DNA of 64,000 bases from a virus: the IMG/VR virus record IMGVR_UViG_3300026552_000002, positions 3,797 through 67,796 of that record. The stretch is one strand, 5' to 3'. This document shows positions 1-64,000 of the stretch, piece by piece. Every line of letters starts with the position of its first letter. Position 1 is the stretch's first letter. Both the position numbers and the translations under genes were made by a program. The notes beneath the pieces are model-generated. The model was not told the origin of the DNA. It did no database searches and was given only the letters and a program-made list of their open reading frames with translations.

Positions 1-149
1 GACAGAGCGAAGCCGGGGAGCAAGTATCCGCCCAAGGCCGAGTGCAACGCGCGGTATTGGTCGCGGCGGCGCGCGAGCTAGCTGCAGACGAAGCGAGGGG
101 CCAGCCCACTACTCCTGGGCTGGCCCCTCGTCCATCGTGGGTGGGCAGG

Positions 150-320
150 TCAGCGGCTGAAGCGCCCCGCCTTCACCGCGGCGACGAGTGCGGACACGTC
201 CACACGCAGCGTTGGGCCGGTGGGGTTCTTCGAGTCGCGGAGTCGGCCATCGTTCGACAGCTCGACGCAGTTGGCGCCGTTGCCGGAACTTCGGCTCGCT
301 TTGCGCCAGGTGGGTTCCAC
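150..320 (-). CDS. DUF397 family small protein (partner of XRE/DUF5753 regulator)
   Basis: Not in ORF track. Manual translation VEPTWRKASRSSGNGANCVELSNDGRLRDSKNPTGPTLRV shows the WRKxSxS-NCVE-RDSK signature; lies just downstream of the XRE gene. Confidence 0.9.
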   Translation of the reverse strand: MEPTWRKASRSSGNGANCVELSNDGRLRDSKNPTGPTLRVDVSALVAAVKAGRFSR

Positions 321-331
321 TGGTTACCTCA

Positions 332-1204
332 CTAATTGATCATTCCTGAGATGAGCTTGAGGCTCTCCTCTTCATCGAGCGCTTGTGCGCCCAGGTGATC
401 GAACAGCATAGAGAGCTGTGTGACCACGTCTTCATCGTCCACGAGATGTCCACCCACGGCATACTCGGTATAACCGACGGGCAAGGAGACCTCGGGCTTG
501 AAGCCAAGAACAGCGAAGCCCCCGGCCATGCTCACGTGCAAGCCGGTCGTGATCGGTAGCACCTGAACCGTGATGTTTGACCGTCCTGCCATCGCTACCA
601 GGTGCCTGAGCTGCGCTGCTGCAACATCGGTATGGGCCAAACGGTGCAGTGCTGACTCAGATACTACGACGTGCAGGTCCAGTAGTGCTTCGGTGTCGAA
701 CAGCCGCTGCTGACGCCGCATCCTTACTGCCACCTTGCGCTCGATCTCACCCGGATCGGCTGTCGGTGCGAACAGGTAGTGCACCTGACGTGCGTACTCC
801 TCGGTCTGCAGCAGCCCGGGGATGAGTTCCAGCTCGAAGGTGCGCTCGCGAGTAGCGACCGCCTCCATGCCGACGAACGCCCCGAACCAAGGCGGCAGCT
901 TGTAGGTCGACCACCAGCCCTGCTTGCTCGCCTCGCGACGGATCTCCTCCAGGACCTCGCGGACCTCGTCTGTCGCGCCGTAGAGGTCCAGTAAGACGGT
1001 CAGCTCCGGCTTGCGGAGTGCGTTCCTCCCGTTCTCGACGTGCCGCACCTTGCCTGGTGAGCATCCGAGCACGTCGGCGGCAGCCTCCACCGAGACGTCG
1101 GCTTGCTTGCGCAGTCTCTGCAGGTGATCGCCGAGCTGCTTCCGGCGCATTGTCGGGCTGGGTGACGACATGGCGGTGAGCCTACCGATCGCGTCGTAGT
1201 TCAC
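332..1204 (-). CDS. XRE-family HTH regulator with DUF5753 domain
   Basis: RRKQLGDHLQRLR HTH N-terminus, GWW, IPGLLQTEEYA and RMRRQQRL motifs; true start may be 1171. Confidence 0.92.
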   Translation of the reverse strand: MNYDAIGRLTAMSSPSPTMRRKQLGDHLQRLRKQADVSVEAAADVLGCSPGKVRHVENGRNALRKPELTVLLDLYGATDEVREVLEEIRREASKQGWWSTYKLPPWFGAFVGMEAVATRERTFELELIPGLLQTEEYARQVHYLFAPTADPGEIERKVAVRMRRQQRLFDTEALLDLHVVVSESALHRLAHTDVAAAQLRHLVAMAGRSNITVQVLPITTGLHVSMAGGFAVLGFKPEVSLPVGYTEYAVGGHLVDDEDVVTQLSMLFDHLGAQALDEEESLKLISGMIN

Positions 1205-1301
1205 CCGTTTGGATGTGGGTGTGGCGTATCACTACGTCGTAGCCTACACCCGTAGCTCACCGTCGATGACGTTAGACCGTAGCGTAGCGGGAGGCACCAC
1301 C

Positions 1302-1613
1302 GTGAAGCAGACCGATGGCTTAGGCCGCGTCCTGGCCACACTGATCAGCCCTGGCCTCACGCCGTTCCTGGCGGTCGGGCTGCTCATGGCCGTTGCCATC
1401 TTGATCGCGGTGCTCCGCGTCCTTCGAGCGCCGGGTCAGCACGCCGGCGCCGGTGAAGGTGCCGCACTGACCGTGAGCGAAGCGACGCTGCGGAACGCCA
1501 CCGAGGACACCGGGGTCATGTACGTGTTCGACGCGGACGCCGACACCTACGGCCGGCACGCGCTGCGCATCGACGACTCCCTGCCGCTGATCTCGCTGGG
1601 ATACGTGGCCTGA
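1302..1613 (+). CDS. small membrane protein
   Basis: GGGAGG RBS before GTG 1302; one hydrophobic segment; divergent from XRE gene. Confidence 0.55.
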   Translation: MKQTDGLGRVLATLISPGLTPFLAVGLLMAVAILIAVLRVLRAPGQHAGAGEGAALTVSEATLRNATEDTGVMYVFDADADTYGRHALRIDDSLPLISLGYVA

Positions 1614-1984
1614 TGATCTCCCGCGCTGCTCGCCACGGTTCGGCATCGGGCATTGGGCCCGGTGGCGAGACAGCGCGGGCGGGGTGTTCCCAATGCACCC
1701 CAGGGGATCGGTGGCGCCTCGACACCGTCGCCGGTCCCCGCTCGACCATCGTCCGCGACGCCGGCCTGACCAACCGGCCTGGCGCGGACATCCCTGGCGC
1801 GGCGGAGTGCCCGTGCCAGGCCGGCGACCCGGGGCCGTGCTGGTTCCTTCTCCTCGGGTCGCCGGCCATTCAAACGGCGGCGGTTACCCCCTCGACCGTC
1901 GCTTGGGCCGCCACGGGCAGCCCGCAGCCCCCCGTCTGCCCGTGGCGGCCCTTCCTCTCTCACTCGATCCGTCGGAGGTGCGTT

Positions 1985-2245
1985 GTGACGCACACGCGCG
2001 TGTCCCTGCCCGAGCCGATGCTGTGCCAGTCGGTGCGCAGACTCCTGCAGGGACCCAGACACCGCCGACGCATCGACGGGATCCGCGCCCGAGTCGACGC
2101 GACCCTGTCGTACCTGCTGACTCCGCCGTCCGACCCCGCCCCCGACCGGGACGGTCGGCGGTCCTACCGCGCCGCTGGTCCGGTTGTCCGAGTCACCGGG
2201 CCGGCGGCGTTCCCACGCCACTACGACCGGCGAGGTGCGGCATGA
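1985..2245 (+). CDS. hypothetical protein
   Basis: GGAGG before GTG 1985; stop overlaps next ATG (ATGA). Confidence 0.35.
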   Translation: MTHTRVSLPEPMLCQSVRRLLQGPRHRRRIDGIRARVDATLSYLLTPPSDPAPDRDGRRSYRAAGPVVRVTGPAAFPRHYDRRGAA

Positions 2246-2622
2246 TCCTGCCACCCGAACAGATGATGTCGATTCCTGAAGCGATCAGCCGATGGCCGGT
2301 GTTGCGGCGGCTCGCTGACGAGGCCAAATCCGGCCACTGGTCCTTCGCGTACGCGGAGCAGCGCGGCGCGTGGGAGTGCACGGCGTTGCGTGTGCACCCG
2401 GACAGTACCGGCGACATCATGCGTTTCCGCTCCGATACCGACGCCGAGGCGCTCCGGGTGACACCGAATGCCGACATCGTCTGGAAGTGGACGGGCACGC
2501 TCGCCGAGGTGCTCGACAAGATCACCGACCTGCCGGCGCCCACTGACCCGTTCGCGCCTCGCCTGGTGCTCGGTCGCGCACCCGCCAAACCACTGACTGC
2601 ACGTCTGATGTGGCCGCGTTGA
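2242..2622 (+). CDS. hypothetical protein
   Basis: GAGG RBS, ATG 2242; globular-looking sequence. Confidence 0.6.
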   Translation: MILPPEQMMSIPEAISRWPVLRRLADEAKSGHWSFAYAEQRGAWECTALRVHPDSTGDIMRFRSDTDAEALRVTPNADIVWKWTGTLAEVLDKITDLPAPTDPFAPRLVLGRAPAKPLTARLMWPR

Positions 2623-2793
2623 CCCCGCGGCCCGAGGTTGCTGCTGCCGCGATCGAGGCTGCCCGGCGTGCACGCCGCGATCTGGTCAAAGCCGCTGATC
2701 GATCAGCTCCGTCGATGGATCGAAGGCCCGTCCAGCGATAGGTGGGCCTTCGGCTTGTCCAGCACTAGTCCCACCTCACCGGGGGAGATTTAT

Positions 2794-4380
2794 GTGTCTA
2801 CGCAGATGCCCCAGGACGTCTTCGACGACCTGTACTCGGCGGTCTACGCGATCCTTGACGACGCGAAGATGGACCGCGACCTGCTGAAGCTCTACAAGGG
2901 CAGCCATGGTGCGACCGATCCGCACAGCCACGTTCTGGAGTTCGGGAGGTTTTTCTACCAACAGCGGCGCGGCCTGCTCGGTTGGGTGGTCGACAAGGTG
3001 GGGCGCTGCTCTCCTGACGTTCTAGACGAGTTCGATGCGCTGCACCGTCCCCGCGTATCCATTCGCGCCGTGTTCGACATGTTGGCCAGTGTGAGCCGCC
3101 GCGACGGGGAGTCCGACCAGGACTTTCTGCACTACCTGGCGCACCGCCGGCACAGTCTCGGCGCGTACCGGGGCGGGTCCAGCGGTTACGACGACGAGGC
3201 GCGGGCGTTCGCAGCAGCGTGCTTTCAGCACTCCGGACTGCAGGTCACCCCGGACGAGGTGTTGGTGTGCTGTGGCGGGGCCAAGGGCGTGTTCCTGGCC
3301 TTCGCCGCGGCGTTGATGTGCACGCGGGTGTTCGACGACCTGCATCACGGCGGCGGACAGCTTCTCGCCCCTGACGGCTACTACCAGTCGCTACGCTTGA
3401 TTCCCGCCATCTTCGGTGGGGACATCGCGGTCGCACCTCAGCTCACGGGCCCGGTTGTGCGGGAATGGCTGGCCGATAGCCAGGGCCAGCAGGGACGAGC
3501 CATCTACGTGCCGCTGGTCAACAACCTGGACGGGCGGGTTCTGGACCGTGACCGCGCACTGGGTATCGCCCAGGTGGTGCTCACCCATAACCAGGATCAC
3601 CCAGGCGACCCGGTGTACGTGCTCGCTGACGACGTGTACGCCGGCAGCTACCTCGGGGACGTCGACCCACAGCCGATCGGCGCGGTCACCGGTGTCGACC
3701 TCGGGGACCACTCCCTCGGGCGCATGTCCGACTGGACCGTCAGCGTCGTCACCCCATCCAAGACGGTCGCACTGCCGACTAGCCGCGTCGCGTTCGCGAC
3801 GTCCACTTCCGCGCGGCTGAGGCAGGCTGTGGCTCACTACCGCACGGTGTTCAGTCACGGTCGCGTGCCGCAGATCGACGAGCTGACGGCGGTTGCGGCG
3901 CTGTGTCTGACTCCGCAGTCGTGGGTGGATGGGTGGAACCTGCGCTACCGGCGCACTGTGCTCGGCCTGGAGCGTGATGTGGCCGCGCTCAACGCGGAGA
4001 TCGGGTGGGAGGCGTACCGGCTGGAGGTGCCGCAGGGCGGCTGGTACATGCCGCTGCAGATGTCCCATCGGCTCCTGCCTTCGCAGGTCACCAGCAGCGT
4101 GGATGCCTTCAGTGTGCTCCTGCACTACGGCGGTGATCGCGTTGACACCGGGATCGGGATGCTGCCCGGCGAGCTGTTCGGCTACAGATCCTCGAACGCC
4201 TTCACTCTGCGCGGCAGTTTCGCCGTCGGTGATGAGGTGCTCGCCGAGCTGGTGCCCCGGCTGCGGGACATGGCCACGATTCTCACTGGTCCCGACGCGA
4301 CGGCCGTGGTTGACCAGGCGCTGACCCGTGCCCGCAAGGTTGCCCCGGTCGACGCGATCTTGCGGCACTGCCGATATTGA
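2794..4380 (+). CDS. PLP-dependent aminotransferase class I/II-like protein
   Basis: LADDVY, TPSKTVALPTSRVAF (PLP lysine) and PQGGWY motifs; GGGAG RBS before GTG 2794. Confidence 0.8.
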   Translation: MSTQMPQDVFDDLYSAVYAILDDAKMDRDLLKLYKGSHGATDPHSHVLEFGRFFYQQRRGLLGWVVDKVGRCSPDVLDEFDALHRPRVSIRAVFDMLASVSRRDGESDQDFLHYLAHRRHSLGAYRGGSSGYDDEARAFAAACFQHSGLQVTPDEVLVCCGGAKGVFLAFAAALMCTRVFDDLHHGGGQLLAPDGYYQSLRLIPAIFGGDIAVAPQLTGPVVREWLADSQGQQGRAIYVPLVNNLDGRVLDRDRALGIAQVVLTHNQDHPGDPVYVLADDVYAGSYLGDVDPQPIGAVTGVDLGDHSLGRMSDWTVSVVTPSKTVALPTSRVAFATSTSARLRQAVAHYRTVFSHGRVPQIDELTAVAALCLTPQSWVDGWNLRYRRTVLGLERDVAALNAEIGWEAYRLEVPQGGWYMPLQMSHRLLPSQVTSSVDAFSVLLHYGGDRVDTGIGMLPGELFGYRSSNAFTLRGSFAVGDEVLAELVPRLRDMATILTGPDATAVVDQALTRARKVAPVDAILRHCRY

Positions 4381-4838
4381 CCCCGACCGTGCGCGTGGCG
4401 TGCCACCACAACATACGGGGCCGCGCCATGATCTACCCCCAACACCTAGTAGAGGAGGTACCTGTGACCGTCCTATCCGATCGCTCACCCGCACCAACCG
4501 CGGAGCTGCCCCAGCGGAAGTTCAGTGGTCTCGCCGTCGAGGTTTCGATTGGCGGCCAACTACACATGCGTGTCGCTACCACGGTCGTCGACAACCGGGT
4601 GGTCGGCATCGACGTTCGGGCAGAGCGGATCGCTGGTTCGGTTCCGGACGGACTGCTGCGCCAGCTCGGGGAGATGGCAACCGTCCTGCTGCAGAGCGGC
4701 TACCCACTGGAGAAGCTCATTGAGTCGTGGCGCGACGTCTGGTTTGAGCCTCTCGGCCACACTGACGACCCCGACATTCAGGACGTGAAAAGCCCGCTCG
4801 ACTACGTGGCCCGTTGGCTGGAAAGGAACTATCTGTGA
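4377..4838 (+). CDS. stand-alone TSCPD-like domain (resembles C-terminus of class II ribonucleotide reductase)
   Basis: LQSGYPLEKLIE..FEPLGHTDDPDIQDVKSPLDYVARWL resembles the actinobacterial NrdJ C-terminus; start uncertain. Confidence 0.7.
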   Translation: MTPTVRVACHHNIRGRAMIYPQHLVEEVPVTVLSDRSPAPTAELPQRKFSGLAVEVSIGGQLHMRVATTVVDNRVVGIDVRAERIAGSVPDGLLRQLGEMATVLLQSGYPLEKLIESWRDVWFEPLGHTDDPDIQDVKSPLDYVARWLERNYL

Positions 4839-5587
4839 CCGAGGACGTCGTCCATTACCAGAAGCTGGCGCCCCAGTTCGAGGACTACTGGTCCTACAGT
4901 CCTGAGTTCGTCGGCTGGATGACCGACAGCCTGGTTGAGCATCTTGGACTGACCGGCATCGAGCGCGTTGTCGACATCGGATGCGCTACCGCTCTGTACG
5001 CGCGGGGCATCGTCAAGCACGCCAGCGAGGTAGTCTGCGTGGACCCTTCGGTGGAAATGTTGGCTCAGATTCCCACCAATCTACATCTAGTGCCGGTGTG
5101 TGGCACTGCCGAGGAAGTCGCTTGCTGCTCGCTGCTGGCCGCCGAACGATTCGACGCGGTTCTACTCAAGGAAGTTATCCACCACGTGCGGCGCGAGGCC
5201 CGGGAAGCCGTACTCGCTGGCCTCGCTCGCCGGCTTACCCCGGGTGGTCGGTTGCTGGTGGCCATGTTGCCTGACCAGCTCGACTATCCCCTGTTTCAGG
5301 CAGCGCTGGACCGTTACGAAGTCGGCACCCGTAAGTACAACGCTAGCCATGTCGTCGAGGCCATGCGCAACGCCGATCTGGACACCGAGGTCGTCACCGT
5401 CTCGTTCCCACTGCGCATCGCGAAGGAGCACTACCTGAATATGGTGCGCGGCCGGTACATGAGCTTGTTCAGTAAGTTCGACGACGAGCAGTTGGCCGCC
5501 GGACTTCTCGAAATGGACCGCGCCCACCCCGAAGAAATCCTGGAGTTCACCGACCGGTTCGCGTTTGTGCGGGGCGTGGCCCGATGA
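4835..5587 (+). CDS. class I SAM-dependent methyltransferase
   Basis: VVDIGCATA motif I, VDPS, FDAVLLKEVIHH and LTPGGRL; GTGA overlap with upstream stop. Confidence 0.88.
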   Translation: MTEDVVHYQKLAPQFEDYWSYSPEFVGWMTDSLVEHLGLTGIERVVDIGCATALYARGIVKHASEVVCVDPSVEMLAQIPTNLHLVPVCGTAEEVACCSLLAAERFDAVLLKEVIHHVRREAREAVLAGLARRLTPGGRLLVAMLPDQLDYPLFQAALDRYEVGTRKYNASHVVEAMRNADLDTEVVTVSFPLRIAKEHYLNMVRGRYMSLFSKFDDEQLAAGLLEMDRAHPEEILEFTDRFAFVRGVAR

Positions 5588-6363
5588 GCGATCACGCCGA
5601 GTTATTTCGTGGATTGGCGCCCACCGTTTCTTATGGAGACAGGTCGTTTCCGAGTCCTGAACAGTACCGGCGTCAGGTCATCCGCCACAGCGGCATCAAG
5701 GCCGGCGACTTCAGCGAACTCTGCATCGCTGCGCAGCGGGACTGGCACGTACGTGGCCAAACCGGCTGCCAGTTCGCGCGCCTGGCCGCGCTGCAAGCAC
5801 ACAGCCTGCGTTGGGACACGCTGGTCATCCCTGACCCGGTGGCACTGCCAGACGTGGATGCCCGCTTGCGGGCGGCCGTCACCAGTGCCGACATCGAGAT
5901 CATGAGTCTGTTGTTCCCCACCATCGCTGATGGCGTTATCGCGGCGGTTGTGATTCGATCCCTCGTTGACCGGTTCGACTTTTGGCTCGAACGTGACGAA
6001 GTGTCCGGCGAAATGCTTCATCTTGGCCTTCGATACCCGGTTGGCTACGACGGCATCCCGGCCTGGGTCATGGCGTTCGCACCTTTCGGCTTCATGCCGA
6101 ATACGCGCCGCGGTCCCTACTTCGAGCTGGCGATCAGGGTCAAGGACAAGCCCGAATCGATCTTCCACCGGCTCAACCAGGACAGGGGGGTCGCACACCT
6201 CGCTGATGCGCCACTGTCGATGTCCGCCAAGCACTGGGAGCATCGATGGGAATCCACGCTGCGACGTACACGCATGATCCTCGGGGGTGAACCTGACGAA
6301 GTGTCGGCGGCGAAAACGACCCTCTCCATCCCTGTCTCGCAGCTAAGCTTCGCCCGTGACTGA
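5584..6363 (+). CDS. hypothetical protein (GQTGCQFA motif)
   Basis: Translationally coupled ORF in operon; no family confidently recognised. Confidence 0.7.
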   Translation: MSDHAELFRGLAPTVSYGDRSFPSPEQYRRQVIRHSGIKAGDFSELCIAAQRDWHVRGQTGCQFARLAALQAHSLRWDTLVIPDPVALPDVDARLRAAVTSADIEIMSLLFPTIADGVIAAVVIRSLVDRFDFWLERDEVSGEMLHLGLRYPVGYDGIPAWVMAFAPFGFMPNTRRGPYFELAIRVKDKPESIFHRLNQDRGVAHLADAPLSMSAKHWEHRWESTLRRTRMILGGEPDEVSAAKTTLSIPVSQLSFARD

Positions 6364-7102
6364 CGCTGCACCTCTCCGCATCACCAACTTGTTCGCCAAG
6401 GCGGCGCACGGCGCACCGATGACTCCGGTGCGCCGTCTGCGTGTGTGCGCGACAGACGGTGTGTGCGACGACGCCAACCCGGCGGGGCGCTCACCACGGC
6501 AGGTGTGCATCGCTGAGGCGTCGAGCCTCGCCGCACACGGGGTAAGCCCGGCAAGCTCTCGCGCGAATCTCGTCCTTGATGACGGGTCGGGGCAACTGCA
6601 CCCGGGGGCGCTACTCACGGTCGGTTCTGTGCGGTTGCGAGTGACATTGACCTGCGAGCCGTGCGCGTACGGTGCTCGACTCGCCGGTACTCCAACCAGG
6701 CGGTTCCGCAACATCGTCCGATGGCTCGCTGTCGTGATCGATGGTGGCGAGCTGCTGGATGGCGACGAAGCGGTCGTGACTGCGGGTGTCTTTCCTGCCG
6801 CGCCTGACGGATTCCGCGAGCGATGTGCCTGGGCACTGGATTACGTGCCGCCGGGCCGAGTCGTGACGAACCTTGAATTTCTGACTGCGATCGGGGCTGG
6901 CAGAAGCTATGCCCGGGTACTGCCCCGCTGGTTGGCGCCGGCACGTACTCAGGGTCGGCCGGTCCACCGGGTACTTACTGCCAATCTTGAGCCGCCGTCG
7001 TGGGCGCCCGATGCCCCTCGGTGGCTCGCGAACGAAGGGCTGGATCAGGGACAACTGAACGCTGGTCGTTACGCGCTCACCCAAGCGCTTTGGTTCAGCT
7101 AG
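6356..7102 (+). CDS. MOSC domain fused to MGMT/ATL-like DNA-binding domain
   Basis: RANLVL, LRVTLTCEPC and GGELLDGD (MOSC); VPPGRVVT..YARVL..PVHRVL (alkyltransferase-like). Confidence 0.72.
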   Translation: MTDAAPLRITNLFAKAAHGAPMTPVRRLRVCATDGVCDDANPAGRSPRQVCIAEASSLAAHGVSPASSRANLVLDDGSGQLHPGALLTVGSVRLRVTLTCEPCAYGARLAGTPTRRFRNIVRWLAVVIDGGELLDGDEAVVTAGVFPAAPDGFRERCAWALDYVPPGRVVTNLEFLTAIGAGRSYARVLPRWLAPARTQGRPVHRVLTANLEPPSWAPDAPRWLANEGLDQGQLNAGRYALTQALWFS

Positions 7103-7118
7103 CCTATGAAAGGCTGAC

Positions 7119-7697
7119 ATGATCAACCGTATCTCTTTGATCACCGGGAGTGAGCGTAAGGCCCGGGTATACACCGCACTGTTCGGTGTTGAGATTGTCC
7201 CAGTCCAGACCAAACTCACCGAGATTCAGTCGCTCGACGTGACTGAGGTGGCTCGCAGGAAGGTCGAAGACGCCTACCTGAAATTGCGCAGCCCCGTATT
7301 GGTGGACGACACCGGTCTAAGCCTACTGGCGTGGAACGGTCTGCCGGGTGCGCTGGTCGCTTGGTTTTTGGAAGCCGTAGGCGCTCAGGGGATCTTGGAC
7401 ATGACGACGGGCCTTGCCGACCGGCAGGCCACTTCGATCACCGCACTCGGTTACGCGGACGCTAATGGCGTGCGGGTCTTCACGGGCAGCATGGATGGAA
7501 TGCTCGCCACAGAGCAGCGTGGCCACAATAGCTTTGGGTACGACACCATCTTTATTCCATCCGGCTGGGATATCACGTTCGCGGAAATGTCTGACGAGCA
7601 GAGGAATGCCATTTCACAGCGTCGGCGAGCAGTTGACGAGTTGCAGAAGGAGATCGGTTTGGTTGACGAGTGGCTGGGACCGGCCGGTGGCCCGTGA
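7119..7697 (+). CDS. Ham1/RdgB family non-canonical purine NTP pyrophosphatase
   Basis: EIQS, VDDTGL, NGLPG, FGYDTIF, TFAEM and RNAISQRRRA motifs. Confidence 0.92.
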   Translation: MINRISLITGSERKARVYTALFGVEIVPVQTKLTEIQSLDVTEVARRKVEDAYLKLRSPVLVDDTGLSLLAWNGLPGALVAWFLEAVGAQGILDMTTGLADRQATSITALGYADANGVRVFTGSMDGMLATEQRGHNSFGYDTIFIPSGWDITFAEMSDEQRNAISQRRRAVDELQKEIGLVDEWLGPAGGP

Positions 7698-7752
7698 CTG
7701 ACTACGGCACACGGATCACGGCAACACACAGCGACAGGCCAGGGAGAACACC

Positions 7753-7932
7753 ATGGACGGTGCACGGGATGACAGCGTGTTCGACTACATCCCCGACGAG
7801 GCCGCACGGGCGCATATCGCCCAGTCGCAGGAGCAGGCCGAGGACGACGAGATCGCTCATGACCCGGGCGACGACGATGGCGGGTTCGGGCCCGGCAGCT
7901 ACTACGACCGGGCGATGAGCAAGGACGACTGA
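7753..7932 (+). CDS. small acidic hypothetical protein (59 aa)
   Basis: GGGAGA RBS, ATG 7753; MDGARDDSVFDYIPDE...; below ORF-track cutoff. Confidence 0.5.
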   Translation: MDGARDDSVFDYIPDEAARAHIAQSQEQAEDDEIAHDPGDDDGGFGPGSYYDRAMSKDD

Positions 7933-7955
7933 CCCACTGTGGAAGAGAGATCATC

Positions 7956-8093
7956 ATGGCAAAGAAGCGGAACAACGGCAGTTGCCCCGTGTGCACGCAG
8001 ACAGTGAACGTGCCGCCCGGCGGGACCGTGCCTCTACACCAGCAAGCCGACAAGCCGGGCACGTGTCCTGGCTCCGGCCAGGCCGCCAACTGA
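7956..8093 (+). CDS. small putative zinc-binding protein (45 aa)
   Basis: MAKKRNNGSCPVCTQ..LH..TCPGSG; purine-rich RBS. Confidence 0.55.
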   Translation: MAKKRNNGSCPVCTQTVNVPPGGTVPLHQQADKPGTCPGSGQAAN

Positions 8094-8107
8094 CGTACGG
8101 TATCGGC

Positions 8108-8335
8108 GTGAAGCTGCGCGAGCTGGATGAGCTGGTGGTCGAGCAGCTCCTGAAGGCTGACCACCCAGAGATCACTCAGATACGGTTCGTCCCCACCACG
8201 GACCAGCCCGACGACCACACGCGGCTCGTCGTCGAGTTCGCGGACGGCTCGACGGGTTATGCCATGGCGACCGAAGTGGCTGGCCCAGGCATCCCGCGGC
8301 ACCGTCGCTTCGAGCTCCCCAAGGAGGCGCTGTAA
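8108..8335 (+). CDS. hypothetical protein
   Basis: GTG 8108; stop overlaps next ATG (TAATG). Confidence 0.55.
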   Translation: MKLRELDELVVEQLLKADHPEITQIRFVPTTDQPDDHTRLVVEFADGSTGYAMATEVAGPGIPRHRRFELPKEAL

Positions 8336-8577
8336 TGCAGGTTCCTGAGTTTCGGAAGCTGTTCGTCAGTGCTCTGGAGGGTCAGCCGGGCATCCGATCA
8401 GTGGAGGACTACCCGGTGCCCGAGGACAGCCACGGGCTGACGGACACGGTCGTGCACTGCACGGACGGCGTCTCTGTCCGGTACCGGCTCGTTCGCACCT
8501 CGCCGCCCGGTGGGGAGCAGAACGCCTCGGATGCCGTGCGGGAGCCGGGCACGACGATTCAGGTCGTTCGGCCGTAG
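8335..8577 (+). CDS. hypothetical protein, possible paralog of upstream gene
   Basis: AAGGAGG RBS; similar length and helix/strand pattern to 8108-8335. Confidence 0.6.
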   Translation: MQVPEFRKLFVSALEGQPGIRSVEDYPVPEDSHGLTDTVVHCTDGVSVRYRLVRTSPPGGEQNASDAVREPGTTIQVVRP

Positions 8578-8584
8578 ATACGAC

Positions 8585-8630
8585 AAAACGCCCCCTGCCG
8601 CGGATACGTTCTCCGCGACAGGGGGCGTCG
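8585..8630. terminator. GC-rich hairpin, probable terminator
   Basis: ACGCCCCCTG...CAGGGGGCGT inverted repeat preceded by AAAA. Confidence 0.55.
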
Positions 8631-8678
8631 TCTGCTCGGCTCCTATTCGGATGAAGTGGATGAAAGGCGACAATAGTC

Positions 8679-8954
8679 GTGGATCTGGTGCAGTGGGATG
8701 TTCCCAAGAAGCGGCGCAACGGTAGTTCGTATTATGAACAGTCGGGGGTTCATGCGACGGAAGACCGGAAGAACACTGTCTGCGGCACTGACATCACCAC
8801 GAAGCGCAACCCTTCGATCTTTCGTACAATCACGTGGGCAGCCGTGGTGACCTGCTACAACTGCGCCTACCGGTTGGCGCTGCAGGGGAAGTGGCCGCTG
8901 GACCGGGTCCCCGGCAAGAACGGGACCACCCACCCGGCGCCGGTCGCCCAATGA
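8679..8954 (+). CDS. small Cys/His protein
   Basis: H..CG..TCYNC pattern; ATGA overlap with next gene. Confidence 0.5.
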   Translation: MDLVQWDVPKKRRNGSSYYEQSGVHATEDRKNTVCGTDITTKRNPSIFRTITWAAVVTCYNCAYRLALQGKWPLDRVPGKNGTTHPAPVAQ

Positions 8955-9355
8955 GCGTCCACTGGCACGGCACCGCCCACGGCGAGGTCGTTGACGACGA
9001 GGGAAATACCCGCATCGTCGGAATTCCGCAGGTCGGACTGGACGAGGTCGTGGCACTGCTGGATCCGGACGCGGTTGCCAACTGGGTTCAGCAGCTCACT
9101 CGCGACTACGCCATGCGTGAGCCGATCGTGTGCCAGCCCCCGAACGTACGTTGGGCCTTGACGCACGACGCAGAGAACCAGCTCGAAGCCGCGAAACGGG
9201 ACCGCATCGTGGCCATGATGGGTGACAGCCTGATCATCACGTTCCGCGACGACAACGGTGTTCTCCTGGTCATCGAGTGCCGGGCCGTCCACTCCCCGAT
9301 GCCCATGCAGGGCGGTGGCGGCGTGGTGTGCGTCGTGTGTGGCGCTGCCTGCTGA
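8951..9355 (+). CDS. hypothetical protein
   Basis: ATG 8951 overlapping upstream stop; C-terminal CVVC. Confidence 0.5.
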   Translation: MSVHWHGTAHGEVVDDEGNTRIVGIPQVGLDEVVALLDPDAVANWVQQLTRDYAMREPIVCQPPNVRWALTHDAENQLEAAKRDRIVAMMGDSLIITFRDDNGVLLVIECRAVHSPMPMQGGGGVVCVVCGAAC

Positions 9356-9364
9356 GTGCGCCGG

Positions 9365-9703
9365 CTACAGCGCGATGACGGTATAGCTTCCGTACCCGGC
9401 TGTTTTTCGTTTGCCGCCGGAGATGACGTCCACGCGCATAACCCAGTTGGTACACGCTGTGGCGGTGACGGCGCTGGACACGGTCACGGTGGCCTGCCCG
9501 CCGACTGCGTTGGTGAGCGCGATCTCGCCGGTGGTGGTTGACAGGGTGGTGCCGGTGGAGTCCGCCACTGTGGTTGACGACTTGATCACCATGTCGACTT
9601 CGCAGCCGGTGAGATTGTAGGGCTGACCACCGGAAGTGATCGTCAGATAGACCGTCTCGTCGTTGCGCTGCCGCAAGCTCAAGGCGATGTTGTTGGTGGT
9701 CAG
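9365..9703 (-). CDS. BppU-like N-terminal domain, phage structural protein
   Basis: YNLTGCEVDMVIK..GEIALTNAVGGQATVTV; probable CTG start at 9703. Confidence 0.6.
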   Translation of the reverse strand: MTTNNIALSLRQRNDETVYLTITSGGQPYNLTGCEVDMVIKSSTTVADSTGTTLSTTTGEIALTNAVGGQATVTVSSAVTATACTNWVMRVDVISGGKRKTAGYGSYTVIAL

Positions 9704-9710
9704 AAACCCC

Positions 9711-11273
9711 CTACGTACCTCGGATGTCCGCTGCGGCGTCGATCGTGGCGACCGCGGGGGCCAGGTCGATCGTGTCTACCGACGTCCCCAGGTCGATAGC
9801 ACCGTCGGCGGCTGACAGATCGATCTCCGCGGTGGTCGGCTGAGCCAGATCCGGCGGGGGAGCCACCGACACCGCCACGTCGAGCGTGGTCACCACGACG
9901 TTGGTTGGCAGCACGTCGAGCACGACCGGCGCCAGGTCGAGGCTGAAGATTGTGACGAGCTGCCCCGTGCCGGCAAGGGTGATGGACGCAGCGGCGCCCA
10001 GCGCCGGCACGGGTGTGGTCAGCACGCTGGCTCCGGCGAAAGTCACCACACCGAGCTCGGTGAGCTTCGCGCCGCCGGCGGTCAGCGTCCCTAGGCCGAG
10101 CATGGCCAGACCGGGCCCAGCCGCGCCGGTCGCGCTCAGCGACCCCGCGCCGGCGAGAAACGTCGTGGATCCGGATGTCGCGGTGTCGGTGAGCGTCCCC
10201 GCCCCGGTAAGGGTGACGGTGGCTTTCTCCGCCAGGGTGGGCGTGTCTGCCAGGGAGCCGGACCCGGCCAAGGCAACGGCCCCGGTCTCGGTCTGGGTAG
10301 CCGCGGCGGTCAGCGAGCTGGCCCCCGCGAGGTTGACCACCCCGGTCCAGGTGGTCGGTGGAATCGCGGTCAGCGCGCCCGAGCCGGCCAGTGCTGCCGT
10401 GGCGGTTTCGGTCTGTGCCGGCCCCGCGGTCAGCGCGCTGGACCCGACCAGGCTGACGGTTCCGGACCAGTTCGCCGGCAGTGTTGCGGTGAGCGCGCCC
10501 GCACCGGCCAGCGATGCCGCGGTGGTCTCGGTCAGTGCGGCCGAGTCACTGAGACTGCCCGCGCCGGCGAGACTCACCGCGGCCGTGGCCGTGAGTGTGG
10601 CCGCATCAGTCAGACTGCCGCTGCCGGCAAGCGCGGCGCTGCCGGACTGGCCACTCTTGAGTTCGATACCGACGATCGCCGACTGCTCGCCCGTCGGCGC
10701 ACTCAACCCGGCCGTCTTCGCTCCCGCCGGCCCGGTGTCGCTGTAGTACGCGGAGTACACCGTGTACTGGGAGGCGATGTTGTTGTAGAGCTCGCTTGTC
10801 GCCGCGACGTTGACGGTCAGCCAGGTGCCCGGACCGACGATCGCGTTCCAGTCGCCGATGCCGACCACCAGCGCAGAGTTGGCGCCTTGGGTGGTGATCG
10901 GCAGTGACGGGGTGGTGTTCGCCGCGTGGTTCTGGGCGCTAGCACCGAGTGCCGATACGCCGGAGAACCGGTACACCATCACGCCGAAATCCAGGCCACC
11001 GCCAGCGCTGGACAGTGACAGCGTGAATGTCTGACTCGTCGAGCTGGTGGCGGTCCACAGTCGGGTGTAGCAGTAGGACGAGACGGCCACCGTCTGTTGC
11101 AGGGTGTAGCTCAGCCCGCCACCCGTCGGGGTGCCCAGCGTGGTGCCGCTGTCCTGGCTGATGCCGATGACGACGAGGGTGTCCCCTGCGGTAGCCGTGA
11201 TCGACACCGTCTTGGGGCTGGTGGTCGTGTTCCACGCCGACTGGGAGAAGCTCTGAAAGGTCGGCGGTGCCAT
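9711..11273 (-). CDS. Ala/Thr/Gly-rich virion-associated protein with repeated LAGxGxL motifs
   Basis: Beta-rich N-terminal domain, then about a dozen LAG(S/A)G(S/A)LT units. Confidence 0.7.
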   Translation of the reverse strand: MAPPTFQSFSQSAWNTTTSPKTVSITATAGDTLVVIGISQDSGTTLGTPTGGGLSYTLQQTVAVSSYCYTRLWTATSSTSQTFTLSLSSAGGGLDFGVMVYRFSGVSALGASAQNHAANTTPSLPITTQGANSALVVGIGDWNAIVGPGTWLTVNVAATSELYNNIASQYTVYSAYYSDTGPAGAKTAGLSAPTGEQSAIVGIELKSGQSGSAALAGSGSLTDAATLTATAAVSLAGAGSLSDSAALTETTAASLAGAGALTATLPANWSGTVSLVGSSALTAGPAQTETATAALAGSGALTAIPPTTWTGVVNLAGASSLTAAATQTETGAVALAGSGSLADTPTLAEKATVTLTGAGTLTDTATSGSTTFLAGAGSLSATGAAGPGLAMLGLGTLTAGGAKLTELGVVTFAGASVLTTPVPALGAAASITLAGTGQLVTIFSLDLAPVVLDVLPTNVVVTTLDVAVSVAPPPDLAQPTTAEIDLSAADGAIDLGTSVDTIDLAPAVATIDAAADIRGT

Positions 11274-11277
11274 CGCG

Positions 11278-11664
11278 CTACGACAGGGATGCGGTAATCG
11301 CGCCGGCCGCGAACGACAAGGTGTCGCCCGAGGCCGTCGTGCGACTGGCGGAGAGGTTCCCGAACCACCGTCGCACTGGCGTGGCCTCGCTGCCCCAGAT
11401 GTCGATGCCGGTCACGGTGACCGCGGGCATTGAGGTGAAGGACACGGCCGCCGAGTTGGAGGTCGAGCCGGCCGACGCGGCAGAGAAGGTCACGGACTGT
11501 CGGGCGTAGCTGCCACCGGTTACCTCGGTTCCCGCGGCCGTGGCCGAACCTGTCGCGGTCACCAAAGCCACCTTGAGTGGCGTCGTGGGTCCGGTGAAAG
11601 CGGTACCGGTACCGAGCGAACCATTCAATATGTTGTTCGCTTCGACCTGAACGATATTCGCGAC
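11278..11664 (-). CDS. phage structural protein (GTEVTGGSYARQ type)
   Basis: KVALVT..GTEVTGGSYARQSVTF..GDTLSFAAG; frame open to GTC 11664 behind GAGGTG. Confidence 0.7.
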   Translation of the reverse strand, partial: VANIVQVEANNILNGSLGTGTAFTGPTTPLKVALVTATGSATAAGTEVTGGSYARQSVTFSAASAGSTSNSAAVSFTSMPAVTVTGIDIWGSEATPVRRWFGNLSASRTTASGDTLSFAAGAITASLS

Positions 11665-11673
11665 CGAATCACC

Positions 11674-11892
11674 TCACCATTCCTTGGGCGGCAGGCTCAC
11701 CAGATGCTCACGCAACTCGTCACCTCTGGCTCCATTCGCCCCTTTGACTTGATCCGCACATACTGCGCAACCGGTGGCGGCTTCGTGGCAGTCCATGTGC
11801 CAGGTGACCTCGGAGCCGTCAGCGGTGGCGATCACGTGCCGCGGGTGATCATCGGACTTTTCGCACCCGATACAGGTCCGAATGGGATGCAC
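11674..11892 (-). CDS. small Cys/His zinc-binding protein
   Basis: RTCIGC..DDHPRH..WHMDC..GCAVC; AAGGGG RBS before GTG. Confidence 0.65.
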   Translation of the reverse strand: MHPIRTCIGCEKSDDHPRHVIATADGSEVTWHMDCHEAATGCAVCADQVKGANGARGDELREHLVSLPPKEW

Positions 11893-11902
11893 GACTCGCC
11901 CC

Positions 11903-12844
11903 TTACTGGTAGTACAGAACCGCCCAGCAGAACCGGTCACCGGTGATACATGCTGGCTCGGTCAGCACCTGGAACTGGCAGGAGGTGTTGAAGGAAACGC
12001 CGCCCCACTTGCTCCAGAAGTCGGTGACCATACCGACCACGTGGGGCTGGTTGGCCGGCTTGTCCGTGCCGACATAGGAGTGGAAGCTGGTGCCGTAATC
12101 CGCCCAGCCCTCGAAGTACCAGGCGCTGTCGTACCAATCCTCGGTACCCGTCGCCTGAATGCTCGGACTCGTTTCGCCATCGATGTAGAAAGCGAAGTTA
12201 CGCTCCATCCAGGAGTCCTGGTTTGTCGAGTTCGGCGACAGGGTGGCGGCGTCGACACCGCCGACCTGGGAATGATAGACGACCCAGCCGGGGCCCCCGG
12301 TGACGTTGGCCAGGGTGGTCGTGTCGCCGGCAGCGCGAGTGACGAGCTGGTCGGCGTAGCGGGCGCCCTGGCAGCGCAGACGCTTGCCGCCGGCCTGGTC
12401 GACCGAGTACAGCTCGTAGGTGCACATGCTGTAGACCCAGGCGGTCTGTGTCGTGCTGGGGTTGTAATAGGCCACCTTGATGCGTGTCCCGAAAGGCATC
12501 GGGAACGTCATTAGCCAGCCGGTGTTGTAGTTGGTCGAATTGATTTCCACATGCATGTGCGTGCACGAGTGGGTTCCGGTATGGGCACCAGCTCCCCAAT
12601 GAGTGGCGAACAGCGTGCCCATATCAATATCGATACTCGGGCTGGTCGCCCCGTCGTAATAGACACGCAGCCGGCCGTCCAGCGCCGGACCGTTTCCGCC
12701 ACCGAGCGCCATCCAAACAGAAACCACGTTGCCAGGGCCGGCAATGTCGAGCAGGGTCTGCTCGGTCTGATAGCCGACCTGAACGTTTTCCACCTTGGCG
12801 AGGTAGAGCCGGTCGTCTCGCAGGTCCGCAAGCGGGTTCGTCAG
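11903..12844 (-). CDS. DUF2961 / GH172-like domain protein
   Basis: LRVYYDG..PMPF..FYIDGE..TGTEDWY motifs; probable CTG start overlapping holin stop. Confidence 0.75.
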   Translation of the reverse strand: MTNPLADLRDDRLYLAKVENVQVGYQTEQTLLDIAGPGNVVSVWMALGGGNGPALDGRLRVYYDGATSPSIDIDMGTLFATHWGAGAHTGTHSCTHMHVEINSTNYNTGWLMTFPMPFGTRIKVAYYNPSTTQTAWVYSMCTYELYSVDQAGGKRLRCQGARYADQLVTRAAGDTTTLANVTGGPGWVVYHSQVGGVDAATLSPNSTNQDSWMERNFAFYIDGETSPSIQATGTEDWYDSAWYFEGWADYGTSFHSYVGTDKPANQPHVVGMVTDFWSKWGGVSFNTSCQFQVLTEPACITGDRFCWAVLYYQ

Positions 12845-13119
12845 AAATTCTCCTTATCCATACGGTGTACGCCGGATGTCTGGGTGGGCCTGATGACCTC
12901 GGCCTGGTCAGCCAGCTTGCGTTCAGTGATCTTGTTCACGACGACACCATGGGTGACGGCGACGATGACGCCGAGAATCGCGGTCAGCAGCGTCTGCAGC
13001 GCATTCGACAGGCTGGTGTTGAGGATGCCGACGGTGCCGCCGATGGCGACGAGTGCCGCGAGCACGCTCACCACACCTTGGGGTGTCTTGAACGCATCCG
13101 TGATGACCTTGATGTTCAT
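12841..13119 (-). CDS. putative holin
   Basis: Two hydrophobic helices, charged C-terminus, directly after lysin. Confidence 0.7.
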   Translation of the reverse strand: MNIKVITDAFKTPQGVVSVLAALVAIGGTVGILNTSLSNALQTLLTAILGVIVAVTHGVVVNKITERKLADQAEVIRPTQTSGVHRMDKENF

Positions 13120-13130
13120 GTGCGCCCCTT

Positions 13131-14024
13131 TCAGGAACTACTGGACTTGTGCAGCACCGCGAGCAGGGCGGTGACGATGGCTTCGGGCAGGCCGGCGGCA
13201 ATCAGCGCCTGGGCGTCCACGCTGGGGGTGCTTTCGGCCTTGATGGCGGCGAGCAGCTCACCCTCGGCGGTGCCCACGGCGGCGGCCAGGGTGGCAAGCT
13301 CGGCGCGCATCGACACGACGTGGCCGTACAGGGTGTCCAGGGCGGGGCGCTGGTCCGGGGTGGCACGAGTGGCGAGGTCGATCCTGCTGTTGACTTCGCG
13401 GTCGATCTCGCGGATGTAGTTGAGCAAAGTGAAGGTGGTGTCGGCGGTGTCGATGGGGGCGTACCGGTAGCTGGGCCAGCCGGGGTATTGGCCGTCGACC
13501 GCGTTGGGGCCGGCGTGCTGCTGGTAGATCGAGGCCAGCTCGGCCATATCGAGTCCTCCTTGATCCACACCGGGCCACACGTCGGCCACGTAGCTGGCGT
13601 CCCAATCGGCCGTGTTCTGGTACTGCTTCGCGACGGCGGTGATTCCGTTGAGGGTGGGCAGTTCGGGGATGCCGTCGTAGTCGGCGATCCAGTAGTGCGG
13701 CTGCCCGACACCAGCATTCGCGAACGCGGCCTGCACCTCGGGCCAGGTCGAGAGGTTGCAGTAGACGGTGGGGTCCACATCGGACGCTCGGCGCATCCGC
13801 ACCCAGCCCGGCGCCTCGTTCGGCGTGGCGTCGCCGGGTTCGACATCCAGCACGTGGCCATCGTTGGTGGTTGCGAACACGGCGATGCCGACCTGCACCG
13901 CGTGCGGGAATCGGGCCCAGTCGCCGGCCGACCAGCGGTAGTGGCCGTCGATGTAGCCGGCGACCATCTCCGCATCAGCGGGGATGGCGGCTGGGTCGAC
14001 GGAGTCGTACATCGTCCGGGGCAT
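13131..14024 (-). CDS. endolysin, GH25-like glycoside hydrolase
   Basis: AGYIDG, LDVEPGDA, PTVYCN, YWIADY and AKQY motifs. Confidence 0.8.
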   Translation of the reverse strand: MPRTMYDSVDPAAIPADAEMVAGYIDGHYRWSAGDWARFPHAVQVGIAVFATTNDGHVLDVEPGDATPNEAPGWVRMRRASDVDPTVYCNLSTWPEVQAAFANAGVGQPHYWIADYDGIPELPTLNGITAVAKQYQNTADWDASYVADVWPGVDQGGLDMAELASIYQQHAGPNAVDGQYPGWPSYRYAPIDTADTTFTLLNYIREIDREVNSRIDLATRATPDQRPALDTLYGHVVSMRAELATLAAAVGTAEGELLAAIKAESTPSVDAQALIAAGLPEAIVTALLAVLHKSSSS

Positions 14025-14025
14025 G

Positions 14026-14775
14026 TCAGATCACCGGTTGGACGACGTCGCCGCCGAGGTGCAGCAACAGATCGAAGTCGTGCCAGCTCAACCAGAACGC
14101 GCCCTGGTTGCCCCAGGCGCTGCCCCAGGAGTTCCAGCCGCCAACGCGCTGGTTGTCCACGTCGAGGCTGTTGAGCTCGATCTCGTGGCCACCGGCCAAG
14201 CCGGAGTTCTCGTCCACGCTGATCGTGCCGTCGCCTGCCGGGGTGAACATGTTGTTGAACCAGGACACCCCAATAGCTACGGGCCCGACCATCAGCAGCC
14301 GCAGCGCGGTATGCAGGGAGCGGGTGTGGTGCCAGTCGTGGATCAAACCGTTGTTGACCAGTGCCTGCATCGCCCAGCCGCCGGTGGAGCCGGTGTCGTC
14401 GGTGGGCCACACGCCGGGGATCTGGGAATTGTCGAGGGTGGTTTCTTCGTGGTAGAGGCGAACCGCGTCGTCTTCTGTGTAGTTCCACTCCGGCTGGTGG
14501 AACGGTTCGGTCATCAATACGCCGAGCGCGGCGTTGGCGGTGCAGTTACCCAGCGCGGTCTGGCTCGGGTCGCCGCCGAGCGCTTCGATGACCTGCGGGT
14601 TGCAGTGGTTCTGGTCGAACGGCGCGCAGCTTCGCAAATGCTCGACGGACTTCAGTGGACGGAACCACGCTGCACGGAAGGCGTCGCGCTCGGGGTGCAG
14701 CGCGTCGGGGATCTGGTGACGGCCGAGCCGGTAAGGGGCATCGGGACGCTCGGCGAGATAGCGGAAGCTAGTCAG
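14026..14775 (-). CDS. papain-like (C1) cysteine peptidase
   Basis: DQ..GNCTANA (catalytic Cys), GGHEI and NSWGSAWG; probable CTG start. Confidence 0.85.
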   Translation of the reverse strand: MTSFRYLAERPDAPYRLGRHQIPDALHPERDAFRAAWFRPLKSVEHLRSCAPFDQNHCNPQVIEALGGDPSQTALGNCTANAALGVLMTEPFHQPEWNYTEDDAVRLYHEETTLDNSQIPGVWPTDDTGSTGGWAMQALVNNGLIHDWHHTRSLHTALRLLMVGPVAIGVSWFNNMFTPAGDGTISVDENSGLAGGHEIELNSLDVDNQRVGGWNSWGSAWGNQGAFWLSWHDFDLLLHLGGDVVQPVI

Positions 14776-14953
14776 AATCCTCCTGGATGTTGGCGACGTG
14801 GGCGTGCAGCTCGTCGAGCTTGGTACGGACGTGTTCGCGGTATCGTTCGGCGCGTTTGAGATGTGGGCGAATCTTCCAGAACCACACGGCAACCCCGCAG
14901 AGGATGGAAGCGACGATGTTGGGCCACACCTGGTCGACGAACCAGGCCCACAT
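14768..14953 (-). CDS. small membrane protein
   Basis: MWAWFVDQVWPNIVASILCGVAVWFW; coupled to upstream gene. Confidence 0.65.
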   Translation of the reverse strand: MWAWFVDQVWPNIVASILCGVAVWFWKIRPHLKRAERYREHVRTKLDELHAHVANIQEDSD

Positions 14954-15246
14954 CAGCGCCCCCAGATTTGCCAGGCGGTCAGGCCGATGAGAACGATGGT
15001 GAGCAACACGGGGACGGCGTAACGGCGCCATTCGGTGCTCATCTGCCGCATCCGGTTCTGGTGGTCGAGTTCACGCTCAATGAGATCCACACGTCGGTGG
15101 AGGTCCTCGATCTCACGCCTGGCACGGTCGAGATCGTCGTGATCGGCCTTCGAGTCGAGGGCCTTGTTGATCTCTTCCATGCGGTTGCGGCCCATGGCCA
15201 ACAGATCCTTGAGGGTGTAGACGATGCTCGCCCCGTCGTCGGCCAT
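14953..15246 (-). CDS. coiled-coil protein with C-terminal TM helix
   Basis: Heptad-rich middle, YAVPVLLTIVLIGLTAW. Confidence 0.7.
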   Translation of the reverse strand: MADDGASIVYTLKDLLAMGRNRMEEINKALDSKADHDDLDRARREIEDLHRRVDLIERELDHQNRMRQMSTEWRRYAVPVLLTIVLIGLTAWQIWGR

Positions 15247-15665
15247 CAGGTGATCAAGCCCGTCACGAACTTGGATGCCTCATAGTCGGCCGCCGCCGCG
15301 CAGTGCACGCCGCCGTGGCCGCGGTGATGCCAGCGGCACAACCACTGGAAGTTGGTCACGGACTCGACCCAGGCACCCACGTCGTCGGGGTTGGAGATGC
15401 CTGGGTAGACGTGTTCGAGCCGTGCGAAGTCGACGCCGTTGGTCAGGGCAAACTCGATGTGCGCGTGGTGCAACTCCAATGGGCCGTCGCAGTCGGAGTC
15501 GTCGTCGACCTCGTCGGCGAAGGCGCAGATCGCGCTGTTCACGGTGTGCCGGCGGTAGTGCTCGAAGTCCTTGTAGTGCGGGTCGTCTTCGCGGGGTCCG
15601 TGTTCGGGGTAGTGCATGATGTAGCGGTGGTGGGCGCCCTGCTCGTGCGCGGGGGTATCGGCCAC
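15246..15665 (-). CDS. HNH-like His/Cys-rich protein
   Basis: LELHH..NFQWLCRWHHRGHGGVH. Confidence 0.6.
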   Translation of the reverse strand: MADTPAHEQGAHHRYIMHYPEHGPREDDPHYKDFEHYRRHTVNSAICAFADEVDDDSDCDGPLELHHAHIEFALTNGVDFARLEHVYPGISNPDDVGAWVESVTNFQWLCRWHHRGHGGVHCAAAADYEASKFVTGLIT

Positions 15666-15672
15666 AAACCTC

Positions 15673-17538
15673 CTACAGCTCGGTGACGCCGGTCGGTGGC
15701 CACAGCCCCGAACTCGGCCAAGTGGTGCTGGAGTAGTCCGGCACGGCGGAGTAGTTGACCGCGGCGGCGCTCGCGTTCAGCGAGCCGTCCGCGAGCGCCG
15801 TGGATTCGGCGACGCCGAGCAGCCGGGCGTCCGGGGTGGTGGCGTACGCCAGGGTGGTGATGCGGTTACCGCCGTCTTCCCAGGTGTGCCATGGTTGGCT
15901 GTTCGCCGTGAGGTCGAAGACTTGGATGGGGATGTCCTGGTAGAAGCCGCCCACGGCCGTCCAGGTGCCGCTGCCGCCGCGCGCACGGGTTTGGGCGACC
16001 GGATTGCCCGGAAACACTTGGTGGTCGAGCACACTGCGCAGGTAGTTGTTGGCATCCCCGCCCTGCTGGGCCAACACCAGGTGATAGGTAGCCCCGTCGC
16101 GCAGTCCGTCGGTGGGAAGCGGCACGGAGATCCGGGGCATTTGATAGATGGTGCTGGTGACGAAGTTGGCCGCGAAGAACCAGTACATCTGCCACTGACC
16201 GAGACCGCTCTGGAAGCAGGCGATGGGGTTGTAGATGTTCGTGGCGGTCTGTCCCTGCCAGGTGGTGGACAGTCCGGACGGCCCGGCGCTCAGCGACATC
16301 ATGTTGGGGCCGTTTGATCCTTGGGGGACCATGATGCCGCCGCCGACGGGTGTCGACAGTCCCACAGGGTTGGTGCCGGGGTAGAGGTCCACCGCCAGCG
16401 GCAACGATGGTCCGGTGTTCCAGCCGCCGAGCGACCCATCAGCGTTGATGTTGGCGTAGTAGCAGGCGGTTGTGTCCGATCCGCTGCTGGTAATGCCGCC
16501 GGCGACGACCAGGAGGTTGCCGGTGACCGCGGCGATCGGGTCCTCCAATGCCATCGGCAGTGGTGGTCCCGTGTTCCACGCGGTGATCTGTCCGTTCTGG
16601 ACGGTGGCGTAGTAGACGGTGTTCAGGTTGTGGCCGCCGACGACATAGACGGTTTCGCCCCATGACGCGCACGCATGGAACACCAACGCCTGGGGTAACG
16701 CGGCCTGCGCTGTCCACGACTCCAGCTTGCCGGTGTTGGAGTCCCATGAGGCGACGAACACGTTGCTGGTGGCCACCCCGCCCACCAGGCCGCCGGCGAC
16801 GACGAGGTAGTCCGGGGTGCAGGCCGCGCCGGGTTGTTCCGTCGGCACGGGCAGGCTGGGTTGGGGCACCGGGGGGCCGATGGAACTGGCGTCGGTGCCG
16901 CCCAGCCACTGGTTGACGAACACCATGCCGGTGACCACCGGGTTGGTGCCGCCGGTGTTGCCGCCCAGCGAGATGAAGTAGTTGCCGGACTGCACACAGC
17001 TTCCGTTGGCGGCGCCACCGTTGGCTCCAACCGCGGCGGACTTCCAGTTGTAGCTGAGGTAGGCGCCGTAGCGCAGGTCGTTGTACTGCGGCAGGGCCAA
17101 CGGGCTGTCGGTGGGTTCGAGGTACAGGCCCGACGATGTCGCGGAGATGCCCTGGATCGCGGAGAACGCGTTGATCCACTTGGCTGGGACGCGGATCGTG
17201 TTGAGCAGGGTGCCAGGTGCGCCGCCGGAGTCGGTGTAGAGACTGACCTGCAGGTCCGCGCCGTCGCCCATGGGCAGCAGCGGGATGCCGATACGGCCGA
17301 TCTGGTCGCCGGACAGCGGAAACGGCACGTCGTAGTCGTGCTGACTGAGATCGCACTGCCAGAAGCCGATCGGGTCGCCGACGCCCACACCCGTGCCAGC
17401 CGAGGGGGTGACCACCCTGTTGCCCTGGTAGATCACCGTCTGCGGATGGGTGGCCAGGTGCTGATTGACGTGTGCGCTCTTGTCGGTGCCGGAAGTGTCG
17501 CCGGGGAAGCCGTTGCGGGCGGCCTGCCATGTCGCCAC
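15673..17538 (-). CDS. minor tail protein with Kelch-like beta-propeller repeats
   Basis: Repeated xVxGG..YYA..W..GPxLP units. Confidence 0.75.
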   Translation of the reverse strand: MATWQAARNGFPGDTSGTDKSAHVNQHLATHPQTVIYQGNRVVTPSAGTGVGVGDPIGFWQCDLSQHDYDVPFPLSGDQIGRIGIPLLPMGDGADLQVSLYTDSGGAPGTLLNTIRVPAKWINAFSAIQGISATSSGLYLEPTDSPLALPQYNDLRYGAYLSYNWKSAAVGANGGAANGSCVQSGNYFISLGGNTGGTNPVVTGMVFVNQWLGGTDASSIGPPVPQPSLPVPTEQPGAACTPDYLVVAGGLVGGVATSNVFVASWDSNTGKLESWTAQAALPQALVFHACASWGETVYVVGGHNLNTVYYATVQNGQITAWNTGPPLPMALEDPIAAVTGNLLVVAGGITSSGSDTTACYYANINADGSLGGWNTGPSLPLAVDLYPGTNPVGLSTPVGGGIMVPQGSNGPNMMSLSAGPSGLSTTWQGQTATNIYNPIACFQSGLGQWQMYWFFAANFVTSTIYQMPRISVPLPTDGLRDGATYHLVLAQQGGDANNYLRSVLDHQVFPGNPVAQTRARGGSGTWTAVGGFYQDIPIQVFDLTANSQPWHTWEDGGNRITTLAYATTPDARLLGVAESTALADGSLNASAAAVNYSAVPDYSSTTWPSSGLWPPTGVTEL

Positions 17539-17550
17539 GTCCTCTCCCCT

Positions 17551-18024
17551 CTATGCGTGGGCCCAGATGACGTCCAGGCGGGAATCCAGGTCGAGGTTGG
17601 CAGTGGCGGTCGAGCTGGCCACGCTGGTCCAGCCGTGCACCTCGACGTAGTCACCGACGGCGAGATACACCTGCACGGGTTTGCTGGCCACGGTGGGCCA
17701 GTCGCCGGAGGCCGCGGAGTCCTGCAGGGAGCCGGGGATGCGGTTTCCGTTGACCGCGAGCACCGTGGTTCGGAACCCCGTCGTCTGGGCGTTACTCCAG
17801 CACACCACGCCGCTGATGTCGTACCAGCCGGGGATCAAGGCGACATACCGCGTGGGGGCCGCGATCGACCAGCCGCCGTAGGTGTCGGTGATGGTGACCT
17901 GCATCGCGATCGGGGTCCAGGTCGAAGCCGGTACCGACTGGGTTGTGTACTGGCGGATCGCGGCGATGGGCTTGTGCAGCAACAGGTTGGTCTCGGCCAA
18001 CAGCAAAACCTCGGTGGTGGCCAT
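17551..18024 (-). CDS. tail fibre/RBP-like protein, paralog 1
   Basis: DTYGGWS..PTRY..GWY..VNGNRIPG..GDYVE. Confidence 0.7.
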   Translation of the reverse strand: MATTEVLLLAETNLLLHKPIAAIRQYTTQSVPASTWTPIAMQVTITDTYGGWSIAAPTRYVALIPGWYDISGVVCWSNAQTTGFRTTVLAVNGNRIPGSLQDSAASGDWPTVASKPVQVYLAVGDYVEVHGWTSVASSTATANLDLDSRLDVIWAHA

Positions 18025-18494
18025 CAGCGGTGCTCCCAGGTCACATCCAGGCGTGTGCGCAGGTCGGGCACGGTGACCGCCGTCGAAGTGGCTACGTTCG
18101 TGTAGCCAACGAGCTCGACGAAATCACCGCTGTTGAGCCAGACCAACACGGGTTTGCTGGCGACGGTGGTGTAGTCCGGGCTGGCCGGTACGTCCTGGGC
18201 GCTGCCGGGTACCCGGGCGCCGTTGACGGCCACCATGGCACTGCGGAATCCGGAGGTTTGCGCGTTGGACCAGCAGATGGTTCCGCGGGGCTTGTACCAA
18301 CCGGAGTCGACGGCGGTGTAACGGGTGGCGTTCTGCGCGCTGTAGGAGCCCCAGCCGTCGATCACCACGGTCTGCATGGGCATGGCGGTCCACGTGTTGG
18401 CGGCGGCGCTGACCGAGACGGTCTGGTACATGGCGAAGATCGGACGATTGGTCAGAAACGCCATCTGGGCGAGCAGGAGCGGTTCAAAGGCCAC
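18024..18494 (-). CDS. tail fibre/RBP-like protein, paralog 2
   Basis: Same motif pattern as neighbours. Confidence 0.7.
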   Translation of the reverse strand: MAFEPLLLAQMAFLTNRPIFAMYQTVSVSAAANTWTAMPMQTVVIDGWGSYSAQNATRYTAVDSGWYKPRGTICWSNAQTSGFRSAMVAVNGARVPGSAQDVPASPDYTTVASKPVLVWLNSGDFVELVGYTNVATSTAVTVPDLRTRLDVTWEHR

Positions 18495-18504
18495 GGTCCT
18501 CCCC

Positions 18505-18975
18505 TCACGGGTGTTTCCAGCTCACGTCGAGCCGGGAGCAGCCCGGCAGGAGGATGGCGGTGCCCAGGGTGGTGCCGCCGACGTAGCCGAACAGCTCGAC
18601 GTAGTCGCCGGCGTTCATGTAGATCAGCGACTGGCCGGTGGCGATCACGGTGTAGTCGCTGTTGGCGGGCCAGTCCTGGCCGTCGTGAATGCGGTTGCCG
18701 TTCACGCCGAGCGTGGCGCTGCGAAATCCGGTGGGGTTGATCGGGTAGGAGGCGACGCCGGCGGCTTCGTACCAACCTGACCAGGGCGCGGTGTAGCGCG
18801 TGGGGCGCGCGCTCGACCAGCCGCTGTAGTTGTCGGTGATGACGGTGTCCAGACCGATCGTGCCCCAGCCGGCCCAGGCCGCCGACGTGGTCACGCCCTG
18901 GTAGCCGGCGAAGCTCGGGGGGCTGGAGACCAGGGCCAGTTGGGTAGAAACCAGGAGCTCGGCGGTGGTGGCCAC
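18505..18975 (-). CDS. tail fibre/RBP-like protein, paralog 3
   Basis: Same motif pattern as neighbours. Confidence 0.7.
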   Translation of the reverse strand: MATTAELLVSTQLALVSSPPSFAGYQGVTTSAAWAGWGTIGLDTVITDNYSGWSSARPTRYTAPWSGWYEAAGVASYPINPTGFRSATLGVNGNRIHDGQDWPANSDYTVIATGQSLIYMNAGDYVELFGYVGGTTLGTAILLPGCSRLDVSWKHP

Positions 18976-18984
18976 AGACCTCCC

Positions 18985-19722
18985 TCACGCGACGGCGGTC
19001 AGTCGGCCGCCGGTGTAGGTCAGGGTGCGCGACGAATACAGGTAGCCGGTCGTCGTCTGCCCCTGGGTGAATTCGATCAATGCGGTGATGCGGCCGGTGG
19101 TGTCGTATGAGTAGGTCTGCCAGCGAGCCCCGGCGTCGTCCCAGGTGTGCATCAGCGCCCCGCCGGTGGCGGTGCCGTCGAAGACGGCGAAGATCATTCC
19201 GTAGGTCTGGGCGGTCCAGGTGGTGCCCGAGGTTGACGTGGAGGTGCCGGAGGTCTGGGCCGACCGCGCCCAGGAGTAGTAGTTGCTGGCGTCGCCAACG
19301 GCGGCGGTGACCAGCCAGTAGGTGGTGGATGCGGTCAGGCCGGTGGCCGGCAGCGGGATGCTCACGGTGGCCTGCGTCGTGGCCAGCAGCTCGTGGGGCA
19401 CCAGTGTGGTCACCAGCGCCGAGCCGGTGGGGCCGGCGTTGTTGGCGTACAGGCTCACCGACAGCGGTGTGGGCGTGCCGGTCACGGCCAGTGAGAGGGT
19501 GATGCGGCCGATGGTGGTCTGTCCGGCCGCGGTGGCGAACTGCTGGCCGATCCAGGTCCCGTTGGAGTGCGTGGTGGTGCCGCCGCTGGCTCCGGTGAGG
19601 TGGTTGGCCTGTTGCGTACCGGGGTAGACCAGGCTGCTGGTGTGGGTGCCGAGCATCTGGTTGATCTGGCCGGCGCGGGTGGGTTGGTTGGCGGTGGCCG
19701 CGAGCCAGGCGGGTGTGGGCAC
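18985..19722 (-). CDS. minor tail protein
   Basis: GGAGG + GTG 19722; shares QxNQxLxTH and HTWxDxG motifs with 15673-17538. Confidence 0.7.
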   Translation of the reverse strand: MPTPAWLAATANQPTRAGQINQMLGTHTSSLVYPGTQQANHLTGASGGTTTHSNGTWIGQQFATAAGQTTIGRITLSLAVTGTPTPLSVSLYANNAGPTGSALVTTLVPHELLATTQATVSIPLPATGLTASTTYWLVTAAVGDASNYYSWARSAQTSGTSTSTSGTTWTAQTYGMIFAVFDGTATGGALMHTWDDAGARWQTYSYDTTGRITALIEFTQGQTTTGYLYSSRTLTYTGGRLTAVA

Positions 19723-19730
19723 GAGACCTC

Positions 19731-20252
19731 CTACGGACCCAACGCGAGCGAAACCTGCAGGATCAGTGATTGCGTCGTCGACACGGCCACGCTGGGCGAA
19801 AACGCCCAATGGTCGATCAGGTTGCCGGAGCCGGGGGTGTCGCTCGCGCCGGCGAACATGCCGGCCTCGGTCACGGTGAGCGCGTTGGCTGGTTGGGGGA
19901 AGTAGAACAGGAAGGTGACCTGGGCGGCCACGGTTGGTGTGGCCGGCGCGGACGCCGCGGCTCCGACGACCTGGCGGGCGATTTCGGTGAACAGGGCGGT
20001 GTTGGACTTGGCTGGTGTGCCGGTGCCGGTGCCAATTGCGCCGTAGAGCGGGGTGAGGTAGGTGGCGTTGGTTTGCCCGATCTGGGCGGCCTGGTCCTCG
20101 ATGCCGGGCCAGACCAGCGCGGCGGCAAGTGCGGTGTATCCGCCGGTGGTGATGACGTTGTCGCCGGCGCGGTAGTCGACGAGCTGCCCGCCGGGGTCGT
20201 AGACGCTCAGGGCGAGGTGGCCGGACAGCGCCAGGCGGTCGGTCAGCTCCAT
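19731..20252 (-). CDS. minor tail/baseplate-like protein
   Basis: NVITTGG..IGTGTGTP..TALFTEIAR..VTEAGMF. Confidence 0.7.
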   Translation of the reverse strand: MELTDRLALSGHLALSVYDPGGQLVDYRAGDNVITTGGYTALAAALVWPGIEDQAAQIGQTNATYLTPLYGAIGTGTGTPAKSNTALFTEIARQVVGAAASAPATPTVAAQVTFLFYFPQPANALTVTEAGMFAGASDTPGSGNLIDHWAFSPSVAVSTTQSLILQVSLALGP

Positions 20253-20458
20253 GTCGTCGAACCCCATTCGCCGTTGTCCCAGGTCGCGGTGACCGCCACC
20301 CTGGTCGTGGCCGAGTCGCCCAGCGGCAGACCCTCGTCGACCTCGGCGAGCTGGCCCAGACCCCCGGTGGCAAACGCCGAGTCGATGGGGGCTTCGGACT
20401 GGTCAACCACTGAGCCGATGACATCGACGAAGGTCTGCGGGCGCATCACGCCGGGCAT
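20243..20458 (-). CDS. small tail-module protein
   Basis: Coupled to flanking genes; WDNGEWG motif. Confidence 0.55.
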   Translation of the reverse strand: MPGVMRPQTFVDVIGSVVDQSEAPIDSAFATGGLGQLAEVDEGLPLGDSATTRVAVTATWDNGEWGSTTWS

Positions 20459-21853
20459 TTAGATCCGCACTCCCGTGATTGTCATCTGTCGGTAGCCGCC
20501 GGAGACGAACTGGATGCGGTTCTGCGTGCACAGAAACCGTCCGTTCAGCCCCCAGGAGTAGTTATTCCGGGAGTCCGGGGCCATCGCGGTGTTGTAGCCG
20601 AAGGTCTGTCCGCTACGGATCCAGCCGACGAAGTCTTCGGTCGTGTTGAACGTGACTTTTTCGGCCGCGAACGCGAACTCGGCGCGTTCCCGTTGCGCGC
20701 GGGCCAGCGCCATCGACGTCGTGGTCAGGCCCTGGTCCGAAATGTAGTCACCGAAGATGCCGTGGTTCGGACCCGGATAGGCGGCCTGCGATGCGTAGTC
20801 ATTGGCGACGCCGATCACCGGGATTTGATAGTTGTACCAGAATTTGATCACGGTGCCGGCCGCGGGCGGGTTGGCCGAGGTGAGAAACCACGCGCCGTTG
20901 GCGTTCTGCTCGATAAACCAATTGGCTTGAGTGTCGTGCGGCTGGCCGGGGTGGAGTTGGTCGGCCTGGGTGGACACACCGTTGATGGTCAGTCGCTGCA
21001 CGCCGGCGAAGGTGAACCGCAGCGGCCACGCGCTGCCGATACCGTCGGCGAGCCAGGTGTCCGTGGGTGGGCCTTGCGGACGCGAGTAGATGGTCTGCGC
21101 CGCACCCTGCACCAGCACCCGGTTGTGGATGCTGGTGCCGTCCCACTCATAGCCGAATTGGTTGTCCAGGGCGATGTGGCCTTCACTGACCGAGCCGCCC
21201 TGGGTGGGTTCAGTCGTGAACGTCACCCCAGAGTCCAGCGCGGTAGTGGAGTCATAGAAGTGCAACCGCAATTGCTCGTCCACATACCAGCCGTACGGGG
21301 TGACCTGTGAACTCAGCCGGGCCAGCAGTCGCCACGCCGAGGACAGTGCCTGGTAGTTGATGGCGACCGAGGGCAGCATCACCGCGGGCGCGACGAAGCC
21401 GCCCTGGGAGGTGGGTGCCGCGGTGATGCCGCAGTCGGCCTGCTCGGTCAAGGCGATCACCACCGCATCGGCTGTGAATCCGTTGTAATACGGTCCATAG
21501 ACCGGGGTCGAGTGATCGGCATAGTACGTGTAGTCGGTGCAGCCCAGCCGCCATTCGTTCAGCGTCGCAGAAACCGGGGACAGGACCGGGTCGTTGACCA
21601 CGCCGGCGAACAATGTCTGGTTGAGGTAGTTGTCCACCAGCTTGATTTGGCTCATCACCGGAATGGTGAAGTTCGGTGTCATCCGGTACTCGTCGAGCAA
21701 CACCAGGACTGCGGTGTCGCCCTGGCGGCCGAAGTTCTGTTGGATCTGCGGTGGTGTGCTGCCCCCGGTGAACGTGAGGTTGTGGGTGTAGTCGACGGGG
21801 TTGCCGCCGGGTGGGGTGATGGTCAAGGTGAGGTTGGGGCGCGGAGCTGTGAC
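20459..21853 (-). CDS. tail tip/hub protein
   Basis: Follows tape measure; LFAGVV..CTDY..WYVDEQLRLHF; frame open to GTC behind GGAGG. Confidence 0.75.
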   Translation of the reverse strand, partial: VTAPRPNLTLTITPPGGNPVDYTHNLTFTGGSTPPQIQQNFGRQGDTAVLVLLDEYRMTPNFTIPVMSQIKLVDNYLNQTLFAGVVNDPVLSPVSATLNEWRLGCTDYTYYADHSTPVYGPYYNGFTADAVVIALTEQADCGITAAPTSQGGFVAPAVMLPSVAINYQALSSAWRLLARLSSQVTPYGWYVDEQLRLHFYDSTTALDSGVTFTTEPTQGGSVSEGHIALDNQFGYEWDGTSIHNRVLVQGAAQTIYSRPQGPPTDTWLADGIGSAWPLRFTFAGVQRLTINGVSTQADQLHPGQPHDTQANWFIEQNANGAWFLTSANPPAAGTVIKFWYNYQIPVIGVANDYASQAAYPGPNHGIFGDYISDQGLTTTSMALARAQRERAEFAFAAEKVTFNTTEDFVGWIRSGQTFGYNTAMAPDSRNNYSWGLNGRFLCTQNRIQFVSGGYRQMTITGVRI

Positions 21854-21857
21854 GACA

Positions 21858-24800
21858 TCACCTCCGCGGGAACACGCCGGCCTGCTGGAGGTTGCGGACT
21901 AGCGAGGGGCCCATCTTGGTCACGAACTGATCCATATCCCGATCCGACATGATGTGGTTGCCGGTGAAGGTGATCTGCACGTTCGGCCTCGCGCTGCCGG
22001 CGCCCGCGAGCGCGGCGGCGTTCAGACCCAGGCTGCCGGTCAGATTGGCCGCCACACCGGTGGTGCCGCCGACGCCGGCCGCAGTCGTCAACGCGGCTGA
22101 GGCCCGGCGGATGGCGCCGACCTGCGACAGCATCCCGTCGGCGAGCTGGCGGCCGATGGAGATGCCGGCGTAGATCGGAGCGCCCGAACCGGACAGCGGG
22201 CCGATCTTGGCCGGGGAGAACGGCAGGTGGTCGCGGATCCAGCCGACAATGTTGGACACCGCGCTGTAGATTTCGCCGGCCATGGACTGGATACCGTTGT
22301 AGAGCCCGACCATCAGGTTGTAGCCGGCGTTGTAAAGCCACGACCCGGCCCCAGCGAAAAAGCCGGTGATGTGGCCGGGGATACCGCTGATGAAGCCGGT
22401 CACGCTGCCGATCATGTTCTGCAGTCCCTGCAGGAAGCCCTGCAGCACGTCGGCACCGATCTGCATGAAGATTGTCGACGGCGAGCCGACGCCCAGGCCC
22501 TTCTTGAAACCACTGATCCAGCCCTGGATGCCCTTCTGCAGTTCATCGCTGATGGGTTGGAACCAGCCGATCAGGCCGTTTTTGAAGCCCTCCATGACGT
22601 CGCTGCCGATCTTCGGTGTCAGATCGACCGTCCTGCGCAGCATATCGACGATCTGCTGTGGCAACTTGCCCAGCCAGTCGGTCACCGCACGCCAGGCGTT
22701 TTCCGCACCGTCACGCAGGCCGACCAGGGCGTTGTAGCCCGCGTTGTTCAGCCAGGTGCGGGCGGGAGCGAAAAGCTGCTTGATGCTTCCGGGGATGCTG
22801 TTCTGCCACTGCTGGTAGGCCCGCCAGCCGTTTTCCGCACCGTCACGCAGGCCGACCAGGGCGTTGTATCCGGTGTTGTTCAGCCAGGTGCGGGCACCTT
22901 GCATAAACGTGCTGATCTTGTGGGGCAGTTGCTTCCAGAAATCGACCAACTGGACTTCTCCGCGGGCCATTCCGTCCAGGAATGAATGGACGAAGTCCTG
23001 GCCCTGCTTGTTCATACTGCCCATGCCCTGACCGATGGCTGAACCGATTTTCGCCGGCAGGTCCTGGAACCACTTCACGGCCGCCTGTACGGCCTTGCCG
23101 ATCGAGTCCGGCAACGAGTCCCACCATTTCTTGAAATCGTCGCCGGTCTTCTTCATGTTCTCGACGCGGTCGTGCCACCACTTTTCCAGGGCGCTCCAGC
23201 TTTGCTTGGCCGCGTCCTCGATGTCGCGCCAGGTTTTGATCAAGAAATCCTTGATCTGGCCCCAGTGCGTGTAGATCAGCACGCCGGCGGCGACCAGGGC
23301 CGCGACCAGCAGGACCCAGGGGTTGTCCAGCAGGAACGGCAGGACGTCCTCGACGAGCGTGGTGCCGATCCACTTGAGCGCCTTGACCACCTTTTCGGCG
23401 GCCTTGCCGAGGCTTTCGAGGGTGTCGAGCAGGGTGCCGACCGCCTTGACAATTCCCCCGATGGCCGCGGGGATACCCAGCAGCCCGATGACACGCCAGA
23501 CGATGAACAAACCGATGATTTCGCCGAGCATCGACGCCAGTTGCGGGTGACGCTTGAGGAAATCGTCGATCTGCTGGACCACCGGGGTCAGCGCCCTGGC
23601 CAGTGCGGTCGCGCCTTCGATGAAGGCGCCGAGCATCCTGACCACGCCGGGCAGCAGCAGCCGCGCCAGCTCGCCCAGCGGCGGAATCAGCGGTCCGAGC
23701 GCGCTGGCCAGATCGGACAGCGGACGTCCCAGAGTGGTCAGCGCGTTTCCGGTCGCCAACAGCGCCGGCCGAAGTCCATTGATCAGCGCATCCAGCAGCC
23801 GCAGGACCGGCGGCAGGATGTCGTGCAGGATGGCGTTGCCGATCGGCATGAACGCCGTCAGCAGATCGCCCAGCACACCCATCAGTTGCCGCAGATCGTC
23901 AAAGAAGAACACGACGCCGGCGGCGGCCTGCCGGAAATCGATGCGCGCGAAGAAATCAACAAAGCCCTGGGCAAGCGAGCGCAGTCCGACACCGAACGCG
24001 GCGACCACGTCCTGCACGTCCTTCATGATCGGCAGAAAACCGTTCGTGAGGATGCGGACGAAATCGCCGAACGCGGCACCCAGTGTCGTGATCATGGGGC
24101 CCATGTCGCGGACGATCGCCTGGAACTGCGGCGACAGCGACTGCATAACCGCACCGAAACCGCGGGCCGCGCCGATCAGTTCGGGTTGCAGTTGATTGAA
24201 TGCCTTGGCCAGCGGCTCGACGATCGGCAGCATCAACTGCTGAGTCAGGGTCAGTTGTTGACCGGCGGCCTGGGCCTTCTGGATGCTGTTGGCCATCCCG
24301 ATCGCGGCGAGACCGATGCCGCCGAACAGGGCGGGGATGCCCAGCGACAGCAGCCCGGCGATCGGTCCGGACAGGCCGGCAATCGCGGCGGCCACACCGG
24401 CGATGATGAGCTGCATTCGACTCATGTGCCCCGAGGCACCGTCCGCTGAGGAGCCCAGGCCGGCGATGGCCTTGCCCGTGTCCTCGGCACCCCGGCTCAG
24501 ACGGCTGAGCAGGCTTTCGGTGTCCTTGGCGGCGTTGCCAACCTTGTCGATGCCCTCCTTGGCGTCCTCGGCACCCCTGCGAACCTTCTCCTCGGCCTGC
24601 TCGGCATCGGAAAAGGACTTCAGCAGCTTGCGGGCCTCGGCCTCGGTGATGCCCAGCGAGCTGGCGAGCTGCTGGTGGGCGATGCGCAGTCGCTGGACGT
24701 CCTGGGCCGCCGCCGAGAGCCGTTCCCAGTCGACGTCGGTGACCTTCATGGCGTCCAGGGCGACCCGGCCCAGCGCCTCGTCGACCGAGTTCATCTCGAC

Positions 24801-25547
24801 GGCCAGGGCGCGGGCGTCCTCGCCGGTCTTGGGGATCTCCGCGCCGGCGGCCTTCAGGCTGGACAGGGCCTTACGGAAGTCCGCATCGGTGACGCCCATC
24901 GACCGCGCGAGCTGCTGGAAGGACTCGCGCATGAGCTTGGCGTCGTCGGCAGCCTTGCGCAGATCCGAGTCCATGCCGCCCAACGTCGAGCGCACCGAGG
25001 ACCACTGATCGATGACCTCGGCCGCGGCGGTGCCGTTGGATCGCACGGCCTCGTCCAGGTTGGACAGATCCCCGGCCGTGCCGCTGGCGGCGTGGCCGGT
25101 GTCGATGACCTCGGTAGTCAGGCCATGAGCGGCTGTCTTGCCCTCACCCAACACACGGGTGGTGTCCTCGGCGGCGATCTGGATGGTGCGCATGTCATCG
25201 GCGCTGGCATGGGCGGCGTCGCCGATACCGGTGATGTGCTGGGACGCCTGTTCGGCGTCGTAGCCCATCTGGGACAACATCGCGTCCAGATCAGGGATGT
25301 CGCTTCTGGACAGTCCCTGCATGTTCTCCGACAGGCCCCGCTCGGCTTCCTTGGCCACCTCGGTTTCGGCGGCGTTGGCGGCCAGGGAGGCATCCATCGA
25401 GGCCGTGGCGGCGTCGATGTTGGCAGCAGCGGCGTCGACCACGGCGGCGAGCTCGGCGATGGCCCGCTTCTCGCGATCGATCTTCTCGGTGGCGCGGTCC
25501 TCGGCATCCAGCACGAGCAGGAGGGTGGAAACGTCCTCAAAGGCCAC
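21858..25547 (-). CDS. tape measure protein
   Basis: 1229 aa helical; YTHWGQIKDF, LGVGSPS and LPFSPAKIGPLS motifs; internal duplicated ARTWLNNxGYNALVGLRDGAEN. Confidence 0.92.
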   Translation of the reverse strand: MAFEDVSTLLLVLDAEDRATEKIDREKRAIAELAAVVDAAAANIDAATASMDASLAANAAETEVAKEAERGLSENMQGLSRSDIPDLDAMLSQMGYDAEQASQHITGIGDAAHASADDMRTIQIAAEDTTRVLGEGKTAAHGLTTEVIDTGHAASGTAGDLSNLDEAVRSNGTAAAEVIDQWSSVRSTLGGMDSDLRKAADDAKLMRESFQQLARSMGVTDADFRKALSSLKAAGAEIPKTGEDARALAVEMNSVDEALGRVALDAMKVTDVDWERLSAAAQDVQRLRIAHQQLASSLGITEAEARKLLKSFSDAEQAEEKVRRGAEDAKEGIDKVGNAAKDTESLLSRLSRGAEDTGKAIAGLGSSADGASGHMSRMQLIIAGVAAAIAGLSGPIAGLLSLGIPALFGGIGLAAIGMANSIQKAQAAGQQLTLTQQLMLPIVEPLAKAFNQLQPELIGAARGFGAVMQSLSPQFQAIVRDMGPMITTLGAAFGDFVRILTNGFLPIMKDVQDVVAAFGVGLRSLAQGFVDFFARIDFRQAAAGVVFFFDDLRQLMGVLGDLLTAFMPIGNAILHDILPPVLRLLDALINGLRPALLATGNALTTLGRPLSDLASALGPLIPPLGELARLLLPGVVRMLGAFIEGATALARALTPVVQQIDDFLKRHPQLASMLGEIIGLFIVWRVIGLLGIPAAIGGIVKAVGTLLDTLESLGKAAEKVVKALKWIGTTLVEDVLPFLLDNPWVLLVAALVAAGVLIYTHWGQIKDFLIKTWRDIEDAAKQSWSALEKWWHDRVENMKKTGDDFKKWWDSLPDSIGKAVQAAVKWFQDLPAKIGSAIGQGMGSMNKQGQDFVHSFLDGMARGEVQLVDFWKQLPHKISTFMQGARTWLNNTGYNALVGLRDGAENGWRAYQQWQNSIPGSIKQLFAPARTWLNNAGYNALVGLRDGAENAWRAVTDWLGKLPQQIVDMLRRTVDLTPKIGSDVMEGFKNGLIGWFQPISDELQKGIQGWISGFKKGLGVGSPSTIFMQIGADVLQGFLQGLQNMIGSVTGFISGIPGHITGFFAGAGSWLYNAGYNLMVGLYNGIQSMAGEIYSAVSNIVGWIRDHLPFSPAKIGPLSGSGAPIYAGISIGRQLADGMLSQVGAIRRASAALTTAAGVGGTTGVAANLTGSLGLNAAALAGAGSARPNVQITFTGNHIMSDRDMDQFVTKMGPSLVRNLQQAGVFPRR

Positions 25548-25554
25548 AGACCTC

Positions 25555-26152
25555 CTACCGCTGTTGTTGCCGGGACCGGGCGGCGGATTCCTCGCGGTCG
25601 ATCGCCTGGATGATGTCTAGGTAATCGCGGACTTCTTTCCAGGGGCGCTCACCCAACGGCGCTGCCTGGATACCCAGGTGCTCCCACAGTTTCTTCTCCG
25701 CCAGGAATTTCTGCAGAATCGGCGGCCCCGGGGTGCCCATTCTCAGCGCCCCAGACAGTTTCACCGCGAAAATCGCTCCGGTCGTCGGAGTCCTCGGTGT
25801 CGTTGTTCAGCTCGTCCACGCGGCGCAGCAGCTTCTGGAAGACTTTGTCCGGCAGCCGCTTGACGTTGCGGCGTTTCGCGGAGTCCGGTTCCAGCCGCCA
25901 GATCGAGCCGTCCCGCTCGTCGAGGTTCCAGTCGACGATCGAAGCGCACACGCGGTCGAACTGGGCCGCGCCGACATCCGGGTTGACGACCGTCTGCATC
26001 TTGCCGTTCTCGTCGACCACGCCGCGCACCTTGGCCAGATGCTTGTTGGCGGTGGCGATGTCGTCCTGAGTGAGGCAGGTGCGGATCTCGATCCAGTAGC
26101 CGATCGCGACGTCGATGCGTTCGGTGCCGGTGTAGAAGTCCTCGAATGCCAC
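25555..26152 (-). CDS. tail assembly chaperone pair (25649-26152 plus overlapping 25555-25764 frame)
   Basis: Two overlapping ORFs between tail tube and tape measure; SIVDWNL motif. Confidence 0.75.
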
Positions 26153-26165
26153 ATGCGCTCCTGGG

Positions 26166-27143
26166 TCAGTAGGCGGTGTTCACGCCGTTTTTCGCCACGG
26201 CCTGGATGGTGTACTGGTTGGTTCCGGAAAGAGGGCGGGATGCCTCGAATTCGAGCGTGGACAACACGGTGTCGGCGACCTTGAGGTCATGCTTGTCTTT
26301 GGCCAGCACGACCTGGGGCAGGGTGAACTGCACGCTGTATCCGCTGGCGCCGGGGTGGGCCAGGGTGAGGCTCAGTGCACCCTGGTTCCCGTTGATCATG
26401 GACATGAAGTCGCCGTACACCGGGTCGTTCAGCGAGGACCACACCACGTCGAACGATCCGTTGACCCGCAGGTTGACTGGGGTGATGAAGTTCGGGCCGT
26501 GCTGCTGGGAAAACGTATAGGACTCCTTGAGCCCGTTTTCGATGTCGAGTGTGAAGTTCTTCGCTTCGGCGCGGGTGTTACCGAACAGGTTCAGGGATGC
26601 CTCGGCGAATACGAACGGGGCCTCGTTGACGAAGTTCTGCGCGGTCGGGGTGTTCAGCACCGTCACCGACTGGCCGACGACATCGGCGGTGACGTGTGCT
26701 GCTTCGTTGCCGGAGGTGACCTTCAACGTGTACTTGTTGACCTTGCAGCCGGCGAACTGCTGGCTCTGAAACCCCCCGATGTTCTTCTCGATCGTCAGCG
26801 AGTCGAGCGTATTGGCCTCGTTGATGGTGTGCGTGTAGGGCGCGGCGGTGCCGGTCAGGGTGTCGGTGCCCAGGGCGGCCTTGAGCAGGCCAATGCCCAT
26901 GGAGGGAAAAAGGGGGCCTTCCAGGTTGCCCTGGAATTTCGATTCGCCGTACAGATTAAAAACCTGCTGGTCCCGGAATCCCATCATCAGATGCGGGGAA
27001 AACCAACCGGGATCAGCCTCCAACGTGCACGCGGTGCTGGGGAGGAAAGCCGACGCGGCCACCGGGGTACCGAAGGCCGTCTCCCGCGCGTACCCGACCG
27101 CACTGAGTGATCCGGGACGTTCGGTGATGGTGCTGAACGCCAG
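26166..27143 (-). CDS. major tail tube protein
   Basis: GYARETAFGTP N-terminus, SLTIEK, GCKVN and TLDIENGL; probable CTG start 27143 behind GGAGG. Confidence 0.85.
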   Translation of the reverse strand: MAFSTITERPGSLSAVGYARETAFGTPVAASAFLPSTACTLEADPGWFSPHLMMGFRDQQVFNLYGESKFQGNLEGPLFPSMGIGLLKAALGTDTLTGTAAPYTHTINEANTLDSLTIEKNIGGFQSQQFAGCKVNKYTLKVTSGNEAAHVTADVVGQSVTVLNTPTAQNFVNEAPFVFAEASLNLFGNTRAEAKNFTLDIENGLKESYTFSQQHGPNFITPVNLRVNGSFDVVWSSLNDPVYGDFMSMINGNQGALSLTLAHPGASGYSVQFTLPQVVLAKDKHDLKVADTVLSTLEFEASRPLSGTNQYTIQAVAKNGVNTAY

Positions 27144-27154
27144 AAAACTACCTC

Positions 27155-27346
27155 CTACTCGGCCGGAGCCTCGGCCGTCTTCTCAGTCTTGGCGGTCTTA
27201 GTGGTGGCCTTGACCTCTTCGATCTCGCCGTGCTGCAGGTATGCTGTCTCCTGCCCCGGCGGCACCTCGAACTCCGCGCCCGGTTCGACCGTGCCGACCG
27301 GGGCTTGAAACGCCGTGGGCTGCGTACCGGTGTAGCGAACCTTCAT
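27155..27346 (-). CDS. small virion protein
   Basis: MKVRYTG..VEPGAEFEVP. Confidence 0.65.
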   Translation of the reverse strand: MKVRYTGTQPTAFQAPVGTVEPGAEFEVPPGQETAYLQHGEIEEVKATTKTAKTEKTAEAPAE

Positions 27347-27353
27347 CGCCTAC

Positions 27354-27815
27354 CTACTCCTTGAAACTGTCCTCGACGGCGCGGGAGAAGTTCCGCTCGA
27401 TGTCGTCGCGCTTGGCTTCCAACACGCGCGCCGGGAAATCGTTGGGCCGCTCGATACCGGGGTGGTTGACGTGCAAGCCGCGAACGAACCAACGCCCCTC
27501 CCGTTCCCAGAAGAAATGCAGGAAGCGAGCGGCCACGGGTTCGATGCCGTGCGGCGCCGCACCACCGATGACCCACTTCGCGTAGCGCTTGGGGGTCTCG
27601 AAGAACAGTTGGACGCCGTCGCCGGCCTGGGTGTTGCGCCGATAGCGGATGGACAGAGCCAGGCTGCCGGTCTTCTTGGGCGCTTCGTCCGAGAGCGCCT
27701 GGCGTACCGGCGGGCCGGTGTCATCGGCGAACTTCACCGCCGCCTTGGTCCAGCGCCAGCGGTGCACGTGCGAGTTGGTCCACCCCGGTCCATCGCGGTA
27801 GATCCGCAGACTCAT
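27354..27815 (-). CDS. HK97 gp10-like neck protein
   Basis: APKKTGSLALSI..YAKWV..HPG. Confidence 0.7.
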   Translation of the reverse strand: MSLRIYRDGPGWTNSHVHRWRWTKAAVKFADDTGPPVRQALSDEAPKKTGSLALSIRYRRNTQAGDGVQLFFETPKRYAKWVIGGAAPHGIEPVAARFLHFFWEREGRWFVRGLHVNHPGIERPNDFPARVLEAKRDDIERNFSRAVEDSFKE

Positions 27816-28300
27816 GCCTGCACCACCTCCAACACCTCGGTCTGCAGCCGGGCGACGTAATAGACCATCCGCATCGTGTTGGGCGTGCGCTCCGGCGGAT
27901 ACTCCAGCTCGAAGTCCTCGCCAATCTCCAGCATCTGGGAGACCTCGCCCGTGGTCGGGTCGGTGATGGCAACCGGCATGATGTCGGTGCGCAGCGCCTT
28001 CATGACGGCGTCGATCACCAGGGGAAACTCCTGATCAACCACGGGATCGTGCGTCGTGTCGGACACCGTTTCATACGACAGGAACGCATCGACCTTCCAG
28101 CGGTACTCCTGGAAGCCACCTCCGCGCGGGATGGTCTGTCGCCGACCCCGCATCCGGCCGCCCCAGATATAGCACTTGGGGCCGTCGAGGTTTTCCATCG
28201 CCGGTGGCTGAATCCACGCCACCAGGGCGGGAAGCTGCCCGGGAAGCGCGAGTCCGTCGAGGATCCCTTGCACGTGGTGCTGGACCGCGTTCAGCCCCAT
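27812..28300 (-). CDS. tail terminator-like protein
   Basis: Position in head-tail module; coupled genes. Confidence 0.55.
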   Translation of the reverse strand: MGLNAVQHHVQGILDGLALPGQLPALVAWIQPPAMENLDGPKCYIWGGRMRGRRQTIPRGGGFQEYRWKVDAFLSYETVSDTTHDPVVDQEFPLVIDAVMKALRTDIMPVAITDPTTGEVSQMLEIGEDFELEYPPERTPNTMRMVYYVARLQTEVLEVVQA

Positions 28301-29229
28301 CAGATGACCCGACCGTAGGCTTCGAGGATCTTCTTAGCCTGCCGGCGCAGGTCCTCGGCGCCCTTGCCGCCGATGGTCTCCGAACCGGACACGCTCTGCA
28401 TGAGCATCGCCGAGGCGCCGGAGTCCAGCACCTCCGATGAGGCCAGCAGGATCGTGGCCCAGGAGATGTCCTGCGGGATGGCCGAGCACACGATGCCGGC
28501 GGCGTGGCTGCTGGCCAGCGGAGTCGTCAGGGTGGCGGTGCCGGGCCCGACCGGGACCGAGGTACCCATGACGGTCGCCGGCGCGTCCGCGGTGACCGAG
28601 TTGACGGTGACCATCTCGGTGTTGGCCCCGTCATACAGCCAACAGCGGGCGCCGGCCATGCCGGTGACGTCGTCCACGCGCAGGCTGGTCGCGCCGGCGG
28701 CGGCCGTGGCCAGCAGCGCCGCGTGCGGCCAGCCGTTGACATAGCTAACCTGCAGCCGGTGTCCGCGGCGACCGTTCCACCAGGACACGTAGCCCGGCGA
28801 GATGTCGATCATCGATGGTCCGTCGGCTGACGCACCGGGTGCGGTGGTGCCATACACGCTGCTGATCTGCGCACTTGGGCGCATCGCGGTACCGGGGATC
28901 GTGATCCAGTTCGGGGGGATCACATCCGCCGGCGAATACTGGCCGCCGATGATGCTGATGATCGGCCAGCGGGAGGCGAGCAGGGTGACCACGCCGGTGT
29001 TGTCCACCGTCACGCGGTAGTCCGGGCCGACCTCTTCCTCCACGTCCAGCGTTGCCCGCAGCGGCTGGTTGCACAGCCGATCCACCTCGCCGGTGGCCCG
29101 CCAGCACACGTTGGTCTGCTCGGCGAGCTGCTCGGCCGCGGTCGCCTTGGGCCAGGGCACGACGGACCAGGGTAGGCCGGTGGGCGCGTTGACGATCATC
29201 TCCGGCGTGACGTAGGGGGTGGCCGTCAG
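28300..29229 (-). CDS. head-tail adaptor protein
   Basis: TPYVTPE..RATGEVDRLCNQPL..VSYVNGW; probable CTG start. Confidence 0.65.
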   Translation of the reverse strand: MTATPYVTPEMIVNAPTGLPWSVVPWPKATAAEQLAEQTNVCWRATGEVDRLCNQPLRATLDVEEEVGPDYRVTVDNTGVVTLLASRWPIISIIGGQYSPADVIPPNWITIPGTAMRPSAQISSVYGTTAPGASADGPSMIDISPGYVSWWNGRRGHRLQVSYVNGWPHAALLATAAAGATSLRVDDVTGMAGARCWLYDGANTEMVTVNSVTADAPATVMGTSVPVGPGTATLTTPLASSHAAGIVCSAIPQDISWATILLASSEVLDSGASAMLMQSVSGSETIGGKGAEDLRRQAKKILEAYGRVI

Positions 29230-29230
29230 A

Positions 29231-29407
29231 TCACCTCACCTTCGCTCGCCGCACACACCGCTTGCACCACCACGACTCGCCCATCCAACGGGCGTGGCGT
29301 TCACAGACCCGGTTGTCGCACTCGGTGCACGCGATGATGCCCACGGGTCGGGTTTTGCGTGCCCTCTGACCGCCACACAGGGCGCAGCCGAGGTTGCCGA
29401 TGCCCAT
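29231..29407 (-). CDS. small Cys-rich zinc-finger protein
   Basis: CALC..CTEC..CERH..CKRC. Confidence 0.6.
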   Translation of the reverse strand: MGIGNLGCALCGGQRARKTRPVGIIACTECDNRVCERHARWMGESWWCKRCVRRAKVR

Positions 29408-29408
29408 G

Positions 29409-29729
29409 TCAGTCCTTGTTGGACAGCCGCTTGATCTCCTCCATGAGGCCGGGGATCGCGGCCAGGGATTCGAGGATGTTCTTGTTGGCCGCGCGCTCCT
29501 GGGCTTCGAGCTGGGCGGCCTCGTCCTTGGTTGGCGGTGCCGGCTTGTCGGCCGGACCCCACAGTTCGTGCCCGGCCAGCGTCGGCTCACAGGTGGGGCA
29601 GGCGATCACGAACTCGTCATGCTCGGTGGTGGCATTGCGGCCGGTGCCGACCTTGCGCGTCTTGCGGGTGTGGGTGCACCCGTCCGGACCGACGTAGCTC
29701 ATCACCGAGCTAGCAGCGCGGAGAGCCAT
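29409..29729 (-). CDS. hypothetical phage protein
   Basis: ORF in late operon; CPTC. Confidence 0.6.
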   Translation of the reverse strand: MALRAASSVMSYVGPDGCTHTRKTRKVGTGRNATTEHDEFVIACPTCEPTLAGHELWGPADKPAPPTKDEAAQLEAQERAANKNILESLAAIPGLMEEIKRLSNKD

Positions 29730-29732
29730 GGT

Positions 29733-30005
29733 TTAGAGCTCCTTGAGAGTAGCCCCGCAGCGCGGGCAGCGGATCGAAAACGAGTGCGGCGTGAAACCGC
29801 AGGTACAGCGCTCGCCAGGCAGCGACGTGAAACCGGTGATGCGAGCGTGGACGTACTTTCCGGCCTTGCTGCGGATCTCGGCATCGTGGACCGGGTTGTC
29901 AACGGTGATGTGCCCGGAAGCATCCGCGGAATACCGCGTACCGTCCTTGTCCATTGTCAATCCGTCGCAACCCGGCGGAAGCGTGTACTGAGTCGCCATC
30001 ACCAT
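29733..30005 (-). CDS. hypothetical phage protein with Zn-ribbon
   Basis: CTCG..CPRCG; AAGGGA RBS. Confidence 0.6.
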   Translation of the reverse strand: MVMATQYTLPPGCDGLTMDKDGTRYSADASGHITVDNPVHDAEIRSKAGKYVHARITGFTSLPGERCTCGFTPHSFSIRCPRCGATLKEL

Positions 30006-30017
30006 CCCTTTCTGGGG

Positions 30018-30066
30018 CCCGCGGCGGCGCGCACCGAGGGGAGAAGCAGTACGCGCCGCCGTGGGT
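30018..30066 (-). terminator. hairpin after capsid gene
   Basis: CCCGCGGCGGCGCG...CGCGCCGCCGTGGG inverted repeat. Confidence 0.45.
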
Positions 30067-30071
30067 GGAAC

Positions 30072-31919
30072 TCAGGAGTACGGCGTGGTCGAGCTGCGCT
30101 GCAGACCACCGAGAATGGCGTTGTACTGCGGGGCCATGCACACCACAGTTCCGTACAACGCAATCGAGTACCGGAACGACATGTCAATGACCGGCCAGCT
30201 AATGCTCAAGTAGTCCTGAACATTGTTGACTTCCCAAACATTGGACACGTTGCTCCACGGCTGGGACAGCGTGTACGAATTGAGCATCGCATTGCCCTGC
30301 GGCATCCACGGATGCACCATGATCTTCACGACGTCGCGGGTCACCGGGTTGACCACCTGGGACACCGCGACGCCACCGGTCACGCCGGAGACCTGACCCT
30401 GGTCCACGGTCAACCGGTAATTGTTGCCGTGACCGTTGGCGATAATGTCGTCCGAAAGATGGCCGATGTCGCTGCCCTCGGCGATGATCTCGGCGGGGTT
30501 GACCCGCCAGCCGCCGGCGGTGGTGTAGGTGTTGTTGCCGAAACCGGTCACGGTGGTGCCGCCATCCCACATGGCTTCCAGCGCGGTGTTCACCACATTC
30601 AGCGACAACATCTGACCGACCGACTTGTTGATGTAGCCGCCGACAAACCCGCTCGGGTACACGCCGTGGTTGGCGGCGTGCCCGCTCACCACGCTCATCA
30701 TGCCCTCATAGGCGTTGGTGAACCCGGTGGTGTCGGTGGTCGGCGGGTTGGCGGATGTGGTGGGCAGCGCACCCTGCAGGGTGTAGCGGGTGCCGCCCAC
30801 GCCGGAGGCCATCAGGTGGAATCCGGTGTTGGCCGGCGCGGCGGTGCCGGTGCCCACGTAAAGGTTGGCGGCCAAGCCCGCGAGCGGCGGGTTGTTGATC
30901 GTGACGTCCACGACGTTGCCGGCGGCGGGCGCCACGCTCGCCGCGGTGGAGGCGACGGTCTCGCCGTTGAAGTTGGTGAACGTGACAACCACGTAGAGGT
31001 TGGTCGTGACGCCGGTGAGGCCCACTTCGCCGGTACCGGCCGCGCGGGCGGTCAGCGTCGGGGTGCCGGGTGCACCGAGGTTGCTCGCGGTGGAACCGAT
31101 GAGCTGGTATTCCTCCGCCAGCATGGCCTCCTGCAGGAGGATGAGGTTGGCCAGGCCCGACAGGTCCTCGAACCCTTGCCCGGCGAATTGCGCTGGCCAG
31201 GTCAGCGATTCGGTAAGGCCCTGGAAGGAGTAGGGGATGTTGATTTCCGTGGCGGACTGCGAACCGGCCGGCGGGAGCTGGTTCGGCCAGTTGCCGCTGA
31301 TCTGGCTGGTGGTCAGTTCCGGGATGAACATGGACTTGCCGGCGCCCTGGCCGCCGGTCTGGCTGCCCTGAATCCCGGTGATGAGCTTCGCGCGCACCGA
31401 CGTGCCCTGCCCCTGCGTGCGCGGCAGCTTGTTGCGCATGGGGCTGAAAAACGGGTAGATCAACCGGCTCGGGGCGAGCAGGTTGAAGGGCACGAACCCG
31501 GAGGGCAGCGGCGAATTCAGGGTGAAGTTCTTGCCGAGGTCCGCGCCGATCTGCTTGATGGCGTCGGTGACCTGGCTCATCCACGGATTGCTGCCCGACG
31601 GGGAGGACTGGAACGCCGCGGCCAGAATCTGCTGGAATTCGGGCGCGATGCCCTTCTTGACCTCGGCCGGCGCGTGGAAACCCTTCCAGGTGGCTTCGGC
31701 CATGGAGTCCTGGGCGGAGCCGAGCCGGTCGATGATTTCGGTGTAGTCCTCGGTCGGGCGCTGCCCGCTGACGTAACCGGCGCCCTTGACCAAGTCGGGC
31801 TTGCGGAAAGCGTCGTCGAGTGCGGCCCGGACATCGGCGTGGCCGGCGGCCTCGCGCTCGGCCTTCTGCTTGATGTCGTCGGTTCCGGCTTCGGCGCCGG
31901 AGGGAAGAACTGTCGCCAC
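30072..31919 (-). CDS. major capsid protein with inserted Ig/FN3-like domain
   Basis: FNLLAPSRLIYP..PMRNKLPR, EEYQLIG and IMVHPWMPQG; position after scaffold. Confidence 0.85.
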   Translation of the reverse strand: MATVLPSGAEAGTDDIKQKAEREAAGHADVRAALDDAFRKPDLVKGAGYVSGQRPTEDYTEIIDRLGSAQDSMAEATWKGFHAPAEVKKGIAPEFQQILAAAFQSSPSGSNPWMSQVTDAIKQIGADLGKNFTLNSPLPSGFVPFNLLAPSRLIYPFFSPMRNKLPRTQGQGTSVRAKLITGIQGSQTGGQGAGKSMFIPELTTSQISGNWPNQLPPAGSQSATEINIPYSFQGLTESLTWPAQFAGQGFEDLSGLANLILLQEAMLAEEYQLIGSTASNLGAPGTPTLTARAAGTGEVGLTGVTTNLYVVVTFTNFNGETVASTAASVAPAAGNVVDVTINNPPLAGLAANLYVGTGTAAPANTGFHLMASGVGGTRYTLQGALPTTSANPPTTDTTGFTNAYEGMMSVVSGHAANHGVYPSGFVGGYINKSVGQMLSLNVVNTALEAMWDGGTTVTGFGNNTYTTAGGWRVNPAEIIAEGSDIGHLSDDIIANGHGNNYRLTVDQGQVSGVTGGVAVSQVVNPVTRDVVKIMVHPWMPQGNAMLNSYTLSQPWSNVSNVWEVNNVQDYLSISWPVIDMSFRYSIALYGTVVCMAPQYNAILGGLQRSSTTPYS

Positions 31920-31951
31920 AAACCTCCGTAATTGGGGGTCGACTGAGAGAT

Positions 31952-34336
31952 TCAGCGCTGGATGAGCTTCTGGAGTGCCTCCCGAGCGGCTTCGCGCTGC
32001 TGCGGGTCCGGCGAGCTCAGCCAGCGGGCGGTCCTGGAAATCTTTTCAGCCGTGGCCCCCTCCGGGGGCTCCTGAGCGTTCTTGGTGAGTTCGGGCAGGA
32101 CCTGTTCCAGTCCGGCCATACCCCGCCACGGGGCCTGGCGCGGGTCGGGCTGCGCCGACAGCTCGTCGAGCTGGCTGCGCATCTTGGTCAGTTCGGCTTC
32201 GTAGACCTGGGCCTGTTCGGACAGCTTCGTCTGGATCTGCTCGTTCACCAGGTCGGCGACGGCCGTCTTGAGCACGTCCGGCGAGGCGTGCTTGAACAAC
32301 TCCGCGGTCGCGGCGGCGTGCACGGCCTGGGGGCCGTCGTCGGCGTGGTTGTCCTGGGTGTCGGTGCTGGGCTTGGGCTGCTCGGCCCATTCCAGGTGAT
32401 ACGGGCCCATGGGGCAGATGTGCGGGTGCGCGTCGGAGACGTGGTTGTGCAGGGTGGCCAGCGTCTTGACCAGGTCGGCCTCCACGCCCTTCTCTCCCGG
32501 CGCGGTGGACGACTGACTGCGCCCGCCCCGGCTGGGGGTGGCACCGCCGGAGCCGTGATCGCCGCGGAACTGTTCCGCCGAGATGGTGTGCGTGGGCGTG
32601 GGAATCCGCGGGGACGATCCGGTCGCGGTCTGCGGGGCCCGCCCTGCGGACAGGAACGCGCGGCGGAACTGCTCGGGATGCGGCTGCTTGCCGCCCTCGC
32701 CGGTGGCCACCGGGGTCAGATGCGGGGCGTCCGGGTTGGCGCTGCGGAACGCCTTATGCAGCTCGCGGCGGGCCTGAGCCAGCTCGTCCTCGCCGTGCTC
32801 ACCGATGGCCGCGGCCGTGGAGTACGCCTTGGCCAGACCAGCGATGCGCTCGGCCATCTCGACCGACCCGGCCTGGTCGGTGATGGTGTTGTACGCCTGA
32901 CTCAGCGCGCCGTGCAGCAAGGTGGGCGCGTTGTCGACCAGCTCACCCAGTGAGGTCTGCTCCAACCCGGGGTAGGCCGACTTCACGGTGACCCAGTCGT
33001 AGGCGCCGCACACCGCGTCGTGCAGGCGCCGCATCCCGTATGACACTCCGTCGGCCGGGTTGACCATCGGGGCGGCGCTGCCGGTGAGGTCGAGGTGATC
33101 GGGCTGCGCGGCCTTGTGTGCCTCGGCGTCCTCGCGTTCGTCCTGGCGCTGGTCGGCGATGGCGCGATCCACGTCCTCGTCGAGCGCTTCGAGGTCAGCC
33201 GTGACCTGACGGTCGGCGGCATGACTGTCGCGGTCGGGGTCGCGCTGCTGGGCGCCGATGGCCTCACGGATGGCGTCCTTGATGTCCTCCAGCCCGGCTT
33301 CCACCGTCTGGTCGGCGCTGGCCGACTTGCGGGTGGGCTTGGCGCCGCCGTCGCCGTAGTCGTCCGGGTCCTTGTCGTCGTCCTGGTCGTCATCCTTCGG
33401 CGTCTGGTCAGGCTTGTCATCGTCGTCGTCGGAGTCGTTGTCCTGAGGCTTGGCCATGTCGGCGTCGGCGACCTTCTTGTTGTCCGAGTCGTCGCCGTCC
33501 TTCCACGAGTCCGGGATCTTGGCCTCGAACTCGGGGCCCTTACGCCGGGCGATGGCCTTGATGCGGCGGCGCACGGCGGCGGGGTCGTCGGCCTTACCGG
33601 CGAGGCTGGCGGCGTCGGAAACGTCCTTCGGGGACACGATCGGGTACGACCGGTTGGGCCCGGCGAAGTCCTTCTCCGGAATCTTGTCCCGGTCGGTGCC
33701 GCCACCCACGCCCTTGTCATAGTCACGCTTTTCCACCGCTCCGTTGGCGTGACCGAGACGGCGCAGCATGTCGGCGACGTCGGAGGGGTTCACCGTGACC
33801 GCTTTATCCAGGTCCTGGACCTCCTGCCCCGTGAGGTCCACCAGGTCGTCGGCCATCTTCGCCAGCGTGACACGGCAGGACGGATTCGCCGGCCGGTCCA
33901 CCAGGGACACTTCCACCGTCTCGCCATCCACGACCCGGCCGCCCTTGGCTACGGCGTCGCGGATAATGCGGGGCTTGGCGATGCCCACGCTGTATGCCTG
34001 CAACACTCCTTTGTTGACCAGACGCACGGCGGTCGGCTCACTGATCTCGGCCTTGAGCCACTCGCCGTCGTCGCGGCTGACGAGCTCGATGCCCTTCCCA
34101 GCAGGGTAGAGGCTGGCGGAGTGCATCACGCGGACGTTGGCTCCGGAGGCGAACCAGGACTGCAGCGACTTCTTGGCGAAACCAGGATCGATGATCTGCT
34201 GGTCGCGGTCCAACGCGCCGTCGGTGGCCAGACCCCACACCAGGACCGACCCGTCGTCCTGCTGTTCTGCCTTGGTGATCGGGATAGATACCCGAGCCAT
34301 TTCGGTGTCGGGGTCGGCGGTGTAGAGCTGTGCCAC
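31952..34336 (-). CDS. HK97-type prohead protease fused to scaffold-like region
   Basis: VWGLAT..LDRDQQ..RVMH..AYSVG..EVSLVDRPANP; GGAGG + GTG 34336. Confidence 0.85.
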   Translation of the reverse strand: MAQLYTADPDTEMARVSIPITKAEQQDDGSVLVWGLATDGALDRDQQIIDPGFAKKSLQSWFASGANVRVMHSASLYPAGKGIELVSRDDGEWLKAEISEPTAVRLVNKGVLQAYSVGIAKPRIIRDAVAKGGRVVDGETVEVSLVDRPANPSCRVTLAKMADDLVDLTGQEVQDLDKAVTVNPSDVADMLRRLGHANGAVEKRDYDKGVGGGTDRDKIPEKDFAGPNRSYPIVSPKDVSDAASLAGKADDPAAVRRRIKAIARRKGPEFEAKIPDSWKDGDDSDNKKVADADMAKPQDNDSDDDDDKPDQTPKDDDQDDDKDPDDYGDGGAKPTRKSASADQTVEAGLEDIKDAIREAIGAQQRDPDRDSHAADRQVTADLEALDEDVDRAIADQRQDEREDAEAHKAAQPDHLDLTGSAAPMVNPADGVSYGMRRLHDAVCGAYDWVTVKSAYPGLEQTSLGELVDNAPTLLHGALSQAYNTITDQAGSVEMAERIAGLAKAYSTAAAIGEHGEDELAQARRELHKAFRSANPDAPHLTPVATGEGGKQPHPEQFRRAFLSAGRAPQTATGSSPRIPTPTHTISAEQFRGDHGSGGATPSRGGRSQSSTAPGEKGVEADLVKTLATLHNHVSDAHPHICPMGPYHLEWAEQPKPSTDTQDNHADDGPQAVHAAATAELFKHASPDVLKTAVADLVNEQIQTKLSEQAQVYEAELTKMRSQLDELSAQPDPRQAPWRGMAGLEQVLPELTKNAQEPPEGATAEKISRTARWLSSPDPQQREAAREALQKLIQR

Positions 34337-34350
34337 AAACCTCCTGATTG

Positions 34351-34833
34351 CTAGGGGCGTTGTGCGTAGTCGTGGTGATGTGTCGAGCGGGCGTGGGTGT
34401 GCGGGGCGTACCCGTGGGCGCGCAACACCCGGGCGATGCGGGTGTCGAGCCGGCGCCAGTCGCGGGCCGGTGTCCCGTCGTCGCAGACCCGGCCGACCCG
34501 TTCCAGCAGATCGGGTTGTCGTTGTTTGAGCCGGGCGGCGAACCTGGTGCAGCCCAAGCCTTCGGTCAGCCACCCGTTGGCGATGCGATACGGGCTCACG
34601 CACCAGCGCCGGCGGCAGTCCTGCATCCGCAGCGTCACGCCGCGGGCGGGAACCATGTCCTGCTCGACGATGACCAGGTCCTCATCCACCGTGGCCCACT
34701 CGCCGGCGAGCAGGGTCCAGTAGTGGTCGTCCTGCGCGGGATCGAGCTCCCATAAGGTGGCGCCACTGGCCTGGGCCCAGGTCTCGGTGTGGGGGTGCAG
34801 CATCCCCGCGACGTACGGGACGATGACGCTCAC
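34351..34833 (-). CDS. glycosyltransferase-like (GT-A) protein
   Basis: SVIVPY, LVIVEQDM, GLGCTRF and LDTRI..HHH. Confidence 0.55.
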   Translation of the reverse strand: MSVIVPYVAGMLHPHTETWAQASGATLWELDPAQDDHYWTLLAGEWATVDEDLVIVEQDMVPARGVTLRMQDCRRRWCVSPYRIANGWLTEGLGCTRFAARLKQRQPDLLERVGRVCDDGTPARDWRRLDTRIARVLRAHGYAPHTHARSTHHHDYAQRP

Positions 34834-34845
34834 TCGTCCGTCCTC

Positions 34846-37800
34846 TCAGTATTCGGCGACCAGCTCGTCCCATTCGGCGATGGCCTTGCGTGAGGCTTCC
34901 CGCACCACCTCGGTCACGTGGCCCTTGCCCTCAGCCCAGTTCCGCACGATGCCCACGGCCATGTGGATGGCCTCGGATTCGCCGTGCCCGGCCTCGCGGA
35001 GGCCCTTGGCCACCTGCGAGATGTAGTTCGGCAACTTCAGGCCGGGATGGCGCCACAGCGGGTGCGGGCCGTGGCTGTGGTGGTGGCTGGAGTAGTAGGG
35101 CGTTTTCTCCGATTTGGTGAACAGCCGGTCCACCGCGTGTTGGATTTCCTCCGGGGACACGTCGGCGTAGTCCCGGGTCGTGCCCGCCCCGAGCACGTCC
35201 GCGATCACCCGTGCCGGCACGTCGGAGGGCTCGATCGACACACCCGGGTAGCCGCCGGACGCGCGGATGCGTTCGTTGGCCAGCCGCGCGATCTCGTCGC
35301 GGAGCGCATCGCGGCTGGCCGCCCGCATCCGCGGACCCTCCGGGAGCTGCGCCACGAACCGCTCGCGGTTGGTTCGTGCGGTCTCACGCAGTTCCCGGAT
35401 GCGGCGGTTCTGCTCGGTGTAATGGTGCAGAGCCCACTCGCGCTGCGGGTTGTGGGCCGTGTCCACCGTTTCGTCACCGCGGCGGAACTCCAGCCAACAC
35501 GCGCACCGGGGCCCGCCCTCGCACAGCGGCCCGCCGAAGTTCCCGTCGCCGGGCCAGCCGGGCAACGTCTCGAACGTGTAGCTCTTGCCGTCCCGGGCCA
35601 TGCACAGCGCGCAGTGCTCGGCATCACCGAGATGCCAGATGATCTGGTAGTCCGGGTGCTCGGCGGCGACCGCCTCGCCGTAGGAGCGGTTGTACTGCCC
35701 CGTGAGGGTGTCGCCGTACTGCTCCAGCCGCGCGGAGAGCTGCTCGTCGGTGATGACGTGCATGTCGCGCAGCAGGTCGGTGACATAACCGCGCTGTGCC
35801 TCAGCGGCGACCTGGGCGAGGTCGGTGACATCCGGCGCGGGGGTGGCGTGGTCGACGTGCGCGTGCGCGATGCCGGCCTGGGCCGCGTCCCGGTAGCCAT
35901 CAGCCATCACCTCCACCGCCAGGTCGACCGCGGCCGGCAGGGACAGTCCCCCGCTGCGGTACCGCTCGATCAGCCGCTGCAGGTGGCGCACGACCCGGCG
36001 CATGATCTCGCCGAGCGCGTCGAGTCGACGGCGCAGGTACGCGTCGGCACGGGCCATGCTCTTGCCGATCTCGATACCGGTCTCAAGATCGCCCGCCTCG
36101 GCGACGGCCGTCACAATCTCCGGCGTCAAGGCTTTTGGGGTCCAGTCATCAACCCGCCTTCCCTTGTGCACGTGCCGGCGTAGCGCGTCCAGCTCGGCGA
36201 ACGCGGCCTTGGCCGCCGGTGCGGTGGTGGCTACCGGTCGAGGTGTCGGGCCGGTGGTGGTGCGCCGTGGGGTCTGGCTGTTCTGTGCGGCTTGGGCGGC
36301 GTGGTGCGCCGGGGTGGGCTGGCCGCCGCTCTGGCCGGCGACCTGCGGGGTACCGGCGTGCGCGGCGGCGGCCGGCAGCTCCTGGCGCGTGGCGTCCGGG
36401 GCCTCGTCGCCGTAGGTCTCGGCCTGGTTGATGGCCTGTTGCGCCTCGGGCGAGCCGGGGATGACATTCGCCGTCAGCGGCACCGGACCCGATGCGGTCT
36501 GGACCATCGGCACGGATGTCTGCGGCAGTCCCCACGGCTGCAGGCCGAATTCGACCGCCGCCTGATCGATCGAGGCGATGCCATTCTTGACCAGCGAGGT
36601 CCAGACCTCCACCTTGATCGACTGGTCCTCGGGAGTTTCCATCCCGGGCCAGTGCCATTCCATGTCGGTCTGGCCCCACAGTTTCTGCATCACATAGTCG
36701 AAGATGGCGTGCTTGAGGAATTCCAGCCGTGGCTTCACGCCCCTTTTCTGGGTGTTCTGCGAGTTGATCTGGCTGAATTCCTTGGTCTCCGACGGGGACT
36801 GCACGGCCGACACTCTGGGGGTAATACCCAAATCCATCGGCGTTTTTTCAAACGCCATGGTCACCTCGGCGGCGAGTACCTGGTCAAACTGGTCCGCGAG
36901 GTTGATGGTCTTCTGCGGATCGATTTTCGACCCCGGCGGCAGCACGATGACCTTGTGTTTGTACGACTGATCGCCGGCGATGTTGTTCAGTGCCCGCTGC
37001 AGTTGGGCGATCTGCTGTGGGGTGGAGATGTCCGGGCCCGGCGTGACGTACACCGCGGGGATTGTGCCCTCGGTGTAGAATTGCATGGCGTAAATCTGCC
37101 TACGCAATCCCGTGGCCACCGGAATCAGCGCCCGTTCCAGGTTGGAGAACCCGTACGGCGTCCAGGACCGCTGGGTGAACGGCAGATACAGCAACTGGTC
37201 GCCGCGGAACTCGTCGACCAGTGTCGTGGTCATGCCCTCGTCGTCGGCGAGCATCGGCGTGGACAGGTCCACCCGTGGCACGCCCCACAGATACTGCTGG
37301 TAGGCGGGGTTCGGGGGCTTCGGGGTGCCGCCGCGGGTGTCCAGCAGCGGGCGGATCGTCGAGCCGTCCAGGATGTCCAGGCTGGCCAGATTCGACCCGA
37401 ACGGGCCGTGCCCCTTGGCGCGCGTGGGATGCAGATACAGGCTCGGCGCGTCCAGGACGAACAGGTCCTCCAACAGGGCCTTCATCCAAGACGTCCAGGT
37501 CGGGTACTGCAGGTCCGGCTGGTACCAGAATTTGAGTGCCTCGGCGCGACGACGCGCGAAATCGTCCTGGGCCGACTGGTTGCCGTGCATCGCCAGTTCG
37601 GCTTCCTTGGTGGGCACGATGTCCCAGTCGGTGGAGACCACTTCCTGGATGCACATCTGGATTGTGGCCCGCACGACGCTATACAAATCGGCGAAGCTGC
37701 GCAGGGTGGCGAACGTCGCGATTTTTAGACCCTCGGTGCCGGGCGTTCCCGTCGGCAGGTTCCAGCCGACGTTGTACTCCCAACGCCGGGGCGCGGGCCG

Positions 37801-38043
37801 GTCGGCGCCGGCTTCCGGCTCGTCGATTCCGGAGGGGTGAATGGGTTCCTGGGGACCGAACTGGCCGGTGAGGAACCGGTGCGGATCGCGCGGCAGACCG
37901 ACGTTGCCGCCGCTTTGGTATCCGGACTGCTGGTACTGCAGCGCCAGCGGGGACAGTCCCCCATAGCTGGCACCGCCCTGACTCATCTCGGAGGCGCGCG
38001 AGCCGATGCCACGGGCGATCGAAGACAGGGAATTCGCCATCAA
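34846..38043 (-). CDS. portal protein fused to MuF-like domain
   Basis: LDGSTIRPL, YGFSNLE and FYTEGTIP (portal); HCALC..PGDG..CEGGPRCAC (MuF-like). Confidence 0.88.
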   Translation of the reverse strand: MMANSLSSIARGIGSRASEMSQGGASYGGLSPLALQYQQSGYQSGGNVGLPRDPHRFLTGQFGPQEPIHPSGIDEPEAGADRPAPRRWEYNVGWNLPTGTPGTEGLKIATFATLRSFADLYSVVRATIQMCIQEVVSTDWDIVPTKEAELAMHGNQSAQDDFARRRAEALKFWYQPDLQYPTWTSWMKALLEDLFVLDAPSLYLHPTRAKGHGPFGSNLASLDILDGSTIRPLLDTRGGTPKPPNPAYQQYLWGVPRVDLSTPMLADDEGMTTTLVDEFRGDQLLYLPFTQRSWTPYGFSNLERALIPVATGLRRQIYAMQFYTEGTIPAVYVTPGPDISTPQQIAQLQRALNNIAGDQSYKHKVIVLPPGSKIDPQKTINLADQFDQVLAAEVTMAFEKTPMDLGITPRVSAVQSPSETKEFSQINSQNTQKRGVKPRLEFLKHAIFDYVMQKLWGQTDMEWHWPGMETPEDQSIKVEVWTSLVKNGIASIDQAAVEFGLQPWGLPQTSVPMVQTASGPVPLTANVIPGSPEAQQAINQAETYGDEAPDATRQELPAAAAHAGTPQVAGQSGGQPTPAHHAAQAAQNSQTPRRTTTGPTPRPVATTAPAAKAAFAELDALRRHVHKGRRVDDWTPKALTPEIVTAVAEAGDLETGIEIGKSMARADAYLRRRLDALGEIMRRVVRHLQRLIERYRSGGLSLPAAVDLAVEVMADGYRDAAQAGIAHAHVDHATPAPDVTDLAQVAAEAQRGYVTDLLRDMHVITDEQLSARLEQYGDTLTGQYNRSYGEAVAAEHPDYQIIWHLGDAEHCALCMARDGKSYTFETLPGWPGDGNFGGPLCEGGPRCACWLEFRRGDETVDTAHNPQREWALHHYTEQNRRIRELRETARTNRERFVAQLPEGPRMRAASRDALRDEIARLANERIRASGGYPGVSIEPSDVPARVIADVLGAGTTRDYADVSPEEIQHAVDRLFTKSEKTPYYSSHHHSHGPHPLWRHPGLKLPNYISQVAKGLREAGHGESEAIHMAVGIVRNWAEGKGHVTEVVREASRKAIAEWDELVAEY

Positions 38044-38050
38044 CCTCCCG

Positions 38051-38338
38051 TCAGGTATCGATGATGCCGAGCTGTTCGGGCCAGATCACCCCGCCCGGCT
38101 GATGCCATTCGTCCTGGCGCCAATACTCGACCTCGACGACGCGGTCACCCTCGGAGGTGCGCTCGCTGCGGCGCTTGATCCGGCGGCAGGTGCGCAGGTG
38201 CACCCCGCCACAGTGCTCACAGGCCCGGCGCTCGAAGTTGGTCTGGCCGAACTCGTCTTTTTCCAGCAGCGCCGCGCGGTCCTCGTCGGTGAGCTCGGTT
38301 TCGGTGTCGGGTTCGATCCACTCGCCGAGTTCGCTCAC
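38051..38338 (-). CDS. small zinc-binding phage protein
   Basis: ACEHCGGVHLRTC; GTGA overlap. Confidence 0.6.
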   Translation of the reverse strand: MSELGEWIEPDTETELTDEDRAALLEKDEFGQTNFERRACEHCGGVHLRTCRRIKRRSERTSEGDRVVEVEYWRQDEWHQPGGVIWPEQLGIIDT

Positions 38339-38640
38339 GGCGTCTCCCCCACCGTCGGCACGCCGGCCTTGCCCGCCAGGGTGTGCATGGTGGCGACCAG
38401 GGTGTCCACGGCGTCGGCGTTCAGTGTGGCGTCCGGGAACAGCACCTGGATCGAGTAGACGATGCCGATCAGGGCGGCGCGGGCCTCGGCCGGGGAGCTG
38501 ATCGCCACCCCCTCGTCCTGGAAACTGTCGCGGATGTAGGCCGTCCACTGGTCGCGCTGGCCGACCGACATACGGGTGTAGGTGTGGTCGGTGAAGCACT
38601 CCAGCCGATCGAGCAGCGCGCGGGCCTCGGCACTGATCAC
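38335..38640 (-). CDS. hypothetical protein
   Basis: GGAGG RBS, GTG start. Confidence 0.65.
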   Translation of the reverse strand: MISAEARALLDRLECFTDHTYTRMSVGQRDQWTAYIRDSFQDEGVAISSPAEARAALIGIVYSIQVLFPDATLNADAVDTLVATMHTLAGKAGVPTVGETP

Positions 38641-38651
38641 GAGAGTCCTCC

Positions 38652-38813
38652 CTACGGCATCGCGTGGATCAGCGCGGGCAGCGCCATGAACAGCAACCCG
38701 ATCGGCAGGAGGAAACCCGCCGGCACGTAGGCCGTGCGCACACCGGAGATGATCTCAGCCAGGGCCAACACCCCGAAGCAGATCACCGCGCACAGCAGGA
38801 GAGCAAAGTCCAT
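38652..38813 (-). CDS. small two-TM membrane protein
   Basis: MDFALLLCAVICFGVLALAE..; coupled to terL stop. Confidence 0.6.
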   Translation of the reverse strand: MDFALLLCAVICFGVLALAEIISGVRTAYVPAGFLLPIGLLFMALPALIHAMP

Positions 38814-40291
38814 CAGGAGTAGACCTCCAACCAGGGATTGAGCTCGGCGTCGTCGATGTAGTCGGCGGATTCGTCCGGGTCCAGGTAGACCGATCCCCAG
38901 TCGAGTTCGGCGTTGACGGTGCGCACGGGCACGGGTACGGCCACCCCCTCGGGGGTCTCGACCCACTCCTGCTCGGCCGGCGGCTCGCTGCGCGGCACCC
39001 GGGCCAGCTCGCGCGGCAGTCCGGCCACCGCCAGGCTTACGGCGTCGGGCAGGTCGTCGTGCAGGGATTCCAGCCGGGCGCCGATGCGCAGGCCGCCGGT
39101 CGGGGTGGGCTGCGCGGTGATGCCGCCGAGCTGCTTGAGCATTTCGGGATGGTTGGGCAGCACCAGTTGCCGTTCGGTCAGCAGGATGCGCACCCGGCCG
39201 TAGGCGTCCTCTTTGGACACCATCGTCGTCGGGGTGGAGCGCACGTTGACCAGTCCCCCGAGCCGGCGACCGAGCTCCTCGCTGGGAAACGCCCCGACGC
39301 CGGTCGTCTCCGTGCGCACGGACAGCGACCAGTTCTTGGCCAGGGCCTCGACCTCGGCGACCTGCAGGCCGTAGCGCCGGCGCGAGGTCTCCGCCCAGGG
39401 CACGATGACGATCGAACGGCCGTTGTAGCCGTGGTCGTCGAGCAGTCCGGCCAAGGCCACGGCGTGCGCGTCCTGTCGTCTGCCCCAATCCAGGCCGCAG
39501 CTCACGGGCATCCGTTCGCCGTGCCGGCGCATCTCGAAGTCCGCCACACAGGCCATGAGGTCGGTGTGGTCGAAATAGGCGTCGCCGGAGGCGATGAACT
39601 GCCCTTCGTATTCGGCCTGAAACCGCAACGGAGACATGGTCGCCCGCGCGGCCTCGATGACGGACTCGGAGATCCAGTGCGCGTCGGCGAGTTTCCAGTG
39701 GAACGTGGCGATGTGGTCGTGGTGGGGATCGCGGCCTTGCATCGCGAAGGTGAAGAAACTGCCGGCGTCGCCCCAGGGGGATGAGGCCAGGATGATCCGG
39801 GCGTTCGGACGGGCCGCGGTGGTGGGCAGCGCCGCCGAGAGCAGCAGGTCTTCACTGACGAACGCGGCCTCGTCCACCAGCAGCAGGTCCACGCTCCAAC
39901 CACGCACCTGGCGTTCGGAGGCGGGCACCGAGCGGATCTCGCTGCCGTTGGCCAGCACCACCCGGTGTTGGGTCTCGTCCACCACGGCGCCGGCCAGCAG
40001 CGCGTGGGCGCAGATGTCACGGATCATGCGCAGCAACCGGCCGGCAGCCTCCTCGCCGGCGGAGACCAGCAGCACCATCTGCCGGGGCCGGCGGAACGCC
40101 CAGTGGATGGCCTTGAGGCTCAAAGTTTGGGATTTGCCGCACTGCCTGGGCGAGACGATGCAGGTGTGGCGTTTGTCCAGCCGCATGGCATCGAGCTGCC
40201 AGGACGTGCGCGGGTAGCCGAGAATCCGGCAGAACAGACCGAAGTCGTTGCGGGCCGCGCGCACGTCCTCGCGCTTAGGAATCGTCGGCAT
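38813..40291 (-). CDS. terL: terminase large subunit
   Basis: SPRQCGKS Walker A, LLLVDEAAF Walker B, GLDWG and HDDLPDA nuclease motifs. Confidence 0.95.
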   Translation of the reverse strand: MPTIPKREDVRAARNDFGLFCRILGYPRTSWQLDAMRLDKRHTCIVSPRQCGKSQTLSLKAIHWAFRRPRQMVLLVSAGEEAAGRLLRMIRDICAHALLAGAVVDETQHRVVLANGSEIRSVPASERQVRGWSVDLLLVDEAAFVSEDLLLSAALPTTAARPNARIILASSPWGDAGSFFTFAMQGRDPHHDHIATFHWKLADAHWISESVIEAARATMSPLRFQAEYEGQFIASGDAYFDHTDLMACVADFEMRRHGERMPVSCGLDWGRRQDAHAVALAGLLDDHGYNGRSIVIVPWAETSRRRYGLQVAEVEALAKNWSLSVRTETTGVGAFPSEELGRRLGGLVNVRSTPTTMVSKEDAYGRVRILLTERQLVLPNHPEMLKQLGGITAQPTPTGGLRIGARLESLHDDLPDAVSLAVAGLPRELARVPRSEPPAEQEWVETPEGVAVPVPVRTVNAELDWGSVYLDPDESADYIDDAELNPWLEVYS

Positions 40292-40829
40292 CGTCGGACC
40301 ACAGCTTGGTCAGATCCACACTGGTCCGAGCAACATCCGCCTGAATCCGGGAGAAGCTCAACGGGTCCAGACCCAGCTTGGAGCGCAGATTCATGGCCAG
40401 GGTCTCCTCGCGGTGCAAGCGCTCCATCGCCGAAGAGACCCGCTTGGTCATCGTGACGCGCTTCTTGCCGGTGTAGGTCTCGTCTTCCTCTTCCTCGGTG
40501 TGCACCCGCTCGCTCATGGCGTCCTCCACGCCCTGAACGCCGTCGAACTGGTTGAGGAAATCGGTGAGCAACTCGATGCGGGCCTCGGCCCGGAACAATG
40601 CCTTGATCGAGGACCGGTACATGGGGTTGTCCAGGTGCGGCGGCCAGCCCTCGGAGGTGCGGGCCTGGTGTTCGAGCTGCTCGGCCAGGGGTCCGAAGCG
40701 CCGCGGGGAGTTGGCGCCGTGCACCATCGACAGTGTGTGGCCCTTTTTGAACGGCTCCCGTTGGCCAGGGAAGGCCGGGGTCCACTCACCGGTCGTCGAG
40801 TCGACGCCCGAGTCTGGCGTATCGCCCAC
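40275..40829 (-). CDS. terS: terminase small subunit
   Basis: PFKKGH..HGA and KLGLDPLS; directly upstream of terL; GGAGG + GTG. Confidence 0.75.
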   Translation of the reverse strand: MGDTPDSGVDSTTGEWTPAFPGQREPFKKGHTLSMVHGANSPRRFGPLAEQLEHQARTSEGWPPHLDNPMYRSSIKALFRAEARIELLTDFLNQFDGVQGVEDAMSERVHTEEEEDETYTGKKRVTMTKRVSSAMERLHREETLAMNLRSKLGLDPLSFSRIQADVARTSVDLTKLWSDDADDS

Positions 40830-40935
40830 AAACCTCCCTGTGTGATACTGGGTCCAGCCCGGCGGAGCGGGCGCCTCTCGGGTGGAACCACGCAAGTGGC
40901 CGTAGATAGCGACCCCCGCCGGGCCCTTTCATGTC

Positions 40936-41073
40936 TGGCGCCCCCGCCCGGATTTGAACCGGGGTCTTCGCGCCGGGGCCACTCCGTGTCAGGCGGTTCG
41001 CCACCGTGCGCGCCGGCGGCTGGGGACTCGAACCCCGCGGCTGCGACGTCCTGGGCCGCTGGACGACAGGGGC
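40936..41073 (-). ncRNA. 138-nt tRNA-like RNA with expanded anticodon domain
   Basis: Acceptor GCCCCTG/CGGGGGC-G-CCA, D-arm GTCC-AGCGGCCCA-GGAC, T-arm CCCGG-TTCAAAT-CCGGG; about 70 nt between anticodon-stem arms TCGC/GCGA. Confidence 0.8.
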
Positions 41074-41554
41074 GACGACGCACCGACGGGCTGTGTCATC
41101 TGGTTGACGACGGCGATAACCTGCGGGCATGTCGACCGGCGTTGCCGTGCTCTGCGTGCTGCTGACGGCCGCGGCGGTGCATATCGGCATCGGGCACGCG
41201 GCGTTCGTTCGGCTGCGCCGCCGAGCCGCTGACCTCGCGCTGCACCCCCGCCAGGCCGATGATCTCGCGCTACGCGCACGCGATGCGGAGAAACCGAGAG
41301 GCTAATGCGGTATCTCGGCTTGGGGGACGTGCATTATACCCCCCGGTACCGGGCCTGGCAAGCACCGAGCTCACACTGTGACCGAGCCGTAACGTAGCCC
41401 TGGCGTTTGCATGTGCACAACCTACCGACATAACACTACTTATGTCGGTGTGTTGCATTAGCAAACGTCTCCATAGGACACGCGCGGCAACCTGGCATCT
41501 CGCACTGTTAGCCCAGCTCAGAGGGCAGGCTTAGCGATCACCATTGGTGCTCCA

Positions 41555-41762
41555 TTGTGGACACTCCACAACGGACACTCTATAGGGGACGCCTCTACTG
41601 TGGACGCTCCATACAGGACGCCTCTACAAGGGACGTCCACGGAGGACACGTCCACCGTGGACCCGAGCTCGGCAGTATGTCCGATATACCCTATTCCACT
41701 GTGGACGCCTCCACTGTGGACATGCCGGATATGTCCACTTCCGAGTCCACATATTGTGACTC
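41555..41762. repeat. degenerate tandem GGAC-n-CTCYAC repeats
   Basis: Eight GGAC-centred units at about 14-15 bp period, then further GTGGAC/GTCCAC copies. Confidence 0.6.
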
Positions 41763-42339
41763 CGGTCACAGTAGGGTAGTCCGTTCTATCCGAATCATCC
41801 CCACCGATGTGCCCCAGGTCACACCCCCAGTTCTCGTTTCCGCAGTTCACGCCTGTTGCGCTTCACAACAGGGAGGCGTAGTGTCGCTGTTGTTCGGCCA
41901 ACGGGGGCCGAGCGGGACGGCCGGAAGGGATCCGGACGGGCGAGCGAAAGGGACGCTCGCGAGCGGACCCGCACGACGCGGGAAGAGGGAAGGCAGCAGA
42001 CACAAGACACAGACTCCGGACCCACACAAAGAACGTGCATCGCGTGGCGCTGGACCGAGTAAGGCGGAGCATCCTCCGCTCAAAGGTCCCTCGACAAATT
42101 CTCGCTAGGGGCAGGCACCGACCGGAAGCCAAAGCCTCGACGCGGGCGGACACGCGACACACTCGGTAGCCGCGCAGCAGCGGTCCGAGCGGCCCTAGGG
42201 GCATCATATTTGCTGATGATCAATCCTCTCTCACTTGGGTTGATCATGCACGGTCGGATGATCACTTATCCACCCGTGCGTGGTCACACTCGCACGATCA
42301 CTCACGATCGCGCGGGATCCGAGCGAAAGGGAACGGATC

Positions 42340-42642
42340 ATGATTGTGGTCACGCTGAACAGCGCGCCGGTCGCTCGGTTCACCAACCGAGCTCGGATGC
42401 AAACATGGTTGTTGGCCAGCGGTCGAGTCACCACACGCGGCGGATTCAAAACACACACGTTCGCCAGCGAAAGCGACGCACCATGGCGACACCTCAACCG
42501 CGTCCCGCTAGACCCGACCGGCGCACCCACGCGCCGAACCTACGGACGCAACGTGTTAGCGCACACCAGCGAAGCAAACAAGCGCGCACGGACCAGTGAG
42601 CACCCGGTCGCGCGACGCGCTAAGGGTCGCTTGTGGGAGTGA
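42340..42642 (+). CDS. cassette ORF 1, basic hypothetical protein
   Basis: CCGAGCGAAAGGGAACGGATC-ATG leader resembling the repeat 3' end. Confidence 0.5.
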   Translation: MIVVTLNSAPVARFTNRARMQTWLLASGRVTTRGGFKTHTFASESDAPWRHLNRVPLDPTGAPTRRTYGRNVLAHTSEANKRARTSEHPVARRAKGRLWE

Positions 42643-42726
42643 GCGAATGACCAGTGTGGCGAACGGATACACGCCGTTCACCGCGCTGGCCATTAGGCCA
42701 ACTCCACCCGAGAGAAAGAACCGATC

Positions 42727-42921
42727 ATGGCGGAAGTCACCGATACCGAGATCATCACGATGCTTCAGACGGTTTTCGCTACGGAAGACGATTGGGACCT
42801 CTCCCGAGAGGCCAACGTTTCCGAGCGATACGTCTCCCAGCTCAACGGCAGACGACCCATAAAGCACGTCCGTAACTGCGGCTACCCGTCTGGCGGCGTG
42901 TGTCGCTACGTCACCCCGTGA
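42727..42921 (+). CDS. cassette ORF, small hypothetical
   Basis: Starts at repeat ATG; stop is TGA of next repeat. Confidence 0.7.
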   Translation: MAEVTDTEIITMLQTVFATEDDWDLSREANVSERYVSQLNGRRPIKHVRNCGYPSGGVCRYVTP

Positions 42922-43014
42922 CCAGCCTGGCGGACAGACTCATTACTCCGTCCGCCGTACTGGCTACTGAGCAACCAGCTAGCTGCTCTTCGACCCGAGA
43001 GACAGGACAAGATC

Positions 43015-43446
43015 ATGGCCGAGAAGGTCAACAGGCACGACGCAGACAACAGCAGAGACCCGTTGTTTCGCACCGCTGACCGTGTGCTGATCCGCGACGG
43101 ACTGCGCGTGTGGGACTACGACCTCAAGCCTGGCTCGGTGGACTTCACCGGATCGTCACTGTTCGATTCGCCGTATTGGAACGGCTGGTTCAACGTCATC
43201 ACCGACGACGGTCAGCACAGTCTCATGAACGGTGAACGGCTGTGCACCAAGCACCCGACCACGGGTGAGGCACCGTCGCCAGCGCCGGACAAGCTCTGCG
43301 ACTACTGCGACCAGCCTGCCGAACGGATCAGCAAGGACAGCGGCGAGCCGCTGTGCAAGGCGGATGCGCGCGACCAGTACGAAAACTGGCGCTACGACAC
43401 GACTGTGCTCACCCCGCACACGCTGAAGAAATACAGCCGAGCCTGA
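43015..43446 (+). CDS. cassette ORF with C-terminal Cys motif
   Basis: Repeat-bounded; CDYC..LC. Confidence 0.8.
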   Translation: MAEKVNRHDADNSRDPLFRTADRVLIRDGLRVWDYDLKPGSVDFTGSSLFDSPYWNGWFNVITDDGQHSLMNGERLCTKHPTTGEAPSPAPDKLCDYCDQPAERISKDSGEPLCKADARDQYENWRYDTTVLTPHTLKKYSRA

Positions 43447-43523
43447 CCGCTTGTGTCGTGTCCGGACCGTCCGGACACGGCACTGGCCGCCAGGCCAATT
43501 CCACCCGAGAGAAAGAGACGATC

Positions 43524-43841
43524 ATGGCATTCGAGAACGAGGAGCCCGCATCGCTGTCGATCTGCGAAGACTGCCTTCAGATCCTCGCCAATGGCGAGAT
43601 CAACGACGGCACGAACCGTGGCGAGAAGTGCGCAGCGGCCATGGCCGAGAAGTGGGGCGACATTCACATCACGCTCGGCACCCTGGAGCACAACGACGGG
43701 TGCAAGCGGGAGACCGACAGTGAGTGCGACTGCGAAGACCTGGGTTTTCGCACGTCGGACTGCGACGGTTGCGGCTCATCTTTCCATGGTGACCGTCACG
43801 CGGCGACCGCATGGATTCCGAAGACCTCCACCAACGCCTGA
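43524..43841 (+). CDS. cassette ORF, Cys-rich acidic protein
   Basis: ICEDC..CDC..CDGCGS..GDRH; repeat-bounded. Confidence 0.8.
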   Translation: MAFENEEPASLSICEDCLQILANGEINDGTNRGEKCAAAMAEKWGDIHITLGTLEHNDGCKRETDSECDCEDLGFRTSDCDGCGSSFHGDRHAATAWIPKTSTNA

Positions 43842-43918
43842 CCGCTTGTGTCGTGTCCGGGCAACCGGAAACGGCACTGGCCGCCAGGCCAATTCCACCC
43901 GAGAGAAGGACAACGATC

Positions 43919-44299
43919 ATGAAAGAACTCAACGACCTCATGGAGTTCGATCACGTGATCCGAGTGCACACGGACGGCAGTATCACCGAACCATCCGGAG
44001 TGCACGCACCGGAAATCATCGTGGACACGGACGATGACGGTCAGATTCTGAACGCGCACGAAAAGCAAATGATCCGAAACGTCCGCGCTCAGGGCTGGTC
44101 ACTGCTGACCGGATACACCGGACAGCACGGCTACCGGGGACCAATCATGCACCCGTCGGAATTCATCGGCGGACGGCTCGAAAAGGACATCCGGACCACA
44201 CCGGGTCTCTACGTCGCGGTCATCGTCACCACGCTGGACGCTGCTGACGACAGGGACGACGTCGCCGGATGGGCCGTTGCCCACCAAGAAACCACCTGA
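43919..44299 (+). CDS. cassette ORF, hypothetical
   Basis: MEFDHVIRV..GYTGQHGYRGPIMHPSEFIGG; repeat-bounded. Confidence 0.8.
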   Translation: MKELNDLMEFDHVIRVHTDGSITEPSGVHAPEIIVDTDDDGQILNAHEKQMIRNVRAQGWSLLTGYTGQHGYRGPIMHPSEFIGGRLEKDIRTTPGLYVAVIVTTLDAADDRDDVAGWAVAHQETT

Positions 44300-44376
44300 C
44301 CGCTTGTGTCGTGTCCGGACAACCGGAGACGGCACTGGCCGCCAGGCCAATTCCACCCGAGAGACAGGACAAGATC

Positions 44377-44958
44377 ATGAGCGCATGGGTGACCGGTCAC
44401 AACCTGACCGGATACCTACCGGAAAGCGACACGCACGCCTACTCCGAATGGAAAGACGCGCGTGACGTGCTGATCGCGAACATGCAGGAGTACGCGGACC
44501 GAGATGACGAGGCCGCATACGACCACCTGTCCGCGACCGCTCGCCGCGAAGACTACCCAGACTTCGAGAACAGCGGGTACGGGGACGACGAGCCGTCGAT
44601 GCGTGCACAGGTCGACGCAGTTCTTAAGGACGACGGACCACAGGAAGGCCAGAACTTCGGCGCGATCATCGAGGACAACGACGAGCGAAACATCACGTTC
44701 TGGCTGTGGTGGGAAGAAGACAGATGGCCAGATGACTGGCACTGGCAATGGTGTGCCAACGACCTCGACATCTCAACTCACTTCTACGCCGAGGACGACG
44801 CAGCCGAGGCGCGACTGTGGGTCGAGGACGGCACGCTAATCGTCGCATTGGAACGCCAGAACGACGGTTGGCACGTCAGCGGTTCGGACAGCTACCACTG
44901 GACCGAGGACGCGCGGACGTTCCGTAAGCCTACAGACTGGACCATGCCGAAAGCCTGA
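44377..44958 (+). CDS. cassette ORF, strongly acidic Trp-rich protein
   Basis: GHNLTGYLPESD; repeat-bounded. Confidence 0.8.
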   Translation: MSAWVTGHNLTGYLPESDTHAYSEWKDARDVLIANMQEYADRDDEAAYDHLSATARREDYPDFENSGYGDDEPSMRAQVDAVLKDDGPQEGQNFGAIIEDNDERNITFWLWWEEDRWPDDWHWQWCANDLDISTHFYAEDDAAEARLWVEDGTLIVALERQNDGWHVSGSDSYHWTEDARTFRKPTDWTMPKA

Positions 44959-45035
44959 CCGCTTGTGTCGTGTCCGGGCAACCGGAGACGGCACTGGCCG
45001 CCAAGCCAATTCCACCCGAGAGAAGGACAACGATC

Positions 45036-45392
45036 ATGCACAAATACGTACCGCGCCGGCAATCCAAACGCTGGCGGAACGGGGACTGCCCAGACGGGGT
45101 GCTGGCAATCTACGACGCTGGCCCGGAGACCTTCGACCGGTACACCGTGTTCTACGCCGAACCGGTCACCGGGACCACGTACGCGAACATGTGGCTCAGT
45201 TACCGAGGCATGTCCAAGCACCCGACAAGTCCACAAGGATTCGGCTGCGCCGGCGAGATGGAGGCGCACAAGGTCGCCGCGTATCGGTATCGGGTCAGGC
45301 ACCAGGCGTGCCGCTGGACCGACCTCCCGGACGAGGTGCGCGAACTCGTCAAGCGCGACCTGGCCGACCGCGAGGAAGCGAAGCAAACCTGA
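45036..45392 (+). CDS. cassette ORF, hypothetical
   Basis: IYDAGPETFDRYTVFY..GMSKHPTSPQGF..WTDLP; repeat-bounded. Confidence 0.8.
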   Translation: MHKYVPRRQSKRWRNGDCPDGVLAIYDAGPETFDRYTVFYAEPVTGTTYANMWLSYRGMSKHPTSPQGFGCAGEMEAHKVAAYRYRVRHQACRWTDLPDEVRELVKRDLADREEAKQT

Positions 45393-45470
45393 CCGCTTGT
45401 GTCGTGTCCGGACAACCGGATGCGGCACTGGCCGCCAAGCCAATTCCACCCGAGAGACAGGACAACGATC

Positions 45471-45875
45471 ATGAAGGACGAGCAGCTCACCCAGGTCCTG
45501 GACGGAGTCGCCACGGTCGTCAATTCCGGACCGCAAACCGGTTGGATCGAAGGCCGGGTCACCGGCCACCAGCACCCCAACAACCCCAACGCGCATCTGT
45601 GGGGCGACTGGGCGGACGACACGTCCAGCGAGTGGCGGTTCAACAACCGCAAGCCGCAAGAGCGGAAGTGCGCCTACGGCTGCACGCAGTTCCGCGCATG
45701 GACGGGACCGTTCGCTGAAGACAGCGTCCCGCACCTGCGAACGGCGCTGAAGCACCTCCGTCAAGCCCTCCGGATCGAGAAGTCGGACGACCAGTGGGGG
45801 CTGGCGCTGCCGATCCGCAAGATCCGCGATGACCTGGAAGAACTGATCGCGCGAATCGACAACCTGGAGGTCTGA
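45471..45875 (+). CDS. cassette ORF, hypothetical with C-terminal helical hairpin
   Basis: Repeat-bounded. Confidence 0.78.
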   Translation: MKDEQLTQVLDGVATVVNSGPQTGWIEGRVTGHQHPNNPNAHLWGDWADDTSSEWRFNNRKPQERKCAYGCTQFRAWTGPFAEDSVPHLRTALKHLRQALRIEKSDDQWGLALPIRKIRDDLEELIARIDNLEV

Positions 45876-45963
45876 TCCCTGACCGCCAGCGTGGTGGACG
45901 GACGAGCTCCGTTCGCCGCGCCGGCCGCCAGGCCGAATCCACCCGAGAGACAGGACAACGATC

Positions 45964-46323
45964 ATGACGAGCGACTACGCCTGGATCGTCGACAGCACCC
46001 GCACGCCCAACGAGGACGACACGGGAACCGTCGAGGACACCGAGTACAGCCGCAACGGCACCATGGGGCCGCGCACCGCACCGGCCGACCTGCTCGCCCG
46101 GCTGAAGGCCGGCGAGGGCCGGAAGTGGCGGACACTGGTTGACGTCGACTACGCGGGACACCCCGAGGAGCCTCGCGTAATCCACATCGGCCGGTACCTG
46201 GACCGAGGTGAGGACAGCGACGCCGAAGCGGAGTTCGGTCCGCTGGACGACCTCTCCCAGCCGGACTCCGGATGCGTCGACATCCAGTACCAGAACGACC
46301 AGGGCAAGTGGGAAACGCTCTGA
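45964..46323 (+). CDS. cassette ORF, acidic hypothetical
   Basis: YAWIVD..FGPLDD..GCVDIQY..GKWETL; repeat-bounded. Confidence 0.8.
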   Translation: MTSDYAWIVDSTRTPNEDDTGTVEDTEYSRNGTMGPRTAPADLLARLKAGEGRKWRTLVDVDYAGHPEEPRVIHIGRYLDRGEDSDAEAEFGPLDDLSQPDSGCVDIQYQNDQGKWETL

Positions 46324-46401
46324 CCGCCAGCGTGGTGGACGGACGAGAGCCGTTCGCCGCGCCGGCCGCCAGGCCGAATCCACCCGAGAGGAGAAACAAT
46401 C

Positions 46402-46746
46402 ATGCGTCGTTGCAGCCCTGTTCACGCCACGGCGGAAATCGTGACGGTGCGGAACGACAACGACATCCGCATCGGCACGGTGACCAAGGTCGAACCTTAC
46501 GGGTCACCGACTCCGCAGTACCTGACGCAGGCGCACGACTGGGACGGAGAGCACCCCGACCCGGCGGATCGGTACGACCCGATCACCGTGGGTGTGTTCG
46601 ACGACCCGGACATGGCATTTGGTGAGATCGAGCGCCGAGCACGCAAGGAACAGGCGCCGGAAACGTTCTGCCCCGGGCATGAAAGTCTCGACGGCGCCCA
46701 CATGGGTGAGTCCGTCTACTGCGACGGGTCATGCGTCAAGGGCTGA
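46402..46746 (+). CDS. cassette ORF, hypothetical
   Basis: C-terminal CPGHESLDGAHMGESVYCDGSC; repeat-bounded. Confidence 0.78.
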   Translation: MRRCSPVHATAEIVTVRNDNDIRIGTVTKVEPYGSPTPQYLTQAHDWDGEHPDPADRYDPITVGVFDDPDMAFGEIERRARKEQAPETFCPGHESLDGAHMGESVYCDGSCVKG

Positions 46747-46819
46747 CCGCCAGCGTGGTGGGCGGACGAGTTCCGTTCACTGCGCCGGCCGCCAGGCCGA
46801 ATCCGAGAGGAGAACGATC

Positions 46820-46987
46820 ATGACGCTGAGAGCACTGCTTGACGAGCTTCAGTACCTCGTCAAGCAGAACCCACGTAACGCCGACCGCACCGTCATCGAC
46901 GTGCAGTCCGGCTACGAGCTGTCCTCGGTCAACGTCGAATCGGACGACGAGGGTGACTGGGTGCTGCTGGAGTTCGCCAGAGACTGA
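46820..46987 (+). CDS. cassette ORF, 55-aa acidic protein
   Basis: MTLRALLDELQ..; repeat-bounded. Confidence 0.75.
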   Translation: MTLRALLDELQYLVKQNPRNADRTVIDVQSGYELSSVNVESDDEGDWVLLEFARD

Positions 46988-47084
46988 CCCTGACCTGACC
47001 ACCAGCATGGCACCCAGTGGTGTCCGACACCCTGGGTACCGTGCCGGTCGCCAGGACCGATACCACCCGAGAGGAGACACGATC

Positions 47085-47558
47085 ATGGACATGACCGAGC
47101 TCAAGAACCTGTCCCTATACGAGCTGGACAACATCGCTGGACTGAAGGTGGGCAGCGACGCGGACACGCCCAAGGGCAAGCAGATCCTGGAGGGTCTGCG
47201 GGACGCGATCGTGGAGGCAAGCGACTACGACCGGTGGGACGTACCACGGGGGCGTGCGGAGGTGATCCACGAGCTGGTGGACAGCCTCGTCCCGATCTAC
47301 ACCACGGACCGCGTCAAGGAGTTCGCGATCATCGCGGAGTGCTGGCACCTCGACCTGGAGGGCTTCAACGCCTACGCCGGCGCGTTCGACTTCGGCCAGC
47401 TCGACGTCTATCACATGGACAGCGAGACCACGGCGGTCGTGGAGATCGGCCGCGCGCTGTACCTGGCCTACACCCAGGCCATCCAGAACGTGCTGAAGTG
47501 GGTCGAGGAAAACCAGCCGGAGGACGAAGACGAGGACGAGGACGAGGACGAGGGCTGA
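47085..47558 (+). CDS. Ocr-like DNA-mimic / anti-restriction protein (putative)
   Basis: VIHELVDSLVPIYTTD resembles T7 Ocr AIHMAADNAVPHYYAD; poly-acidic tail EDEDEDEDEDEG. Confidence 0.65.
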   Translation: MDMTELKNLSLYELDNIAGLKVGSDADTPKGKQILEGLRDAIVEASDYDRWDVPRGRAEVIHELVDSLVPIYTTDRVKEFAIIAECWHLDLEGFNAYAGAFDFGQLDVYHMDSETTAVVEIGRALYLAYTQAIQNVLKWVEENQPEDEDEDEDEDEG

Positions 47559-47644
47559 CCGTCAGCGTGGTGCACGGACCTGTGCCGTTCACCGCGCCGG
47601 CCGTCAGACCAACTGTAGGGCCACCCGAGAGGAGAAGATCCACC

Positions 47645-47887
47645 ATGGCAAGCGAGGGTGCCGAGTTCGACGCTGTGATCGAGAGCGTGGACCGGCTCAA
47701 CAACAGCGCCAACGGCAATCCGCGATACCGCGTACATCTGCGCGGTGGCGACGTGCTTCAGACGAAGCCGGACGCGGCGATCAACTATGGGATCTCGAAC
47801 AGCGACGTCCACAACGTACCTGTGCGGATCACGACGGACGGCAAGAACCAGATCACCTACGTCACGAAAGAAGGCGAGCACATCTAG
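47645..47887 (+). CDS. cassette ORF, small beta-rich protein
   Basis: RLNNSANGNPRY..QTKPDA; repeat-bounded. Confidence 0.78.
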   Translation: MASEGAEFDAVIESVDRLNNSANGNPRYRVHLRGGDVLQTKPDAAINYGISNSDVHNVPVRITTDGKNQITYVTKEGEHI

Positions 47888-47974
47888 TCTCTGACCGCCG
47901 GCGTGGCGCCCGAGGTCACTCGGGTACCGCGCCGGCCGCCAGGCCGATTCCACCGGAAACAAGGAGACACGATC

Positions 47975-48181
47975 ATGGGTCAGCCGATTCCACCCGAGAT
48001 GGGGAGAACGATCATGGGTCAGGACACCCGTGTGCTGCTGGGTAACGCCCTCGCCATGGTCCGCCAAGCACGCAAGATCGAAACGGAAAACAGCGATGAG
48101 TGGGGTCTCGCCGGTTCCATTAATGACATCGAAAGAAAACTGCACACCCTGACCGAGAAGATGGACAACGGCGAAATCTAA
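47975..48181 (+). CDS. cassette ORF, helical protein (alternative start 48014)
   Basis: Two in-frame ATGs from a duplicated half repeat; similar to C-terminus of 45471-45875. Confidence 0.72.
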   Translation: MGQPIPPEMGRTIMGQDTRVLLGNALAMVRQARKIETENSDEWGLAGSINDIERKLHTLTEKMDNGEI

Positions 48182-48204
48182 TTCCACCCGAGAGGAGAAC
48201 GATC

Positions 48205-48588
48205 GTGGACGGGGAACCCTCGATCCAGGTTTGGAAACACCCCGAGATGGACATCCTGCGTGTCCAACTCGACGGAGACGAGATCCGCGAGGTGAATTTC
48301 GCGCGGTTCGAATATGGCGACCCTGTGAACGACGTCCCGGACGACTGGATGCTGCTCGCTCCGGTCGCCACATCCCGCGAAAACACCGAGAACGAGAATG
48401 GGGACGAACCCCAACATGGGGCACGCGCGGCCTGCCGAGTGTGCGATCTGGACATCGAATTTGGGTACGGAGAGTGGATCGACCGCGGGGGTAACAAGCG
48501 ATGCGCGACCGGCGGGGGTGCCAAGTACGACGTGGACGGCAACCCCATCCCTCTGCCCGACACACCGCATGTCCCACTCAAGGACTGA
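48205..48588 (+). CDS. cassette ORF, acidic hypothetical with CRVC motif
   Basis: GTG at end of half repeat; stop in next repeat. Confidence 0.72.
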   Translation: MDGEPSIQVWKHPEMDILRVQLDGDEIREVNFARFEYGDPVNDVPDDWMLLAPVATSRENTENENGDEPQHGARAACRVCDLDIEFGYGEWIDRGGNKRCATGGGAKYDVDGNPIPLPDTPHVPLKD

Positions 48589-48671
48589 CCGCCAGCGTGG
48601 CGGATGGGGTACCAGCTCCGTCCACCGCGCCGGCCGCCAGGCCGATTCCACCCGAGAGAAAGACAACGATC

Positions 48672-49778
48672 ATGACTACAACCGAACCGCGTGCGCCGTC
48701 GGACATCGCGACGGCACTCGGTGACCTGTTCGCTGAGCAGGGTGTTCGGGCGCGCGTCGTGGGTGCGAACACGGGTGCGGCCATCAGCCGGTACAACATC
48801 GCGTTGTCGCCGGGTGAGCGGCCGGAGAGCGTGCTCAAGCTGCTGCTAACCATCCAGTACACGCTGGGCACGCCCCAGGTCCGGATTCAGGTGCCGGTGC
48901 CGGGTCATCCGCTGATGGGGATCGAGGTGCCGAACGCCGAGCGGGTGACCGTGAAGCTCACGGACATTGACATGCGGGGCCAGCCGCGGCTGAGTGTGCC
49001 GTTGGGGCCGAACATCGATGGTGGTCCGCAGGTGGCCAACCTGGCGGACATGCCGCACCTGTTTCTAGCGGGTCAGACCGGCAGCGGTAAGAGCAACTGG
49101 TTGACGGCGGCGCTGTGCACGCTGTTCATGCGCAACCTGCCGGAAGACCTGCGGGCGCTGTTGATCGACCCGAAGATGGTGGAGTTCACGCCGTACCGAG
49201 GGCTGCCCCATCTGCTGCGTCCGCCGGTAACCGACCCGAACGAGGCGGTGCGGGCGCTGAAGCAGCTCTGTGAGGAGATGGATCGTCGCTACGAACGCAT
49301 GTGCGCCGCTGGCGTGCGTGACCTCGACTCCTACAACGCTCTGCCGGGTGTGGCGAGGATGGCGCGTATCGCGGCGGTGGTGGACGAGATCGCCGATCTG
49401 ATGGCCGTCGCCGGTAAGGCCGTGACGAACTACGTGCAGCGTGCCGGACAGAAGGCGCGAGCCAGCGGTATCCACCTGGTGCTGGCCACGCAGCACCCGT
49501 CGCGGAAGATCCTGCCGGGCGAGATCAAGACAAATGTGCCGGCGAGGTTGGCGTTCGCGTTGCCCCAGGCGGTGGATTCCCGGATGGCTCTCGACCGTCC
49601 CGGGGCGGAAAGTCTGCTCGGTGCGGGTGATGGGTTGTACTGCGCACCGAACGGCTCAATGGTGCGGTTCCAGGCACCGTACGTGACGGATGCCGAGCGG
49701 GATTACTTCATCGAGCGCGTACTGAAGCGGGATGCCCCGCAGGTCGCTCAGCGGCCACCATTGCGCGTGGTCAGTTAG
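48672..49778 (+). CDS. FtsK/SpoIIIE motor (alpha+beta) lacking TM and gamma domains
   Basis: GIEVPN, MPHLFLAGQTGSGKS, LIDPKMVE, VVDEIADLM, ARASGIHLVLATQ and GAESLLGAGD. Confidence 0.93.
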   Translation: MTTTEPRAPSDIATALGDLFAEQGVRARVVGANTGAAISRYNIALSPGERPESVLKLLLTIQYTLGTPQVRIQVPVPGHPLMGIEVPNAERVTVKLTDIDMRGQPRLSVPLGPNIDGGPQVANLADMPHLFLAGQTGSGKSNWLTAALCTLFMRNLPEDLRALLIDPKMVEFTPYRGLPHLLRPPVTDPNEAVRALKQLCEEMDRRYERMCAAGVRDLDSYNALPGVARMARIAAVVDEIADLMAVAGKAVTNYVQRAGQKARASGIHLVLATQHPSRKILPGEIKTNVPARLAFALPQAVDSRMALDRPGAESLLGAGDGLYCAPNGSMVRFQAPYVTDAERDYFIERVLKRDAPQVAQRPPLRVVS

Positions 49779-49791
49779 GGAAGGGGGAGCC

Positions 49792-50034
49792 ATGGAGATC
49801 AGCAAGGAGGAGTTGGGGCAGCTCATCGTCGGCTATGCCGAGATCGGTGACATGTACGAAGAGCTGCTGGGCAAGCGAGTCACGCTGTCGCTCATCCGGC
49901 GCTTGATGAATCATCCCCGAGCTCCCGGACGCATTCCGGGCCTGGCCACGGCGGTGTTCCTCCGCAGCGAGGCACGAGAATGGATTCTCACCGACCGGCC
50001 GGCAGGCAAGCACCTGGGACCGCGCAAGGGGTAG
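49792..50034 (+). CDS. small winged-helix/excisionase-like DNA-binding protein
   Basis: IVGYAEI..LIRRL..VFLRSEAREW pattern; GGGGAG RBS. Confidence 0.5.
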   Translation: MEISKEELGQLIVGYAEIGDMYEELLGKRVTLSLIRRLMNHPRAPGRIPGLATAVFLRSEAREWILTDRPAGKHLGPRKG

Positions 50035-50149
50035 TCGAATGGCCCCGGAGCGGGCGGAGCGTGCCTCGGATGTATCGCTCGACGCCTGCTCTACGGGGCC
50101 ACTCGTCCCACCATGGACAACCTGAGCGTGACAGTCGTGTTCGCGCTGC

Positions 50150-51004
50150 TCAAGGGACTTTCGAGGGATGACCTCGACGTTGGGTGCGGGTGGGCTCTTG
50201 AGCGTGTTGGATCGCTCGGTTGAGCACGTCTCCGACGCGGTAGCGAGGCGTACGGCGTGGATCGCGGGGGTGGGGTTCGTAGGTGGCCAGTCGATCGCGA
50301 GCGGCCCACTGGCGGATGGTGGCGGGTTTGACGGGTAGACCCAGCGCGGTGAGTCCACGGCCGATGGCGGTCGCGGTGGCCAGTTCGTCGGCGAGAACGT
50401 CGCGGAGCTGTGCCTGGCGGGCGGCGACGTCGATGTCCTGCCCGCAGGTGCAGCGGAGCTGGGCGCGGCCGGCGCGGGCGTACAGGACGGTGTCGCAGCC
50501 GGGGCAGCGGCCGAGGCAGATGGTGTCCTCGGGGAGGTCGATGGCGGCCCAGACGCGGCCGACCACGGACAGGATGCTGGTGTGCATGTCGCCGGCGGCG
50601 GGGTGGGCGGCGAGCAGGGTGGGGTAGCGACTCATCCACGCGGCGGCGCCGGCGACCGTGCGCCAGGCGGGGCGTAGGTGGGTGTTCACGCGGGCGAGTT
50701 CGCCTGCCCAGAGCGCGACGGTGCTGGCCATGACGGTCCAGGTTTCGGCCGCGCGGGGGTCGTGCGGCAGGGGTTGGGCGTGCCCGGAGCCGAACAGTTT
50801 GATCTTTTCGTACGCTCCGACGGGGCTGGGTCGCCGGGTCATGGTCAGCGCGAGGTCGGCGGCGAGACCGTGTTCGCGCCGGCCGTCCACGTCGGTGACC
50901 GCGAGCGAGCGCAGTGCGGCTACCAGCTCGTCGCGTGAGCCGCCGCAGAGCATGGTCTCGGTGGGTCGGTCGCAGTCGGCGGCGGCGCAGACCTGGTGGG
51001 TCAT
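50150..51004 (-). CDS. Zn-ribbon + C-terminal HTH phage protein (possible late regulator)
   Basis: LGRCPGC..CTCG and ATIRQWAARDRL..PRYRVGDV; GGGAGA RBS before ATG 51004. Confidence 0.7.
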   Translation of the reverse strand: MTHQVCAAADCDRPTETMLCGGSRDELVAALRSLAVTDVDGRREHGLAADLALTMTRRPSPVGAYEKIKLFGSGHAQPLPHDPRAAETWTVMASTVALWAGELARVNTHLRPAWRTVAGAAAWMSRYPTLLAAHPAAGDMHTSILSVVGRVWAAIDLPEDTICLGRCPGCDTVLYARAGRAQLRCTCGQDIDVAARQAQLRDVLADELATATAIGRGLTALGLPVKPATIRQWAARDRLATYEPHPRDPRRTPRYRVGDVLNRAIQHAQEPTRTQRRGHPSKVP

Positions 51005-51015
51005 GGGCTCTCCCC

Positions 51016-54000
51016 TCAACTCGTGTAGCAGTCGGCCCAGTTGCGACCGGAGCCGGAGACGTCGGCGTGCACGGTGATCGGACGGCTGGCGCCGGGTGGG
51101 GCCCACTGGAAGGTCATGGCCTTGAGCACTTCGGCGGCGACCTCGTCCACGTCGTTCTCGGGGACTTCCAGCACGACCTCGTCGTGGACCTGAATGCGGA
51201 TCATGCGTGCGATGTCGTCGGGCAGCCGCAGTAGGCATTCCATCATCAGATCGCGGGCGGTGCCCTGGCCCATCAGCGCGGGTGCCTGGGTGTGGGCGCG
51301 GGCGGGGTTGCAGCGCATGAGCCGGCCGAAACCGTTGTCGAGCACACCGTGGCTGCGGGCCAGGTCGCGGACGTGCTCGCGCCAGGCGACTAGGCCGGGG
51401 AAGCGTTCGCGCATGGTGTGGTCGAACTCGGCGGCCACGTGCTCGGGTACGCCGGCGTTGCGAGCGAGTCCGTCCAGACCCATGCCGTAGTTCCAGCCGT
51501 GTCCGATGGCTTTGGCGTCCTGCCGGCGGCTGGCATCACCCCAGACCATGCGCGCGACCTCGGTGTGGGAGTCCACGCCGGGTTCGAACAGGCTCAGATA
51601 GGCCGGGTCCTGGCAGTGGGCGGCAACCGCGCGAGCGTCGATCTGGGACAGGTCGGCGGCGAGCAGGAGGTTGCCGTCGTCGGCGCGGAAGACGGCACGC
51701 TCGGCCACGCGACCGCCGCGCTTCCCGAACACGGTCAGTCCGGGCTTGGTCACCGACCACCGGCCGGATGCCTGGTACATGGTGATCTGGGGGTGCACGC
51801 GACCGTCGGCGTGGGTGTGTTCCAGGGCGGTGGCGTACACGGTGCGGGCGCCGGCCATGTCGGCGACCGCGTCGCAGAGCTCGGCCACCTCGCCGCCGTA
51901 TTTGCGGGCCAGCTCGCGCATCCCGTCGCCACCGAAGCTGTAGGCGCCCTTGTCGGTGCGGGGCAGGTCGGCGTCGTCCACGCCGAGGTCGGCGAAGGCG
52001 GCCACGAGTGCAGCTTTGCCTTCCTTGGTGGCGTGGGCGGACTCGACGGGTTTGCCAGCGGCGTTGACCGTGGGCAGGCCGTAGCGCTGGGCGAGCCGGC
52101 GGGTGAGGTCGGCCTTGCGGTTGCGGGTGCGCCAGTAGCGGTCCTGCAGCAGGGGCATGTCCACGGCCAGACCGGCATCGGACATGATCGCGGCGATGGC
52201 GGCCACACGGTGTTCGCGCCAGACGTAGTCGCGCAGGTGTGGGGCTTGGGCGTCGGCGAGTGCCCGGGTGGCGTCCACGTCGCCGCGCAGGTAGGCGCGG
52301 TACCGGGGGTCGTCGACCGGGATGGCGTCATAGCCGCCGTGGTGTTTGGCGAGTTCGTCGAGTCGGTCCGTCTTGCCGGGTAGTCCGCGGCGCTCGGCGA
52401 TGGCGTTCAGGCGGTAGCGCGCGGCGGCGCGGGCCACGGCGTTCGGCCGTTCGTCGACCTCCGGTGGATCGAGTACGGCTTCGGTGACCATGGTGTCCAG
52501 AACGCGCCGACAGCGGGTCAGTTCCAACAGGTCGATCGAGCCGGGTGCGACGGCGTCCAGCACGGGCAGGTCGAAGCTGATCAGGTTGTGTCCAACCAGC
52601 AGCTCGGCGTTGCCGGCGGCGTGGGCCACGGCGGGGATGTCGGTGGTGTCGTAGTACGTGCCGTCCGCGTTGAGACCAGCCAGGCGGACGAACGCCCGGG
52701 GGTCGGTGTCGTAGCGATCCTTCTTGGCATCGCCGGTTTCCAGGTCCAGCACAATCGCTACCGGCGCGCGAGGTGGCGCGGTATCCAGCACGGCACTGTC
52801 GACTTCCAGCGCCTGGGCCTTGATCATTTCTCGTCGGGGAGCATCCGGCTCTGATGACTCTGTGTGACCATTGGAGTTGATCAGTTGTTGATCATGGGTT
52901 CCAGAGGTTCCAAAGTTCGCCGTTCCCCATAGGGAAAAGCCCTGTTGATCTCGTGATGCAAAATCTGTGGGGAACGACAACTTTGGAACCTCTGGAACTT
53001 CGCAGGTCAACAGATCAACTTTAGTTCTCGCTGAACCGACCATCTCCCGGTTATCCACAACCTGTGGATAACTCCCCTCGTCATGATCATCTCGGAAGCG
53101 CAGCCCCATCCAGGCCCAATAAGCGGATGGAATGTCACTCGTGGTGACTGCTCCCGGCCGAGCGGGACGCTGCGACAACCCCTCCTGTCGCTTGATCTTG
53201 CGGCGTTTGACTCCGCGTCCGGTGATCTCCGAGTGGCCCTCCAGTCGACTGGTCAGCAACTGCTTGGACCAGGGCCGGTGTCCCTGTCCGGTGAGGTACT
53301 CGTTGATGTCGTCGAGCAGCTCGGACGACATGACGTGCCGGTTCGCGTCGAAGATCATCCGCTCGTCGAGCCAACCCCAGATCAGGTCCGCACCGGCCCG
53401 CCACTCCCGGGTGTCGGCCAGCACACGCTCGGGATGGGTGGGCATGACCTTGCCGGCCGCGTACCACTTCCGGGCACCGTCGACCAACCACGCCAACACG
53501 GCTTCGTGCTGGCCGGTCTCGCCAAGCCGGATGCGCTCCCGCAGGCCCGGATCGCCACGGCGGTCGTGCTCGCGCACCAGCTCGGCCTCCCGCCCGCGGA
53601 ACCGATAGGGAAACCGCAGCGCGGCCAGTCGGCGCCAGGTGCCGTGGTCGACCTCCTGGACCACGGGCAGGTAGTTCGTCGACAAGAACAGCGAGTGCGT
53701 CGCGGCGAAGGTGATCGGATCGCGGCGCATCCGCCGGGCGGTGATGGTGGGCGTGCCGATCAGGGCCTTGAGCTTGACCACCTCCAGCCGCCGCGCCTCC
53801 GGAGTTTCCTCCAGCAGCGCCAGCCGCGCCCCGTGGAAATCCATCAACTCGGTAGGTACCGAGTCCGACGACGCCAGCAGCGCGCGGTGCGAGACATCCA
53901 GGAAGAACCCGCCCAGTGCGCCCCGCAGACCCGTCATGACCGTAGTTTTGCCGTTCTCACCCCCGCCGACCTGGACCAACAACGTGTCGTCCGGGGTCAT

Positions 54001-55446
54001 GTGGCCGGTGGCGGCCTGTCCCATCCGCACCTGGTACCACTCGTGGACGTCGTCGGGCACCGCGGCCAGCGCCGCGTCCCAGTCCGCGTGGGCGGCACCG
54101 GGGACGTAGTCGCATCCGGCGATCTTGGTCATCAACAACTCGGGGTCGTGCGGCGACAGTTCGCCGGTGCGCAGGTCGACCACGCCGTTTCTGACATTGA
54201 GCAGGTCCGGGTGGGCATCGAAGTCCTCGGCCCGTGCACGGACCCCGTCCATGCCCTGGCACAGCTCGATGAGGTTGCCGAGCTTGGTTTTGTTGCCCAG
54301 GGCGCTGACCTTCTTGACCAGGTCCGCGTCCCCGCCGGCGGCGACAACGCTGCCGTGCAGCCAGATCACGTACTGGCGGACGTCGTCCACGACCACCGAA
54401 CGGTCCACGGTCTTCCAGCGCGCCCCGTCCCAGGCCATCCATCCCAGTCCCGACGACCAGCGAAACCGCCCGGCCAGACGCTGCACATGGATACGCTCGA
54501 CGAACCAGCCCTCCAGCAGACCGAGGCTGTTCAGCGCCGGCGGACGCTCAGCCACGGAGTCGGTGGCCTCTTCCATCCGCGTGACCGCACCGTCGGCATA
54601 GCGCTCCCACACCGAGTTGATCGCCGCCAGGTACTCCTCCCGGCTGAAGGCGTGCCCGGCCTGGTCCTGGTCGATCACGGGCCACACGACCGCGTCCATG
54701 TAGGCAATCGCGTCGTCCAGGCGCCAGCCACCCCGGCCCCGCAACGCGGCGGCCAGTTTCATCACGCCGTCGTTACGCCCGCCGGCCAAGGTCGCGGCGA
54801 CATCCGCCCACGGGCCGGTACGCATGAACTCCTCAATGGAGGCCACGGCCTCGCCCCGTGCCTCGCCGCCGGGCACCACACCCTCGCCGCGGGCCGCACG
54901 CACCAACGCCGCCAGCCCCGCGCCGGAGTCGTCCGTGGGCCCCTCGCGACGGAGCCGGTCGACATCCGGCACCTTGCCCCACACATACCGGCGTGGATGA
55001 CCGTCCACCTTGGACATTCGCACCGTCGGCGGGAGGAACGCGAAGCCCCGGCCTTTGCCGTCCGCGTCCCCGCTCTTGACGTCAATCCCCGCCTTCACGT
55101 TGTTCTTCGACCTCACCCCGATCGAGGCGATGAAGGAGTGCACCCCGCCCGAGGGGGTGGCCGCCGCCGCATACGACCGGGGCAGTTCACAGTCCAACTG
55201 CGACAGATCGCCGCCGTTGCGCGGGTCGATGTCGATCAGATCGAGTCCGTGCCCCATCACCGCGCACAGCGCCATGCCCGGCTGCCAGGCATCGACGACG
55301 GAGGGGTCAGCCGTCGTCTCCTGCCAGTGGTGCGGCAGGGCGAACCCGGTCTGGGCGGTCTCGTCCGGCGCCGCCAGAAACAGCGGAACGCCGGCACGGG
55401 CCAGCTCGCGGGCCACGTCCAGAGCATCAGTCACGGCATCGGTCAC
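51016..55446 (-). CDS. fused prim-pol / D5-type SF3 helicase / 3'-5' exonuclease / family A DNA polymerase
   Basis: IDIDPRNGG and TPSGGVH (prim-pol); LNVRNGVVDL and GGGENGKTT (D5/SF3); LDLET and GHNLISFD (exo); DLSQID, KAIGHGWNYG and VHDEV (PolA); one open frame. Confidence 0.92.
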   Translation of the reverse strand: MTDAVTDALDVARELARAGVPLFLAAPDETAQTGFALPHHWQETTADPSVVDAWQPGMALCAVMGHGLDLIDIDPRNGGDLSQLDCELPRSYAAAATPSGGVHSFIASIGVRSKNNVKAGIDVKSGDADGKGRGFAFLPPTVRMSKVDGHPRRYVWGKVPDVDRLRREGPTDDSGAGLAALVRAARGEGVVPGGEARGEAVASIEEFMRTGPWADVAATLAGGRNDGVMKLAAALRGRGGWRLDDAIAYMDAVVWPVIDQDQAGHAFSREEYLAAINSVWERYADGAVTRMEEATDSVAERPPALNSLGLLEGWFVERIHVQRLAGRFRWSSGLGWMAWDGARWKTVDRSVVVDDVRQYVIWLHGSVVAAGGDADLVKKVSALGNKTKLGNLIELCQGMDGVRARAEDFDAHPDLLNVRNGVVDLRTGELSPHDPELLMTKIAGCDYVPGAAHADWDAALAAVPDDVHEWYQVRMGQAATGHMTPDDTLLVQVGGGENGKTTVMTGLRGALGGFFLDVSHRALLASSDSVPTELMDFHGARLALLEETPEARRLEVVKLKALIGTPTITARRMRRDPITFAATHSLFLSTNYLPVVQEVDHGTWRRLAALRFPYRFRGREAELVREHDRRGDPGLRERIRLGETGQHEAVLAWLVDGARKWYAAGKVMPTHPERVLADTREWRAGADLIWGWLDERMIFDANRHVMSSELLDDINEYLTGQGHRPWSKQLLTSRLEGHSEITGRGVKRRKIKRQEGLSQRPARPGAVTTSDIPSAYWAWMGLRFRDDHDEGSYPQVVDNREMVGSARTKVDLLTCEVPEVPKLSFPTDFASRDQQGFSLWGTANFGTSGTHDQQLINSNGHTESSEPDAPRREMIKAQALEVDSAVLDTAPPRAPVAIVLDLETGDAKKDRYDTDPRAFVRLAGLNADGTYYDTTDIPAVAHAAGNAELLVGHNLISFDLPVLDAVAPGSIDLLELTRCRRVLDTMVTEAVLDPPEVDERPNAVARAAARYRLNAIAERRGLPGKTDRLDELAKHHGGYDAIPVDDPRYRAYLRGDVDATRALADAQAPHLRDYVWREHRVAAIAAIMSDAGLAVDMPLLQDRYWRTRNRKADLTRRLAQRYGLPTVNAAGKPVESAHATKEGKAALVAAFADLGVDDADLPRTDKGAYSFGGDGMRELARKYGGEVAELCDAVADMAGARTVYATALEHTHADGRVHPQITMYQASGRWSVTKPGLTVFGKRGGRVAERAVFRADDGNLLLAADLSQIDARAVAAHCQDPAYLSLFEPGVDSHTEVARMVWGDASRRQDAKAIGHGWNYGMGLDGLARNAGVPEHVAAEFDHTMRERFPGLVAWREHVRDLARSHGVLDNGFGRLMRCNPARAHTQAPALMGQGTARDLMMECLLRLPDDIARMIRIQVHDEVVLEVPENDVDEVAAEVLKAMTFQWAPPGASRPITVHADVSGSGRNWADCYTS
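52877..53072. promoter_or_regulatory. putative replication origin in replicase linker
   Basis: Perfect 20-bp inverted repeat 52898-52917/52979-52998; TTATCCACA (53051) and TGTGGATAA (53063); locally AT-richer. Confidence 0.7.
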
Positions 55447-55964
55447 AAAGCCCTCTCCCTCTGCCCACGGGCGTGTTTGCTCAACGGGTCCGGCAGGCCG
55501 GCGTCGTGCACCGCGGTGTAAAGCGCGTGGCGGGTGGCGTCCCCGGCGTGCCGGCCGACCTTCAGCGCGTGGTCCAGCAGCCCGGCGGCCTTCAGGCGCT
55601 CGTTGTTCGCCCAGCGCTTGACCGTGGACGCCGACCGGCAGGCCCAGCCCACGCGCTCGTCGTTCTCCGGGCTGCGCTGGACGTAGAACAGCTCGGCGAT
55701 GAGCGCGCGGGTGACCCGACCTGCTGCGGGCGTGCGCGAGCGCGCGGCGCGGGGCCCGTTCACCCACCGCTCGACCGCCAGGATCGCCGGCAGCGGCGCC
55801 CACGCATCAAGCCACATGCCCACCACTTCCCGCGCCGTCTCGGGTCCACACTGGACGGGCCGCATGTGTATCTCGCCGAGCGGCGTCGTGCCGAGGTGCG
55901 AAAGGGCGCACAGGCCGACGGTCTCGCCGGGGTCGACGCCGATGACCAGAAGCGGTTGGCTCAT
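55443..55964 (-). CDS. RuvC-like Holliday junction resolvase
   Basis: VIGVDPGETVG, AVERW and RHAGDATRHA. Confidence 0.75.
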   Translation of the reverse strand: MSQPLLVIGVDPGETVGLCALSHLGTTPLGEIHMRPVQCGPETAREVVGMWLDAWAPLPAILAVERWVNGPRAARSRTPAAGRVTRALIAELFYVQRSPENDERVGWACRSASTVKRWANNERLKAAGLLDHALKVGRHAGDATRHALYTAVHDAGLPDPLSKHARGQRERAL

Positions 55965-56071
55965 CGCGACGACCTCCGGCGGATGTAGAAGCGATCCAGC
56001 GCCCAACCGATGGCCATGCCGAGTCCGGTCGTGCCCAGCATGGTCACCAGCAGCACGACGAGTTCAGTCAT
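55961..56071 (-). CDS. 36-aa membrane peptide
   Basis: ATGA-coupled on both sides; single TM. Confidence 0.55.
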   Translation of the reverse strand: MTELVVLLVTMLGTTGLGMAIGWALDRFYIRRRSSR

Positions 56072-57849
56072 GCGACTTTCCTCCTGTCCACATCGGACCC
56101 GCCGAGCAGCTCGGCGACCACCCGCGGGTCCTGCACGAAATCTGAGAGCTGACCCGCCTTGGACCGCAGGGCGGCCCGCACACGGGTGTCGATCGTGTTG
56201 GCCGCGACGATGTCGATCACCTCGATCGACTCGTGGATTTCCGAGCCGATGCGATGCGCCCGGTCCTCGGCCTGCACCGACTCCTTCAGCGACCACGGCC
56301 TCTGCAGGAACACCACCGTCCCGGCCGCGGTCAGGGTGATGCCCTCCCCGCCGGCGCCGGTGGTCGCGCACATCAGGTCCAACGCACCGGCCTGGAACGC
56401 CTCGATCGACGCGGTCCGCTCGGCCGCGGTCTGCCCGCCGACCACCAGCCCCACGCGGTAGCCGGCCTGTCGCGCGGCGTCGGCCGCGAGCGTCATCAAC
56501 TGCCGCGACGGCGCGAACGCCAGCACCGGAGTTCCGCCTCGCTCGGCCAGCACCTCCAACAGCGCGTCGACCTTCCAACTCGGCGCCTTCAGCGTCACCG
56601 AGTAGTGCGCCTTGTCGGCACCGGTGAGCTCGTCCGGCTCGTAGCTGACCTCGACGTCGCAGGCGGCGCTGGCAAGCTGCTGCAGCCGGGTGAGTTGCGC
56701 GATGGCGTCCATAACCGGCAGCTCGCCGCCGTCGGGCAGCTCGGCGAGCATCTGGCGTTCCATCGAGTCGTACGCCCGGCGCCACTTGCCCGGCAGCTCG
56801 ACCTGCCGCACCGAGTACACCTTCGGCGGCAGCGACGACAGCACGTCCACCTTGGCCACCCGGCGAAACTGCCCGAGCAGGCACGTGCGGAACTCCGCCT
56901 CGGTGGCCGGATCCAGCCCGAGCACCTCGGCGCCGTAGTCGCCGGGCACGGTCAGGCAGTAGCGCGACATCCACCGCTCGCGCGAGGGCCACGCCGCCGG
57001 CTCGATTACCGTCAGCGTCGGCCACAGATCCGCGGTGTTGCGGGTGATGGGAGTGCCTGACAGGGCGATGACGTACGGCGCGGGGGTAGCCAGCCGGCGC
57101 ACGGCCTTGGTGCGCTCGGCGTGGCTGTTCTTGATGGCATGGCACTCATCGATGACCACCGCCCCGGGCCGCAACCCCACCAGGCGGTTGTGTCGTGCGC
57201 CGGCGTGGCTGCCCTGCGCGTCCATGCGGGCGATGTCGTAGGAGGTCACGTACACGTCGGCGGTGCCGGACAAGGCGTGGCGCTTGGTCGGTGTGCCGCG
57301 CCAGGCGACGGTGCTCCAGTCCGGGGCCCAACGCTGGAACTCGGCGACCCAGGAGTCCACTACCGAGGCCGGACACACGACCACGATGGGGGCGATGTCG
57401 AGGTTGTCCCGCAACGCGGATGTCTCTCGCAACCCGAGGATTGCGGTGATGGTTTTGCCGGTCCCCGGTTCGTCGCAGATCAGCGCCTTGCCGGTCGCCG
57501 CGACCAGATGCGCGCCCTGAACCTGGTAGTCCCGGGGGGTGAGACCCTCGGGCACCCGGGCGGACAGCGAGCTGGTGGTCTCCGCGGTGCGTCGCGCGGC
57601 CTCGGCAGAAAGCCACTCACCCAGCCGCGGGCCCGGCCGCCAGGCGTCGCCGAAGCTTGCGGCGAGCTGCACGGCGGTGGGCCAGGTCGCCTCGGTCACC
57701 AGCGCGCCGGGCGGTTCGGAGGTGCGGATCAACGGGGTGAGCAGTTGCAGACGCTTCGCGGCGTAGGCGACGTCCTCGATCGCGCCGGCGCCGACCAGGA
57801 CGATCTCGCTGCGGTCCGCGGTGAGTTCCGCGTGTACGGCGTAAGTCAT
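56068..57849 (-). CDS. SNF2-family helicase
   Basis: DEPGTGKT, DECH, LSGTP, GEGITLT and QAEDRAHRIG. Confidence 0.93.
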   Translation of the reverse strand: MTYAVHAELTADRSEIVLVGAGAIEDVAYAAKRLQLLTPLIRTSEPPGALVTEATWPTAVQLAASFGDAWRPGPRLGEWLSAEAARRTAETTSSLSARVPEGLTPRDYQVQGAHLVAATGKALICDEPGTGKTITAILGLRETSALRDNLDIAPIVVVCPASVVDSWVAEFQRWAPDWSTVAWRGTPTKRHALSGTADVYVTSYDIARMDAQGSHAGARHNRLVGLRPGAVVIDECHAIKNSHAERTKAVRRLATPAPYVIALSGTPITRNTADLWPTLTVIEPAAWPSRERWMSRYCLTVPGDYGAEVLGLDPATEAEFRTCLLGQFRRVAKVDVLSSLPPKVYSVRQVELPGKWRRAYDSMERQMLAELPDGGELPVMDAIAQLTRLQQLASAACDVEVSYEPDELTGADKAHYSVTLKAPSWKVDALLEVLAERGGTPVLAFAPSRQLMTLAADAARQAGYRVGLVVGGQTAAERTASIEAFQAGALDLMCATTGAGGEGITLTAAGTVVFLQRPWSLKESVQAEDRAHRIGSEIHESIEVIDIVAANTIDTRVRAALRSKAGQLSDFVQDPRVVAELLGGSDVDRRKVA

Positions 57850-57865
57850 CGCCCTCCCCGCAAGA

Positions 57866-57915
57866 ACCGACGGCGCCGGCCACCCGTTCGGGGTCGGGTG
57901 ACCGGCGCCGTGGGG
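57866..57915 (-). terminator. long GC hairpin between ssDNA-binding-like gene and helicase
   Basis: ACGGCGCCGGCCACCCG...CGGGTGACCGGCGCCGT. Confidence 0.5.
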
Positions 57916-57917
57916 TG

Positions 57918-58760
57918 TTACTGCTGTTGTCCGCCGGTCAACCGGGCCAGCAGATCCTGCTGGGCCTGGGAGAGGTCCGGGGGCGCCTGGGGATTGGCCG
58001 CCTGCTGGGGCGGTGGGGACGCCGCCGGAGGGGGAGCCGGCGCGGGCGACGGAGCGGGCGCGGATGCCTGCGGAGGCTGTGTCGGGGCATCCGGACCCTG
58101 CTGGGGCTGGATCGCCTCCGCGGGCTGCTCAGTCGCCTGCCTCGGGGTGGCACCGGCCCCACCCTCCGGCGGCTGGTACTTCACCGTGAACTGGTTGGAC
58201 GGGTTGAAACCCGGGGTGCGGCTGGGCTTCTTTCCCGTCAGACTCACCTGGATCACCGCGCCCTGCTGCGGCGGGCCCTCGGTCACACCGGCCTCGGCCA
58301 TCGCCCGGACCAGCTCATCGCGGGCCTGCCCCTGGACGAACCACGTGGCGCGGCCCTCGGGAAAGTCCTGGTCCGGCTGCACCACCATCGGCACCCTCAT
58401 CACGAACTTGGGCCTGCCGTCCCGGTAGGTTGCCGGCCTGCCGTCGGTGAGGTTGGTTTGCTGCTGGATGTCGCTGTCCTTGACGTCCCGCTCGACCATG
58501 CCGATGTAGGTCGTGCCGACCGGCTTGTCCTTGAACGACCACGCCGGACCGCCGCTCACGCTGGGCTGGTTGAAGAACTCGCTCAAGCTTCCCTGGGCTG
58601 GCGGCGGCCCCTGCTGCTGCGGCTGCTCGTAGGGCATCTGCGGCGGCGGCTGCGGCGGCGGAGACCCGAACTGCTGCGGCGATCCGTACTGCGGCTGCTG
58701 GTACTGCTGCGGTGGTGGTCCGTACTGGTGTCCGTGTGTCCAGATAGGCTGTTGACTCAT
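57918..58760 (-). CDS. putative ssDNA-binding protein with Pro/Gln-rich tails
   Basis: Beta-rich core flanked by low-complexity tails; next to exonuclease. Confidence 0.55.
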   Translation of the reverse strand: MSQQPIWTHGHQYGPPPQQYQQPQYGSPQQFGSPPPQPPPQMPYEQPQQQGPPPAQGSLSEFFNQPSVSGGPAWSFKDKPVGTTYIGMVERDVKDSDIQQQTNLTDGRPATYRDGRPKFVMRVPMVVQPDQDFPEGRATWFVQGQARDELVRAMAEAGVTEGPPQQGAVIQVSLTGKKPSRTPGFNPSNQFTVKYQPPEGGAGATPRQATEQPAEAIQPQQGPDAPTQPPQASAPAPSPAPAPPPAASPPPQQAANPQAPPDLSQAQQDLLARLTGGQQQ

Positions 58761-58815
58761 TCGGGGTACCTCATGGGTTGTGCGTTTTCCTACTCACCCG
58801 GTCGGGGCCGGGGGT

Positions 58816-59631
58816 CTACTGGGGACGGTTGCCGACCGTCCCGGGACAGCCCGATCCACCGTCATGCGCGCTCTGGGGTCGGTAGAACGGGCAGAAGTAG
58901 CACTCGGAATCACTCGGCGCGCAGGGGATGTCGCGCAGCTCGACGTAGCCGGCACTCAACAGCGCCGCCATCTCCCGACGCAGCGCGGTCTGCTCCAGCA
59001 CCTGCTCAATCAACTCATCGTCGGCCGGGGTGTAGGGCCGCTCCCACACGTACAGTCCGTCCAGAGTGGACGACGTCCGCGGGTAGGCCGCGAGCACCAC
59101 GCGCTGCACCGGCAGGCCGAGCCGCCGGTACCCGAGGCCGTAGAGCAACAACTGCGTCACGTATCGGCGCGGCGGCCCGTCGGCCGACTGCACCTTGCGC
59201 ATCGAGGTCTCGCCCAACACCTTGTGGTCGACGACGGCGGCCTCCACCGCGTCGTAGAGATCCGCGGTGCCGGGATGGGCGTCGGTGGGTGACACCCGCA
59301 CCTCGGGCGCCCATCGCAGGAGATTGCGACGCAGGTTGTCGGCCGCGAACGCCTCGGCGAGCCAGACGTGCACCGCCGTGCCCACCACCGAAGGCCACGG
59401 GTCGGCGACGTGGTTGGTGGTCGGCAGCCCGGCGAGCTTGCCGGCCACCTGCCGGTCGCACGGTGTGCCCAACTCGCTCGGGCCGAGGTGGCGCTGCAGG
59501 GACCGCGGCGCGCGGGCGGCGTGCGTGACGACCACGCGACGCAGCTCGTCGGCGTACCGCGACGCCCAGGGCGTGTTGCCGCTTAAGGGCGCCGGGGCCG
59601 CCGACATGAACTCGGCCGGACTGATCGACAT
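58816..59631 (-). CDS. PD-(D/E)XK Cas4/RecB-like exonuclease
   Basis: GPSELGTPC, GTAVH, GTADL, VVDHK, QLLLY and CYFCPF. Confidence 0.85.
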   Translation of the reverse strand: MSISPAEFMSAAPAPLSGNTPWASRYADELRRVVVTHAARAPRSLQRHLGPSELGTPCDRQVAGKLAGLPTTNHVADPWPSVVGTAVHVWLAEAFAADNLRRNLLRWAPEVRVSPTDAHPGTADLYDAVEAAVVDHKVLGETSMRKVQSADGPPRRYVTQLLLYGLGYRRLGLPVQRVVLAAYPRTSSTLDGLYVWERPYTPADDELIEQVLEQTALRREMAALLSAGYVELRDIPCAPSDSECYFCPFYRPQSAHDGGSGCPGTVGNRPQ

Positions 59632-59634
59632 GGC

Positions 59635-60099
59635 TCACACCGCCGGTTCAGACCAGGGGTCGAGCCGGGACAGGCCGGTGCGGTGGAGCTGGGCTTCCCA
59701 CTGCGGGTCGTCATCGACGAACCAGATGGAATCCTCGGCGGTGATGCCCTCGGGTGCGTTGATCGCGCCGTCGGTGTAGACCTCTGCGAGGTACCACAGG
59801 TCGGCGAGGCTGTTGTCTGGGGCAAACAGGTGCGCCGACTGCGCCATGTTCAAGCCCAGCTCTTTCTCCGCGACGGTGTCGATGGCCTCGCCGCTGCGGG
59901 TGTAGTACACCGGCAGGTCCCCGGGCATCCAGGCGATTTCGTGGCCGCTCATCACCGCGGCGTGACCGGCGACGCAGAAGGCCGTGCCGCACGGGGAACT
60001 GTCGGTCTGGATCGCCCAGGATCCCTGGTCCCACTCGTCGGGGTGCGCGGTGATGTGGTCTAGCACCTTGCGCAGCAATGGAATGTTGATGCTCATCAC
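59635..60099 (-). CDS. hypothetical phage protein
   Basis: HPDEWDQGSW..CGTAFCVAGHA. Confidence 0.75.
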   Translation of the reverse strand: MMSINIPLLRKVLDHITAHPDEWDQGSWAIQTDSSPCGTAFCVAGHAAVMSGHEIAWMPGDLPVYYTRSGEAIDTVAEKELGLNMAQSAHLFAPDNSLADLWYLAEVYTDGAINAPEGITAEDSIWFVDDDPQWEAQLHRTGLSRLDPWSEPAV

Positions 60100-60491
60100 G
60101 CCACCGCCTCGGTCAGCGCGTCAGTGCCTTCTGCCTGGTCCGCTTCGGTCGTCTCGGGCTCGGCCGTCTCGGGCTCGGACGCCTGGGCGGCAGCTTCTGC
60201 GGTGTCCTCGTCCGTGACGATCTCGGAGGTGTGCACCAGATGGTCGAGGCCGTCGTCGGTGTGCCCGTAGACCACCTCGTCGTCGATGGGCAGGCCGGAC
60301 ACCGAGGACCGCACGGCGTAGTCGAGCACCGCGGGCTCACCGGTCGGCTCGATCCAGGAGACCTCGTGGACCCGGTCGTACCAGTCCTCGACGACGAAGG
60401 GCTGCTCACCCTCGGCCTGGTGGAACAGCGGACGTTCGGTGACCACCCGGACCCGGTGCCCGGCCAGGGGGTGTGCTGAGTCGTGGATCAT
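60096..60491 (-). CDS. hypothetical phage protein
   Basis: AAGGAGG + ATG 60491; HPLAG..VEDWYDR..DDEVVYG. Confidence 0.7.
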   Translation of the reverse strand: MIHDSAHPLAGHRVRVVTERPLFHQAEGEQPFVVEDWYDRVHEVSWIEPTGEPAVLDYAVRSSVSGLPIDDEVVYGHTDDGLDHLVHTSEIVTDEDTAEAAAQASEPETAEPETTEADQAEGTDALTEAVA

Positions 60492-60511
60492 CGCTACCTC
60501 CTTGGTGGGTG

Positions 60512-60832
60512 TCATCCGCGCGGGGCGCGCTTGAGCTGCCACGTCCCGCCCTTGATCGCGAACCGGGCATACGTCACGGGGTCCTCGGCGCGGATGCGCT
60601 TGGGGTCCAGCCGCCAGGACTCCACATAGGACACGTTCAGCGGCTGCCGCAGCATCGGCGAATCCACCTGCAGGCGCGCTTCCTGCGGGGCGCGCTGGAT
60701 CGCCTCGACCTTGATGGCATCGACGCAACTCTTGAGCTTCTCGGCGGCGTCGTCGGCGGCGTCCTTGAGCTCGTCGTAGTGGGCCAGAAGCTGCTCCAGC
60801 CGACTGCCCTCTTCCGGCTTGATGATCTTCAT
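60512..60832 (-). CDS. hypothetical coiled-coil phage protein
   Basis: GAGG RBS; SWRLDPKRIRAEDP. Confidence 0.7.
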   Translation of the reverse strand: MKIIKPEEGSRLEQLLAHYDELKDAADDAAEKLKSCVDAIKVEAIQRAPQEARLQVDSPMLRQPLNVSYVESWRLDPKRIRAEDPVTYARFAIKGGTWQLKRAPRG

Positions 60833-60987
60833 GAGACCTCTTCGTCGAACGTGATCTCGAAGGCGTCGTCGGGGTCGGCGAGGCGACAGACGGCTTCGAC
60901 GACGAACGCGATGCCGATGCCGATGGCGACGGTGACGCCGGCCGCGGTCAGGGCGACGGCGATGAGGACCTCACGCGGCTTGGACAT
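60829..60987 (-). CDS. small membrane protein (52 aa)
   Basis: MSKPREVLIAVALTAAGVTVAIGIGIAFVV; ATGA-coupled. Confidence 0.55.
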   Translation of the reverse strand: MSKPREVLIAVALTAAGVTVAIGIGIAFVVEAVCRLADPDDAFEITFDEEVS

Positions 60988-61708
60988 GGCCGTTCCCCGC
61001 CTTGAGCAGTCCGTGCAGGTAGCCGCGGTGCACCAGGTGCGCGCGGTCGGTGGCCTCCATCCGCTCCATCAGCCGCCCGGTGCGTCGCTTGATCTGCACT
61101 TCGGTGGCGCCCACCCGGTTGCCGATCTGGAGGTTGGTGAACCCGACCGCGATCAGGTAGAGCAGTTGCCGCTGCTCCGGGGTGAGCGCCGGCGTGGGCC
61201 ACGGCTCGGTGACGACCAGGACGTTGCGCTGGTAGCTGATGTGCACCAGGTGCGCGCGGTTGGCCGCCCCGAGCACGCCGGCCGCGCGGTGCAGGTGCGT
61301 CTTGACCGTCTCTTCGGACAGGTACAGCCACTCGCCGATCTCGCGGTTGTTGTGGCCGCCGGCCAGCAGGCAGATGATCTCCCGCTGCCGCACGGACAGT
61401 GGGGGCATCTGCAGCTCGAACAGCGGGCGGGGCTTTGGGGGCCGCCCGCCGCACTGGGTGAGCTGGTCGCGGATGCGCTGCAGGTAGCGCGGGTGAATCA
61501 GGGAGACGCGGGTGGTGCCGCGCCGCGAGAACGAGACGATGCCCCACGTTTCCAGCAGTCCCAGGATCTCCTCGGCGACGCGCTGGGAGCAGCCCAGCTC
61601 GCGGCGCATCCACCGGATGGCCGTCTCACCGTGGGTGATGGCGTCGCTGGCCGCGCGCAGCAGCAGGGTCTGTTGCTCGGTACTCAGTGGCGGGAGGTCA
61701 GTGGGCAA
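60971..61708 (-). CDS. FtsK-gamma-like winged helix fused to two LuxR-type HTH domains
   Basis: MRRELGCSQRVAEEILGLLETWGIVS..R; LSVRQREII..GHNNREIG..TVKTHL; LTPEQRQLL..GFTNLQIG. Confidence 0.75.
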   Translation of the reverse strand: MPTDLPPLSTEQQTLLLRAASDAITHGETAIRWMRRELGCSQRVAEEILGLLETWGIVSFSRRGTTRVSLIHPRYLQRIRDQLTQCGGRPPKPRPLFELQMPPLSVRQREIICLLAGGHNNREIGEWLYLSEETVKTHLHRAAGVLGAANRAHLVHISYQRNVLVVTEPWPTPALTPEQRQLLYLIAVGFTNLQIGNRVGATEVQIKRRTGRLMERMEATDRAHLVHRGYLHGLLKAGNGHVQAA

Positions 61709-61899
61709 CGGGCATCCTCCTTGCTGTCCCTGGTGGGAATCGCGGCCACGCCCTCGATGTCGGTGGCCGGGCGCAACAGCACCGCGACCTGATCGAGTTG
61801 GGCCTGCGTCGGGGGTGGGAGTTCGGCGGCCACGCGCGCCGCCGCCGCTTCGATGAGTGCGACATCGTGGGAGCTGAGACCCTCGAACCGGCTGCTCAT
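61684..61899 (-). CDS. small hypothetical protein
   Basis: ATGA-coupled; AELPPPTQAQLDQVAVLL. Confidence 0.6.
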   Translation of the reverse strand: MSSRFEGLSSHDVALIEAAAARVAAELPPPTQAQLDQVAVLLRPATDIEGVAAIPTRDSKEDARCPLTSRH

Positions 61900-62141
61900 A
61901 CCGCCGACACCCCGTCCTTCTTGATCAAGGTGTCGGGGTCAAGGTGGAGCACCTGGGCGAGCGCGGCGAAGCATGGTGGGGTGGTGCCGGACTTGCCGCG
62001 CTCCACTTTGGACAGGTGCGAGTAGGTGACCTGCACACCCAGCGCCTGGCAGGACTTGGCGAGGCTGCGGAGGGTGTGCCCGCTCATCTCGCGGTGACGT
62101 CGCAGCGCGTCACCGTCGATCTGGTGGGTCATCCGTGGCAC
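61896..62141 (-). CDS. Cro-like XRE HTH regulator
   Basis: LRRHREMSGHTLRSLA..HLSKVERG..LAQVL; divergent from repressor-like gene. Confidence 0.85.
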   Translation of the reverse strand: MPRMTHQIDGDALRRHREMSGHTLRSLAKSCQALGVQVTYSHLSKVERGKSGTTPPCFAALAQVLHLDPDTLIKKDGVSAV

Positions 62142-62314
62142 CGGGGCAGGCTAAGTATCAACTTGCGCCAGTTGCAACAGGTCGACTGCGCATATTGCTG
62201 CGGAATCATGATTCCTCTGCGCAGGTCACCCGCCATGTGACGGATACTTGTTGCATCTTGTGTTAGTTTGTGGCGCGACGGACCAAGATCCCTTCCTCAC
62301 CCGGGGGGCGCCTC

Positions 62315-62764
62315 ATGCCACGCACCTCAACCCCGCAGCCCGGCTCGCCACTGGGCGCCTGGATGAACCACCAGCGCAAGAAGCTGGGCATTACTTGGGT
62401 CGAAGTCGCCCGTCGGGCCGGCGTCGCCTACAACACGCTGGTCGCGATGCGCAGCGGCCAGGGCACCCGCGACACCACAGACCGCAATGTCGAAGACGCG
62501 CTGCGGTGGAGTCCGTTCAGCGTTGATGCCATCCGCGAGGGCAAAGAACCAACCGACAAACCCGAGACATCGTCGCCATCTGACGACACGCCGCAGCGCG
62601 TTGAGGAATCCGTCATCGATGACGATCGCCTTGACGACCTCGTGCGCACCGTCAAGGAGGGCATTGACCAGGCCAATTCCGCTCTGCGAAAGATCGAGGC
62701 GTACCGCCGCCATCAGCGCGGCGCGTTAGCGCGCGACCACGAAGAGCAAGAAGACACGGGTTGA
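62315..62764 (+). CDS. CI-like XRE HTH repressor
   Basis: RKKLGITWVEVARRAGVAYNTL..VEDALRW..S. Confidence 0.75.
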   Translation: MPRTSTPQPGSPLGAWMNHQRKKLGITWVEVARRAGVAYNTLVAMRSGQGTRDTTDRNVEDALRWSPFSVDAIREGKEPTDKPETSSPSDDTPQRVEESVIDDDRLDDLVRTVKEGIDQANSALRKIEAYRRHQRGALARDHEEQEDTG

Positions 62765-62875
62765 ACCCCTGCAACCACAGTCAACCCTGTTGTAGGTTCA
62801 ACGGCCGTCCCTCACACGTACGAACACCATCGTCCGCTCGCATGTAACCGTTCAAGCAGACGGAGGTGCGGTGGC

Positions 62876-63868
62876 ATGAAACGCAGGCGTCGTCGAGTAC
62901 ACACGTTGACGCCGGAAGAGCGACGCCGCGTGGAAGAGCTGGCGTGCGAAGCCAAGATCCACCGCGCGGCGCTGGCCGCTATCGATGAAGAACTGGAGGA
63001 ATTGCTCCGACCACGCCATCTCAGCGTGGTTCGAGACCTCACGACAGCGCTGGCCGGCAGTGTTCTGGGCGTCGTCTTCTGGGCCAGACGCCACATGACC
63101 GACCACCCACACAGCACGCTCGCCAGCGTGGCCGGGTCGACCGCCGCGGTTATGGCCGCATTCACCCTGTGGGTTCCAGCGCCCCCCGACGCCAACGGGC
63201 CGGCGCCCAACTGGATCCCACCACCCCGCTCGCACGGCGGCAGTCCACTTGCCCCAGTGATGGCGCCAGGCACGCCCACCCCGCCAGGTGAAGCCAAACG
63301 CCGCTTCGGTCCGCGTGGCCGCCGGCTGGACCCACTCGCCAACCGGCACGGCATCGACACCAACCCGCCACCAGTCAACGTGGCCGAGGCTGTCGGTATC
63401 GCCAACTTCTCGGATGTCAACGCCAACCGATTTGGTGTGGATCCTGTGGGCCTCGACGCGAACGCCACGTCTCCCAACCGGTTCGCCAACATCCTGGCGG
63501 CCCGCGCCTACCACTGCACCAACCAGACGGGCGCGTTCGCCGGCCAGCGCGCCAACCAGGCTGGCGCCTTCGCCAACCACACTGGCGACGCCACTGGTCA
63601 GTGGGTTGGCGACCACGCCAACCAGACTGGCGACACCGCCAACCAGACCGCCAACCAGGTGGGTGTTCCTGCCAGCCGAGCTGGCGACCACGACACCCTT
63701 CCTGGCGCGGTCGCCAACCCGTCTGGCGCGGTCGCCAACCCGTCTGGCGCGGTCGCCAACCCGTCTGGCGGCCTTCCCCGCTTCCCTGGCGCGGTCGCCA
63801 ACCCGTCTGGCGGCCTTCCCCGCTTCCCTGGCGCGGTCGCCAGCCTGCCGGTGGGCGTCCCGTACTGA
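62876..63868 (+). CDS. membrane-associated protein with repetitive C-terminus
   Basis: GGAGG RBS; hydrophobic segments then low-complexity repeats; frame of distal part uncertain. Confidence 0.5.
   Translation: MKRRRRRVHTLTPEERRRVEELACEAKIHRAALAAIDEELEELLRPRHLSVVRDLTTALAGSVLGVVFWARRHMTDHPHSTLASVAGSTAAVMAAFTLWVPAPPDANGPAPNWIPPPRSHGGSPLAPVMAPGTPTPPGEAKRRFGPRGRRLDPLANRHGIDTNPPPVNVAEAVGIANFSDVNANRFGVDPVGLDANATSPNRFANILAARAYHCTNQTGAFAGQRANQAGAFANHTGDATGQWVGDHANQTGDTANQTANQVGVPASRAGDHDTLPGAVANPSGAVANPSGAVANPSGGLPRFPGAVANPSGGLPRFPGAVASLPVGVPY
63702..63842. repeat. 21-bp and 42-bp tandem repeats
   Basis: CTGGCGCGGTCGCCAACCCGT x3, then a 42-bp unit x2. Confidence 0.85.
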
Positions 63869-64000
63869 TCTGGCGATCACACAAAGCGACGCGCCAACCC
63901 CCTCGGCTGATCACCAGGTGGGTTGGCGCGTCGTTTGGATCGTTCAGGCAGCTTGGTGCTTGGGCAGGATTTGGACAGTCTTGGGGTTGAAGTACCTGCC

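What the first reader, a model, noticed from the sequence alone, without database searches (positions are those of the whole stretch)
42340..49778. Phage-borne array of ~16 single-gene cassettes joined by a conserved structured stop-to-start repeat
Seen: intergenic gaps from 42.6 to 48.7 kb are each filled by a copy (14 full, 2 half) of one ~80-nt element: TGACC, long hairpin, GGCCGCCAGGCC, ATTCCACCCGAGAG, purine-rich RBS, GATC-ATG. In 10 of 14 full copies the TGA is the upstream gene's stop codon, and the final ATG/GTG starts the next gene. Cargo genes are mostly unrelated, short and co-oriented. Known analogues: integron attC arrays, mycobacteriophage start-associated sequences, and RNase III sites between T7 early genes. 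None is known to me to combine all three functions of stop, hairpin and RBS/start in one unit. Inference: a modular gene-capture and expression platform for early or anti-defence genes, with the repeat as both expression signal and recombination substrate.
Basis: partly seen in the sequence, partly recalled or inferred. Interest (0 to 1): 0.92.

Follow-up and report, generated by a model that had tools for sequence, protein, structure and literature searches.

The report
Repeated hairpin punctuation between phage genes
An uncultivated soil phage of actinobacteria separates about sixteen small genes with copies of one ~85-base unit, a hairpin that begins at the stop codon followed by a fixed ribosome-binding leader; it is a more elaborate relative of repeat motifs already known in other phages, and its function is untested.

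Summary
14 full copies, 2 half copies and 1 degenerate copy of an ~85-nt unit fill the gaps between 16 co-oriented genes at 42.3-48.7 kb of a complete 67.8-kb temperate phage genome. Each unit has two modules. The first is a 20-24-bp imperfect hairpin whose first paired bases are C-UG of the stop codon. The second is an unstructured leader, CCACCCGAGAG plus a purine-rich SD and GATC-ATG. The hairpin covaries strongly and is more stable on the sense strand, so it most likely acts in mRNA. Homologous units occur in only two other viral records: G004, a relative with 68% TerL identity and the same synteny, and G006, an otherwise unrelated phage. None of the cargo proteins is shared between these genomes. 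Copies within a genome resemble each other far more than copies in different genomes. My best reading (0.5) is an intercistronic RNA element for processing, stabilising or insulating, joined to a standardised translation start. Its copies are homogenised by recombination and mark where genes turn over. It is not an integron: the window phage has no tyrosine recombinase and no attC core. It meets neither the SAS consensus nor the PeSL promoter criterion, yet both are close known analogues. I call it a new variant of a known kind, interest 0.58.

The parts
42265..42342 (+). Degenerate leader-only copy (ATCCGAGCG-AAAGGGAACGGATC-ATG) before the first ORF; no hairpin module
   Evidence: R1 13.7 bits, E 0.2; read
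42340..42642 (+). ORF 0, 100 aa, pI 11.9. A doubtful gene: it was not picked by my GC3 filter
42643..42729 (+). Full unit 1. The true upstream stop is at 42640; the unit's TGACC is at 42648
   Evidence: R1 83.8 bits; fold z -4.35
42727..42921 (+). ORF 1, 64 aa
42914..43017 (+). Full unit 2, the most divergent copy (long linker, CGACCCGAGAG); its TGA is the stop
   Evidence: R1 50.4 bits
43015..43446 (+). ORF 2, 143 aa, 4 Cys
43442..43526 (+). Full unit 3 (hairpin type A); its TGA is the stop
   Evidence: R1 95.3 bits
43524..43841 (+). ORF 3, 105 aa, 8 Cys, phrog_3034 (unknown function)
43837..43921 (+). Full unit 4 (type A); its TGA is the stop
   Evidence: R1 96.6 bits
43919..44299 (+). ORF 4, 126 aa
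44295..44379 (+). Full unit 5 (type A); its TGA is the stop
   Evidence: R1 95.3 bits
44377..44958 (+). ORF 5, 193 aa, pI 4.2, 13 Trp
44954..45038 (+). Full unit 6 (type A); its TGA is the stop
   Evidence: R1 93.6 bits
45036..45392 (+). ORF 6, 118 aa, phrog_4496; 58% identical to hypothetical proteins of Mycobacterium phages, with weaker matches in Rhodococcus phages
45388..45473 (+). Full unit 7 (type A); its TGA is the stop
   Evidence: R1 92.0 bits
45471..45875 (+). ORF 7, 134 aa; its C-terminus is homologous to ORF 13
45878..45966 (+). Full unit 8 (type B); the true stop lies 7 nt upstream
   Evidence: R1 101.5 bits
45964..46323 (+). ORF 8, 119 aa, phrog_12268 (unknown function)
46319..46404 (+). 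Full unit 9 (type B); its TGA is the stop
   Evidence: R1 96.9 bits
46402..46746 (+). ORF 9, 114 aa
46742..46822 (+). Full unit 10 (type B; 4-nt deletion in the core); its TGA is the stop
   Evidence: R1 80.7 bits
46820..46987 (+). ORF 10, 55 aa
46994..47087 (+). Full unit 11 (own hairpin type); the true stop is at 46985
   Evidence: R1 75.8 bits
47085..47558 (+). ORF 11, 157 aa, pI 4.1, with an acidic Glu/Asp tail
47554..47647 (+). Full unit 12 (lower stem fully paired, CUGAC/GUCAG); its TGA is the stop; start context CCACCATG
   Evidence: R1 76.6 bits; fold
47645..47887 (+). ORF 12, 80 aa, phrog_20597 (unknown function)
47890..47977 (+). Full unit 13 (core variant CCACCGGAAAC). The true stop, TAG, lies upstream. 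Its hairpin is 77% identical to a G004 copy
   Evidence: R1 82.9 bits
47980..48016 (+). Half unit (leader only), created by a 39-bp tandem duplication (47943-47981 / 47982-48020) that repeats the leader and the codons ATGGGTCAG
   Evidence: R1 19.0 bits; read
47975..48181 (+). ORF 13, 68 aa from 47975 or 55 aa from the in-frame ATG at 48014
48180..48207 (+). Half unit (leader only). The TAA stop of ORF 13 is fused to AATTCCACCCGAGAG; the start is GTG
   Evidence: R1 22.2 bits for 48148-48207
48205..48588 (+). ORF 14, 127 aa
48584..48674 (+). Full unit 14 (type B variant); its TGA is the stop
   Evidence: R1 96.8 bits
48672..49778 (+). FtsK/SpoIIIE-like gene, 368 aa, the last gene served by a unit; 46% identical to the gene that follows the G004 array
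   Evidence: PF01580 2.6e-45

Best explanation
The unit is a two-module intercistronic 'punctuation mark' that works mainly in the polycistronic mRNA of a block of small accessory genes.

Module 1 is a long imperfect hairpin with the pattern (((.(.(((.(13 bp)-loop-(13 bp).))).).))). Its first paired bases are the C before the stop and the U and G of UGA. Its lower stem (CUGACCGC / GCCGCCAG, with fixed mismatches) is conserved in sequence. Its upper stem is conserved only in pairing.

Module 2 is an unstructured leader: CCACCCGAGAG, an AGGA/GGAG Shine-Dalgarno and GAUC-AUG. It gives every gene the same translation-initiation region.

Inferred mechanism: the hairpin is a double-strand RNase (RNase III-type) processing site, or a 3'-end stabiliser and insulator. 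Either role would uncouple each cistron from its neighbours. The uniform leader sets, or allows common control of, translation.

Inferred secondary consequence: because about 85 nt are repeated 14 times in one direction, the copies recombine or convert one another and become the seams at which genes are gained, lost or swapped.

Shown here: the anatomy, the covariation, the strand bias, conservation across three genomes, cargo turnover, and within-genome homogenisation.

Not shown here: transcription, cleavage, any effect on translation, or any recombination event.
For: 1. Structure is selected. On a 26-copy alignment from two phages, 92.5% of cells pair, against 28-48% when the partners are slid. 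14 of 20 pairs carry changes on both sides. 0 of 500 shuffles reach the observed values. RNAalifold on the 14 window copies finds 11 of 18 pairs with compensatory changes. 10 of the 14 window copies were folded on their own, giving z from -2.3 to -4.35.

2. Sense-strand bias. The sense strand folds better than its reverse complement in 23 of 26 copies (window 9 of 12, G004 14 of 14; mean -4.9 kcal/mol; Wilcoxon p 9e-5). It uses 87 G-U among 539 pairs, against 45 among 498. One U-G pair is kept in 24 of 25 distinct rows.

3. Position. All copies have one orientation, in the gaps of one co-oriented gene block, and the leader is predicted to be unpaired.

4. Not a promoter or a canonical terminator. 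No sigma-70-like site lies on the + strand of 40.8-50.4 kb, and none of the 5 terminator-like sites coincides with a unit. No U-tract follows the hairpin.

5. Conservation with total cargo turnover. G004 has 68% TerL identity and the same order: TerL, divergent array, FtsK-like gene. It carries 12 units that R2 recognises plus 2 divergent ones, with the same hairpin plan but a different leader, GTCAAGGAGGT. 0 of 16 window proteins and 0 of 11 G004 array proteins match across the two arrays; only FtsK does. G006 shares none of 8 marker proteins or 28 array proteins, yet has units with the same lower stem and a CCCAACCCGAGAGGA leader.

6. Homogenisation. For 24 of 26 copies the nearest relative is in the same genome, at up to 96-100% identity, while the flanking genes are unrelated. 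Leader variants are assorted among hairpin types.
Against: - No RNA data exist. No listed run that holds the phage is on record as RNA, so transcription, operon structure and cleavage are all inferred.
- The copies are not independent, because many are near-duplicates. The strand-bias and covariation statistics therefore overstate the number of events. In the window alone the strand bias is modest (9 of 12 copies, -1.4 kcal/mol).
- RNase III has no sequence rule that I could test.
- The sequence-conserved lower stem and the conserved 11-mer could equally be protein-binding sites in DNA, as Pope et al. argued for ESAS.
- Leader variants differ by only 1-3 nt, so the assortment could be homoplasy.
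- The family was found in only three records. The collection scans were by exact patterns, not by covariance model, so its true range is unknown.
Confidence: 0.5

Rival explanations
1. PeSL-type mobile regulatory cassette. The main evolutionary role of the unit would be as a portable stretch of homology through which general recombination inserts, deletes and swaps single genes, also between unrelated phages; expression signals travel with it. This overlaps with the best explanation and differs in which role is primary.
For: - Cargo is entirely different in the three genomes that share the unit.
- The unit occurs in a phage with no other detectable homology.
- Units 90-100% identical flank unrelated genes.
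- Half units and a 39-bp duplication sit at unit edges.
- One domain is shared between ORF 7 and ORF 13.
- PeSLs have the same stop-to-ATG layout and produce mini-circles (PMC2839356, passages).
Against: - No indel at a unit boundary was seen. No close relative could be compared, and the contigs of the two holding runs show no joints, although contigs drop rare variants.
- No RecT-type recombinase was found in the phage.
- Strong covariation with G-U bias shows selection on an RNA fold, which homology alone does not require.
- The PeSL-defining sigma-70 promoter is absent.
Confidence: 0.2
2. DNA-level operator array, like stoperators or ESAS. A phage regulator (this phage encodes several HTH proteins) would bind the conserved asymmetric 11-14-mer or the conserved lower-stem halves in double-stranded DNA and silence or time the whole block.
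For: - A one-orientation asymmetric motif is present 14 times in one operon.
- The phage is temperate: a serine recombinase lies outside the window and HTH_31 proteins are present.
- Pope et al. favoured DNA-binding proteins for ESAS (PMC3203893, passages).
- The leader motif differs between phages while the rest is kept, as expected for co-evolution with a phage-specific binder.
Against: - The upper stem keeps its pairing but not its sequence, and prefers G-U on the sense strand. A duplex DNA site would not do that.
- The motif sits at a fixed 10-14 nt from the start codon and overlaps the SD.
- No regulator has been tied to it.
Confidence: 0.12
3. Attenuating terminators without a U-tract, possibly followed by a phage-specific promoter in each unit, so that each gene is its own small transcription unit.
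For: - Each unit is a GC-rich hairpin directly after a stop codon.
- A paper title reports tail-less terminators in the early region of actinophage phiC31 (Ingham 1995). I saw it only in a reference list, and the paper is not held.
- PeSL stem-loops act as terminators.
Against: - No U-tract and no sigma-70-like hexamers are present.
- Mycobacterial RNA polymerase does not terminate at hairpins lacking U-tracts in vitro (PMC3993855, abstract).
- 14 efficient terminators in series would silence the distal genes, including the conserved FtsK-like gene.
Confidence: 0.08
4. Selfish or neutral small repeat (MITE or REP-like) that has colonised intergenic gaps, or a host repeat family copied by the phage.
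For: - Dispersed near-identical copies.
- Presence in an unrelated phage.
Against: - Strict single orientation, exact docking on stop and start codons, and covariation.
- The lower-stem pattern is not enriched in any of 401 sampled Actinomycetes genomes: at most about 7 matches per genome, against 0-4 for the reversed control. The listed matches did not look like hairpins on reading. That tally includes 7 unpublished genomes: G380, G014, G043, G037, G050, G039 and G311.
- No terminal inverted repeats or target duplications are seen on reading.
Confidence: 0.05
5. attC-like sites of an integron-type, site-specific cassette system.
For: - The architecture is loosely similar: conserved imperfectly paired outer boxes, a variable inner stem, and an array of promoterless single-gene units.
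Against: - No tyrosine recombinase in the 67.8-kb phage (PF00589: 0 hits, while all 14 control genomes hit).
- The only recombinase found is a serine integrase far from the array.
- The outer boxes (CTGACCGC / GCCGCCAG) are not the attC core as I recall it.
- The unit carries an SD and the start codon, which attC sites do not.
Confidence: 0.03

Closest known systems
Start-Associated Sequences with Extended SAS (SAS/ESAS) of cluster K mycobacteriophages, and the SAS-like motif of Microbacterium cluster EF phages
   Same: - A conserved asymmetric motif that contains the SD core lies just upstream of start codons.
- It has one orientation and is confined to non-structural genes.
- It is often preceded by an inverted repeat with a variable spacer, and upstream stop codons sometimes fall inside the motif.
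- It is conserved across subclusters while the genes differ, and its function is unknown (PMC3203893, passages; PMC7302621, passages; PMC12699233, passages).
   Different: - The sequence is unrelated. GGGATAGGAGCCC with up to 2 mismatches gives 1 hit in the window, outside the array, against 1.5 expected.
- The conserved core here lies 10-14 nt from the start, not 3-7 nt.
- For the ESAS repeats the authors found little support for RNA pairing, whereas here pairing covaries strongly and is strand-biased.
- The stem is 20-24 bp and docks on the stop codon.
PeSL (promoter-early stem-loop) cassettes of T4-type phages
   Same: [quoted passage not shown]
- They are densely repeated between small ORFans in hyperplastic regions.
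- They are proposed, and partly shown, to mediate modular shuffling (PMC2839356, passages; PMC4122927, abstract).
   Different: - PeSLs are built around a strong sigma-70-type early promoter, which is absent here.
- Their stem-loops were shown to terminate transcription.
- The hosts are Gram-negative.
- Here the lower stem is sequence-conserved across phages, and no mini-circle or indel evidence exists.
RNase III processing sites between the early genes of phage T7 (recalled; no call)
   Same: - Intercistronic imperfect hairpins of roughly two helical turns in a polycistronic early transcript.
- No U-tract.
- The 3' hairpins left after cleavage stabilise the messages.
   Different: - The T7 sites are few and are not fused to a repeated leader or to the stop codon.
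- Cleavage is demonstrated there and only inferred here.
Short intergenic repeats of other actinobacteriophage clusters (cluster O 17-bp, cluster EG 18-bp inverted repeats, cluster EC 18-bp motif)
   Same: - 8-34 copies lie in short intergenic gaps of non-structural regions, 14-30 bp upstream of starts.
- In cluster EG they are conserved between phages that share little sequence in that region (PMC4351075 and PMC7302621, passages).
   Different: - Those motifs are 17-18 bp with invariant arms (protein-site-like) and are not tied to stop codons.
- The present unit is about five times longer, with a covarying stem.
Integron attC arrays (recalled; no call)
   Same: - Arrays of single-gene units separated by structured repeats with conserved outer and variable inner parts.
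   Different: - No IntI-type recombinase.
- The units carry their own SD and start codon.
- The strand bias points to RNA.

Membership tests
SAS/ESAS (cluster K mycobacteriophages) | 13-bp consensus GGGATAGGAGCCC with up to 2 mismatches (criterion quoted in PMC12699233) | tested here: not met
   1 match in the window (58224-58236, minus strand, outside the array) against 1.5 expected
SAS/ESAS (cluster K mycobacteriophages) | Motif 3-7 bp upstream of start codons, one orientation, in non-structural genes | tested here: inconclusive
   Orientation and gene class fit. The conserved 11-mer ends 10-14 nt before the start, with the SD in between.
SAS/ESAS (cluster K mycobacteriophages) | ESAS: imperfect 17-bp inverted repeats, 4-13-bp spacer, departures that do not support RNA pairing | tested here: not met
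   Stems of 20-24 pairs, with 14 of 20 pairs changed on both sides and 92.5% of cells paired
PeSL cassettes (T4-type phages) | Strong sigma-70-like early promoter inside the unit | tested here: not met
   The only promoter-like site in 40.8-50.4 kb is on the minus strand at 41361-41333. The scan covers sigma-70-type promoters only.
PeSL cassettes (T4-type phages) | Stem-loop plus SD and start codon, filling the gap from the upstream stop to the downstream ATG | tested here: met
PeSL cassettes (T4-type phages) | Indels or replacements between close relatives bounded by the units; mini-circles | not testable with these tools
   No close relative could be retrieved. Only distant relatives, with complete cargo turnover, were available. 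Contigs of the 2 holding runs show no joints.
Integron (attC / IntI) | Tyrosine recombinase of the integron-integrase type next to the array | tested here: not met
   PF00589: 0 matches in the whole 67.8-kb record, while all 14 control genomes hit
Integron (attC / IntI) | attC core sites (RYYYAAC ... GTTRRRY, recalled) | tested here: not met
   By reading, the outer boxes are CTGACCGC ... GCCGCCAG
Canonical intrinsic terminator | GC-rich hairpin immediately followed by a U-tract | tested here: not met
   None of the 5 terminator-like sites coincides with a unit. The hairpin is followed by AATTCCACCC or similar.
RNase III intercistronic processing site (T7 type) | Imperfect double-stranded stem of about 20 bp or more, inside a polycistronic transcript | tested here: inconclusive
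   The stem geometry fits, with 17-24 predicted pairs. The transcript itself was not observed.
RNase III intercistronic processing site (T7 type) | Cleavage by RNase III | not testable with these tools
   No RNA holder was listed
Rfam families | Match to any curated covariance model | tested here: not met
   0 matches at E up to 1 in 41000-50000, on both strands

The most novel reading that the evidence does not exclude
A portable RNA 'punctuation cassette' shared by otherwise unrelated actinobacterial phages. A dedicated host or phage factor would recognise the sequence-fixed, mismatch-bearing lower stem that contains the stop codon, and would couple termination of one cistron to processing and standardised initiation of the next. 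The same 85-nt module would be the recombination seam through which single accessory genes move between phage lineages. In effect this would be an actinophage counterpart of PeSLs, built on RNA structure instead of a promoter.
Probability: 0.25. Interest if true: 0.8.

Novelty: new variant of a known kind. Interest (0 to 1): 0.58.

Why it matters
Conserved start-linked repeats (SAS/ESAS and similar motifs) have been catalogued in hundreds of actinobacteriophages since 2011 without a tested function.

This family is unusually informative for three reasons:
- Its hairpin carries enough compensatory and G-U changes to argue for an RNA structure.
- It is fused to both the stop and the start codon.
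- It is kept in three genomes whose cargo genes, and in one case all other genes, differ.

That makes a concrete, cheap experiment possible: place the unit between two reporters and compare wild type with an rnc mutant and with compensatory stem mutants. If it works as proposed, it would also be a ready-made insulator and cistron separator for high-GC actinomycete engineering. It would further explain how blocks of small accessory genes turn over in these phages.

Tried and rejected
**Searches that found no further copies**
- Near and distant DNA searches of 50,697 cultured-phage records found no unit. Only the coding region of ORF 6 matched, at about 65%.
- Exact-pattern scans:
  - The leader pattern in viral contigs gave 23 single hits, none above 23.6 bits with R1.
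  - The 26-nt pattern gave 0 hits in metagenome contigs.
  - The same pattern gave 2 single hits in species genomes, at most 16.6 bits.
  - The G004 leader pattern found only G004 plus 6 single hits, and R2 found nothing in those.
  - The two-module pattern gave 19 contigs, of which only G006 is real.
I scanned the 80 listed loci with R2, so more members may exist.

**Relatives without arrays**
- TerL relatives G001, G002 and G003 have no dispersed 12-mer families.
- G005 had no R1 hit.
- Six metagenome loci with upstream flank had no repeat family and no R1/R2 hits.
- FtsK relatives are distant low-GC phages.
- A 75% TerL relative sits in an Amycolatopsis cynarae chromosome.

**Reads**
- No RNA holder was listed.
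- Contigs of the two DNA runs, which are possible sources of this record, are identical to the window, break at the repeats and show no joints. The two metatranscriptome runs only touched a low-complexity stretch at 47520-47553.

**Cargo function**
- Pfam gave nothing over cut-off.
- The ESM Atlas gave no usable hit for ORFs 5 and 11.

**Ideas rejected by reading**
- Read-through, selenocysteine or bypassing: stop-to-start distances are 76-96 nt, in all three frames.
- CRISPR-like array: spacings are 400-700 bp and contain ORFs.

**Tools and papers not available**
- Kin of a virus record are not drawn.
- Ingham 1995 is not held.
- I did not ask for supplementary files. The SAS/ESAS alignments of the cited papers are in figures and supplements that I did not see, so finer likeness to ESAS cannot be excluded.
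- The literature searches turned up no description of this unit. They were word searches and do not show that it is not in print.

Full report
**What the window is.** The window is bases 3797-67796 of a 67,796-bp virus record with direct terminal repeats. It is a tailed phage of a high-GC host.
- TerL lies at 38813-40291 (-), the portal at 34846-38043 (-) and the tape measure at 21858-25547 (-).
- A primase-PolA fusion lies at 51016-55803 (-), an SNF2 helicase at 56068-57849 (-) and an FtsK-like gene at 48672-49778 (+).
- A serine recombinase lies just outside the window, so the phage is probably temperate. No tyrosine recombinase and no RecT were found.
- The best TerL relative is 75% identical and sits in an Amycolatopsis cynarae chromosome. 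ORF 6 of the array has 58% identical homologues in Mycobacterium phages (45 records), with weaker matches in Rhodococcus phages (38). An actinomycete host is therefore likely.
- Two soil metagenome runs hold the sequence.

**The observation.** It holds in every countable respect.
- The 11-mer CCACCCGAGAG (up to 1 mismatch) occurs 15 times against 2.8 expected. 14 of those are on the + strand at 42.7-48.7 kb.
- GATCATG occurs 31 times against 7.6 expected. 15 of those are on the + strand at 42.2-48.7 kb.
- There are 14 full units, 2 leader-only half units and a degenerate leader before the first ORF.
- The unit's TGA is the upstream stop in 10 of 14 full copies; in the other four the stop lies 4-12 nt upstream. 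The unit's last codon starts the next ORF in all 17 cases.
- One half unit (47980-48016) is the product of a 39-bp tandem duplication that repeats the leader and the first three codons. In the other (48180-48207) a TAA stop is fused directly to the leader.
- The 15 small ORFs share one homologous stretch only. 13 of the 15 have pI below 6.
- None has a Pfam family over cut-off. Four match PHROGs families of unknown function.
- A exceeds T strongly on the + strand across the array (AT skew +0.21 to +0.28).

**Anatomy.** The unit has two modules.
The common minimum-free-energy shape is (((.(.(((.(13 bp) loop (13 bp).))).).))). The first paired bases are the C before the stop and the U and G of UGA.
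- The lower stem (CUGACCGC... / ...GCCGCCAG) keeps its sequence and its mismatches. The upper stem keeps its pairing only.
- An alternative fold gives a 13-bp stem followed by a small GGCC-GCCA-GGCC hairpin.
- Module 2 (AATT-CCACCCGAGAG, an AGGA/GGAG purine run, GAUC-AUG) is predicted to be unpaired. It resembles an extended Shine-Dalgarno; the likeness to the complement of the actinobacterial 16S 3' tail is recalled, not tested.
- The hairpin is not followed by a U-tract. No sigma-70-like promoter is predicted on the + strand of 40.8-50.4 kb. Rfam has no match.

**Is the structure selected, and on which strand?**
- On the 14 window copies, RNAalifold finds 11 of 18 pairs with compensatory changes.
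- I aligned the 14 window hairpins with 12 of the 14 from phage G004. Two G004 copies with a different 5' end were left out.
- On that alignment my 20-pair structure is paired in 92.5% of cells, against 28-48% when partners are slid. 14 of 20 pairs change on both sides, and no shuffle out of 500 reaches the observed values.
- 26 copies were folded in both orientations: 12 from the window (2 missed my regex) and 14 from G004. The sense strand is more stable in 23 of 26, with a mean of -4.9 kcal/mol and Wilcoxon p of 9e-5. It uses 87 G-U pairs among 539, against 45 among 498.
- The copies are related, so these are not independent events. In the window alone the bias is modest (9 of 12).
- Even so, a fold that keeps pairing, tolerates G-U and is read in the direction of the genes is best explained as RNA.

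**Relatives.** No unit was found in cultured phages. Exact-pattern scans of viral, metagenome and species-genome collections gave only chance singletons. An alignment of TerL relatives retrieved five viral records and 80 metagenome loci. Only one, G004, has the unit.

G004 (TerL 68%):
- It has the same layout as the window: TerL, a divergent array, then an FtsK-like gene 46% identical to the window's.
- It carries 14 units on 7.5 kb.
- Their hairpins follow the same plan and partly the same sequence. W47891 and G12877 are 77% identical.
- The leader is different: CAGAC...GTCAAGGAGGTA, a canonical strong SD.
- None of 16 window array proteins and none of 11 G004 array proteins has a match in the other genome at E up to 0.01. 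Only FtsK does.

The other TerL relatives:
- G001, G002 and G003 have no dispersed repeat family.
- G005 had no R1 hit.
- Six metagenome loci with upstream flank have none either.

G006, a third member, came from a lower-stem pattern scan followed by the hairpin model R2:
- It is a 46-kb temperate phage with its own TerL, head protein, primase and tyrosine integrase.
- It shares none of 8 marker proteins or 28 array proteins with the other two genomes.
- At least two of its units score 41 and 37 bits, and three weaker ones are evident by reading.
- They have the same CUGAC(C/U)GC...GGCCGCCAGACC lower stem. On my ORF calls they sit on stop codons in 4 of 5 cases.
- Each is followed by a CCCAACCCGA(G/A)AGGA leader before the next start. 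The pattern that found G006 did not ask for that leader.
- A last scan that demanded both modules found G006 again and nothing else.

The lower-stem pattern is not enriched in any of 401 sampled Actinomycetes genomes.

**Dynamics.**
- For 24 of 26 copies the nearest relative lies in the same genome.
- Sub-families of 90-100% identity (five type-A copies and three type-B copies in the window; two identical copies in G004) flank unrelated genes.
- Each genome has its own uniform leader.
- Leader variants are distributed across hairpin types: ACAGGACAA(C)GATC follows three different hairpin types. These variants differ by only 1-3 nt, so homoplasy is possible.
- Together with the half units and the 39-bp duplication, this is the signature of concerted evolution: copies are exchanged or converted at the DNA level.
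- No actual gain or loss at a unit boundary could be observed. The only reads available are contigs, which are identical to the window and show no joints.

**Mechanism.** I commit to an RNA-level intercistronic element.
- The hairpin would be a double-strand RNase (RNase III-type) processing site, or a 3'-end stabiliser and insulator.
- It is joined to a standard translation-initiation region.
- Recombination between copies would be a real but secondary consequence that makes the units the seams of gene turnover.
- Shown: anatomy, covariation, strand bias, conservation, turnover and homogenisation.
- Inferred: transcription as an operon, cleavage, translational effect and exchange events.
- The rivals, in order, are:
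  1. a PeSL-type mobile cassette with recombination as the primary role;
  2. a DNA operator array for a phage regulator;
  3. tail-less terminators with internal promoters;
  4. a selfish repeat;
  5. attC-like sites.

**Comparison with known systems.**
- SAS/ESAS of cluster K, and the SAS-like motif of cluster EF, are the closest described actinophage features. The consensus is not met. The ESAS repeats were reported not to support RNA pairing (PMC3203893, passages).
- PeSLs of T4-type phages have the same stop-to-ATG composite layout and a demonstrated role in shuffling (PMC2839356, passages). They are defined by a sigma-70 promoter that is absent here.
- Cluster EG repeats are likewise conserved where the genes are not (PMC7302621, passages).
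- The unit works like a mixture of these. It is not a member of any of them by their defining features.
- It is not an integron.

**Verdict.**
- This is a real, well-defined and evolutionarily maintained element.
- It is a new variant of a known kind of phage regulatory repeat.
- It has unusually clear evidence for an RNA fold and for spread beyond one phage lineage.
- Its function is untested.

Noticed in passing
window 41540-41760: A cluster of short repeats built on GTGGAC/GTCCAC (for example CTCCAYTGTGGACRC, at least 3 copies of a 29-mer plus further half sites). It lies in the 1.4-kb non-coding gap between the leftward structural genes and the rightward array, and is possibly an origin, operator or packaging region.
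   Followed up: no
window 41333-41361 (-): A near-consensus sigma-70 promoter (TTGCCA-17-TATAAT, 11 of 12) points leftward towards the terminase and structural genes. No comparable site is predicted for the rightward array.
   Followed up: no
window 40875-40885 (-): A single exact copy of CCACCCGAGAG lies on the opposite strand, at the start of the first leftward ORF (40275-40895). It has no hairpin module and no nearby ATG, so it may be chance.
   Followed up: no
window 51016-55803 (-): One 1595-aa ORF fuses a D5_N/DUF5906 primase-helicase region with a family A DNA polymerase domain. In the actinophages that match it, these are separate genes.
   Followed up: no
G000:C1:1-1474, outside the window: A large serine recombinase (Resolvase domain, 68.8 bits, 480-aa open frame) lies next to the genome end. 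It suggests a temperate life style.
   Followed up: partly
window 47520-47553: A GAC/GAG-rich low-complexity stretch codes for the acidic tail of ORF 11. It attracts unrelated metagenome and metatranscriptome contigs and inflates depth about five-fold.
   Followed up: no
L033 400-6450: An unrelated low-GC phage, reached through its FtsK-like gene, has its own family of 6 intergenic hairpins with a conserved GTGTCACAGC loop region and a T-run, followed by conserved SD/start boxes. This is a canonical-terminator analogue of the same layout.
   Followed up: no
L191 (G006) 1713, 2442, 2767, 4243, 4441: In G006 the units separate groups of 1-3 genes. Within a group the genes overlap by ATGA (stop and start overlap), so units and translational coupling alternate in one block.
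   Followed up: no
L070 8153-8222 (G004, minus strand): The unit before the G004 FtsK-like gene has the leader AGAAAGGAGGTGATC. This looks like the full complement of the actinobacterial 16S rRNA 3' tail as I recall it.
   Followed up: no
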